A stretch of DNA of 64,000 bases from positions 23,808,001 through 23,872,000 of the forward strand of contig OZ024749.1 of assembly GCA_964016885.1 (NCBI GenBank). The letters run 5' to 3'. Within the stretch, counting starts at the first letter, position 1. Every line of letters starts with the position of its first letter. The position numbers and the translations under genes were made by a program. Below, piece by piece: positions 1 to 64,000 of this stretch. The notes under the pieces were generated by a model. That model searched no databases, had not been told where the DNA came from, and worked only from the letters and a program-made list of their open reading frames with translations. The DNA is from Eledone cirrhosa. Lineage: Eukaryota.

Positions 1-358
1 CACTCCATCGTTGGCCTGGTGCCTAAATTAGAAACCATATTTATTGAGTACAACACTGTTCAATGTAAAGAGGGAGAGAGAGTGAGAAACATATATAAAT
101 ATAAACCCCCCATAACCACACACTGCATATGTATGTATATATATGTATGTCTAGTACTCATCTTTTTCCATTTATCTGAGGGTTGTAAACCCCATTATCA
201 GGATAAAATTTCTTTAGTCAAAAATACGATGAAAGCTATTCTATTTTCTAATTTCAAACTTGCTCACTGTTTCAAAACATACTTACTTGTCATATATATA
301 TATGCTATGACTGAATTTTAACCACCAACACAGTCAAGGTATGTCAGACATCAATTTA

Positions 359-420
359 TTTTATCTGATGAGGACATACTGTTGAAATAGCTCAGTACCT
401 CTGATATATGTATAATAAAA
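359..420 (+). ncRNA. Degenerate type I hammerhead-like motif
   Basis: ttttat-CTGATGA-stem II-GATA (GAAA mutated)-TATGTA-TA-ataaaa; same layout as 62319-62379. Confidence 0.45.
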
Positions 421-619
421 TATATTTGATCACATGAATGTCTATATTTATTAATATTTTGAAGTAATATATATATATATAAACTTGTTTATAGAATTCT
501 TTCTGCCTTTGTTACTCTAAAAATAAACTATAGCTTTGAAAAATTAGCTTTTAATGAATTCCCTTTTCTATGAACCAATGACCTACACCCATCCCACTCC
601 CTACCCTCTCCTACCACCT

Positions 620-713
620 GAAGAGACCTATAAATACCATAGTTATTTTTTGATACCCAGATTCCTGATGATTTCTAAAGAATTTAACAGTTCTAGTCCT
701 GTAGAATCTCATC

Positions 714-716
<3 letters not shown>
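620..716 (+). repeat. Dispersed copy of the 195-bp HHR repeat family (GAAA core mutated)
   Basis: gatacccagattcctgatgatttctaaagaa...agtcctgtagaatctcatctatat matches 28274-28372 and ends in (TA)n. Confidence 0.75.
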
Positions 717-755
<39 letters not shown>

Positions 756-1006
756 GTAGGAGGTGAGTTTTATTGTAGTACAATAAAGCAATGCAGATAT
801 CGTGTAAGAAGCACTCTACAGTTTGTAGGACTGGAGTATACATAATATATAAGAACAAAAGATGGTTAAAAGAGTTCCATGTATTTTATTATGCGCATTT
901 CAAAAACAAATATCATCATGCAATAATATTTGTGTTTTCATCAGATAAAATAGGAAGACATGATATGAAGGTTAAAAAACACTTGTGGATATGTTGATTT
1001 AAAACT
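756..1006 (-). mobile_element. Solo 3' end (pLTR) of the Penelope-like element, with HHR at 884-950
   Basis: Reverse complement of 41260-41513. Minus strand reads ttttat-CTGATGA-aaacacaaatattattgcatgatgatatttgttttt-GAAA-tgcgca-TA-ataaaa; abuts (TA)n. Confidence 0.85.
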
Positions 1007-1620
1007 GTATACCCATGCTAGCACATATCTAGGTTTTGTCTTAGTAACTTTGTAAATTTTTATAATTTTCTTATTTTACGTCTTTCATATAATTGTTCTG
1101 CATCCCCTTGCATTGAACCACAAAGCTACTAAGACAAAACCTATATATTTGCTAGCATGGATATACATATGTATATATATGTTGGTAGATATACTATTTC
1201 TTTATAATTATCTCCAAATTATTTTGTTGAGAAAAATTTGCCAAAACTACTGCTATGCTTCATAGTAATAGCCAGGCTACTGTCTTATTAGCACCCCAAC
1301 TCCTCACTGATTGACCTCGATGTCACGTGATTGATTCTTTTGAATTCGCCACCGACTAAGTAGGCAGTGATTTTTTCAATGTTCTGTAATTTAGTCCTCG
1401 CTTGCTTTTTTCCATCCACTGAATTATTTTTGTACAAGTTCCCTGTGTCCACGCATTGCCTGGGACTTAGCTGAGAACAGATCTCCCTGATGACGAAAGG
1501 ATATTTCTCCATGTTGTTCCAATCGGAAACCATGTTTATTCCATTTCAGAAACTAATTAGTTGGAGTGAAATTTTAGTAAGTAAGTAAAAATTTATAATT
1601 TTCTTATTTTACGTCTTATA
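1007..1620 (+). mobile_element. Fold-back HHR element (inverted arms ~1007-1055/1120-1166, HHR 1483-1566)
   Basis: ctcc-CTGATGA-long stem II-GAAA-CTAATTAG-TT-ggag with palindromic stem III; 1052-1083 is repeated at 1584-1615; ends in (TA)n. Confidence 0.65.
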
Positions 1621-1710
1621 TATATATATATGTATGTATTTATGTATATATGTATTTATATATATGTATATATATAAATGTACTGATATATATATATATA
1701 TATGTGTGTG

Positions 1711-1784
<74 letters not shown>

Positions 1785-2048
1785 AATGAAAAATGGCGAG
1801 CTGTGTTATTGTGAATGGGATACATATGAATAAAAATTAGAAAGAGAAGCCAGGACTATCCATCATCAGTGATCTACTAGCCATCATATGTATTTCCTCG
1901 CATTAAAGATCAGATACCTCAGGCTAGCGCGAACAATAACTAAAATAACTTATTGGGATAAAAAGAATTGGGTGGTGAAAGAGAGACAGGTAAACAAACA
2001 AGAAGTTGAGGCAACGTGAAGAGAGGAATATATATATATATATATATA

Positions 2049-2178
2049 TAACGAAGGAAATGTGGTAAGGAACCAGGTGGACCATAACGCACCAAAGTAC
2101 TCAATACTTAGGGTAGTAGAGTGGGTAATAGGAACAAGTAAGACCCCGACGGCTGAGCTCAAGCCGTTTCGACGGCTA

Positions 2179-2180
<2 letters not shown>
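2049..2180 (-). repeat. TA-flanked dispersed repeat carrying the 3' half of an HHR
   Basis: Same family as 28603-28780, 48074-48420 and 63372-63556; minus strand GAAA-CGGCT-tgagctc-AGCCG-TC-gggg. Confidence 0.7.
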
Positions 2181-2277
<97 letters not shown>

Positions 2278-2305
2278 TATATATATATACATTTATATAT
2301 ATATA

Positions 2306-2373
<68 letters not shown>

Positions 2374-3206
2374 AATATATGTCTGGGTGTTGTTACGTGA
2401 GTTTGTGCTTGCACGTCTATGTGAATGCATGACTGTTTGTGACTGTTCGTATGTCTGTCTATACACCCTCTACACAATCACATCTCACAAACACACATAA
2501 TATTTTCACCTTTATACTGATTAACATAGAATGAATGATGCAATGTCATAATGGTTTCTTTATTTGATGCAATGTCATAATACAGTCTTATAGATTTTGA
2601 CACTTTCGGGATTAGAATATTCAACTTGTGTGCATATTTCATATACAATCGTCATGGATTCATAATGAACGAATGCCATATACTAGCACGTATTTATATC
2701 CCCTGAATCACAGCCACAATTTAATGTCAGTGTCTTGCTTTGGACTTACAATCAACAGGCAAACAGACATTAACACGCAATACTCGCATGCATATACACA
2801 CATTCTCTCTCTCTCTCTCTCTCCAACGGCTGAGTTGGTAGACAAAAGCGGTTAACTAGTCAGCCATTGCTTTTGAACAACGTAACGCTTTCGCCAATGT
2901 ATATGATGATATTAATGGCGTCTCTATTGCATTACTTCGTAATAAATTACAACAATAACAATAGCAAAAAGCTATGATCGGCTCCCTGTAAGATGTATGA
3001 AGATCAAACATGGCTATAGTAGTGTTAGGAGAGTCAGATTACGTAGATGAAAGACATATAGATAGTATGTTGTAGCGGTAAAGCTGCGTGAATAGATTGA
3101 CGGGTGAAATAAATAGATAGGTTGATATATATATTGATAGATTGAAAGATGAATAAATAGAGAGATAGATTGAGAGATAGATTGATTGCTTGACACAAAG
3201 ATATGT

Positions 3207-3266
<60 letters not shown>

Positions 3267-3924
3267 GGAGAGGGTAAAACTGATGTATATATGTAAATAT
3301 ATATATATATATATACATATATATACTGATAGATATACATATATATAAATAGATGGGGAGATAGTTTATTTTAAATAGATAGATGATTAGATTTATAAAA
3401 AGACAGATACATAGTTGGATAGAACATATATATGTGTGTGTGGGGAGGGGGGAGTGTGTGTGTGTGTGTGAATATTTGTAAGTATGCATGCATGAATGTA
3501 TGTATGTGTATGCGTGTGCAAAGATAGATTGATATATTGATATATATTAATATATAAATAATGTTCCAAACAGACACAGATTCATATATAGATATATAAA
3601 GGTATGTAAATGAAAGGTACAAAAGCATGTCTTAATTGAAAAATTGATCAATAGTAAATTCATTCAAAAGACACACACACACACACACACACACACTTAT
3701 GTATGTGTATAAATATATATATATATGGAGGGGGCTGTGTGTGTGTTTGTGAGGGTGTGTGTATGGATGTGTCTATGTCTGTACATTAACAGAATGTTAG
3801 ATTTCCATGCATATAGACTTCAAAAGACAATAAAGGAGAAACATGATAGATAAGTAGCAATATATATATAAGTATGTATATATGTATACACACATATATA
3901 CATATATATGTACATATATATATG

Positions 3925-3970
<46 letters not shown>

Positions 3971-4237
3971 CATATATATATATATAAACATATATATATA
4001 TATGACCATATACATATATATATATATGTAAATATATATATATGAACATATATATATATATATATGTACATCATATATATATATATATGTACATTATATA
4101 TATGTACATATACTTCTACATATATATATATATATATAAATATAAGCAAGATGTATGGTAGGTCGTACGTAAATCGCGATGATCACGCCTGACCTACCAA
4201 ATATGCGACGGTAGCTAGTTAAGCTCTATGCGTATAA

Positions 4238-4294
<57 letters not shown>

Positions 4295-4559
4295 TTGATA
4301 GATATATATATATATTTATGAGAATGTACGGGAGATCGTTACACGTGTTTGAATCTCTAATTAGGGAAAAAAAATTAAGCTAGTTAAACATCTAACCTCA
4401 CTATAATTGTGAAACAGCAGATTGTTAACTAGGTAGGTGTATCTTATATAGATTTACTGAAGTATGGACTGGTTCATTGAGAGACTGTGTAGAATATTGA
4501 AAAGGTGGTGGGTGAGAGAAGTAATATGGTTTCTTTATTTTAATAAGACTGAGACAGGG

Positions 4560-4890
4560 ATAGATAGATAGATAGAGAGAAAGGGTATGAGAACGAGAAG
4601 GGGAGAGAGAAAGGGTGAGAGAGAGATAAAGAAAGTGTGTGAGAGAGAGTGACAAAGGCAGAGAGAGGGTGAGAGAGAGATAAAGAAAGTGTGTGGGAGA
4701 GACAAAGGCAGAGAGAGGGTGAGAGAGAAAGATATAGAAAGTGTGTGAGAGAGAGAGACAAAGGCAGAGAGAGGGTGAGGGAGAGAGATAAAGAAAGTGT
4801 GTGAGAGAGAGTGACAAAGTTATAGAGAGGGCGAGAGAGAGATAAAGAGAGAAAGGCAAAGAGAGGTTGTGAGAGAGGGAGAGGTAAAAG
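4560..4890. repeat. GA-rich minisatellite
   Basis: Repeated gagagagataaagaaagtgtgtg...acaaaggcagagagagggt units. Confidence 0.8.
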
Positions 4891-4905
4891 TGTGTATTTA
4901 CCCCC

Positions 4906-4984
<79 letters not shown>

Positions 4985-4997
4985 GTATGTATATTAT

Positions 4998-5092
4998 TTC
5001 TATAGGACTAGAACTGTTTCATTCGTATAAAATCATCAGGAATAAACAGTTCCTTTCCTGTAGATGACATTTCTATATAGGTATTGAGTACA
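4998..5092 (-). repeat. Diverged fold-back member of the 195-bp HHR family
   Basis: Minus strand attc-CTGATGA-ttttatacgaat-GAAA-cagttctagtcc; followed by an inverted aacagtt...cctgtaga segment. Confidence 0.55.
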
Positions 5093-5339
5093 ATTTCTAA
5101 CTGCGTGGCTCCTTCCCGATACAACTCTGAAATCTACGTCCTTTTTACTGGCCCAATTCCACCGAATCCTTTACTGTGCAGGTTTTATAAACCACATATT
5201 CTTATAGTTGTCACTGTTTATTTTAATATCATTTCATAACAACACGACAGATAGTGTCAGTTACATAGGAGCACTCAGCTCCTAACATAATCTTAGTGGC
5301 ACTTTATTTTCATACATCTTGAACATTTAAACACAGCCA

Positions 5340-5645
5340 ATGTCATTAGAACGTCGGATAGAATGCTTTATGGTATTCGTTCCGGCTATATCTACTCTCT
5401 GAGCTCAAAACCCACTGAGGTCAACTTTGCCTTTCATTCTTTCGAGATCGACAAAAAAAAAAAAAAGAAGTACCAGTCTAGTACTGTGCGTGGATTCTTC
5501 ATCTATATCTCTTTCTCATTTCCTCTGTCTCACTTTCTATCTTTCTCTGGAAGAAATCTACTGTACTCGGGCTTGGAGAGGGATGTGCTCCGCCAGGGTT
5601 GAAATGCCCAAGAAACGCCGTATATCAATACGACGCTCGCAGGAG
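5340..5645 (+). mobile_element. tRNA-derived SINE (Meta-domain-like), variant 3' tail
   Basis: gaggtcaactttgcctttcat...gtacca core; tail resembles 62790-62878. Confidence 0.6.
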
Positions 5646-6149
5646 TTACCGTACCCTACATACATACAATGTCTGCCAAATAAATAAATAGTATGGGTGA
5701 TAGAAAGGGAGATAGATCGATAGACAGTGAGTAAGAGAGCATCGGTCCGTATATTGATATGTTATACATGAAGAGGATTAAAAGGAAAATTGACCTTAGC
5801 GGAATTTGAACACGGTGCAACGCAGTATTTGGGAAATCTGCCGCAAAGTTTTCTATCAGACGTTCTAACCACTGGGCCACATAATTGCCCTAGGTTGATG
5901 TATAAAGTCAATTCTTTTATGTTTTGCACTTTTGTGCCTCAGTGGTTGCTTATTCCTTTGGACTTTGAACTCATATATTCCTTTGAATTTTGCTATTGTA
6001 GGTCTTTTGTGTTGGTGCCTTATGATCTTAAGTGTTTATTGTTAATCTCGTGTACAATTCTTCTTTCTATTCTTTCTATTCTTCTACTTCTGCTTCAGTT
6101 TAATTTGTTATTTGTAGTATTATTGATTTAATTATTTTTTTTATAATTT

Positions 6150-7010
6150 AAGGCGGTGAATTGGCAATCATAAGGAGTATCAGATAAAAAAAAACACATC
6201 GCCATTTATTCCGGTTCACCAGAAGCTTCTGAGTTCAAATAATACAGAGGACACGTTTGCCTTTTATGATTTCTATGGGGTTGAACAAGTACCAAGCCAG
6301 TAGTGAGGTCTCTTAGCTCTCTTTATTACTCACATAGACACGCGTACAAATCTGTGAAGGCGCATGTCTTAATGGTTTGAAAGTTGGATTCACAGTCGTG
6401 AGCTTTTGAGTTTGGTTCCTGGCCCGGGTGATGCGTTGGGGCTTTGAGCAAGACAACTTGACGTTGCTACAGTTTACTAAGCTGTAGAAATGAATGAGTT
6501 GCAACGTTACTGGTGCCAAGGTTTATCAGCTATTATCTTTCCCCTGGACAAGATCGGTGACGTGAAGAAGGGAGACTGGTATGCATGAGCGACTGCTGGT
6601 CTTCCACATGAATATGTTGACCAGGCTTGTGTCGACATCGATTTCTTTGTGAAAGTTTAGTGGCCATGTACCTAAATCAGAAATAATTATTAGGGCGGTG
6701 GATTGCAAGTGTCGATGGTGCGTCGGGCAAAAAGCATTATGTTATTTAATTTACGACATTCTGATTTCAAATACAGCCAAAGCCAACTTTTTCCTTTAAT
6801 CTTCCGGGTTAGATAAATAAAGTATCAGTTAAGTAGTGAAGAAGAATCGATAATATATCGATTTTCCTCATGCCCCTAATTTGCTGGGTTGGGGCCAATG
6901 TTATAAATAATTATTTGATAACTGTTATTCATAAACATCTATCTGGAATCGATTTAATCGACACCCTCTTCCCTAAAATTGTTGGTCTTGTATCTAAATC
7001 AGAAATCATT
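6150..7010 (+). mobile_element. Cluster of old SINE copies (Meta-like and CORE-like)
   Basis: ggcggtgaattggca head at ~6152, ttgagcaagacaactt CORE-like motif at ~6444, further head and tails at 6692-7010. Confidence 0.55.
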
Positions 7011-7096
7011 ATCTTTTATTAATCTTTTGTTCACTTATCACGGGACTTGTTGAAAAGCTGGAGACACCGTTAGCTCCCTATATAAAAACTGAAACA

Positions 7097-7250
7097 TAAT
7101 TGTTTCTACATTTGGCACAAGGCCAGAAATTAATCCAGTGTATTACTGGTACTTTATTTTATCAACCCCATAAGGATGAAAGGCAAAGTAAACCTCGGCG
7201 GGATTTGAAAAGCATGGTGTCCGACCCTCTACCGATACTGCCAATCCACA
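7097..7250 (-). mobile_element. tRNA-derived SINE (Meta-domain-like)
   Basis: Reverse complement of the SINE consensus seen at 9945-10135. Confidence 0.8.
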
Positions 7251-7280
7251 TGCAAGTAAGTTATATATCTATCTATCAAT

Positions 7281-7810
7281 CTAGGGCGGGTAAAATTCCC
7301 GAGGTCCATGGACGAGTTCTCTCCAGCGGTCTCTGTCCTTCATTATCGCTGCCATGTCCTGCGTCTCCAACAGACCAGTGTCTGTCCTTAGGGCATCAAC
7401 ATACATTAACCTTGGTCTTCCTCTTCCAGTGTGTCCATGTAGGGGCTCCCACAGGAGCACTGAATGCAATCTCAACTCTGGATGTCGGTGAGCATGTCCA
7501 GCTAACCTCAGTCGCCTCTGTGTCACTTTTGAGCTGACTTTTGGGAGGCTCTCATAGAGCTCTCAGCTTTTCATCCTCAGTGTATACTGATTAATGTTCA
7601 GAGCCATCCTCAGCATTCTCGTGTAGCACTCATCCACCATCTGAGTGAGTTTCTTGGTCAGTGTCCAAGTCTCAGACCGATGGGATGACAGAGTTCTTTG
7701 AGATACTGGCTGGAGTGCTCCAGGGAGATATATTGGCTCCCTACCTTTTTATCATCGTAGTGGACTATTGTATGCGCCTTGCACTGAAGTAACACCAGGA
7801 CTCTGGCTAT
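7281..7810 (-). mobile_element. RTE-clade LINE 3' fragment with inverted 5' part
   Basis: Minus ORF RRLRLAGH...LLWEP.HG...RGRPR..YVD is an RTE C-terminus; plus strand ~7703-7780 reads ILAGVLQGDILAPYLFIIVVDY (RT motif). Confidence 0.75.
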
Positions 7811-8577
7811 ATATCAATATAGATGTGTTATGAATTGTATTTTGAGGAAAACAAAGTCTTTAAAACGCATTGTGAAGTCCAGCCAAATAAGGTATTTTAA
7901 TAAAATTTAATTAAAATACGCTATATATAAAGCCTAAAATAAGTGTAACATTACACACACATCAGCAACAGGGCGAACACAGAGGAACCAAACTCCAACT
8001 GTCATCGCCTCCGTCTCTCCCGGCCTCTCAATCTCTCTCTATTATGAGCAAATGGGGTCCTACGCGCTGGCCACCCCACGGTCCGGGCGGACAGAATAGT
8101 GAAGGCGTTTCCCCTGAGGATGGTGAGGGAGATGCGTGGGAAAAGCTATTCCAGCTCTCGAATTTCACATCTGCGACTAGTCAGCTCTGCGCCGGTGGTG
8201 GTGAGTAGCGAGTTTGCCCTAGAGCCAAAGACACCAGAGGTCTCCACAGTTACAGGCTCGACTGCAAAACCTTTTGAAGAGAGAGAACGATATTTGGAGA
8301 GTTTACCCTCCTCAGCCCGAAGTGTGGTTATGTTTAATCTCTTACTAACTTTTGGAAAAATCGTATAACTGTTCAGTAATAAAAGAAATGTGGGAGGATG
8401 CCTGGTCTATAGTATAACTTATTTATTACTTACATCACACGTTTATATATACATAGAATATCACTGTCACTATCGCCATAAACCGTAGAAATCAACGATT
8501 CTTTGTCTCTTTTTACTGATGTGTGAAATCACACGAGAAGGATTTCTTCATGAGCTGTACGAAAACACAGTCGATTG

Positions 8578-8619
<42 letters not shown>

Positions 8620-8664
8620 CGTTCTCTCTTACACATGCACACATAAACACACACGCCTACTCAT

Positions 8665-8696
<32 letters not shown>

Positions 8697-8776
8697 TCGA
8701 AAATATTTCGAAAATATTCTTACTTGATATATATATACATATATATAAATTAATACACACAGACATATATATATTA

Positions 8777-8852
<76 letters not shown>

Positions 8853-9671
8853 GTGTGTGTGTGTGTGCATGTGAGTGGATGTACAGAGAATGATAGAAAG
8901 ACTGACAAACTGACAGACAGATACACGCCTATACACACACAGATTTAGTTGAAAACAATGCAACAACATTAACCCTATCTTGTTTATTATTACATGACAG
9001 AATACGTGGTGGGATTAGATCTCATCACCTTTGCCATATTCCAGTACATTGCATTTTCGCTTTTCATCTTATTTCAATGTTATCAATAAGACCTTTGGAA
9101 ATCAATAGTAATAATTCCGTATTCATTTTATCATTTCTTCCCGAGAATTGCTCCCTTCTTTGTATCCAGAGAAATAAAACAAGTTTTAGTTCATTTCATC
9201 CCCCCTCTTAATGTTATAGAGAATTTTCTAAACGTACCAAGGAAATTGTTCTGATTTGAGATTTGTTGTAATTCCGTTGTAGAAAGTTAAATGTGTTTAT
9301 ATGGTGATATATCATGTATATAAACTAAACGTTAGTTTCAGGAAATGTTTCACTGCAAAACTATTAGCGTCAACCCATCAAATATCCTCCGTTTTTATCG
9401 AAGAATCCTTTTAGTCTTTGGAATGAGTTTTCCGCTGAATTCCTTTATTCACTATTGCGATTCATACATCCACTGTGGAAATTTGTAATTTCTAGACACA
9501 TCTATTAGTATCCCGCGGATACTTTGATAAGTTGCCTGAAAGAAATACCGTGTGTTTAAAACGTAGTTGTCGAGAAACCTCGTGGGGTCCATTCAATAAA
9601 AATTGCGAAAGGTTTCCTTTGACTTTTGAAATACACACTCACATAATATATATATATATATATATATATAC

Positions 9672-9704
<33 letters not shown>

Positions 9705-9707
<3 letters not shown>

Positions 9708-10280
9708 TACGCCATGTGGCGTAGACATACAATGCAACAGGAGGAACATATTAGTACCGCTGATGATGTTGCAGATGTGCAACGAAAGAACTTTGTTAGA
9801 CTATATATATATGTTTATATCTGGATTGTTGACCGTTGGTCAGTCAATGATAAACATTGAGGACCAAATGAATTAACAGTGGAGATATAAAAGATACAGA
9901 AGCGAAAACCAACCAAACAGTGAGTGTGTTCTCTTATTATTTCTGGGTGAATTGGCAGTATCGGTAGAGGGTTGAACGCCATGCGTTGACGCATATAGTT
10001 ACTGCCCTTGCCATTCTGAGTTCAAATCCCGCCGAGGTTAACTTTGCCTTTCATCCTTACGGGGTCGATAAAATAAAGTACCAGTAATGCACCGGGAAAT
10101 TGCTGGCCTTGTGCCAAAAGTAGAAACAATTATTTCTGGCAGCCGAGGTTGACTTTGCCTTTTATCCTTACGGGGTCGATAAAATAAAGTACCAGTAATG
10201 CACTGGTTAATTGCTGGCCTTGTGCCTAAAGTAGAAACAATTATCACAGCAATATGACCCTTCCCCAAGTATAATAATAT
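9705..10280 (+). mobile_element. HHR-bearing TA-flanked element interrupted by two SINEs
   Basis: Hairpin atgtctacgcc/ggcgtagacat at the left end; CTGATGA-t-gttgca-gatg-tgcaac-GAAA at ~9760-9788; right end atgacccttccccaagtataa shared with 11396, 12100-12358 and 15004-15249. Confidence 0.65.
9945..10243 (+). mobile_element. Two tandem tRNA-derived Meta-domain-like SINEs (near full-length plus 5'-truncated)
   Basis: gtgaattggcagtatcggtagag (A-box-like)...gagttcaaatccc (B box)...gccgaggttaactttgcctttcatcc...gtcgataaaataaagtacca...aaacaattatt. Confidence 0.85.
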
Positions 10281-11427
10281 ATATATATATATTTGATTTG
10301 TACTTATGTTTTTATTGTTTTTTTTCTGAGATTCTCTAATACCTGTAAATCCTAAGAATTAAGTGTATTATAATTTAACATCTCCCATGTATAAGATTGA
10401 GTAAGAGAGTAATTTTTTTTTTCGTAGTGTGTTTCCTAACTCCATTGGTTGGACGGACCTGGAAGCTTATTTCTGTAAACGTAATCCTATTTCATGACCG
10501 CTAAGTGACTCCGCATGCAAGTCACTTGACCATCTGGCCGGGAAGTCTGTGATCTACAGAGTTCATTCACAGCTTCCGCTGGTCATCATTTTTCAGATGA
10601 ATGAACTTTAGTTACACGAAGGAAGTAATGTTTTCTACAACACAGTACAACGAATTATACTTGTATGATCCATAACCGATTAACTAGAACTCCCATCTAC
10701 ACCACATCGTTGAATGTTTGCCGAATAATTTAGTTTAATTACTGAAATAAATATACAGCCCCGACAGTTCAGTTGTAGCGCAATCTAGAATAAAATAGTT
10801 TTGCTTTGGGGATGATGGTTTACCTGTATTTGTATTGGTATAGGTACTACGGGGAGTTTGTGGCGGAGTATAATATAAATATTTCAAAAATTGTTGATAT
10901 ATACATGTTAGCGTTTAGAAAGCATCTGGATTAGAGCTGAATGTCCGGAGCACAAGATGTAAGTATCCTGTGTTCGATCCACAAAATGAGTGTCATGCTG
11001 TGTCCTTCAGTCCGGCAGTTGATTTAACGTTATTTCAGTCAAATCAGCTGGCAAAAATCAGTTATATCTGCTATTCAATATGCCAGCCGTGTCATACACT
11101 GTGTCACACTTAACCTCAATAAAAGCTACGTCCTGGCTGCTCTTCTCTTTGGAAAACTCAACAATTTATACGATAAATCTACCAGCAAGTATTTACGGTA
11201 TTCGAAGAACTGGAACACTTGCTGTAACAAGCGGTGAAGGTTCAACACAAACACATAACCTTGCCCTATATTTTCGTAGATTTTAAAACTATTTCCGTAT
11301 CACCGCAATCACAACTTTTTAAACACTGGAACAAATTATGCTGCTATATATTACATTAAGCATATGTTTTATATATAGAAATATATATACATATATTGTT
11401 ATACTTGGGGAGGGTCATATTGTTGTA

Positions 11428-11608
11428 ATAATTGTTTCTATTTTGCGGCACAAGGCCAGCAATTACCCAGTACATTACTGGTACTTTATTTTATCGACCC
11501 CGTGGAAAGGCAAAGTTAACCTCGACGGGATTTGAACTCGGATCATAAAGGGACGTAACTTTATGCTTCAAAGCATGATGTCCGACTCTCTACCGATACT
11601 GCCAATTA
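11428..11608 (-). mobile_element. Meta-domain-like SINE inserted in a copy of the 9.7/12.1-kb element (11396-11690)
   Basis: SINE reverse complement; flanks rejoin to match 12100-12200. Confidence 0.8.
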
Positions 11609-11804
11609 TTGCCAGAAATAATAACAGAACACACTCACTGTTTGGTTGGTCCTCGCTTCTGTATATTTTATATCTCGACAGTATATATATGGGAGAGGGT
11701 GTATGTGCCTATATATATATATATATATGTGTGTGTGTGGTTATATATATATATATATATATATATGGGGGGGGGTGTATGTGCCAATATATCTGTGTGT
11801 GTGG

Positions 11805-11847
<43 letters not shown>

Positions 11848-12039
11848 GGTTTTGGTATTGAAACATGATCTTTTTGAAGACGTCTCACATCAAATTTAAT
11901 AAACATCTTTTGATCAAGAATCCATACACATAAGGAAATGTAAATAAATATAAATACCAAAATCCTGAACACATGAACACATACTTGTATATAGATGCAT
12001 ATACACATACAGTCGTATATATATATATATATATATATA

Positions 12040-12360
12040 TGACGGCGTAAAATTTATTTTGCGAGGTTTTTGATATGAAATCGTGTGTCGAAATAAATAT
12101 TGTTATACTTGGGAAGGTTCATATTGTTGTAATAATATTGCCAGAATTAATAAAAGAACACACTCACTGTTTGGCTGGTTTTCGCTTCTGTATCTTTTAT
12201 ATCAGTTAATTCATTCGGTCCTGAATGTTTACCATTGACTGACCAACGGTTAAAAATACAGATATAATATAGATATAGACAACCAAACAGTGAGTGTGTT
12301 CTGTTATTCATTCTGGCAATATTATTACAACAATATGACCCTCCCTAAGTATAACAATAT
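12040..12360. mobile_element. TA-flanked fold-back element
   Basis: Inverted arms ~12097-12178 and ~12279-12359. Confidence 0.8.
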
Positions 12361-12374
12361 ATATATATATATAT

Positions 12375-12883
12375 TAATGAAAAAGAACAAAGGAATTATT
12401 ATGACATAATAACAAGTTTATTGCCGACAACCGTTTCGTCCGACCATATGGTGGGACTTTTCAAGGCATATAACATGTGATTGTAAGTTCATTATTTACA
12501 TCAACGTATCACTCAAGACACAGCAGTTTGAAATTGTGGTATACATAATGCGTAAATTATAAATTATCTAATTTTTAACCTTCAATCCCTGACTCCGACA
12601 ACTAATATAAAAGAGCCCCCTTAGAATATAGACCCCAAATATACATGCGGAGCTGCTGATGTATACCACAATTTCAAACTGCTAGTCTTGAGTGATACGT
12701 TGATGTAAATAATGAACTTACAATCACATGTTATATGCCTTGAAAAGCCCCACCATATGGTCGGACGAAACGGCTGTCGGCAATAAACTTGTTATAATGT
12801 CATAATAGTTCCTTTGTTCTTTTTCATATTTGGTAGCTCAGACGTGATCATCGCGATTCACATACGACCTATCATACATCTTG

Positions 12884-12886
<3 letters not shown>
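12375..12886. mobile_element. TA-flanked fold-back element with U3-A8 variant HHR in each arm (12736-12782 +, 12422-12468 -)
   Basis: Arms ~12377-12547/12659-12828; tgcc-TTGAAAA-g(t/c)cc-caccatatggtc-ggac-GAAA-cggytg-TC-ggca. Confidence 0.8.
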
Positions 12887-12950
<64 letters not shown>

Positions 12951-13563
12951 CTGTATATATATACATGTGTGTATATTTATATATGTATATATATATATAT
13001 ATACATTAAAACGGAAACAGAACCCATCAAGTTCAAGAAGTCTTTGGATAAATTCATTCAAGTAATCCTACAAAGTGATATGTCTCCGTAAAATATAACT
13101 CTCTACTTGAGTGGGTCATCGTATCCAAATCCTGATTTGAAAGATGTTGCTAGGTGGTACTGTTCAGTTAGGCATGGCATTGACCAATACTGGCCGGAAG
13201 TTTCCAAAGTTAAATTACATAATCATGTCTATAAACATAATTATATATATATGTATATACATATATATACATAAACACACATAGACATGCACGCACACAC
13301 CTATATATATATATATAGACTCATACACGAATGCGAGAAGTAATCGGAAAAGCACAACAAACGATGAAGTTCAATGTAGTGAAATATTTGTTTCATTCCT
13401 AATGCTGTATGATGTCTTGTCGTTTTGGACGCTAGACCTTCATCAAAATAGAGAATAAGAAATTAAAGAAGGAACTAAAATATAGAGGAGAGTGGCCGGG
13501 ACTAGGAATATAAAATGATTTCTCAGAGAAAGATGAGTTATCTTCATTATGTATACATACATA

Positions 13564-13790
13564 AGGGTGGTAGATTGGCAATGTCGGTAGAGCGTCTGAC
13601 ATCCTGCTTCGCGGCATAGTGTTAAGATATTTTATGTTCTGAGTTCAATGTCCACCGAGGTTAGCTTTGCCTTTCATCCTTACGGGGACGATAAAGTAAA
13701 GTACCAGTCACGTACTAGGGTCGATTTAATCGACTTTCTCTTTCCCCGAATTGCTGGCCTTGTGCCTATATACAAAAAACATGATAATTA
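13564..13790 (+). mobile_element. Meta-domain-like SINE
   Basis: SINE head, B box, core and ttgctggccttgtgcc tail. Confidence 0.8.
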
Positions 13791-13819
13791 CATACACATA
13801 TATATATATAGAGAGAGAG

Positions 13820-13932
13820 AGAGGTTGCCCCCCCCCCCCCCCAAACAAAAAATATGCACCTTTTTATTACCTGTACAGACAATATCTATTATAATGCTGT
13901 TGAAAGGTGTATAAATTTTTGGAACACCCTAT
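13820..13932. mobile_element. Possible Tc1/mariner-type MITE
   Basis: Imperfect TIR aaaaatatgcaccttt/aaaggtgtataaattttt; ends ggaacaccctata; resembles 18605-18703. Confidence 0.4.
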
Positions 13933-14155
13933 ATATATATATTTATAAAATTAAACACTCGTTACTGTATTATTATTGTACATATCTTCAATTTGTAATT
14001 CATATTGTCTCGGACATACTAACGTACGTCAGAACACAGGAAATTTCACGATATAATTACCATGACTTCCGTGACTTCCGTACGAACCGAGATTTCCCGT
14101 CAAACAACTACTGAAACAGTTAGGTGAAGATCGCCTCCTTATTCTCGTAATTAAT

Positions 14156-14222
14156 ATTACTGTAATGTGTTACTAATTAATTGAATTATTAGCTTTTTAT
14201 CCATGCAGCGCCAAGAACATAT

Positions 14223-14285
<63 letters not shown>

Positions 14286-14286
14286 T

Positions 14287-14323
<37 letters not shown>

Positions 14324-14370
14324 TATTTATATATATATAATATATATATAATATATATGTATATATATAT

Positions 14371-14449
<79 letters not shown>

Positions 14450-14850
14450 ATATGTTCTTGGCGCTGCATGGATAAAAAGCTAATAATTCTATTAATTAGT
14501 AAGACATTATTTCTGAAGACGGCATATATATGTGTTGGTATGTATATTTAATTTTGATAGTTTGTATAATTTTGTATAATTTTGTACATAGATCTGTTGA
14601 ATATGCATGCCAATTCTAACACATATATATCCTAGAAACGATCGTTAAATAATGAACTTTTTTTGTTTAATATAAAGAACTGTTTCATTGTTTTATTCAT
14701 TATTTTTTTAATATTTTATCTTGACTCTGTATTCCGTTTATCTTTCACCAAAAGTGATTTTTCATTCCATCTCTTCTTTCCATGATATCCGGATTACATT
14801 GAGTTCTTCATACGGATTGGACACTACCGTAAACACTTGGTAGATTTATC
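14156..14850 (+). mobile_element. HHR element (HHR 14506-14653) with inverted copies of its end around a TA array
   Basis: attattt-CTGAAGA-long stem II-GAAA-CGATCG-TT-aaataat; 14165-14230 is the inverse of 14441-14510. Confidence 0.7.
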
Positions 14851-14861
14851 TATATATATAT

Positions 14862-14907
<46 letters not shown>

Positions 14908-14942
14908 TATATATAAATATATATAATATATATATATATATA

Positions 14943-15249
14943 TTTCGTTTCTGAATTTGTTTAACAAGGTTCTTTATCTGAAATCGTGTGTTGAAACCGA
15001 TATTGTTATACTTTGGGAGGGTCATGTTGCCAATAAGAAACACACGCACCAGTCGCTGAAGAGGTCACAGAGTGTGTGACGAAAGAACTATGACTATATA
15101 TAAACAACTATCTGGTTGTGGAACCAACCAACCAACCAGAGATTTATAAATTTATAAATTTATTATAAATGTATTATAATAAATTGAAGTGAAAGCGACT
15201 GGTGCGTGTGTTTCTTATTGGCAACATGACCCTCCCAAAGTATAACAAT

Positions 15250-15250
<1 letters not shown>
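14943..15250. mobile_element. TA-flanked fold-back element with HHR at ~15050-15095
   Basis: Arms 15002-15057/15195-15249; agtcg-CTGAAGA-g-gtcaca-gagtg-tgtgac-GAAA-gaac-TA-tgact. Confidence 0.75.
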
Positions 15251-16857
<1,607 letters not shown>

Positions 16858-18117
16858 ACTCTTTTACTCTTTACCTGTTTCAGCCATCCGGCTGAGGCCA
16901 TGCTGGGGCACCGCCCTTGTTGCTACACATTTTATCTCCAGCCTGTATAGGTTGGCCACTGGTGTAGGAGGGAGTTTGTTGCTGCTGCCCTTAGGTTTCC
17001 CTCGTGTCTTGCTGTGGGCTCATCCGGGATCCTGGATAACAAGGTGTCGAGATGTTTCTTAAAGACATCCACCTCCACGTCATGCAAGTCTCGCAGATGC
17101 CTCGGCAGCCTGTTGAAGAGTTGAGGGCCCTTGAATCCCAGGCTATTGCAATACCTGCTCCTTATTCTAGATGTGGAAGACGGGACCTTTGGCACCAAAC
17201 AGTGACGTCCTGTTCGACGGTTGGTCCAGCTCCAATGCCAAAGTTTGGTGCTAGTCCCTCCAGGATTTTCCACATGTAGATCACTGCATATCTCTCCCGT
17301 CTTCGCTCCAAGGAGTAGAGGTTCAGTTCCTTCAGCCTCTCCCAGTAGCTTGTCTCCCTCATCTTGGCAATCCTCTTGGTGTAGCTTCGCTGGATTGCCT
17401 CAAGCTCTGTGGTTAGTTTGACACTATGGGATGACCACAGCTGGGAGCAGTAGTCCAGGCGGCTTAGGACAAAAGTCCTCCACAGTGTCAACATGGTGTC
17501 TCGATCTCTTGTAAGGAAAGTCCTCAAGATCCAGCCAGCGAATCGTCTACATGCTGTCGCCACCTTCATGATGTGTGAAGAAAAAGATGCATCATCGCTC
17601 ATGTCTATGCCCAGGTCTCGTATCGATTTTGACACGGGGATATCGGTCCCTCCTGGTCCTGTGTAGCTGTGTTCCGCTATATTTGCGTTTGTGTTTGCAG
17701 GTTTGTATTGTAGGGCTTGGAATTTGCCAGCATTAAACTGCATGTTGTTTTCTTCCGCCCATCTGTATATGGCATCCAGATCCTGCTGTAAGAGGGCAGC
17801 GTCAGCCGGGTTTTTGATTGCCTGTGCTACCTTAGTGTCATCAGCATAGCTAGTGAGGGATGTTGTTGCATGCACCACAGAGGGCATGTCCGAGAGAGCC
17901 ACCAAAAACAGTAGTGGTCCCAGGACTGTCCCCTGAGGCACCCCACTTGTTATCGGTGTTTCCCTCGAGAGGCCCCATTTGCTGCGACTGCCTGGCTTCT
18001 GTCCCTCAGGAAGCCCTGCAGCCACTCACCTACTTTTCCAGTTATGCCGAGTCCGTGTAGTTTGTGACATATCATTCCGTGGTCGACCTTGTCAAAGGCC
18101 TTCGCAAAGTCAAGATA
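16858..18117 (-). mobile_element. CR1/L2-group LINE, 5'-truncated RT fragment plus 3' UTR
   Basis: [30 protein letters not shown] and LYSLERRRER across frameshifted ORFs; both ends in (TA)n. Confidence 0.9.
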
Positions 18118-18148
18118 TATATTATATATAGTATATATATATATATAT

Positions 18149-18184
<36 letters not shown>

Positions 18185-18289
18185 TATATATATATATATA
18201 ATATATATAGTATATATATATATATATATAATATATATATATAGTATATATATATATATATATAATATATATATATAGTATATATATAT

Positions 18290-18323
<34 letters not shown>

Positions 18324-18325
18324 GT

Positions 18326-18356
<31 letters not shown>

Positions 18357-18604
18357 TGTTATACTTTGGGAGGGTCATGTTGCCAATATATATATATATA
18401 TATAAGTTCTAAGGTAACATTCGTTTGGTTTGGATTTATTAAAATGTACATTTCGTTGATGATTATCAGTTGTGACAGCATGAGCTGCTCCAGCTGTAAA
18501 GTTATAGAACAACGAAATACCATAAAAAAAACTTGATCTACTTCACAACCGACAGACCGTGATCCGCACCTCCTTAACATCTTCTATATATATATATAAA
18601 TACA

Positions 18605-18703
18605 CAAGGTGTCCCCAAAATATATATACATACTTCAACAGCATTCTATTAAATATTACATGTACAGGTAATCAAAGTGTCTATATATTTTGGGGACGCC
18701 CTA
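18605..18703. mobile_element. ~100-bp Tc1/mariner-type MITE
   Basis: TIR aggtgtccccaaaatatata/tatatattttggggacgccct in a TA context. Confidence 0.55.
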
Positions 18704-18714
18704 TATATATAAAC

Positions 18715-19008
18715 ATTGTATCATGTGACGACAAGTGCAGAGAGATCTCCAGATATAAAGCAATGCCTGTGCCGTGAAGCTTTTATAGTGAGCAAAGGGA
18801 CTGCACAAAGCCAGTCCCACTCTCTTAACCAAGATGATATTTACCAAAAAGAAGAACAAGTCAACATCATTGGATACCATCAAAGTTGCAGGTGTTATAT
18901 CAGAGTTTTCCTTCTCCTAGAATTCTGCCTTGACAAAGGCTAAGTGGTCATCTCTCCCGGTGATTTTGGATGGCCATTGACTCTTAAGAGCTCCTTTGCC
19001 CTTTGACA
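18715..19008 (-). mobile_element. Partial copy of the non-autonomous RTE derivative
   Basis: Near identical to 19200-19490. Confidence 0.8.
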
Positions 19009-19032
19009 TGTTTTGACATACATACATACACA

Positions 19033-19643
19033 CATGGTGGCTGCCAACTCGTTTTCGAGTACGGCCACTACTTTATATCCATGTAGGAGAACCCCTACCG
19101 ATGCGCTGAACGAGTGTGACATTTGAGTCCAGCCAGCGACTTGAAAACTCTGGTACAAACACTACACTTGTCACAATTATTGACACATAGTGCTGGGGCC
19201 ATGGTACCATGTGACGACAAGTGCCGAGAGATCTCCAGATATAAAGCAATGCCTGTGCCGTGAAGCTTTTATAGTGAGCAAAGGCACTGCACAAAGCCAG
19301 TCCCACTCTCTTAACCAAGATGATATTTACCAAAAAGAAGAACGAGTCAACATCATTGGATACCATCAGGGTTGCAGGTGTTATATCAGAGTTTTCTTTC
19401 TCCTAGAATTATTCCTTGACAAAGGCTAAGTGGCCATCTCTCCCGATGATTTTGGATGGCCATTGACTCTTAAGAGCTCCTTTGCCCTTTGGCAGGTTTT
19501 GTTTTTAGTCCTGCAGGATGTCCAAAGTCACCCTCCTCACCAAGAAAACTTGGTGGTGTTGCCAGTTTAGTCGCCAACGACCCGACCATGAAACAGGTTG
19601 TACTGGGATACATGTTACCAGTAGCACCAACTGGTGACCTGAC
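19033..19643 (-). mobile_element. ~610-bp non-autonomous bipartite RTE derivative (5' UTR plus 3' end)
   Basis: Inverse of 51541-52148; RTE-like 5' motif ctaggagaaRgaaaactctga; 3' part encodes CSVCTRVFKSLAGLKCH..H; flanked by (CATA)n. Confidence 0.75.
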
Positions 19644-19686
19644 ATACATACATACATAGATACATACATACAAGGCTAAAAACTTT

Positions 19687-21612
19687 ATGGAACTCCAAAC
19701 ACCCAGAATTAGACTTTTCTCCCAAAGCAATCTAAATGAACAGGCAAAACATATCATTAGATGTAAATTGATACATCTAACGGAATCGAGTGATACTACA
19801 AATACAGCCCTTGTAGACAACCACCCCACCTCCACTGACAGACAAAGAGAATGGCCGGCTAAATCTAACAGTGAACAGCTCACCAACAATTTTGCTGAAA
19901 TCCATCCCACTTCCACTGAAGAACAGCGAGAAAGGTCAGCTGACTCTAGTAGTAAGTGTCACCACATCAACAACGAGGCTGCAATTCATGACTCTACTGA
20001 ACAAACAGAGCACCAAAAACTTGTGGGCACCCTACAAGTGATATGGAACGATATGTTTCAAGAGATACACAGCCTTAATGTGAGTGACAGACCATACAAC
20101 ACTAGAGTCAGTAAAGAACCCACTAAATTGGAATTGGAAGCGGTGAACGAAATAGCTGGCAATTATCTGAAGGCTATACGATCTAAAGGTGTAGAAACGA
20201 CATTTGAAACGCGTAATGTTTTGTTATATGTTTCAGCTGTCACATTGCTATCATATAACACACATCTAAAACCACGCTATCAAGATACAAACAGAAAGCC
20301 TGAACCAGCGTGGATGCGAAATTTAAAAACCAAAATGTTGTCCCTGAGACGAAGTATCTCACACATCGCAGTCGTTATGAAATGCAACATAGAGAGCAAC
20401 TTCACACGACACCAGGAAGACCTAAAGAAAAAGTTAGAGAGACGATTTGGAGATACAAAATTTAAAACTTTGAACTCCAAATTACACCAGTTGAAACAAC
20501 AACTCACAGCTACAACAGAAAGACTAAAATATAAGTCAACAGCACATAAACGACAAGTGCTAAATAGATTGTTTGCCAGAGATCCTAAATCAGTTTATCG
20601 CAGCTTAGGTGGCAAAATCTCAATCCCTGTAAACGACACCCCTTCAAAAGAACAGGTTGAGAGCTACTGGAGATATGTATGGGAAACGGATGACGGATTC
20701 AACAGACAAGCTAATTGGCTAAAAGAACTGGAACAGGACTACTGCCAACATGTCCAGACAAAACAATATGACATAGATGGATCAATACTGGAAACAGCTC
20801 TACAGAAAATGTCGAATAGGAAATCGCCAGGCCCAGACCTCATTACAGGATACTGGTTGAAGAATTTCACTTTCTATCGGCAAGATCTCATACGGCTGTT
20901 TACAGAAACCATTAAGGGCACACACGAACTGCCCAGATGGTTATCAACTGCCACTACTCTCCTCATTCCCCAAAATAGCCAAACCAACCTTGCTAAAAAT
21001 TACCGCCCAATTGCCTGCCAAAACATCATGTATAAATTATATACTGGATGCCTTAACCTGTTCTTACAGGATCACTGTGCTACCAACAACATCATAACAC
21101 CTGAGCAAGCTGGTGGAAAGAGGGAGGTGTGGGGTTGCATAGATCACCTACTAACTAACAACATGATTCAGGAAAAAACAACAAAGAATCGCAGAAACAT
21201 GACTGTCGTGTGGCTGGACTATCACAAAGCATTCGACAGTGTACCTCATGGGTGGATTATTAAGGCTTTACAGTTAGCTCATGTCCCACAACCATTGGTA
21301 GCTGCTGTTGAACGCCTGACCAAGAACTGGTACACCAATTTGATCCTTAGAGGTGAGAGGGAGAAGGTTAAGACTGATAAAATACATTACCAGAAGGGCA
21401 TCTTTCAGGGTGATAGCTTGTCGGTGCTACTCTTCGTTCTCTCACTGAATCCACTATCTTACCTACTCAGGAAACAAGGTGGACAAAGAAGTGGGCCCAG
21501 AAGTATCTCCCATCTTTTCTTTGTTGGTGACCTGAAGTTGTATGGGCTAAATATCAATGACATCAAGAAGCAATTGGACTCATTACACAATTTTCAACCG
21601 ACATCAAAATGA
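19687..21612 (+). pseudogene. Reverse transcriptase ORF of the R4/Dong element (catalytic DD changed to GD; frameshifts downstream)
   Basis: HLFFVGDLKLY where HLxFxDDLKLY is expected. Confidence 0.85.
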
Positions 21613-22900
21613 AATTTGGTGAGTCCAAGTGTGCATATTTGGCAGTAAAACGTGGAAGAGCTGTGCCCTCCTCTAGAAATCTAGAGATGAACGGCCTGAC
21701 AATATAACCTCTGCAGTCATGTGACAACTACAGATATCTTGGACAGGATGAGAATGTCAGATATGATGGACCCATAAATAAGGAGAGAACCAGAACTGAA
21801 TACCTCAGAAGAGTAAAGAAAATATGGTCATCAGAACTGTCAGCATACAACAAACACATTGCCCACAATACTTATGCTGTGCCAATTCTAACGCCAACAT
21901 TTGGCCTACTGAACTGGTCATTGCAAGAACTAAGTGAGATGGATGTTAGAACTCGAAAACTTCTCAGTGTTACTGGGAACTTTAACATCAATGGTGATGT
22001 GGATAGGCTATACTTCTCACGCAAGGAAGGTGGCCGGAGTCTAAAATCAATATTAACAACATATGAGTCCCGGATAGTAACACTGAAGCAACACCTTCAA
22101 CAGAGGAAAAAGGTTGGCAACCATCTTGCCCAGGTTTATGAGCATGAAAAAAGAAATATCATTAGAATAGCGACTGATCTGAGGAGAGATATGGAATAAA
22201 GCCTGATATAAATCTCTCACCCAGAGAAATCGGAAGATCCTATTCAATGTTCAAACAAGATAAAAAGAATTGACCAATTTACAGAAAAAGTTGTGCATGG
22301 ATACTTGAGGCGTAACACACAGACCATAGAGGGGATAGACCACTCAAAAAGCCTGGCATGGAGTTCCGACAAGTTTATGACATCAAACCTTGAGGGATAT
22401 CTCTATGCAATACAGGAACAAGAACTCCCTACCAAATATCTGCTGCACAAAAGAGGAGGGCCAGCAGCTGACAATAAATGTAGGCTACGTAAAACAAAGA
22501 TCGAGGATGTAAGCCACATTGTTGCCAGCTGCGAAAGAATGTCATCTCGCTACTACCTCCCATGAGACACGATGGGATAGCTAGAACCATCTGGAACGCA
22601 CTTCGGAAAACAAAATTAACAACAAACGAGGAAGAATATATTGAGACAGATGGCACTAACGAATACTGGTGGAACCTGAAAATAAAAACTGCCACCAAAT
22701 TAAGCACAACGGCCTGATATTGTAGTTTGGGACCACACATTGAAAACGTGTTCTGTTGTGGAGATCAGCTGCCCACTTGATGTAAAGGTTGTCAGAAAAA
22801 TACAGGAGAAGGAGGACATCTACGGACCATTGATGAGGAGTTTACAAATCCAGTATCCAAAATACACCTTTAGCTTCATACCCATCATTATTGGTGCTAC

Positions 22901-23037
22901 GGGTTACGTCCCTTTACGGTCTGAGTTCAAATCCCGCCGAGGTTGACTTTGCCTTTCATCCTTACGGGGTCGATAAAATAAAGTACCAGTAATGCACTGG
23001 ATAATTGCTGGCCTTGTGCCTAAAGAAGAAACAATTA
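22901..23037 (+). mobile_element. 5'-truncated SINE in the RLE domain with 20-bp target duplication
   Basis: attattggtgctacgggtta at 22887-22906 and 23034-23053. Confidence 0.9.
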
Positions 23038-25530
23038 TTGGTGCTACGGGTTATATACCAACCCGCTTGGACCAAAGTATGACTGAACTTGGATTTGCGG
23101 ACAAAAAGCGCAGCTCCCTAATTCATAGTCTACAAATGTCTGCGATAGCTGGCACCTTCAAAATTTGGCAAAATATTCTTGCGATTCAAGGGATGACAAT
23201 TTCTTTTCTTTTACAACCTTGCCACCAGGAAGGTGGCCGGTCAAAAAAATATACTCGAAATTAAGAGAAAGAGAAAACATACATACATACATACATACAT
23301 ACATACATACATACATACATACATACATACATACATACATACATACATGTATATTTGTATATAGATACGTGTATGTAACAATATCCGTATGTGTGAAAAG
23401 GAAAAAAGAAAGCAGTGTTCGATACAATATATTATATATTCATGTTCATGCGTGGAACAAAGGCACTACCAAATATTTATACATATGTACCTATGTAGTG
23501 ATTACGATTGAAGGAGGTTGAGAATTCTCATGTACCTTTGACCCTCGATATCCCTGCATCGGCTGCACTGACCAAACTCATTGCAGTAATTCATTAATTT
23601 GTCGCCAGCAGCAACATCAATATAACCATATCCACCCAGTTCCAAATCACACGCATCGTTACGTCAGTGGTAGCAGAATATTCTGAACTATTTACTGCCA
23701 TAAATTTATCAATATATATGTACTTTAAATATGTATTGGCTCCCCAAATCAATTTTATTACCTGGTTAGTCACACACAGACTTTCATGTTGCTTTGTATG
23801 ATTAAAGTAAGTATATCAATGCTTAAAACATGTAACTTTGTTTTTCATATCTGTTCCATTTTCTTTTGCTTTTTATCGTCTTAGGCGAAATAAGCACTGT
23901 ATATATTATTTTACTGTATCGTAGTATATTCCTATTTCCATTCTGCATATATATTTTGATTACATTCGTCTTTTGTTGTTGTTGCAACTTTTCCCAAAGC
24001 TTTTGATTCGGTAAATCTATTAGGTTTTCTAAACCAGCTCCAGCCCACTGATCCGCTGCTTATCTCCAGTTTCCATGGAATTAAACGTACCACGACGGAC
24101 GTTGTTAACATGACAATACAGCCGATGATTACATCAGCGAATTATACCACCTTGCGATAATTACTTGCAGCCAGCAAATACACACTCCATTTCTCTTTTC
24201 TATATTCTTTCCTCCTCTTACCACACACTACATCATCGTATTTGAATACAATTGCTGTAAATTGAATTGACTATACGCACAATCGTTTCAAATAGGTTTT
24301 ACCCTCGAATATATACAGCTAGGTATTTAATCAGATTACGACAAGTATCTAACTAGTTTTTACATCAATTGAGAGGTCGAATTGAATAGTGTGCAATATC
24401 CAGTGTACAGTATGTAGTGAAGATAATGCGTAGCCATGAAATGACCAAGGGAATATAATATAGGATTTTGATTTCTCTCACATTTAACCGACACCATTCA
24501 CTCGTAAGCCACCGGAGAAGCTTTCTTTGATGTTCCATGACCAAGAAGCTAAACTCTGCATATTCTATTTTATATAGCTTCAGGAAATGTATAGCTGTAC
24601 ATGCACGTAATCTAGTTGTTTGTGTGTTGGAATATCGAACATAAAGTTGCAGGAACGGATCCTGGACTCTGGCAGGGGTGTTTGTTGAGTATAGTGATTG
24701 GTTTTCACGTTAAATTTCATAACAGGAGGGTTATTCCTATATTCGAAACACATAAGTAACATTCTATGAGACACTACCGCTTAGTAGACTTACTAAACAT
24801 GTGGACCTATAGATTTATTTCAATTTCGTACTTGGACACCATACATTTGAGCTCGTCCATAAGATCGGAACGACGGTAGCCCTCTGAGGTAGGAGCCTCA
24901 CCAGGTGGATGGCTGTTGCAGCTGGCCATTGTCGGCGGTAATGCTTTTGCTGTCTTGTCCGCGGGTCGCAGCCCCTCTACCTCCGCTCTCTAGGCCCAGA
25001 GCCCAATCATTCTTCCCCCATTCCCATTCTTCTCTGACACTGTAGATGTTTCCATTCGCCATTTTCCGGGGTTTTTTTCATTCTTTTTTATCTTTTTTCT
25101 CTATATTTTCAAACGTTACATTCCATTCATCTCAATCTGAATTTGTTTTTCTATTTCTACTAAATTGTATTTGCATGTATACTCCATAAATAATATAATT
25201 CGTATTGTTTAAATGAATAAATATATAAATATATATATATAATACACGGTACAATACATACAGGCAGGTGGAACTGATGCGACCGATTTTCTGAAGTATG
25301 ACAAACCTTAGCGTTATTTATAAAAAGTATTTATAAAAAATAATTTTCTCTTATTGGTTTCGATTTCTGGTGTGTGACAATATTGATACAGAGTTTTAAA
25401 ATAATTTTGATGCTGATATCGATGTAAATAAGCTATTTTTATGATGCGTAACACTTATCTATGTTATCTAGATCTAACTTACGAGGTACAAACAAACAAT
25501 TAACGGAAACACAAACACAGATGCTCCCCC

Positions 25531-25580
<50 letters not shown>

Positions 25581-25671
25581 TTATATATATATATATATAT
25601 ATATTTATATAAATATATATATTTATATTTATATAAATATATATATTTATATTTATATAAATATATATATT

Positions 25672-25726
<55 letters not shown>

Positions 25727-25751
25727 ATTTATATATATATATATTTATATA

Positions 25752-26370
25752 TGAAAAGTGTAAGTTTCTAGACAAAACGAAGGTTAAAGAGGTTGGTATG
25801 GCACATGGAATATATAAGAGACAGAATACTTTTTTGTGAAAAAAATATAATTTTATAAGGTAAGGAAAGAATAAAGGGTATAAAAAATGACCGGTTTCGA
25901 TGGGTCTGCAAAAGCCATCTTTTCAAATGTTGATTAATATTAAGAAAAATTAATAAGATGAAGAGTTAAACTTTGAGATTTGAAAATTCAAGTATAAAAT
26001 TCAGTGTGGGATTTCATAGTAGTTTTCATCTTGGTAGCAGCAAGTTGACTGCTGTGTGTCCCTTTCTGGTATTCCCTACCAGAAAGGGACACACAGCAGT
26101 CCACTTGCTGCTACCAAGATGAAAACTACTATGAAATCCCACACTGAATTTTATACTTGAATTTTCAAATCTCAAAGTTTAACTCTTCATCTTATTAATT
26201 TTTCTTAATATTAATCAACATTTGAAAAGATGGCTTTTGCAGACCCATCGAAACCGGTCATTTTTTATACCCTTTATTCTTTCCTTTCCTTATAGAATTA
26301 TGTTTTTTCACAAAAAAGTATTCTGTCTCTTATATATTCCATGTGCCATTACCAACCTCAATTTTTTCTA
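25752..26370. mobile_element. TA-flanked near-perfect palindrome (~285-bp arms) with U3-A8 HHR-like motif
   Basis: Arms ~25790-26071/26077-26360; TTGAAAA-gatgg..ccatc-GAAA-CCGG-TC at 26222-26259 (stem I weak). Confidence 0.8.
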
Positions 26371-26428
26371 TATTTATATATATATATATTTACATATATA
26401 TTTATATATATATTTATATATATATATT

Positions 26429-26487
<59 letters not shown>

Positions 26488-26558
26488 ATTTATTTATATA
26501 TATATATATTTACTTATATATATATATATATATTTATTTATATATATATATATTTACT

Positions 26559-26611
<53 letters not shown>

Positions 26612-26793
26612 TTATATATATATATATTTATTTATATATATATATTTATTTATATATATATATATTTATTTATATATATATATTTACATATATATATTTA
26701 TATTTACATATATATATATATATTTATATATATATATATATTTATATGTCCAAACACTATAAACACAGAGCTGGCATATCTAAGAACTGTCTA

Positions 26794-26849
26794 ACTGCCT
26801 GATGAGGTCATAGCCATTCAATGGCTATCATCGAAATATATATAGCAGT
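26794..26849 (+). ncRNA. Type I hammerhead ribozyme motif in a ~150-bp TA-flanked island
   Basis: actgc-CTGATGA-ggtc-atagcca-ttcaa-tggctat-catc-GAAA-TATATA-TA-gcagt. Confidence 0.75.
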
Positions 26850-26985
26850 AAATAAAGAATTATGAGTTCATGCAATTGACATATGTTTCACACTATATAT
26901 TTATATATATATATTTATATTTATATATATATATATTTATATTTATATATATATATATATGTTTATATATATATATATATATACT

Positions 26986-27016
<31 letters not shown>

Positions 27017-27252
27017 GTATATATATACTTATATATATATTTATATATATATATATATATATTTATATACATATATATGAATATACGGTTATATATATAT
27101 ATTTATATACATATATATGAATATACGGTTATATATATATATTTATATATACATATATATGAATATACGGTTATATATATATATATTTATATATACATAT
27201 ATATGAATGTACGGTTATATATATATATTTATATATACATATATATGAATGT

Positions 27253-27283
<31 letters not shown>

Positions 27284-27285
<2 letters not shown>

Positions 27286-28575
27286 CGTTATTCCGGGTTG
27301 AATCGGAGGTAACCACAGTAAGTAAGGTACTCAATACATTGCAGAGTATAAAAGATTTAATATAGATGAGATTCTACAGGACTAGAACTGTTTCCTTCTT
27401 TAGAAATTATCAGGAATCTGGGTATCAACAGCATGGTTTCTTGATGATGGTTATAAGGACCACAGAGAGTGCTAACAGTACGTTATTCCGGGTTGAATCG
27501 GAGGTAACCACAGTAAGTAAGGTACTCAATACATTGCAGAGTATAAAATATTTAATTATAGATGAGATTATACAGGACTAGAACTGTTTCATTCTTTAGA
27601 AATCATCAGGAATCTGGGTATCAACAGCATGGTTTCTTGATGATGGTTATAAGGGGCACAGAGAGTGCTAAATGTACGTTATTCCGGGTTGAATCGGAGG
27701 TAACCACATTAAGTAAGGTACTCAATACATTGCAGAGTATAACAGTTTTAATATAGATGAGATTCTACAGGACTAGAACTGTTTCATTCTTTAGAAATTA
27801 TCAGGAATCTGGGTATCAACCGCATGGTTTCTTGATGATGGTTATAAGGGGCACAGAGAGTGCTAACAGTACGTTATTCCGGGTTGAATCGGAGGTAACC
27901 ACAGTAAGTAAGGTACTCAATACATTGCAGAGTATAAAATATTTAATATAGATGAGATTCTACAGGACTTGAACTGTTTCATTCTTTAGAAATCATCAGG
28001 AATCTGGGTATCAACAGCATGGTTTCTTGATGATGGTTATAAGGGGCACAGAGAGTGCTAAAAGTACGTTATTCCGGGTTAAATCGGAGGTAACCACAGT
28101 AAGTAAGGTACTCAATACATTGCAGAGTATACAAGTTTTAATATAGATGAGATTCTACAGGACTAGAACTGTTTCATTCTTTAGAATCATCAGGAATCTG
28201 GGTATCAACAGCATGGTTTCTTGATGATGGTTATACGGAGCACAGAGATTGCTAAAAGTACGTTATTCCGGGTTGAAGAGACCTATAAAAACCATACTTA
28301 GTTTTTGATACCCAGATTCCTGATGATTTCTAAAGAATGAAACAGTTCTAGTCCTGGAGAATCTCATCTATATTAAAACTGTTATACTCTGCAATGTATT
28401 GAGTACCTTACTTACTGTGGTTACCTCCGATTCAACCCGGAATAACGTACTTTTAGCACTCTCTGTGCCCCTTATAACCATCATCAAGAAACCATGCTGT
28501 TGATACCCAGATTCCTGATGATTTCTAAAGAATGAAACAGTTCTAGTCCTGTAGAATCTCATCTATATTAAAACT
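27284..28575. repeat. 195-bp tandem array (~5 units) plus inverted ~1.4 units, one HHR per unit (retrozyme-like)
   Basis: Equivalent positions at 27369, 27565, 27760, 27955 and 28150; inverted copies at 28314 and 28509; AGATTC-CTGATGA-tttctaaagaat-GAAA-CAG-ttctagtc-CTG-TA-GAATCT. Confidence 0.9.
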
Positions 28576-28601
28576 ATATATACACATATATATATATATA
28601 T

Positions 28602-28778
28602 AGGAACGAGTAAGACACCGACGGCTGAGCTGAAGCCGTTTCGACGGCTATCAGCCGTCGAAACGGCTTGAGCTCAGCCTTCGGGGTCCTACTCGTTCCT
28701 ATTAACCACTCTACAATCCTAAGTATTGAGTACTTTGGTGCGTTATGGTCCACCTGGTTCCTTACCTCATTTCCTTCG

Positions 28779-28780
<2 letters not shown>
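28602..28780. mobile_element. TA-flanked fold-back of the half-HHR family
   Basis: tttcgacggct-atc-agccgtcgaaa turn; arms match 2049-2180. Confidence 0.75.
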
Positions 28781-28823
<43 letters not shown>

Positions 28824-28825
<2 letters not shown>

Positions 28826-29398
28826 AATGGAATAGAATGAAACGAAATTTCATTTCTCACTCTTAGTACGGCTCAAACTTAAATGGAAGTATGTATGTAT
28901 ACATACATACATATATGTATACAGATGTACAGTAGCATGCATATATATATGTATATACATATATACATACAGGCACACACATATATATATGCACGTATCA
29001 GTTTACCGAAAATTTATTATAATGTTCGCTTTGTTCGTTTGTAAACAAAAGAACAGCCTGATTTACGCCGTACAGTGTTTAGGCGACCACGTCACGTTTT
29101 TTGTGCAACACTGACACAGGAACGATGTACTAGTTTCAAGCTTGTTAGCTATCGTTAGCACCGTATACCTTTCTGCCAGATGGTTGAACGTCCGAAAGTA
29201 TATACCTTCCTTATGAAAATTAACGGCTGAGCAGCCTAATTTGCATAGCAAGTGAGTTCAGTCGGCCAGGCGCACCAAAAACGATAAATGGAATAGGATG
29301 AAACGAAATTTCATTTCTCACTCTTAGTACGGCACTTACTTAAATGTAAGTATGTATGTATACATACATACATATATGTATACAGACGTACAGTAGCA

Positions 29399-29477
<79 letters not shown>

Positions 29478-29911
29478 GGATTTTAATGAATACAGTTTAG
29501 TTAAAAGGAATTTATTGACACGTGTTTCTATAACAGTTACATAACCTGAAAACAGCTTCTATCTATAAAGTATTAGTTATGCAGACATTCAATATTTCAA
29601 TGTTCAATACATACATACATACAGGCACACATATATATATGCACGTATCAGTTTACCGAACATTTATTATAATGTTCGCTTTGTTCGTTTGTAAACAAAC
29701 GAACAGCCTGATTTACGCCGTACAGTGTTTAGGCGACCACGTCACCTTTTTTTGTGCAGCACTGACATAGGAACGATGTACTAGTTTCAAGCTTGTTAGC
29801 TATCGTCAGCACCGTATACCTTTCTGCCAGATGTTTACAAAAGAACAAAGCGAACATTATAATAAATGTTCGGTAAACTGATACGTGCATATATATGTGT
29901 GCCTGTATGTA

Positions 29912-29977
<66 letters not shown>

Positions 29978-30410
29978 TGCTACTGTACGTCTGTATACAT
30001 ATATGTATGTCCGTATACATACATAATTACATTTAAGTAAGTGCCGTACTAAGAGTGACAAATGAAATTTCGTTTCATTCTATTCCATTTATCGTTTTCG
30101 GTGCGTCTGGCCGACTGAACTCACTCGATATGCAAATTAGGCTGCTCAGCCGATAATTTTCATAAGGAAAGTATATACTTTCGGACATTCAACCATCTGG
30201 CAGAAAGGTATACGGTGCTGACGATAGCTAACAAGCTTGAAACTAGTACATCGTTCCTGTGTCAGTGTTGAACAAAAAAGGTGACGTGGTCGCCTAAACA
30301 CTGTACGGCGTAAATCAGGCTGTTCGTACGTTTACAAACGAACAAAGCGAACATTATAATAAATGTTCGGTAAACTGATACGTGCATATATATATGTGTG
30401 CCTGTATGTA

Positions 30411-30474
<64 letters not shown>

Positions 30475-30530
30475 TGCTACTGTACGTCTGTATACATATA
30501 TTTATGTATGTATACATACATACTTACATA
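28824..30530. repeat. ~462-bp tandem plus inverted repeat family with minimal HHR (30212-30254 +; ~29773-29815 and ~29122-29165 -)
   Basis: aaatggaata(g)atgaaacg recurs at 28824 and 29286; orientation switch near 29833; acggtg-CTGACGA-tagct-aaca-agctt-GAAA-CTAG-TA-catcgt. Confidence 0.85.
29475..29605 (-). mobile_element. Solo 3' tip of the second PLE (cf. 41566-41690)
   Basis: High similarity to 41566-41691; abuts (TA)n. Confidence 0.75.
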
Positions 30531-30683
30531 TATATATTTATATATACATATATATAATATACGGTTATTTATATATATATATATGAATATACGGTCATAT
30601 ATATGAATATACGGTCATATATATATATCTATATCTATAAGTATTAAGGATACTATTTATGGTTATGTATAGATCACTAAATA

Positions 30684-30735
30684 GTTACTCCGAAGAATCC
30701 AAACCTCGGTTTGGAGGAAACAATTGTAAGCAAAT
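30684..30735 (+). ncRNA. HHR-like motif with CCGAAGA (U4C) core
   Basis: CCGAAGA-a-tccaaacc-tc-ggtttgga-g-GAAA-CAATTG-TA; related to the 57.8-58.5 kb element. Confidence 0.55.
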
Positions 30736-31285
30736 AAATGATTTAAACTGAACTTTGATTATTGTAATCTCTATATATATATTTATATATATATATATAT
30801 GAATATACGGTTTTATATATATATATATATAATTATATATATATGAATATACGGTTATATATAGAGCCCCTGAAATAGGATTTATAGAGAGGGAAATATA
30901 AGGGGGGGGGGGGGGGGGTAATATATGCAGAGGGAGAATTTTTCCGAAAGTTAAACGAAGTTTGAAAATATTTAATTTATGCTATTTTAGGGTGAAGTAT
31001 CACGATTTTAGGTTATCTTAAAAATTGCTGGTTATTTATATTTATTAGTTTTATAAATTCTATAAGTGTGTTAACATGTCTAAACTTCTTAATTTTATGA
31101 GAATAACATTTAAAGGATTTAGCTGGCCAGCGGAAAGGAAGGTTTACACTGTTGAATATTTTCCTAAATGTAAACTTTAACGAAGATAATCAATGTCAAC
31201 ATATTCAGTATGTAAAGCTTATGAAGTATTTATTGTTAGAAATATTTAAATAACGATTACGTATATAGATATATTAATGAGCCAG

Positions 31286-31317
<32 letters not shown>

Positions 31318-31327
31318 TATACGCTTA

Positions 31328-32363
31328 TCTCTATATATATAAAACAGTGGATGTCTGTCTATGTAAATCCCTAAAACTCGGGATCCTTTTCAAACTTTAC
31401 ATATGCGTTACTTATATTTCTGGAAGTGTAATGGGCTAAAATGTTTTAGATTGTTCTGCCATAGGGCCCTCATTAGGCGAAAAACCACATTTTTAAAGGC
31501 ATTTTTTTGGCTTTTGGGGAGCGTATCTTAAAGATATTCCAGCCGATGTCCTCGATATATGCATCACGGATTAGTTATTCCTGTCGCATTGACGGGGACA
31601 AAATAAATTACCGATTCCATTAATGGTTTCTAGAAAATGTATGTATTAGCATTGGACATTAAATGCAATTTTCATTTTCAATATAAACGCTACTTAAACA
31701 TCGTAAATAGCGTATAATATTTCGTTAAACATGTGGTTTATTTAACAGAGGACACAACACTTACATACATTTAAGCAGGACCATTTTCGGGAGTTTGAGG
31801 AAATGAGGAGGACCTTCATATATTTGTCGGCATCTTGTTGACGCTTCGCGCTTTCGCCACGTGCAAATCCGGGCCCTGTGTACGTTGTCGTGTTATAGAC
31901 ACCGCAAAATTCACGTCTGTGCTAGTTCTACTCAGAGCTCTTTTGGTGCACCGGCACCGCAGTATGAACGCCCTGCGCAAGCACGCCGAACAGCGGTTGC
32001 GCTAATTCCGCGGTGACCCCTTTTGTCCCACATAAACATAACTGATGACGCCTGTCCGGATGACTGGGTGCGAATCTATGAAACTCGAAAAGTACCTAAC
32101 CGATTTTCTCCAAATGTAAGAAAAATCATACTTTAAGATTTAGTACGCTTAAAGAGTATCCAGCTGATTTTCTTCAGATTTTGCACATGCATGCAGATGT
32201 TTCACGATTCGGGCCTGCTGGTGTTTTACGTTTCCAGTAGATGAACAATCATTCCCTGAGAATAAGGGAATTCAAAACGTACACAGCTACAATCCTCAAC
32301 TTTGCATATTCGTGTTGCTATTTCACGTTTCCTACCCCGTGAAACGCCGGGTCCTGCTGCTAG
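31328..32363 (+). mobile_element. Non-autonomous Helitron
   Basis: A|TCTCTATATATATAAAA 5' end; subterminal GC-rich hairpin-like cccgtgaaacgccggg, then CTAG|T 3' end. Confidence 0.7.
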
Positions 32364-32679
32364 TATATTTAAAAAAAGGAAAATAATGACATCACTTCTA
32401 GGTCTAAACAATTAAATTTAATTTTATAACATTATAATTTTACAATTTGGATTTGTAGATCTAACAATTTCTTTAACTTCGGTGGAGAGATCTTTTAAAG
32501 ATTCCTGGAGAACTTTCTCAGATTCGTGGGTGGCAAGAAAGCTTTGAGAAAAACCACAAACACTCCATCTCAATTCTACTTTTGAAAAGCACAAGAACTT
32601 CGAAACCGGTAAAGGAACCAAATAAATATATTTTTTTATAAAGAAAAACTCCAGTTGCATTTTCGATTTCATCTTTTTT

Positions 32680-32767
<88 letters not shown>

Positions 32768-32785
32768 TCACATATACCTACACAC

Positions 32786-32846
<61 letters not shown>

Positions 32847-32864
32847 CATATACCTACACACTCA

Positions 32865-32904
<40 letters not shown>

Positions 32905-33016
32905 TACACACACATCTACATATATATATATATATATATATATACGCTTAAACTGTCCATGATAAATAGTTTACACAGACTTTTATCGGATTAGCTTTAA
33001 CGATTTATTGTATCCT

Positions 33017-33078
<62 letters not shown>

Positions 33079-33689
33079 GACACGGGCTTCTTCACACTTA
33101 CCATCTCTTTAATATCTACTTACAGTTCATTGTTCAAGCAGAACATAAAGTAGAAGGCATCAACTCGATGTTCCCCGCTGTGGGACTGAACCTGAACATA
33201 AATGCCCGGTGTGAATAAAATTAGTTTACCACATTGACCCTATAGTATAGTAATATAAGATTTAAGGGAAAACCAGTTGTCATTTCCAGCAATTTTTCCC
33301 GCCTTCTAGAACCCTTTCCCTCCACCTTGGCATATATTCAATGATAGTGCAGTGAAACTTGGTTGTTGGAGTGATGCCACTAACTTTGGAAAACAGTCAT
33401 TATACAATGCATCAATAATAGAAATTTAGTGTTTCCTCCTGCTGGCATTCGTATTGTGGCAAAATTATTGCCAGTTGGTTGCTAATGTTGTTTTTACTTG
33501 GTTAATCATTTGTGTATTATTTATTATTGAATGTTTACTTGGCTGTTAATACTAGCAGGTCGAGAAGCCATGTCGAGGTCAAGTGAAAGAGGACGGCTAT
33601 ATAAACATGAGATACAAAGGCGATATCTCTTAGACATAGAGTAATGGCAATGTGTACTTCATCGAAGTAGAAAAAAAAATACCCCTGAC

Positions 33690-33998
33690 ACCCCATCCGT
33701 TACGACGATGAGTCTTCCACTGCACACAATCAATAGAATAGCCAGCTTGTGGAATTAACATGCAAGTGGCTGAGCATTCGATCATCTTACGTACCCTTGA
33801 TATATTTCTCAGGGAGATTTAGTGTGAAACAAAATGTGATTATGTTGGCTCTTCAGATTACAGGTGCAACATACTTTCACCAGATGAGTTGACTGGATCA
33901 ACATGAAATAAAGTGACTTGCTCAAGGACACAACGCGCCGCTGGAAACTCTTGACTTTACAATCGTGAACCGAGTACCGTAACCCATAAACCATGCCC
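33690..33998 (-). mobile_element. CORE-type SINE
   Basis: Minus strand gcgttgtgtccttgagcaagtcactttat (CORE-like); related to ~6400-6640 and ~10950-11230. Confidence 0.55.
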
Positions 33999-34041
33999 CT
34001 TCTTTACATCGAATAAGAACACTACTATTTATTATTTCGGA

Positions 34042-36365
34042 AGGGTGGTGGATTGGTAGTATCGGTAGGGCACCGGACAGCATGCTGTGTAGCATAGAGA
34101 TGCGTTCCTTTACGTGCTGATTTTAAATCCGGCTGAGGTTAGGCTTGCCTTTCATCCTTGCGTGGTAGATAAAAAAGCACCAGTAATGAACTGGGGTCGA
34201 TTTAATCGACTTCCCCTCCCCCAAAATTGCTCGCCTTCTGCCTATAGTACAAATCATTATTTACTATTTCGGCATCATGCTTTATAGTGTACCCATTTAT
34301 GTTCTGAGTTCAAACTCCACCGATATAATTATTGCCTTTTTTACTTACTGAGTCGATAAAATAAATTACCATTGCTGCCACGGGGTTAATTTAATCGAAT
34401 TTCCCATTCCCTTTAAATTGCTGGCCTCGAGCCAAATGATCAAACAATTATTTACTATTGATTGTTTATTTAACTGCTAAGTCTAACAGGTCAAGAAGCC
34501 ACAAAAAGGTCAAATAAACCAGCAGGATTATACACAAAAGAGAAAAGGCAGCCTTCTTAACGCCGACATAGCATTCTATGTATCTCCTTAGAATTAGCAC
34601 CCTATTATTTTATACTATAATCAATTTACAATTCATCTTTCTTTCGCCGTCCAAATCTTCGTCTTCGAGTGATACTCATCTTATTGCTATCTTCGTTAGC
34701 TTCTCTTTAAACACCGTGCCAAATAAAAAACAATATAAACAACAGCAACGAAAACAACAAAAACTATCCACATTTTCAAACACCTTGTTACAACATTTCT
34801 AATAAAATCTAATGTTGCCAAATATTTTGAAATGTATAAAGAACTTACAGAGATTTCATGAGATAAATAACATCTTTATTTTGATGATATCCGCGAGTTC
34901 AAATCCCAACTACGTTAGCTTTGTCTTTCGACGCTAGGGGATCGATAACATGAAATACCAGTAACGCATTGATGTCGATCTACTCGACTATCCACTCCCC
35001 AAATTGTTGGCCTTGTGCCTAAATCAGAAACCATTATTATCACTAGCAGAAAAACCACCCAATTATATATGCATGTAAATATGATACATCAAATAAAATC
35101 GCAATTGACAATACACACAGAAATTGAAGAGAGACTGTGTTACAGTGTCTTCTGTAATCAGTAAAGTAATCCATGATACATTTAAAAAAGACGATATTGT
35201 ATATATACTGAATTACGAGGAAATGTAATAAAAATGAAAAGGGAGAAAATTAGCGACACAAATATAAACGTTAAGAGATAACAATGCAAATATATGAAGG
35301 TTTATATAAGCGATGTAATATAGCGTCCGTTATATAATAACCGGAAGTGTTGACATTTGAAAATTTTAAAAGAAGTGAATCTTAATATAAGCATTTGCCT
35401 TTCATCCTTACGGGGTCGATAAAATGAAGTACCAGTAATACACTGGGTAATTGCTGGCCTTGTGCCTAACGTAGAAACAATTATTTATTCAAAGTAATCC
35501 AACTTATTTTACTAACGGGATAAAAAAAAAATATTCAGGACACAATCCCGCATTCCTCCTTTATTATATTATGATGGACTTAGTGAGCTGAAATCCCGCG
35601 AGGTTTAGCTTTGTATTTGATCATTTCGGGGTCGATAAAATAATATACCAGTAATGTACTGAAGTCAATTTATACGACTTTCACTGTCCATAAAAATTGT
35701 TGGCCTTGTGTCAAATATAGAAACAATTGTTATGAAGCTGTCAGGGTAGGTGAGTGGCTCAATCGCTATAGCACCGGGTAAAACCTCTTGAAACATATGA
35801 TTTAGCTCCAAAAATTCTGAGTTCGAATTCCGCATAATGAATGTAACTTTGCCTTTCATCATTCAGAAATCAATAAAATAAAGCTCCAGTAAATTACTAG
35901 GGTTGATATAATAAAACTTACCCTTCCCCTTAAAATTGAGTGTCTTGTCCTTTAATCAGAGACCATATGGATTGGCACTATCTGTAGAGGATCTGACGCC
36001 ATGCTTTGCAGCATAGGGTTACGTCCCTTTACGATATAAGTTCAAATCCCGCCGAGGTTAATTTTGCCTTTCATCCTTACAGGGTCGATAAAATAAATTA
36101 CCAGTAATGCACTGGGATAAATTCTGGCCTTGTGCCAAAAGTAGGAACAATTATTAAACTTGGGTAGGACATTAGAGTCTCAGTATTAGTAGGACATGGG
36201 ACAACATGCTTTGCGGCATGTAGTTATGGCCCTTTACTTTAATGTGTTCAAATCCTCCCGAGGATTATTTGGCTTTTTTTTTATTGTTATGGGTTCACAC
36301 ACTAAGGTCGATTCACTCGCCATTTCTCAAAACAATTTGTTGGCCTTGTTCCTATATCCGAAACG
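34042..36365 (+). mobile_element. Co-oriented cluster of ~8 Meta-domain-like SINE copies
   Basis: Repeated cores and tails near 34042, 34275, 34890, 35395, 35590, 35745, 35970 and 36165. Confidence 0.75.
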
Positions 36366-36649
36366 TTGGTAACCTGGATGTTAAAACATATCTTATAGCT
36401 AATATTTTATTATAAAATTATGTAGGAAGCTTTTAACATAAATATGGAAAATCTAACATTAAAATATACATAAAATAATAATCATAGCCCAAGGGCGGAT
36501 TTTGGCAATTTGGTAGCAAAAGTCTTGCATGTTTTATAAGACAAAAAAATATATACATATATGCGTATATATTATATATAGAAACGCACTCTCATAAGTA
36601 TAGAAACATACACACATACAGACACACAGCCACAAACACACGTATATAC

Positions 36650-36689
<40 letters not shown>

Positions 36690-36856
36690 CTATGCACACA
36701 TACACACACATATGTGTGTAGATATAATATATATAAATATGTGTATATATATATATATGTGTGTGTGTATATGTGTATGTGTATATATATATGTGTGTAT
36801 ATGTGTATGTATATATATATATATGTGTGTATATGTATATATATATATATATATAG

Positions 36857-36902
<46 letters not shown>

Positions 36903-36907
<5 letters not shown>

Positions 36908-37882
36908 GAGATCAAAAGATGGTTAAAAGTGTTCCATGTATTTTATTATGCGCATTTCAAAAAGAAATATCATCATGCAATAACATTTGTGTTTTCATCA
37001 GATAAAATAGGAAGACATGATATGAAGGTTAAAAAACAATTGTGAATAGTGCAGTTTTAAATCGACATACGAAAAGTAGTTTTAGATTGATGTGTGATAT
37101 TGGGAAAAAAATGTTTGATGGGGAGGATATGAAAAAGAGGAGGAGATGAGAGTAAAAAGTGGAAGGGAGGAGTATAATGAGGAAGGATGAGATAGGAGGA
37201 GAGATGGATGATAGAGAGAGAGAGATAGCTTTTATAACTGAGAAAAATATATTGTTTTACATAGAGAGGTTGAAAAACCGTTGGAAGATAATATATAAAT
37301 TAAAAGAATTTGAAAATTAACGAAGAGAAAATAATGTTATGTTAAGGTTTGTATATTGAAGGGTTTAATAATATGTGCGATGAAAATAAATTGTTAATAT
37401 GTATTAAGAATAATATTTAAGTGTTTAATAATATGTGCGATGGAAAGAAAATGTTAATATGTATTAAGAATAATATTTAAGGGTTTAATAATATGTGCGA
37501 TGGAAAGAAAATGTTGATATGTATTATTAAAAAAACAATAGTAATGTAAGTAAGGATATATTAGATGATCATGAAGGGAGAAAAAGATAATGAATTGAGG
37601 ATGAATAATCTAACTTCAAAAAATGTTTACGTTTACGAAGGATTTGTTCAAGGTGATATAAAGTAAGAATATATTGTACTGTGTAATAATTGTTTCTATG
37701 TTAGGCACAATGAGAAAAAATACAGGTAAGGGGTTAGAAATTAAAAGAAAAAGGAAAAGAAAAGGAAAAGGAAGAAAGGGAAGTGATAAATAGGAGTGAT
37801 ATAGAATGAGTAACTAGTATTATATAATGTATAATAAATAACTTTGAAATAAGTTAGAAGGATGGGTATATTTTTAAAGAAG

Positions 37883-37914
<32 letters not shown>

Positions 37915-40900
37915 CCTTTGAGAAAAGGATTTTAAATTGATAAAGTATTAGATATTAGCTGTATAATTTATGGAATGTTCTGTGGAATGTATGCAAGCAG
38001 AGAGAAAACAAGTCAGTGCGTCTATTTATTATAGAATCTAAATTAGATATAATGGTAAATTTTTCATTTAAACAGAGATTGCAAGTCTTGGATAGAGAAC
38101 TGTTCAAGTATGGAGAAGCAGAAGCAACCTTTTTCCAAGAGATGTTATATTTAATATTTTTGTCTTGCAAGGACCATATGAGTTCTGAGAGTGCCGTGTT
38201 GGTTCTTTTAAGTTGGTATTTAAAAGACGAATGATGATTATAAAGACGAGCTTTAAAGGAGGTGGAAGTGGAGCCAAAATAGGTGAAGGAATTGGTGTGA
38301 GTTATAACTTTACATTCGTAGATTAAGTTTTTTTCAAGACAATGGTTGTTGAGAGCACATTTATTTTTAACAGGGCAATTGCGACTAGAGAGGTTAGCAG
38401 AGTTATTAACGAGTGACCTAGTGTTATCTATAGAAGGAATTGGATTGGAGAAGTTATTTACGATAGGAATAATGGTTTCTTGTTTTAGAATGGGATTAAG
38501 AACATTTAGCGAAGTTGTGTTTGACGTTGTATTTGGGTTTTCAGAAATTAGCCTAGAGTTTACAATGACGTCGGGAGTACTATTACTATTATTATGATAT
38601 TCAGTGTTGGAAGGAAGATATTTAGTATTTAGTATTTTATTGTTGTGTTTAGAGATAATGTTGGAAATGTTGGAGGAGGTCGAATAGGAAAATGTTATAG
38701 TGTGTTTGTTAAATATTTTACTATAGATATGTGAGGGAGGGAAGCATTTATTTAAGGCACTAAAGAATAATTTAGGAATATTATTATTAATGAGATGGAG
38801 AAAGGAGCATTATACCAGATTATGTTTTTGTATCTAGGTCTTTTATTAAAGTTATTGGAATGATCATGATTAAGTATTCTACTGTAAGATCTTCTAGAAT
38901 TTGTTTCTTTACTATATTTGATTTTATCAGGATAGCCGGCTTTAGAAAGCGCGTTATTATAGTAATTGGCGTTAGCATCAAAGATGTTTTTATTAGAAGA
39001 TAGGTTAGATATTCTTTTTCCAATATTACTAACTATAGCATTCTTAATATTAGTGGGGTATTTAGATTTAAAATTAACATAATTTAGGTTCTCATTGTTT
39101 TTATGGTAAGGGTAATATAGGCCAGTGTCAAGATTAAGAGATACATCCAAGAAATTAGCTAGTTTGATGCTGTTATCAATTCAATTTTTAAGTCATGTTA
39201 GTTAAAGAGATTACGTATATTGTTCTTAATAATATTAAAATTAACTAGGTTGCAATTTAAGATAGTAAAGAGTCCATCGTCACGATAAATTCCACCGCGA
39301 AGTTGAGGAATTTTCCGACTCAAGGAGTTCAAAATAAAGATACCAATTAAATCTGTCAATTGGGCTGAATCGGATGCTCCCATTGTGATGTCGAAGTTGT
39401 TAGAGGTATCAGCTCTATTACTATAATAACGCGCTTTCTAAAGCCGGCTATCCTGATAAAATCAAATATAGTAAAGAAACAAATTCTAGAAGATCTCACA
39501 GTAGAATAAGTAATCATGATCATTCCAATAACTTTAATAAAAGACCTAGATACAAAAACATAATCTGGTATAATGCTCCTTTCTCCATCTCTATTAATAA
39601 TAATATTCCTAAATTATTATTCAGTGCCTTAAATAAATGCTTCCCTCCCTCACATATCTATAGTAAAATAGTTAACAAACACACTATAACATTTTCCTAT
39701 TCGACCTCCTCCAACATTTCCAACATTATCTCTAAACACAACAATAAAATACTAAATACTAAATATCTTCCTTCCAACACTGAATATCATAATAATAGTA
39801 ATAGTACTCCCGACGTCATTGTAAACTCTAGGCTAATTTCTGAAAACCCAAATACAACGTCAAACACAACTTCGCTAAATGTTCTTAATCCCATTCTAAA
39901 TCAAGAAACCATTATTCCTATCGTAAATAACTTCTCCAATCCAATTCCTTCTATAGATAACACTAGGTCACTCGTTAATAACACTGCTAATCTCTCTAAT
40001 CGCAATTGCAATTGCCCTGTTAAAAATAAATTTGCTCTCAACAACCATTGTCTTGAAAAAAACTTAATCTACGAATGTAAAGTTATAACTCACACCAATT
40101 CCTTCACCTATTTTGGCTCCACTTCCACCTCCTTTAAAGCTCGTCTTTATAATCATCATTCGTCTTTTAAATACCAACTTAAAAGAACCAACACGGCACT
40201 CTCAGAACTCATATGGTCCTTGCAAGACAAAAATATTAAATATAACATCTCTTGGAAAAAGGTTGCTTCTGCTTCTCCATACTTGAACTGTTCCCTATCC
40301 AAGACTTGCAATCTCTGAAAAATGAAAAATTTACCATTATATCTAATTTAGATTCTATAATAAATAGACGCACTGACTTGTTTTCTCTCTGCTTGCATAA
40401 ATTCCACAGAACATTCCATAAAGTATACAGCTAATATCTAATATTTATCAATTTAAAATCCTTTTCTCAAAGGCACATATATATATATATATACTTCTTT
40501 AAAGATATACCCATCCTTCTAACTTATTTCAAAGTTATTTATTATACATTATATAATACTAGTTACTCATTCTATATCACTCCTATTATCACTTCCCTTT
40601 CTTCCTTTTCCTTTTCTTTTCCTTTTTCTTTTAATTTGTAACCCCTAATCTGTACCTTTTCTCATTGTGCCTAACATAGAAACAATTATTACACAGTACA
40701 ATATATTCTTACTTTATATCACCTTGAAAAAATCCTTCATACACATAAACATTTTTTGACGTTACATTATTCATCCTCAATCCATTATCTTGTTCTCCCT
40801 TTCATGCTCATCTAATATATCCTTACTTACATTACTATTGTTTTTTTAATAATACATATCAACATTTTCTTTCCATCGCACATATTATTAAACCCATTAA

Positions 40901-41509
40901 TATTATTCTTAATACATATTAACAATTTCTTTTCATCGCACATATTATTAAACCCTTCAATATACAAACCTTAACTTAACATTATTTTCTCTTCGTTAAT
41001 TTTCAAATTCTTTTAATTTATATATTATCTTCCAACGGTTTTTCAAACTCTCTATGTAAAACAATATATTTTTCTCAGTTATAAAAGCTATCTCTCTCTC
41101 TCTATCTCCCATCTCTCCTCCTATCTCATCCTTCCTTATTATACTCCTCGCCCTCCACTTTTTACTCTCATCTCCTCCTCTTTTTCATCATTTCCCCCCC
41201 CTCCATCAACATTTTTTTTAGCAATATCACACATCAATCTAAAACTACTTTTCATATGTTGATTTAAAACTTCACTATTCACAAGTGTGTTTTAACCTTC
41301 ATATCATGTCTTCCTATTTTATCTGACGAAAACGCAAATGTTATTGCATGATGATATTTGTTTTTGAAATAATGCGCATAATAAAATACATGGAACTCTT
41401 TTAACCATCTTTTGATCTCATATATCATGTATACTCCAGTCCTACAAACTGTAGAGTGCTTCTTATCCGATATCTGCATTGCTTTATTGTACTACAATAA
41501 AACTCACCT

Positions 41510-41513
<4 letters not shown>
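36903..41513. mobile_element. Penelope-like element (RT plus GIY-YIG) as a ~2.1-kb-arm inverted duplication, both ends in (TA)n
   Basis: Minus strand: ITMGASDSAQ..GIYRDDGL (RT), YYNNALSKAGY, C-rich linker, LIYECKV..YFGSTSTSFKARLYNH (GIY-YIG), CNLCLNEKFTII. 39417-41425 is the inverse of 36903-38966; HHRs at 36941-37007 (-) and 41317-41386 (+). Confidence 0.9.
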
Positions 41514-41565
<52 letters not shown>

Positions 41566-41568
<3 letters not shown>

Positions 41569-42280
41569 AGATTTGAATGGATACAGTTTAGTTGAAAGGA
41601 ATTTATTGACACGTGTTTCTATAACAGTTACATAACCTAAAACAGCTATCTACAAACTTTTAGTTATGCAGACATTCAATATTTCAATGTTATTATTTAC
41701 TGTCATTTCATCAGAATAATATTACTGAGGACCTATTTAGTTTTTATAGAGAATATTAGGAGAGAGGGGTGAAGTTGTTAGAAGAATAGTTGAAGGAGTG
41801 GTTTTTCGATAGCAGTGAGAATTCTTGGTGGCAGTGAGTAATTAGATTCCCATCTGTTGTTTTGACATTTTTTATAGAATATATTATTGGTTATTTTTCT
41901 AAGTCTATAGAAGGATTAGAGATAGTAAAGATATGCGTGGTTGGTTTTGTGTTTGCACTTAATTAACATTCAGACTTAAATTTTTCTTTCAAGTGTACGT
42001 ATCCTTTCACCCACGCATTCACACACAAATATATTTGCACACCTCTACAAAATACATATACTCACAATTCACATATTCATACTTACATATATATACACAT
42101 GCATACACATATATATACACACATGTATTCATGTACATACATACGCGCTCATGTGTATACATTTTCATACTCAACTTATCTTTATATACACACGTATAGA
42201 CACACACATATATACATACATACTCTAGTCCATGTGTACACACATACATACACATCCATATACACATACATACATACACA

Positions 42281-42336
<56 letters not shown>

Positions 42337-42775
42337 TACACATATATACATATACACACATATATATATATATAAGTACTTTAATACATGAATACACTTA
42401 CATCTAACTATACACATCAAACATATATATATATTTACTTATTTATATACATTTTCACATATATATACATACTTATGGACGTTTTTAGACACATTCATTA
42501 TCGCATATTTGTACCTATTCTCATCAGCATATCTTTTCATTATTAGTATGGTAATTTAAGGTTATTAATATATGTTGAGAAGAGATTGTTTTTATATTTT
42601 TCTAACTAGATTAAGGTTTATATAGTTGGGGGATGTCCCTCTTTAATGTAATATTCGGCTTGTAGTGGGAAAAAAGGGTTTTAGTTCTGTGACGGCAGAA
42701 TAATGTTCGTTCAATTCTGTTATTCAGCAGTTTCTTCTTGTGTGTGATTATGTGATTACAACACAACGGAAAATA

Positions 42776-42778
<3 letters not shown>
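41566..42778 (-). mobile_element. 3' fragment of a second Penelope-like element with HHR at 41603-41719
   Basis: HIITHKKKLLNNRIE..FCRH resembles a PLE GIY-YIG C-terminus; ttatt-CTGATGA-a-atgacagt...actgttat-a-GAAA-CACGTG-TC-aataa. Confidence 0.6.
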
Positions 42779-42820
<42 letters not shown>

Positions 42821-43384
42821 CATATATATATATTAATGCGTTCGCACACACACACATATATAAATATATATATACACGAGAACAAACATTTATATGAGAA
42901 CAAGTGTTACCTTACAATGTCACTTGATATAGTATTCTATAAAGTTTTATTTTACTATTTTACTATTTACATGAAACTCTGTAACACGTTTCTCCAAGAT
43001 ACTTCACTAAAATAATTTCTCGTTGGCGTGATGGTTACCTCTCTATAATTCTTAATGTTTTTGTTTCGTTCTAAATATGGGTTATTGTGTCTAGTCAAAT
43101 ATGAAACCATTAATTCAAGACTGGCTGACATCCATGTATCATAAATATTTATCAATTTATTATAAATAGTTACAAATAGGAAAACATATATATAATCAAA
43201 AATATATATAACCAACTACCAAAAAAAACAACAACACATTAATACCACTAATAACAGAAATAAAACTATCAGCACTGCCACAAATATCACTACCGCCAAT
43301 AGCATCAAGATCAACAAGAACATCAACGACAACCATACCACCAACAACAACAATAAAGCCACAATCACCACCAACAATAAAGAA

Positions 43385-43592
43385 TTCTAGTATAGGCACA
43401 AGGCCAGTAATTTGGAGGGACAGGAAAGATTAAATCGACCCAAGTACATTACTGGTGCTTTATTTTATCGACCCCGTAAGGATGAAAGGCAAAATTAACC
43501 TCGGCGGGATTTGAACTCAGACCATAAAGGGCCGTAACTCTTTACTGCAAAGCATGGCGTCCGACTCTCTACCGATACTGCCAATCCACCGC
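43385..43592 (-). mobile_element. Full-length Meta-domain-like SINE
   Basis: Reverse complement of the SINE consensus including the ggcggtggattggcagtatcgg head. Confidence 0.85.
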
Positions 43593-43659
43593 CAACCATA
43601 ATAACAAGAAGAACGACGACAACGGTACCACAATCCCCAACGGCAACAACAACTACACT

Positions 43660-44290
43660 ACCATGATTACTACCACCACTACCACCACCACCACAACCCA
43701 AAACAACAACATCAACGGCGACCATACCACCACCACCACCACCTACACCACCACCACCAACACCAGCACCACCACAACCCAAAACAACAACATCAACGGC
43801 GACCATACCACTACCACCACCACCACCACCACCACCACCACCACCACCACCAACACCAGCACCACCACAACCCAAAACTACATCAACGGCAACAATACCA
43901 CCACCACCAACACGAGCACCACCACAACCCAATACAATAACATCAACGGCGACCATACCAGCACCACCACCACCACCTCTACCACCACCAACACCAGCAC
44001 CACCTACAACCCAAAACAACAACATCAACGGCGACCATACCACCACTACCACCACCACCACCACCACCACAACCCAAAACAACAACATCAACGGCGACCA
44101 TACCACCATCACCACCACCACCACCACCACCACCACCACCACCACCACCAACACCACGTCCAACAACACCAACACTAACGATACAACTAACACCAACACC
44201 ACACAAATCATCAACGACGACCATACCACCACCACTTCCAAAACAAACACCAACGACAACGATACAACTACCACCAACATCACACCCCAA
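43660..44290. repeat. (ACC)n/(AAC)n-rich minisatellite
   Basis: Unit acaacccaaaacaacaacatcaacggcgaccatacc plus (ACC)n, about 6 copies. Confidence 0.9.
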
Positions 44291-45005
44291 CCCGATGAAG
44301 ATGATTATGATGGTGATGGTCATGATGATGATTATGAAGAAGGTTATGATGAGGAAGAGGAGAAGGATTGAGGATTATGGTGGTGGTGAAGATGTTGGTG
44401 AATATAATGATGATGAAGGTGATGACGTTGGTGGTGAAGTTGGTGGGGGCGTTGAAGACAATTCCGATCTATTTTATTTAGCTCCTAAATATATAGAGCA
44501 ATGGTTGGCGAGGATAAATAATAAAGAATAAAGAACATAGATTAAACATTAAGAAAATAAAACAATGCACAATGCAACAAAGCCAAGATGAAGACGATGG
44601 CTGCATGGAAAATGTCAAAAAAAAAAAAAAACGATAATAATAATAATAAAAATATTAATAATTCAACAAATAAAAATAGATAAAACAAATAAAATAAAAT
44701 ATGTAAAAAAAAAAAGAACAAAAACATATATAAAAATAAAAATATAAAAAAAGATAAAATAAAAGATAATAAAAGGAAATAAAATGATACAAAAAGTCCT
44801 ACCTAATATTCAATAAGAAGGAAAATACAATAATTTATAAAGCAAGAGAAATATTAACGCCAAACTCCCCTGGAATATATAATAGAAATAGCAACAATAA
44901 CAGAACTGCAGAAGTATCTTCATCATGGGATTTCTACAGGAATAACGAAAATAGTAAACACATTATTATAACATTGTTATATAAATATATTTATGTATGT
45001 ATGTG

Positions 45006-45065
<60 letters not shown>

Positions 45066-45068
<3 letters not shown>

Positions 45069-45822
45069 TTGCACACGGCACTGGACAGAATTGCTTCCAC
45101 ATCATTCATTCTCACCTCGGGAACAATTTTGAATAGCTCCAGATCGTAATTCGAACTCGGGAATTTTATATTCTCCGAGTGAAAAGAACCTTCTGACGAG
45201 AGTTTTTCTTTTCAATGGAGGCCCGCAGGACTATCCATTTATTTTTGAGACTCAAAACCGTTTCGGTAAAGGTAACCATAGTGAGTACAGTGAATATTTG
45301 GAAATTTATTTTGAAACTTTTTCTTATTTGCTAAACCTTGATAATATATGTTCTGGCTCGTTAATTTATTAACCTGCCATTGAACCACATTGGCATATGG
45401 TTGGATAATACAAGTGTCCCTATACGTTTTTTGCGTGAAGGGATATATACTTTATTATTATTAATATCCTCCTGGCCGAGATAAAATTTGGTCGTTTTGA
45501 CTACTGCTATTTGTGGCGGCAGTAGATTGACCTCCCTGCCTCTGCCTTCTATCTTTGCACACGACACTGGATAGTATTGCATCCACATCATTCATTCTCT
45601 TCTCGGGAACAATTTTGAATAGCGCCAGTTCGTAATTCGAATCTTATATTCTCCGAGTGAAAAGAACCTTCTGACGAGTGTTTATCATTTCAATGGAGGC
45701 CCGCAAGGACCATCCATTTATTTTTGAGACTCGAAACCGATTCGGTAAAGGTAACCATAGTAACTACAGTGAATTTTTGGAAATTTATTTTGAAACATTT
45801 TCTTATTTGCTAAACCTTGATT
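45066..45822 (+). repeat. ~478-bp-period partial tandem repeat with HHRs (45188-45273 mutated; 45666-45752 intact)
   Basis: acctt-CTGACGA-gt...actc-GAAA-CCG-att-CGG-TA-aaggt; TA arrays on both sides. Confidence 0.85.
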
Positions 45823-45992
45823 ATATATATATATATATGTATGTATATATGTGTGCGCGTATGTGTACGTGTATATACGTGTATATGTATGTATATGTAA
45901 CTATATATGTATATATGTATATGTATATATATATATATGTGTATATGTATATATATGTATATATATATGTATATGTATATGTGTGTATATAT

Positions 45993-46040
<48 letters not shown>

Positions 46041-46605
46041 GTGTGCGCGTGTGTGTACGTATGTAAATGTATATATATATATATGTGTGTACGTGCATAT
46101 ACGTGTATATGTATGTATATGTAACTATATATGTATATATGTATATGTATATATATATGTATATGTATATGTGTGTATATATATGTATATGTATATATAT
46201 ATATATGTATATGTATATAATATATATATATATGTATATATATATATATGAATATATATATGTATATATATATACATGTATATGTATATATATATATATA
46301 TATGTATATGTACATGTATATGTATATATATATATGTATATGTATATATATATATGTATATGTATATATATATATGTATATGTATATATATATGTATATG
46401 TATATATATATGTATATGTATATATATATATATGTATATGTATATATATATGTATATATATGTATGTATATATATATATATGTATATATATATGTATATG
46501 TATATATATGTATATGTATATATATATATATGTATATGTATGTATATATATATGAATGTATATATATATATATGTATGTACATATATATATATGTATACG
46601 TATAT

Positions 46606-47250
46606 AACTTTGAATAACTTTTAAATGTTTTGGCCAGTATTGGCCCAGGCCATGTCTAACTTAATAGCACCACCTGGCGAAGTCTTTCAATTCAGGATTT
46701 GGGCACCATCGCCCATTCGAGAAGAGAATTACTGTTTGCGGAGACATATCCGGGTGTGGGTGGTTTGTCCGGGATTACTTGGAGGAATTTGTCCAAAGAC
46801 TTCTTGAATTTTGTGTGGTCAGTTTCTGTTTTGACGTGTCCTGGTGTGATGTTGAAGAGAGCAGGGCCGATTGAGGTGAAATAATTGTGCCGTATTGTTG
46901 TTATGAGTTGCGATTTAGATTTTTGAATGGGACGGATAGCACGGGGCCCAAGCCTTGGGTGTATCTTGAAGGCGATGCCAACATCATTTGGGCAGTGATG
47001 ATGGAACATTTTCCACATCATGCAGATAATATAACGCTCACGGCGACGTTGGAGTGAGTAAAGTTTCAGGTTTTCCAATCGACCCCAGTAGTCAAGGTCT
47101 GACATGCCATCTATCTTTTTCGTGATTGCCCTTTGAGGAGCTTCAAGTTTCATGATACTTTGTTTCGTGTGGGGAGACCACAGTGGACAACAGTATTCAA
47201 GGTGTGGTCGGGCGAAAGTAGAGAAGAGAAGGATAATGGTGCGGGAATCT
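46606..47250 (-). mobile_element. CR1/L2-group LINE 3' fragment, copy 1
   Basis: [14 protein letters not shown]...[10 protein letters not shown]; ttcaaagtta-type tail; TA-type repeats on both sides. Confidence 0.9.
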
Positions 47251-47323
47251 ATATGTATGCATATATATATATATATATATATATATGGATTCATATATAT
47301 ATATATATGCATATATATATATG

Positions 47324-47371
<48 letters not shown>

Positions 47372-47379
47372 TATGTATG

Positions 47380-47415
<36 letters not shown>

Positions 47416-47443
47416 GATATGTATATATATATATATAGATATG

Positions 47444-47476
<33 letters not shown>

Positions 47477-47575
47477 GTATATATATATGTATATGTATAT
47501 ATATATGTATATGTATATATATATGTATATGTATATATATATGTTTATGTATATATATATATGTATATATATATG

Positions 47576-47606
<31 letters not shown>

Positions 47607-47607
47607 G

Positions 47608-47641
<34 letters not shown>

Positions 47642-47726
47642 CATATATATATTTATATATATATATATATATACATATATATATTTATATGTATATACAT
47701 ATGTATATATATATATATATATATAA

Positions 47727-47785
<59 letters not shown>

Positions 47786-47865
47786 CATATGTATATATAT
47801 ATATATATACATATATATACATATATATATTTATATATACATATATATATATATATATACATATG

Positions 47866-47901
<36 letters not shown>

Positions 47902-47925
47902 CATATATATATACATACGTATATA

Positions 47926-47967
<42 letters not shown>

Positions 47968-47968
47968 C

Positions 47969-48040
<72 letters not shown>

Positions 48041-48043
48041 CTA

Positions 48044-48073
<30 letters not shown>

Positions 48074-48077
<4 letters not shown>

Positions 48078-48424
48078 AACCAGTAAGGCCCCAAAAGTCT
48101 GGATACGGCGTGGTAGGGTCGGAAAGTGCTCTACTACGGGAGTAGGAGTTAGATAACGAAGGAAATGTGGTAAGGAACCAGGTGGACCATAACGCACCAA
48201 ATTACTCAATACTTGGGGTAGTAGAGTGGGTAATAGGAACCAGTAAGGCCCCAAAAGTCTGGATACGGCGTGGTAGGGTCGGAAAGTGCTCTACTACGGG
48301 AGTAGGAGCTAGATAACGAAGGAAATGTGGTAAGGAACCAGGTGGACCATAACGCACCAAAGTACTCAATACTTGGTGTAGTATAGTGGGTAATAGGAAC
48401 CAGTAAGACCCCAAAAGTCTGGAT
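48074..48424. repeat. 160-bp tandem repeat (~2.2 units) related to the half-HHR family
   Basis: taggaaccagtaag at 48074, 48234 and 48394. Confidence 0.85.
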
Positions 48425-48702
48425 AGTTCAGTTTTAAATCAACATATATATTGATTTAAAACTGAACTATCCACAAGTGTTTTTTAACCTTCATATCATG
48501 TCTTCATGTTTTATCTGATGAAAACACAAATATTATTGCATGATGCTATTTGTTTTTGAAATACGCATAATAAAATACATGGAACTCTTTTAACCATCTT
48601 TTGAACTTATATATTATGTATACTCCAATCCTACAAACTGTAGGTGTTTATTATACGATATCTGCATTGCTTTATTGTATTACAATTAAACTCACCTCCT
48701 AC
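48425..48702 (+). mobile_element. Solo PLE 3' end with HHR (~48509-48575) and short fold-back
   Basis: Matches 41260-41513; tagttcagttttaaatcaa/ttgatttaaaactgaacta inverted at the left end. Confidence 0.85.
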
Positions 48703-48735
48703 ATATATGTATATATATATATATATGTATATATA

Positions 48736-48766
<31 letters not shown>

Positions 48767-48827
48767 ATATATATATATATATGTATATATAATATAAATA
48801 TATATGTATATATAATATATATATATA

Positions 48828-49009
<182 letters not shown>

Positions 49010-49054
49010 ATATATATATATATGTATATATAATATATATATATATATATATAT

Positions 49055-51002
49055 GTAACCTCCAAAACAATATGATGTCTATCATCAACAATCAGAGAAG
49101 AGCTGAAGAGGCCTGGGCCATTGAGAAGATCAAACTCAATCCCAAAGTGTTCTTTTCATTTGCAAAAAAAAAAAAAAATCAATGCCTCCACTGTTGGCCC
49201 TCTAATTGATGAAAATGGCACTCTTCAAAACAATGCTAAAACCATGGGTGAGATACTGCAGAAACAATACTGCTCTCTTTTCAGCAATCCAGATATGGCC
49301 GATCTGGGCTGTATCGGCGATGTTACTCCCCATTACACCTTATCGGACATAACGTTTGGCGCCCCTGATGCCTTAGCGGCCATAAAGGAAATCAAGCATA
49401 GTTCAGCAGTAGGTCCCGATAGGTTCCCTGCTAGTGTCTTGAAGGCGTGTCAACACCAACTTGCATCTCCTCTTGCAAATCTGTGGCGGAACTCACTGGA
49501 TGCTGGATATGTGCCAGAAAACCTTCTATCCCAGTCTGTTATCCCAGTTTTCAAAAAAGGAAACAAATCCCTTGCCGTGAATTACCGTCCAATCTCACTC
49601 ACCTCTCATATCATTAAGATATTTGAGAGAGTGGTGAGATCGCGAATAACTCACTTCCTTGAGAGTAATAATATGCTGAACTCCAACCAGCATTGATTCC
49701 GTAATGGAAGGCATTGCCTGACGCAGCTACTGCATCACTTTGATGACATTTTGAGAGCCTTGGGAGAGGGTTCCAACACTGATGTTACCTACCTTGATCT
49801 ACATTCTAGTGAGAAAGCTGTCCAATATTGGTGTCACTGGAAAGCTGCTGCAGTGGATCAGGAGCTTCCTGTCAAACAGAACCCAACATGTTGTAGTCGA
49901 AGGAGTCAAATCAAGCCCAGCCAAAGTCAGTAGTGGGGTCCCACAAGGCACTGTGTTGGGCCTACTTCTCTTCATCATCTATATTAATGACATCACTGAC
50001 ATCATCAAACACAGCAACATTAGAATTTTCGCTGACGATTCCAGGCTCCAAAAGGTCATTGATGGCGTGGATGGCCGGATAAGCCTTCAGTCGGACCTAC
50101 TGGCTGTTACTCAATGGGCAGAAAAGAACAACATGTTACTGAACGAAGACAAATTCGAACTGATCCACTTTGGAAAAGAGGATGCTCTGAAACTCCCGTA
50201 CTCCCTTCCCTCCGGTGAAACTCTCGTGGCATCTAACAACATCAGAGAATTGGGAGTAACCGTGGACAGCAACATAAGCTGGGCCACGCATATAAGCAGC
50301 AAAGTTGACATGGCCCGCAGAATATGTTCCCGGATCCTCAGAACCTTCCAGTCGAGAGATTCCCACACCATTATCCTTCTCTTCTCTACTTTTGCCCGAC
50401 CACACCTTGAATACTCTTGTCCACTGTGGTCTCCCCACACGAAACAAAGTATCATGAAACTTGAAGCTCCCCAAAGGGCAATCACGAAAAAGATAGATGG
50501 CATGTCAGACCTTGACTACTGGGGTTGACTAGAAAAGCCGAAATTTTACTCACTCCAACGTCGCCGTGAGCGTTATATTATCTGCATGATGTGGAAAATG
50601 TTTCATCATCACTGCCCAAATGATGTTGGCATCACGTTCAAATTACACCCAAGGCTTGTGCCCCGTGCTATCCGTCCCTAACAAAAATCTAAATCGCAAC
50701 TCATAACAACAATATGGCACAATTATTTCACCTCAATTGTCCCTGCTCTCTTCAACATCACACAGGGACACGTCAAAACAGAAACTGACCACACAAAATT
50801 CAAGAAGTCTTTGGACAAATTCCTCCAAGTAATCCCGGACAAGCCACCCACACCCGGATATGTCTCCGCAAACAGTAATTCTCTTCTCGAATGGGCCATG
50901 GTGCCCAAATCCTGAATTGAAAGACTTCGCCCGGTGGTGCTATTAAGTTAGACATGGCCTGGGCCAATACTGGCCAAAACATTTCAAAGTTATTCAAAGT
51001 TA
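49055..51002 (+). mobile_element. CR1/L2-group LINE 3' fragment, copy 2 (stop codon and deletion)
   Basis: [22 protein letters not shown]; same family as copies 1 and 3. Confidence 0.9.
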
Positions 51003-51069
51003 TATATAAGTATATATGTATGCATATATATATACATATGTATACATATATGTATATATGTATGTATAT

Positions 51070-51454
51070 TGTCAAGGCAGAATTCTAGGAGAAGGAAAAC
51101 TCGGATATAACACCTGCAAACCGGATGGTGTCGAATGATGTTGACTTGTTCTTCTGTTTGACAATATCATCTTGGTTAAGAGAGTAGGACTGGCTTTGTG
51201 CAGTGTCATTGCTCACTATCAAAGCTTCACGGCGCAGGCATTGCTTTATATATGGAGATCTCTCTGCAATTGTCATCACATGTTCCATGGTCGCAGATCT
51301 ATGTGTCAATAATTGTCACAAGTGTAGTGTTTGTACCAGAGTTTCAAGTTGCTGGCTGGACCAAAGAGTCACACTCGTTCAGCGCATCGGTAGGGGTTCT
51401 TCTACATGGATATAAAATAGTGGCCGTACTAGAAAACGAGTTGGCAGCCACCAT
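51070..51454 (+). mobile_element. 5'-truncated non-autonomous RTE derivative
   Basis: Matches 51763-52148. Confidence 0.8.
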
Positions 51455-51540
51455 ATATATATATATGTATATCTATAGATATATATATGTATGTATATAT
51501 GTATGTATGTATGTATGTATATATAGATGTATATATGTAT

Positions 51541-52148
51541 GTCAGGTCACCACTTGGTGCTACTGGTAACATGTATCCCAGTACAACCTGTCCCATGGTC
51601 GGGTCGTTGGCGACTAAACTGGCAACCCCACCAAGGTTTCTTGGTGAGGAGGGTGATTTTAGACATCCTGCAGGACTAAAAACAAAACCTGTCAAAGGGC
51701 AAAGGAGCTCTTAAGAGTCAATGGCCATCCAAAATCACCGGGAGAGATGACCCCTTAGCCTTTGTCAAGGCAGAATTCTAGGAGAAGGAAAACTCTGATA
51801 TAACATCTGCAACCCTGATGGTATCCAATGATGTTGACTTGTTCTTCTTTTTGGTAAATATCATCTTGGTTAAGAGAGTGGGACTGGCTTTGTGCAGTGC
51901 CTTTGCTCACTATAAAAGCTTCACGGCACAGGCATTGCTTTATATCTGGAGATCTCTCTGCACTTGTCGTCACATGGTACCCTGGGCCCAGCACTATGTG
52001 TCAATGATTGTCGCAAGTGTAGTGTTTGTACCAGAGTTTTCAAGTTGCTGGCTGGACTAAAATGTCACTCGTTCAGCGCATTGGTAGGAGTTCTCCTACA
52101 TGGATATAAAGTAGTGGCCGTACTCGAAAACGAGTTGGCAGCCACCAT
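51541..52148 (+). mobile_element. Full ~610-bp non-autonomous RTE derivative
   Basis: gtcaggtcacc...ctaggagaaggaaaactctga...gtggccgtactcgaaaacgagttggcagccaccat; (TATG)n flanks. Confidence 0.8.
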
Positions 52149-52159
52149 ATATGTATGTT

Positions 52160-52191
<32 letters not shown>

Positions 52192-52493
52192 TATATATAT
52201 ATATATGTATGTATATATGTATGTATGTATATATGTATGTATGTATATATAGATGTATATATGTATATATGTATGTATGTATATATAGATGTATATATGT
52301 ATGTATATATATATATATATATGTATGTATATATATATATGTATGTATATATGTATGTATATATATATATGTATGTATATATATATATGTATGCATGTAT
52401 ATATGTGTATGTATATATATATGTGTTATGTATATATATATGTATATGTAAATATATATATATGTATATGTAAATATATATATATATGTATGT

Positions 52494-52525
<32 letters not shown>

Positions 52526-52601
52526 ATATATGTATGTGTATGTATATATGTATGTGTATGTATATATGTATGTGTATGTATATATATATGTATATGTATA
52601 T

Positions 52602-53042
52602 ATGGAGAAAGACTGTATATGAGGGAAAAGTTGCCTTTGAGGCATCTCGAATCGCACACGAGAAAGTAAAGCGGGACGTGAGGAAGGGTATTGCTGTTGC
52701 ACTTCCAGACGGCGAGGGTCCTCCTATGTTTCTGACATGCAGCGTCTGTGCGAGACTCTGCCTAAGCAAAGCTGGACTCGAAAGTCATCTTCGCAGTCAT
52801 AAAGTAAGACCAGTGGTTGACTACCAGGCTGCTGTTGGAGATGCTACTCATCATGCTTGCCAAACATGTGGTAGAGAATGTAAATCAGCAGGAGGACTCA
52901 AGCGACATGCAAAAGTACACGAACTCCAACCACAGCCGACTATTCCCAGTAAATGTTTTGGTTGCCGACTCTGTGCAAGACATTTTGGATCATTGGCTGG
53001 GCTAAAAAGCCACATTCGATCGCAGCACTGTTAGTTGCTATC

Positions 53043-53082
<40 letters not shown>

Positions 53083-53161
53083 GCTTATGTGCGTGCGTGT
53101 GTGTGTATATATGTATGAATATGTATATTATTATTGTTGTTGTCGTTATTATTATTATTGC

Positions 53162-53204
<43 letters not shown>

Positions 53205-53272
53205 TTTTTTTTTTTATTTTTTTTTTTTTTTATTGTGCAATGGCCATACTCGATAACGAGGGGGCAGCCATC

Positions 53273-53274
<2 letters not shown>
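52602..53274 (+). mobile_element. 3' end of an RTE LINE with three C2H2 zinc fingers
   Basis: [61 protein letters not shown]; 3' end tggccatactcgataacgagggggcagccatcat. Confidence 0.75.
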
Positions 53275-53312
<38 letters not shown>

Positions 53313-53346
53313 ATATGTATGTATATATATATGTGTATGTATGTAC

Positions 53347-53385
<39 letters not shown>

Positions 53386-53558
53386 AATAGATATATATAT
53401 ATGTATAGATATATGTATGTATAGATATATATGTATAGATATATGTATGTATAGATACATGTATGTATAGATATATATATATAGATATATATAAATGTAT
53501 ATATATATATGTATAGATATATATATGTATATATATGTATAGATATAAATATGTATAG

Positions 53559-53608
<50 letters not shown>

Positions 53609-53630
53609 GTATAGATATGAATATGTATAG

Positions 53631-53675
<45 letters not shown>

Positions 53676-53877
53676 TATATATATAGGTATAGTTATATAT
53701 ATGTATAGATACATATATATATATAGTTATATATATGTATAATTATATATATATATATATGTATAGATATATAAATGTATAGATATATATATATATATGT
53801 ATAGTCATAAATATGTATGTATATATATATGTATAGTTACATATATGTATGTGTATGTATATATATATGTGTGTATG

Positions 53878-53918
<41 letters not shown>

Positions 53919-54332
53919 ACATATATGTATATGTATATATATATTAATATGTATATATATATATATATGTATATGCATGTATATGTATAGATATAGATGT
54001 GTATGTATATATATGTACGTGTATGTATATATATGTATGTGTATGTATATATATATGTATGTGTATGTAGATATATATGTATGTATATATATATGTATGT
54101 GTATGTAGATATATATATATGTACATTTATGTATGTATATATATGTATGTCTATGTATATGTATGTGTATGAATATATATATATGTATATTTATGTATGT
54201 ATATATATGTATGTGTATATATATATATATATGTATGTGAATATATATATATATATATGTATGTGTATATATATATATGTATGTATATATATATATGTAT
54301 ATGTATATATAAGAATATGTATATATATATAT

Positions 54333-54436
<104 letters not shown>

Positions 54437-54496
54437 TATATATATATATATATATGCATATATGCATGTATATATTTATATATGTATGCCTATGTA

Positions 54497-56362
54497 TAAC
54501 TTTGAATAACTTTGAAATGTTTTGGCCAGTATTGGCCCAGGCCATGTCTAACTTAATAGCACCACCTGGCGAAGTCTTTCAATTCAGGATTTGGGCACCA
54601 TGGCCCATTCGAGAAGAGAATTACTGTTTGCGGAGACATATCCGGGTGTGGGTGGTTTGTCCGGGATTACTTGGAGGAATTTGTCCAAAGACTTCTTGAA
54701 TTTTGTGTGGTCAGTTACTGTTTTGACGTGTCCTGGTGTGATGTTGAAGAGAGCAGGGCCGATTGAGGTGAAATAATTGTGCCGTATTGTTGTTATGAGT
54801 TGCGATTTAGATTTTTGAATGAGACGGATAGCACATGGCCCAAGCCTTGGGTGTATCTTGAAGGCGATGCCAACATCATTTGGGCAGTGATGATGGAACA
54901 TTTTCCACATCATGCACATAATATAACGCTCACGGCGACGTTGGAGTGAGTAAAGTTTCAGGTTTTCTAATCGACCCCAGTAGTCAAGGTCTGACATGCC
55001 ATCTATCTTTTTCGTGATTGCCCTTGAGGAGCTTCAAGTTTCATGATACTTTGTTTCGTGTGGGGAGACCACAGTGGACAACAGTATTCAAGGTGTGGTC
55101 GGGCGAAAGTAGAGAAGAGAAGGATAATGGTGCGGGAATCTCTCGACTGGAAGGTTCTGAGGATCCAGGAACACATTCTGCGGGCCATGTCAACTTTGCT
55201 GCTTATATGCGTGGTCCAGCTTATGTTGCTGTCCACGGTTACTCCCAAGTCTCTGATGTTGTTAGATGCCACGAGAGTTTCCCCGGAGGGAAGGGAGTAC
55301 GGGAGTTTCAGAGCATCCTCTTTTCCAAAGTGGATCAGTTCGAATTTGTCTTCGTTCAGTAACATGTTGTTCTTTTCTGCCCATTGGGTAACAGCCAGTA
55401 GGTCCGACTGAAGGCTTATCCGGTCATCCACGCCATTGATGACCTTTTGGAGCTTGGAATCATCAGCGAAAATGTTAATGTTGCTGTGTTTGATGATGTC
55501 AGTGATGTCATTAATATAGATGATGAAGAGAAGTGGGCCCAACACAGTGCCTTGTGGGACCCCACTACTGACTTTGGCTGGGCTTGATTTGACTCCCTCA
55601 ACTACAACATGTTGGGTTCTGTTTGACAGGAAGCGCTTGATCCACTGCAGCAGCTTTCCAGTGACACCAATATTGGACAGCTTTCTCAGTAGAATGTTAT
55701 GATCAACCCTGTCAAAGGCCTTGCTGAAATCAAGGTAGATAACATCAGTGTTGGAACCCTCTCCCAAGGCTCTCAAAATGTCATCAAAGTGATGCAGTAG
55801 CTGCGTCAGGCAATCCCTTCCATTACGGAATCCATGCTGGTTGGAGTTCAGCATATTGTTACTCTCAAGGAAGTGGGTCATTCGCGATCTCACCACTCGC
55901 TCAAATACCTTAATGATATGAGAGGTGAGTGAGATTGGACGGTAATTCACGGCAAGGGATTTGTTTCCCTTTTTGAAAACTGGGACAACAGACTGGGATA
56001 GAAGGTTTTCTGGCACATATCCAGCATCCAGTGAGTTCCGCCACAGATTGGCAAGAGGAGGTGCAAGTTGGTGTTGACACGCCTTCAAGACACAAGCAGG
56101 GAACCTATCGGGACCTACTGCTGAATTATGCTTGATTTCCTTTATTGCCGCCAAGACATCAGGGGCGCCAAACGTTATGTCCGATAAGGTGTAATGGGGA
56201 GTAACATCGCCGATACAGCCCAGATCGGCCATATCAGGATTGCTGAAAACAGAGCAGTATTGTTTCTGCAGTATCTCACCCCTGGTTTTAGCATTGTCTT
56301 GAAGAGTGCCATTTTCATCAATTAGAGGGCCAACAGTAGAGCCAGTGATTTTGTGTTTTTTT
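54497..56362 (-). mobile_element. CR1/L2-group LINE 3' fragment, copy 3 (RT nearly intact)
   Basis: [36 protein letters not shown]; one frameshift near 55020. Confidence 0.92.
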
Positions 56363-56784
56363 ATATATATATATATTCTGTATACATATATGCATGTATA
56401 AATATATGTTTGCATATGTATATATATATGCATGTATATATATGTATATGTATATATATGAATGTATATGTATATATATATATATATATATATGCATGTA
56501 TATATATATATGTATGCATATGTATATATGTGTGCATGTGTATATATATATGCATGTATATATATATATATGTATGCATATGTATATATATATGTGTGCA
56601 TGTGTATATATATATGCATGTATATATATATATATATATATGTATGAATATGTATATATATATGCAGACTTATGTATATATATATATGCACGTATATATA
56701 TATATATATATGCATATGTATATATATGCATGTATATATATATATATATACATATATGCATGTATGTATATATGTATGCATACG

Positions 56785-56820
<36 letters not shown>

Positions 56821-57087
56821 TATACATGTATATATATGAATGCATATGTATATATATATGCATGTGTATATATATGTATGCATATGTATATATATATATA
56901 TATGCATGTATATGTATGTATCTATACACAGGTATATATATATATGTGTATGTAGATGTATATATATATATGAATATATATGTATGTATATGTATACATA
57001 AACGTATATATATGTATATATATATGCATATAAATGTATGTATATGTGTATATATATATATGCATGTATATGTATATATATATATGC

Positions 57088-57137
<50 letters not shown>

Positions 57138-57185
57138 GTATATATATGTATATCTATATATATACATGTATGTATATGTATATTC

Positions 57186-57258
<73 letters not shown>

Positions 57259-57490
57259 TATGTGTAAATGTGTGCATGTAAATATATATATGCATGTATA
57301 TATATATATATATGTATGCATATGTATATATATGCATGTATATATATATATGTATATATATATGCATATATGTATATATATACAGTTATATGTATAAATA
57401 TATATGTACGTATATGTATATATATATATATTTATATATATGTATATATATAAATATATATGCATGTAGATGTATGTATATTTGTATATA

Positions 57491-57523
<33 letters not shown>

Positions 57524-57652
57524 GGATGCATGTGTATATATATATATATGTATGTATATATATATTTATATATGTATATATCTGTATGTATGTCTATTTA
57601 TATATATGTATGTGTGTATATATATATGTATGTGTATATATATATATGTATG

Positions 57653-57685
<33 letters not shown>

Positions 57686-57810
57686 GCATATATATATATA
57701 TGTATATGTATGTATATATGTATATATATATGGATATGTGTATGTACTTGTATATATATATGTATTATATATATGTATGTATATATATATGTGTATATAT
57801 ATGTATATAT

Positions 57811-58552
57811 ATATAGAATTCACATGAATGAACATTCTGTTCAAACCATTTAATAGCTTACAATTGTTTCATCCAAACCGAGGTTTGGTGTCTTCGGAAT
57901 ATTTTTCAATGTTTGTTTACATAAATGACCTCATTTCCAACACAAGAGACATACAGATACATATGTATATATTGATGCACAGTGGGGTGACATCCATTAT
58001 TATATATCTGAATGGCAATTTAAGTTCAAAAATTAAAATCATATTAAAACAGAATCAAAGCAAAGTTAAAATTAAAATACAACATCGGCAGTTAACGTAG
58101 ATAATGCAAGAGGATAGTTTGTTAGTCAGTTGTAGTAGTTATTGCATACAATAGTTACACGTGGGGCATGCACGTGTGTCTTATTTATATATGATTATAT
58201 TATAATTTATATATGATTGTATATTAATATATTATAATTTATATATGATTGTATATTAATATATTATAATTTATATATGATTGTATTTTAATTTTAATTT
58301 TGCTTTCATTCTGTTTTAATATGATTTTAATTTTTGAACTTAAATTGCCATTCAGATATATAATAATGGATGTCACCCCACTGTGCATCAATATATACAT
58401 ATGTATCTGTATGTCTCTTGTGTGGGAAAGGATGTCATGTATTGAAACAAACATTGAAAAATGCCCCGAAGTCTCCAAACCTTGGTTTGGATGAAAAAAT
58501 TGTGAGCTCATAAATGGTTTGAAAAGAACTTTGATTCATGTGAATTCTATAT
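57811..58552. mobile_element. TA-flanked fold-back element with U4C HHR-like motif
   Basis: Arms ~57811-58085/58280-58552; minus strand CCGAAGA-ca-ccaaacc-tc-ggtttgg-at-GAAA-CAATTG-TA. Confidence 0.75.
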
Positions 58553-58729
58553 AACTGCTCTGTAGAGCAACTGATGTTATTACATTGAGCTATTTATCTT
58601 ACTGGTAATAAGGTAATAATAAATTACTGTCTTTCACTGTTTAGTGTTTAAAATATATATAACTATACAAAGTTTTATTATATACATAACCATAAATAGT
58701 ATCCTTAATACTATGTATATATATATATG

Positions 58730-58762
<33 letters not shown>

Positions 58763-58918
58763 ATGTATATGTATATATATATGTATATGTATATATATAT
58801 GTATATGTATATGTATATATATATATGTATATGTATATGTATATATGTATAAGTATATGTATATATATGTATATATATATATATGCGTATATATATATAT
58901 ATCTATGTATATATATAT

Positions 58919-59036
<118 letters not shown>

Positions 59037-59875
59037 TATATATGTCTATGTGTATATGCATGTATTTATGGATGTACTTGTATAAACACGTGAAGTAAAT
59101 GTTAATAATATGTAAGAAAGAAACAGTTGCAGAACTCTACAACAACAACATCCAACAACTACAACAATAATAATAACTATTTTCCGTTTATAAACGATTC
59201 CCGAGGAACCGACTGAGGAATTCTTGGAGATGAAAGAAACGAAAACAAAACAAGAATATTAAAAATAATAACAAGCATAATAATAAATAAACTAATACCA
59301 ATGGTAAGAAAAGCCTACTTCAGACCGTTTATACGAGCAATAGTATTAAGAAACCAAAGAACAGAATGGGAATCTAATTAATATTTGGAAATACATATAT
59401 TCTATGCATTTTGTTTATTTTAAAATATTTCTTTAGTCTTGTTTCTATTTTACATATTTCCATTGCTTCTTTCATTGTTTTTATGTTTGTCTTTTTACTC
59501 TTGATATTTCTCTGTTTACCTATTTATACCGATATATTATCCTTTTATATTGCTATGCGTTCCTCGTTAAGTTTTCCGCTATTTTCGACAATGATGTTAT
59601 ATAGTATTTAAGCCCACGTATAGATAGAGAAAAAACACAGACAAACACATGTGCACACACACAGATATTCACATAGGCATAACTTACAATTATATATATA
59701 TTTACATGTCAACAAAAAAGCAAGAACGAGGGGCTCATTCCACAGACATGGCTTAAAATAGGGTGTTTGTATGATGGCAAACGAATCGAATATTATTATT
59801 AATAATCGAAAAACTCAGATGTTGAGCGGTAATTATTTCTTTATAAGTATTCTTATAAATATATATATATATATA

Positions 59876-61368
59876 ATAACTAGAAATTGATTAACATATA
59901 TATAAACATGAATAATCACAGGAGATAATTTTTACAAGTGTGTAACCACACATAGCTAGGTAGTAACTAATTACATTTGACTAGAACTTCAAAAATAGAT
60001 ACGTTATAATATGATTAATCTTCCCTGTATATATTCCATTAAAGAAATTTATTTCACCAATTAATCAGATGGTAAACCACGGAAGTGGAGATTTTGAATT
60101 TTCAACAAGGAAGAAAATTTCCAGCCATCCACGCTTACACTTCTAGTTCAAATCTGCAACTGGCAATTACCACGTGTTGTATTTACTATAAATACACACA
60201 TCATAGTAGCTTCGTTCCAGTGGCGTGAATAGGATTATCGACAACTAGAAACAGCAGTCAAGTCCTTTCAACATAGTTAGCTCTACAATTAAGGAGCCGT
60301 ATTTATATATCTATATCCAAAATTAAGATAAATTAAATGAATTTAATCTAAATCAAAATTATGGGTGTCATGCCAGAAAGAGATGCGCCATATCACCCGG
60401 AAAATAAGCTCCAAGATTCTAACGAGTAGGTACGAGCATTTTATAACTAGAAATTGATTAACATATATATATAAACATGAATAATCACAGGAGATAATTT
60501 TTACAAGTGTGTAACCACACATAGCTAGGTAGGTAACTAAATAAAGTTGACTAGAACTTCAAAAATAGATACCTTATAATATGATTAATCTTCCCTGTAT
60601 ATATTCCATTAAAAATTATCTCCTGTGATTATTCATGTTTATATATATGTTAATCAATTTCTAGTTATTATAAAATGCTCGGACGTACTCGTTAGAATCT
60701 TGGATCTTATTTTCTGGGTGATATGGCGCAAGTCTTTCTGGCATGACACCCATAATTTTGATTTAGATTAAATTCATTTAATTTATCTTAATTTTGGATA
60801 TAGATATATAAATACGGCTCCTTAATTGTAGAGCTAACTCTGTTGAAAGGACTCGACTGATGTTTCTAGTTGTTGATAACCCTATTCACGCTACTGGGAC
60901 GAAGCTACTATGATGTGTGTATTTATAGTAAATACTTCACGTGGTAATAGCCAGTTGCAGATTTGAACTTGTAGTATAAGCGCGGATGGCTCGAAATTTT
61001 CTTCCTTGTTGAAAATCATAAATCCCCACTTCCGTGGTTTACCATCTGATTAATTGGTGAAATATATTTCTTTAATGGAATATATACAGGGAAGATTAAT
61101 CATATTATAAGGTATCTATTTTTGAAGTTCTAGTCAACTTTATTTAGTTACCTACCTAGCTATGTGTGGTTACACACTTGTAAAAATTATCTCCTGTGAT
61201 TATTGATGTTTATATATATGTTAATCAATTTTGAGTTATTATAAAATGCTCGGACCTACTCGTTAGAATCTTGGAGCTTATTTTCCGAGTGATATGGCGC
61301 ATGTCTTTCTGGCATGACACCCATAATTTTGATTTTGATTACATTCATTTAATTTATCTTAATTTTGG

Positions 61369-61372
<4 letters not shown>
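59876..61372. repeat. ~567-bp tandem plus inverted repeat, TA-flanked
   Basis: ataactagaaattg at 59876 and 60443; orientation switch near 60611. Confidence 0.85.
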
Positions 61373-61400
<28 letters not shown>

Positions 61401-61435
61401 TCTTATATATATCTCTCTCTCTATATATATATATA

Positions 61436-62161
61436 AGTGGTTACACAACAGTTAGTTCACCATACCAAAAACAATTGTTTCACCTTCGCGGATCTTCAGC
61501 TCGGGATGTTTATGGTTATAGGAACAGGAAGGACAACCGTACGAACGCGCATGCGCAGAAACTCGGTCACTTCATACAGGCAATACTAGACTGCGTGCGG
61601 GAGGTGTAAGGGAGATAACTGCGAAAGCCCGGAAAGTTTTTAGGTTGAAAATAAAATTTAAAAAATTAAAAATATAATTACAAAGAATCAGTCCGGAGCC
61701 TTGTAGTTATGCAATAGATGTTTGGTGACGTGCGGACACGTAACCGTTTTCTTCCAGCTCGTCCGATCAAGCTTACCCTATATAATAGACAGGCCCCCAT
61801 GTCTATTACAACTACAAGGCTCCCGACTGATTCTTTTAAAATGTTATTTTAAATTTTTTTTAATTTATTTTCAACCAAAAAACTTTCCGGACTTTCGCAG
61901 TTTTCTCCCTTACACCTCCCGCACGCAGTCTAGTATTGCCTCTGTGAAGTGACCGAGTTTCTGCGCATGCGCGTTCGTACGGTTGTCCTTCCTGTTCCTA
62001 TAACCATACACATCCCGAGCTGAAGATCCGCGAAGGTGAAACAATTGTTCTCGGTATGGTGAACTAACTGTTGTGTAACCACTTCTACCTAACTCGTCCC
62101 TTGGACTGATGGACTGAGTGCTCTACCACTACGGATATTACCTTCCATTTTTCCAGTGTTC

Positions 62162-62165
<4 letters not shown>
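61436..62165. mobile_element. TA-flanked fold-back element with HHR (62015-62054 +; ~61466-61505 -)
   Basis: Arms ~61436-61720/61800-62084; ccgag-CTGAAGA-tccgcgaaggt-GAAA-CAATTG-TT-ctcgg. Confidence 0.85.
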
Positions 62166-62213
<48 letters not shown>

Positions 62214-62318
62214 GACTAAATAAATTTAATAACCCAACTATCCGGGAGCTTCCAACAGAAATGGTCGCATTCTTTAAGTGTATGTCAATATTTATTTATA
62301 AAACTGATCTATATTATA

Positions 62319-62379
62319 TTTTATCTGATGAAAACGCACCATAATTTGACTTGGGGTCCTTGAAATATGTATAATGAAA
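62319..62379 (+). ncRNA. HHR-like motif in a TA-flanked island (62210-62512)
   Basis: ttttat-CTGATGA-...-GAAA-TATGTA-TA-atgaaa; layout like the PLE 3' end; stem II weak. Confidence 0.5.
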
Positions 62380-62604
62380 TAGATATGGTTTTATAAATAT
62401 AGTTTCCATTAGTTAATATATGGTATTTTTACTACAATAATTTGTTGAGTGCTTTATATCAGTTATAAAAATATTTGCTTGTTGTATCCCAACAATTTAA
62501 ATATAACTTCTACATATATATATATATATATACTTTACTTTGTACCATCACATTTTCCACACGCACACACACACACACATATGTATATATATATATATAA
62601 ATAA

Positions 62605-62878
62605 AGGCGGCGAATTGGCAGAGTCGTTAAGACGTCGGATAGAATGCTTTACGGTATTCGTCCCACGGCCGTGGGCGCATTGGGTTCAAATCCCTCCGTG
62701 GTCAACTTTACCTTTCATCCTTTCGAGGTTGATAAAAAAAAAGCACCAGTGCAGTACTGGGGTCGTTTCTTCCTCTATAAAAAAAAAACGTCTGTGTTAT
62801 GACCTGGAGAGGGTTGGGCTCCGCGAGGTTTAAAGATGCACTACACACCGTTTGACGGTGTCACTACGACTCCACAGT
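62605..62878 (+). mobile_element. Meta-domain-like SINE, variant 3' tail
   Basis: ggcggcgaattggcagag head, ggttcaaatccc B box and core. Confidence 0.75.
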
Positions 62879-62999
62879 ATATGTATATATGTTCATGTCT
62901 ATAAGCACACACACGCACACAGATAAATATATGTTTACATATATATTATATTTATCGAGCCCTCTTTGCGTTTTAGTCTTCACATTTATTATTATTACT

Positions 63000-63056
<57 letters not shown>

Positions 63057-63145
63057 ATATTTATTTTATATATATATATATATAAAGACATTTTTTTCAA
63101 ATTCCATCCCGTCCATCCCCTCAATCTATTTTATTTCTCATTCTT

Positions 63146-63181
63146 TCTTCTAATGAAGGACTAGCGTCCGAAACGTCAAGA
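63146..63181 (+). ncRNA. Minimal HHR relic (G5A)
   Basis: tctt-CTAATGA-a-ggac-tagc-gtcc-GAAA-CG-TC-aaga. Confidence 0.55.
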
Positions 63182-63325
63182 CCCTCTTCCTGCTATATCA
63201 AGCGTTTACCTAATACACACCATCCATATACTTTATCGATTGTGTTGTTAGTTCTGTTTACCTTTTACACACACACATATATATATATGAATAAACACGG
63301 TCACACACATATATATTTGGATGTG

Positions 63326-63371
<46 letters not shown>

Positions 63372-63374
<3 letters not shown>

Positions 63375-63553
63375 CGAAGGAAATGTGGTAAGGAACCAGG
63401 TGGACCATAACGCACCAATACTTAGGGTAGTAGAGTGGGTAATAGGAACAAGTAAGACCCCGACGGCTGAGCTCAAGCCGTTTCGACGGCTAAAATTAGC
63501 CCAGAATTAGCCGTCGAAACGGCTTGAGCTCAGCCGTCGGGGTCTTACTTGTT

Positions 63554-63556
<3 letters not shown>
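63372..63556. mobile_element. TA-flanked fold-back of the half-HHR family
   Basis: Arms 63443-63493/63503-63557, turning at gacggctaa...ttagccgtc. Confidence 0.8.
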
Positions 63557-63594
<38 letters not shown>

Positions 63595-63859
63595 GAAGCT
63601 GTTTGTGGTTGCCTATGTTTAAAGTATTGGGTCCTAAGCAGTTCCGTCAACTGGATTTCAGTTACAAACCGTATAAGATGAGAACCAAGATCATTGTGAT
63701 ACCAAACAGACTGCACGTGGCTGTGCACCGAAATTCTAACACGCACATACATGCACACACACGCAATTATATATACATATATACATACATGAACATACCC
63801 ACACGCGCACACATACACAGATAGACATGCATACACACACACACACACACGCACACACA

Positions 63860-63912
<53 letters not shown>

Positions 63913-64000
63913 GTAAATATATATATATATGATGCACACGTGTTTTTCGCTCCCCAATTTTTTCCAGCGTTAAACTAATACGCATATTTCTTCAATGTAC

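What the first reader, a model, noticed from the sequence alone, without database searches (positions are those of the whole stretch)
36903..41513. Candidate autonomous partner: PLE with the same TA-flanked fold-back architecture at kb scale
An RT-GIY-YIG element whose 3' ~2.1 kb is duplicated in inverted orientation around a ~450-bp spacer. Each arm ends in an HHR-containing 3' region that runs into (TA)n. Solo 3' ends at 756 and 48425 look just like the small HHR islands, linking them mechanistically to PLEs. The Cys-containing linker suggests the Neptune group (inference).
Basis: partly seen in the sequence, partly recalled or inferred. Interest (0 to 1): 0.72.

Follow-up and report, generated by a model that had tools for sequence, protein, structure and literature searches.

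The report
Dead two-armed Hydra-clade Penelope insertion
This is a broken, head-to-head double copy of a Penelope-type jumping gene of the known Hydra group sitting in a TA repeat; across the genome its two outer ends stop at two different fixed points, which suggests that both cut DNA strands likely copy the same RNA, a testable clue to how these elements insert.

Summary
The anatomy is real; the labels are not. The arms are 36899-39416(-) and 39417-41511(+). The 450-bp 'spacer' is RT coding sequence of the longer arm. The clade is Hydra, not Neptune: CxCx5C linker, DKT, no internal CCHH. This copy is not autonomous (about 310 aa missing, frameshifts), but 4 of 30 near-full copies elsewhere keep a 794-799-aa ORF. 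It is partner only to its own 3' stubs (756, 48446); the 195-nt and 160-nt arrays belong to two other Hydra families (about 43-47% aa identity). (TA)n targeting, inverted truncated copies, a one-sided tail and hammerheads are all published. Less ordinary: 67 of 67 two-ended insertions pair one tailed end with one tail-less end; arms share rare alleles; in 19 of 60 pairs, this one included, neither arm contains the other; both ends lie 4-7 nt before a repeated motif. Best reading: both nicked target strands prime on one RNA at two fixed sites and the cDNAs are joined head to head (inferred). The scan already noted this on other DNA of this genome.

The parts
36643..36902 (.). left (TA)n/(TG)n target tract
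36899..39416 (-). long tail-less arm (ends at site B); 5'-truncated at about aa 314 of 799
38967..39416 (-). the 'spacer': RT motifs 4-7 (FDITMG, YRDDG, FLDV), present only in the minus arm; frameshift near 39180
37955..38966 (-). thumb, Asn/Ser/Thr-rich linker, CxCx5C (damaged by a 6-nt deletion) and GIY-YIG EN (IYE..YFG, CNLC, CLH); frameshift near 38790
36939..37009 (-). minimal type I hammerhead core, palindromic stem III
39416..39417 (.). head-to-head junction: blunt, no microhomology, no inserted bases
39417..41511 (+). tailed arm (ends at site A); starts at about aa 465
39419..40434 (+). thumb, linker and GIY-YIG EN; third Cys of CxCx5C is Phe; frameshift near 40318
41253..41253 (+). 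fixed 5' edge of short copies (32 of 51 short arms start within about 5 nt of it); candidate RNA 5' end (inferred)
41315..41388 (+). hammerhead core with a 3-nt insertion in stem III
41429..41511 (+). 'tail' of about 80 nt between site B and site A; absent from the minus arm
41433..41459 (+). RCTCC..GAGYGC motif 4-7 nt after site B; its twin lies 4-7 nt after site A in tandem copies
41512..41565 (.). right (TA)27 target tract
759..1003 (-). solo tailed 3' stub of the same family, with HHR
48420..48699 (+). tailed 3' stub of the same family starting at the fixed 5' edge, with a 28-nt inverted piece

Best explanation
This is an inactive, 5'-truncated insertion of a Hydra-clade Penelope-like element in a (TA)n tract, likely made when both nicked target strands primed reverse transcription on one element RNA at two fixed internal sites and the two cDNAs were joined head to head. 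Shown: family and clade; TA targeting; one tailed (A) plus one tail-less (B) outer end; common ancestry of the two arms; blunt, microhomology or inserted central junctions. Inferred: (1) a protein from an intact copy elsewhere nicks both strands of (TA)n; (2) each TA 3' end pairs with a TA-like site 4-7 nt before one of two copies of a small RNA motif; (3) the two cDNAs copy the same RNA towards its 5' end, which needs strand displacement, and stop at random or at the RNA's 5' end (41253); (4) host end joining links their 3' ends. Early stops give the 180/260-nt HHR fold-back islands of this family; late stops give kb-scale forms such as this one.
For: Hydra motifs in intact copies: RLRW, DKT, divergent RT4 FDITMG, CNCPVKNKC, CNLC, CLH, no Cys pair between IYE and YFG (definition in PMC8557442 section 11). 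The predicted fold is closest to telomerase RT. 67 of 67 outward-facing end pairs are A+B, none AA or BB, in 97 loci; 43 of 43 in loci not selected on the A end, where independent choice of sites would give at most 50%. The arms of one insertion are closer to each other than to arms at other loci (mean rank 0.09 over 22 pairs; 0.5-0.7% against a nearest other of 1.3-2.0% in L036-L038). They share rare alleles, and 18 of 22 pairs differ at no common allele. The window's arms share 8 ORF substitutions, seven of them in at most 2 of 48-58 other arms. In 19 of 60 A+B pairs the tail-less arm reaches at least 20 nt further 5', so neither arm contains the other. Central microhomology of 4 nt or more occurs in only 15 of 78 junctions (null 2.4%), while 33 of 78 carry inserted bases and 15 of 78 have 0-1 nt. 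Ends lie 4-7 nt before the motif in 76 of 81 A ends and 63 of 70 B ends. In vitro, a Poseidon PLE cuts and extends both strands and initiates at two internal sites that bound the tail (PMC11167929).
Against: No biochemical or RNA data for this family. The window's arms differ at three common 3' UTR alleles plus one at the junction with TA (4 discordant sites, the most of any pair) and are not sisters in the 154-nt tree; two of the three are CpG transitions, but a template switch or later conversion is possible. Shared alleles would also follow from two RNAs of one source locus or from conversion between arms. Frangieh et al. saw no start-site difference between strands and no RNA-target homology. 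The twin motif was drawn after the fact, also hit once in unrelated sequence, and its folds are no better than shuffles. 0 of 29 upstream pLTRs of tandem copies start at the fixed 5' edge, so full-length copies need another template (read-through or circular). Arms that end at neither A nor B (e.g. L019, L125, L131) were not counted in the pairing.
Confidence: 0.7

Rival explanations
1. Self-priming: an antisense RNA or cDNA folds back and copies itself into a hairpin, and the endonuclease then resolves or trims the two ends at A and B (published proposals for PLE inversions and tails).
For: Proposed in PMC3846280 (Discussion passages) and, for the tail, in PMC8557442. It predicts near-identical arms, as seen. 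Some microhomology excess exists, including 8 junctions on a natural CATATG palindrome.
Against: Snap-back needs pairing at the junction, yet 48 of 78 junctions have 0-1 nt overlap or inserted bases, and this one is blunt. In 19 of 60 pairs neither arm contains the other, so an extra trimming step is required. The Poseidon tail maps to RT start sites.
Confidence: 0.15
2. Twin priming on two separate RNAs, or two separate insertions into one TA tract, with arm similarity coming from a dominant source locus or from later gene conversion.
For: The window's arms differ at common 3' UTR alleles. The 48073-48699 composite joins pieces of two families.
Against: Independent RNAs should give AA and BB pairs; 0 of 67 were seen. 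There is no target DNA between the arms. Conversion does not explain the fixed end asymmetry.
Confidence: 0.12
3. Assembly or library fold-back artefact.
For: Palindromic chimeras are a known artefact (own knowledge). Public contigs were too fragmented to bridge the junction (inconclusive).
Against: The arms differ by 1.7-3.6% plus indels, each holds sequence the other lacks, and the same rule recurs at dozens of loci.
Confidence: 0.02

Closest known systems
Hydra clade of C-terminal EN+ Penelope-like elements, e.g. Hydra-1_Obim, Penelope-13_HM (Craig et al. 2021, PMC8557442; section 11, passages and supplement Files S1, S2 and alignment passages read)
   Same: CxCx5C linker, DKT, RW motif, divergent RT4, no internal CCHH, CxxC and CxH, (TA)n target, canonical HHR near the 3' end; Penelope-13_HM is annotated with a 5'-truncated inverted copy.
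   Different: A separate family: its N-terminus and HHR differ by eye from Hydra-1_Obim. The unit is about 3.7 kb (Hydra generally <3 kb) with a UTR of about 1.1 kb, a low-complexity linker insert of about 70 aa, a tail of about 80 nt (30-40 typical) and a long HHR stem II.
PAc, Poseidon PLE of Anolis, in vitro (Frangieh et al. 2024, PMC11167929; parts 1-2 of 4 read, covering the main text)
   Same: Both target strands cut and extended; two internal RT start sites bound the tail; HHR cleavage apparently not needed (here 5' ends do not pile at the HHR cut site).
   Different: There, no strand-site coupling and no RNA-target homology; here strict A+B pairing and TA-like start sites.
Adineta vaga Penelope elements (Arkhipova et al. 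2013, PMC3846280; passages read)
   Same: Head-to-head inverted pLTRs, optional tail on one of them, microhomology junctions, Asn-rich inserts between RT and EN.
   Different: Explained there by self-priming on an antisense template; few copies; not microsatellite-bound as here.
LINE-1 twin priming (recalled, not read here)
   Same: Both target ends prime on one RNA and the cDNAs are joined by microhomology.
   Different: In L1 the second site is variable and the arms barely overlap; here both sites are fixed about 80 nt apart and the arms overlap for kilobases.
Non-LTR retrozymes as PLE derivatives (bioRxiv 10.64898/2026.07.22.740005; part 1 of 5 read)
   Same: Tandem HHR units derived from PLE pLTRs, like the 195-nt array at 27284.
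   Different: This family's short forms are mostly head-to-head pairs, not tandems, and intermix with long copies in the tree.

Membership tests
Penelope-like elements (EN+) | single ORF with TERT-related RT and C-terminal GIY-YIG EN | tested here: met
   794-799-aa ORFs in 4 of 30 copies; top fold match TERT 3du5; EN assigned by IYE/YFG motifs and conserved R, H, E, N in alignment. Pfam gave no hit and no EN-only fold search was run.
Penelope-like elements (EN+) | pLTR, partial tandems, inverted 5'-truncated copy, one-sided tail | tested here: met
Penelope-like elements (EN+) | type I hammerhead in the pLTR | tested here: met
   Core, 8-bp stem I, long stem II and palindromic stem III present; cleavage not tested; folding z-scores not significant.
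Hydra clade | linker CxCx5C | tested here: met
   CNCPVKNKC in 4 of 4 intact ORFs; damaged in both window arms.
Hydra clade | DKG changed to DKT; RWK motif; divergent RT4 | tested here: met
   DKT in 3 of 4 intact ORFs (NKT in one); RLRWI (K not kept); FDITMGASDS.
Hydra clade | no CCHH inside GIY-YIG; CxxC and CxH around the E and N | tested here: met
   One non-conserved Cys between IYE and YFG; CNLC and CLH present.
Hydra clade | insertion in (TA)n | tested here: met
   172 of 178 ends against 13% background.
Hydra clade | RT tree placement with reference Hydra proteins | not tested
   Named references were only read in the paper's supplement; by eye the protein matches the Hydra rows, not the Neptune rows. 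Homologues P0001-P0012 are unnamed.
Hydra clade | short unit (<3 kb, 'generally') | tested here: not met
   Unit about 3.7 kb (L032); a tendency, not a diagnostic.
Neptune clade | Cx2-5CxxC linker finger | tested here: not met
   The linker is CxCx5C.
Neptune clade | CCHH with two Cys between GIY and YIG; DKG | tested here: not met
Autonomous copy | complete uninterrupted ORF | tested here: not met
   Lacks about aa 1-313; frameshifts near 39180, 38790 and 40318.

The most novel reading that the evidence does not exclude
Hydra PLEs integrate by coupled twin priming. One RNP holds one RNA with two copies of a small RCTCC..GAGYGC hairpin, and each hairpin places one of the two cut target strands, so every insertion has exactly one tailed and one tail-less end. 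This would explain the inverted pLTRs, the one-sided tail and the HHR mini fold-backs by a single mechanism, and this family supplies intact ORFs and a 260-nt minimal RNA to test it.
Probability: 0.45. Interest if true: 0.68.

Novelty: new member of a known kind. Interest (0 to 1): 0.42.

Why it matters
The locus itself is ordinary debris. The family statistics bear on an open question: how PLEs, the closest relatives of telomerase RT, make their inverted and tailed insertions. Published views differ (self-priming, EN resolution, two RT start sites). Strict A+B pairing with a shared template gives a sharp prediction that can be tested in the existing in vitro system, using natural intact ORFs (L051, L054) and a short RNA.

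Tried and rejected
The repeat finder on the whole window was swamped by (TA)n. Rfam's listed hits were microsatellite-driven miRNA matches. Pfam and the PDB sequence search found nothing for the ORF. No RNA holder was listed. Logan contigs did not bridge the junction and showed nothing either way. A two-copy complex job for residues 1-490 gave no verdict. A separate non-autonomous lineage of short copies was not supported: short and long arms intermix, with 6 identical sets across groups, though the tree is weak. The HHR cut site as the 5' end of copies was rejected, since starts do not pile there. Folding of the HHR and of the twin motifs was no better than shuffles. Neptune and 'spacer' were rejected (see above). 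Six literature searches listed no paper stating strict A+B coupling; I read only parts of four papers, the library lacks most subscription journals, and the Frangieh supplements were not opened.

Full report
Observation. Self-BLAST shows inverted arms 36894-38966(-) and 39417-41433(+), 91.9% over 2094 columns, and same-family stubs at 759-1003 and 48446-48699. The minus strand reads on through the 450-nt 'spacer' as RT motifs 4-7, so the minus arm is 39416 to about 36899 and abuts the plus arm with no gap. The plus arm runs about 80 nt further 3', to 41511. Both arms and both stubs hold a type I hammerhead core with an 8-bp stem I, a long stem II and a palindromic stem III. Its folds do not beat shuffles and Rfam's listed hits did not include it.

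Family and clade. The window lies in a 3.0-Gb genome. First-look candidate counts for this family were 557-2392 per query; these are not copy numbers. Of 30 loci found with the ORF's 5' part, 4 have a complete 794-799-aa ORF. The protein has RLRW, DKT (3 of 4), FDITMG, YRDD, CNCPVKNKC, IYE..YFG with no conserved Cys pair, CNLC and CLH. These are the Hydra features of Craig et al., not Neptune's Cx2-5CxxC plus CCHH. By eye it fits the Hydra rows of their alignment but is not Hydra-1_Obim; no tree with named references was built. The AlphaFold model (pLDDT 75.9, linker 580-655 disordered) is closest to TERT. The window copy lacks about 310 N-terminal residues and has frameshifts in both arms, so it is dead.

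Target and ends. In 97 loci (12 duplicates dropped), 172 of 178 detected ends run into TA-like tracts, against 13% of background positions. Ends fall at two sites: A (41511 equivalent) and B (about 80 nt upstream). Of 68 outward-facing pairs, one was skipped for low cover (it was also A+B) and 67 of 67 were A+B. That includes 43 of 43 from queries not anchored on A, and full-length copies where either arm may carry the tail (L136-L138). Arms ending elsewhere were not scored.

One template. Over 22 overlapping pairs the partner arm ranks on average in the closest 9% of comparisons. Pairs share rare alleles, and 18 of 22 have no discordant common allele, against control means of up to 25. The same holds for 28 short pairs (1.6% against 4.6%). 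The window's arms share 8 ORF substitutions that are rare elsewhere, but differ at three common 3' UTR sites and do not group in the short tree. This is the weakest pair and remains unexplained.

Not a simple snap-back. In 19 of 60 A+B pairs, the window's included, the tail-less arm reaches further 5', so neither arm contains the other. Of 78 central junctions, 30 have at least 2 nt of microhomology (15 at least 4; null 2.4%), 15 have 0-1 nt and 33 have inserted bases. Some insertions may be mis-called where copies differ from my references, and one locus was counted twice.

Short islands. In the HHR-anchored sample, 32 of 51 arms start within about 5 nt of 41253; I infer an RNA 5' end there. 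None of 29 upstream pLTRs starts there, so full-length copies probably use read-through or circular templates (inference). Short and long arms intermix in the tree, so the islands look like by-products of the same family. The 195-nt array (27284) and the 160-nt array (48073) adjoin ORFs of two other Hydra families, about 43-47% identical to this one (3 of 25 loci by position; 9 of 18 loci). This element is therefore not their master, though cross-mobilisation is not excluded.

Start signal. Earlier scan notes suggested paired hairpins next to the ends. Here an RCTCC..GAGYGC motif follows both B and A in tandem copies, 4-7 nt after the last template-matching base in 63 of 70 B ends and 76 of 81 A ends. 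The pattern was drawn after the fact, hit once by chance, and is not predicted to fold stably.

Comparison and verdict. Inverted truncated copies, one-sided tails, HHRs and (TA)n targeting are published for PLEs and for Hydra. Two-strand extension from two internal sites is shown in vitro for Poseidon. I found no statement of strict A+B coupling in six searches, with limited coverage. The locus is a new member of a known kind. Confidence: Hydra PLE and dead copy 0.95; coupled twin priming on one RNA 0.7; hairpin-directed starts about 0.45. Interest 0.42.

Noticed in passing
window 27284-28583 and 619-713: 195-nt tandem HHR-like array with an inverted partner. It is the pLTR region of a second Hydra family (ORF 44-47% identical at L149, L158), with its own two TA-joined end points.
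   Followed up: partly
window 48073-48425 (also 2051-2177, 28603-28779, 63368-63558): 160-nt tandem from the pLTR end and leader of a third Hydra family. It is joined directly to this family's stub at 48420-48699 inside one TA tract, a possible two-family composite. It carries similar ACTC..GAG motifs (by eye).
   Followed up: partly
G000:C1:91476558-91487327, C1:437200283-437211018, C2:356030027-356031664: Hits of the third family recur at about 3.53-kb and 299-nt periods, suggesting tandem arrays of whole elements and of short units.
   Followed up: no
window 46607-51000 and 54499-56348: About 1.85-kb inverted pair (94%) of another repeat between long TA tracts, with a direct 643-nt copy; identity not checked.
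   Followed up: no
window 12377-12827, 14163-14509, 28824-30385, 57816-58547, 60300-61385: Further inverted pairs, several next to TA tracts and some near CTGANGA cores; likely other PLE stubs.
   Followed up: no
window 7096-7209, 9876-10244, 11427-11682, 22903-23039, 35394-36156, 43376-43593: Abundant SINE-like family of about 110-260 nt, 72-97% alike between copies.
   Followed up: no
L053 aa 580-655; window 39760-39990: Asn/Ser/Thr-rich in-frame insert before CxCx5C, absent from the seven homologues aligned; it recalls the Asn-rich inserts of Adineta Penelope.
   Followed up: partly
A ends genome-wide: 11 of 92 A ends continue as TACACA(CA)n before (TA)n, perhaps reiterative copying of the template's ACA at initiation, a telomerase-like slip (inference).
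   Followed up: no
window 37353-37526 and 40850-40963: A 60-bp 3' UTR tandem has 3 copies in the minus arm and 2 in the plus arm.
   Followed up: no
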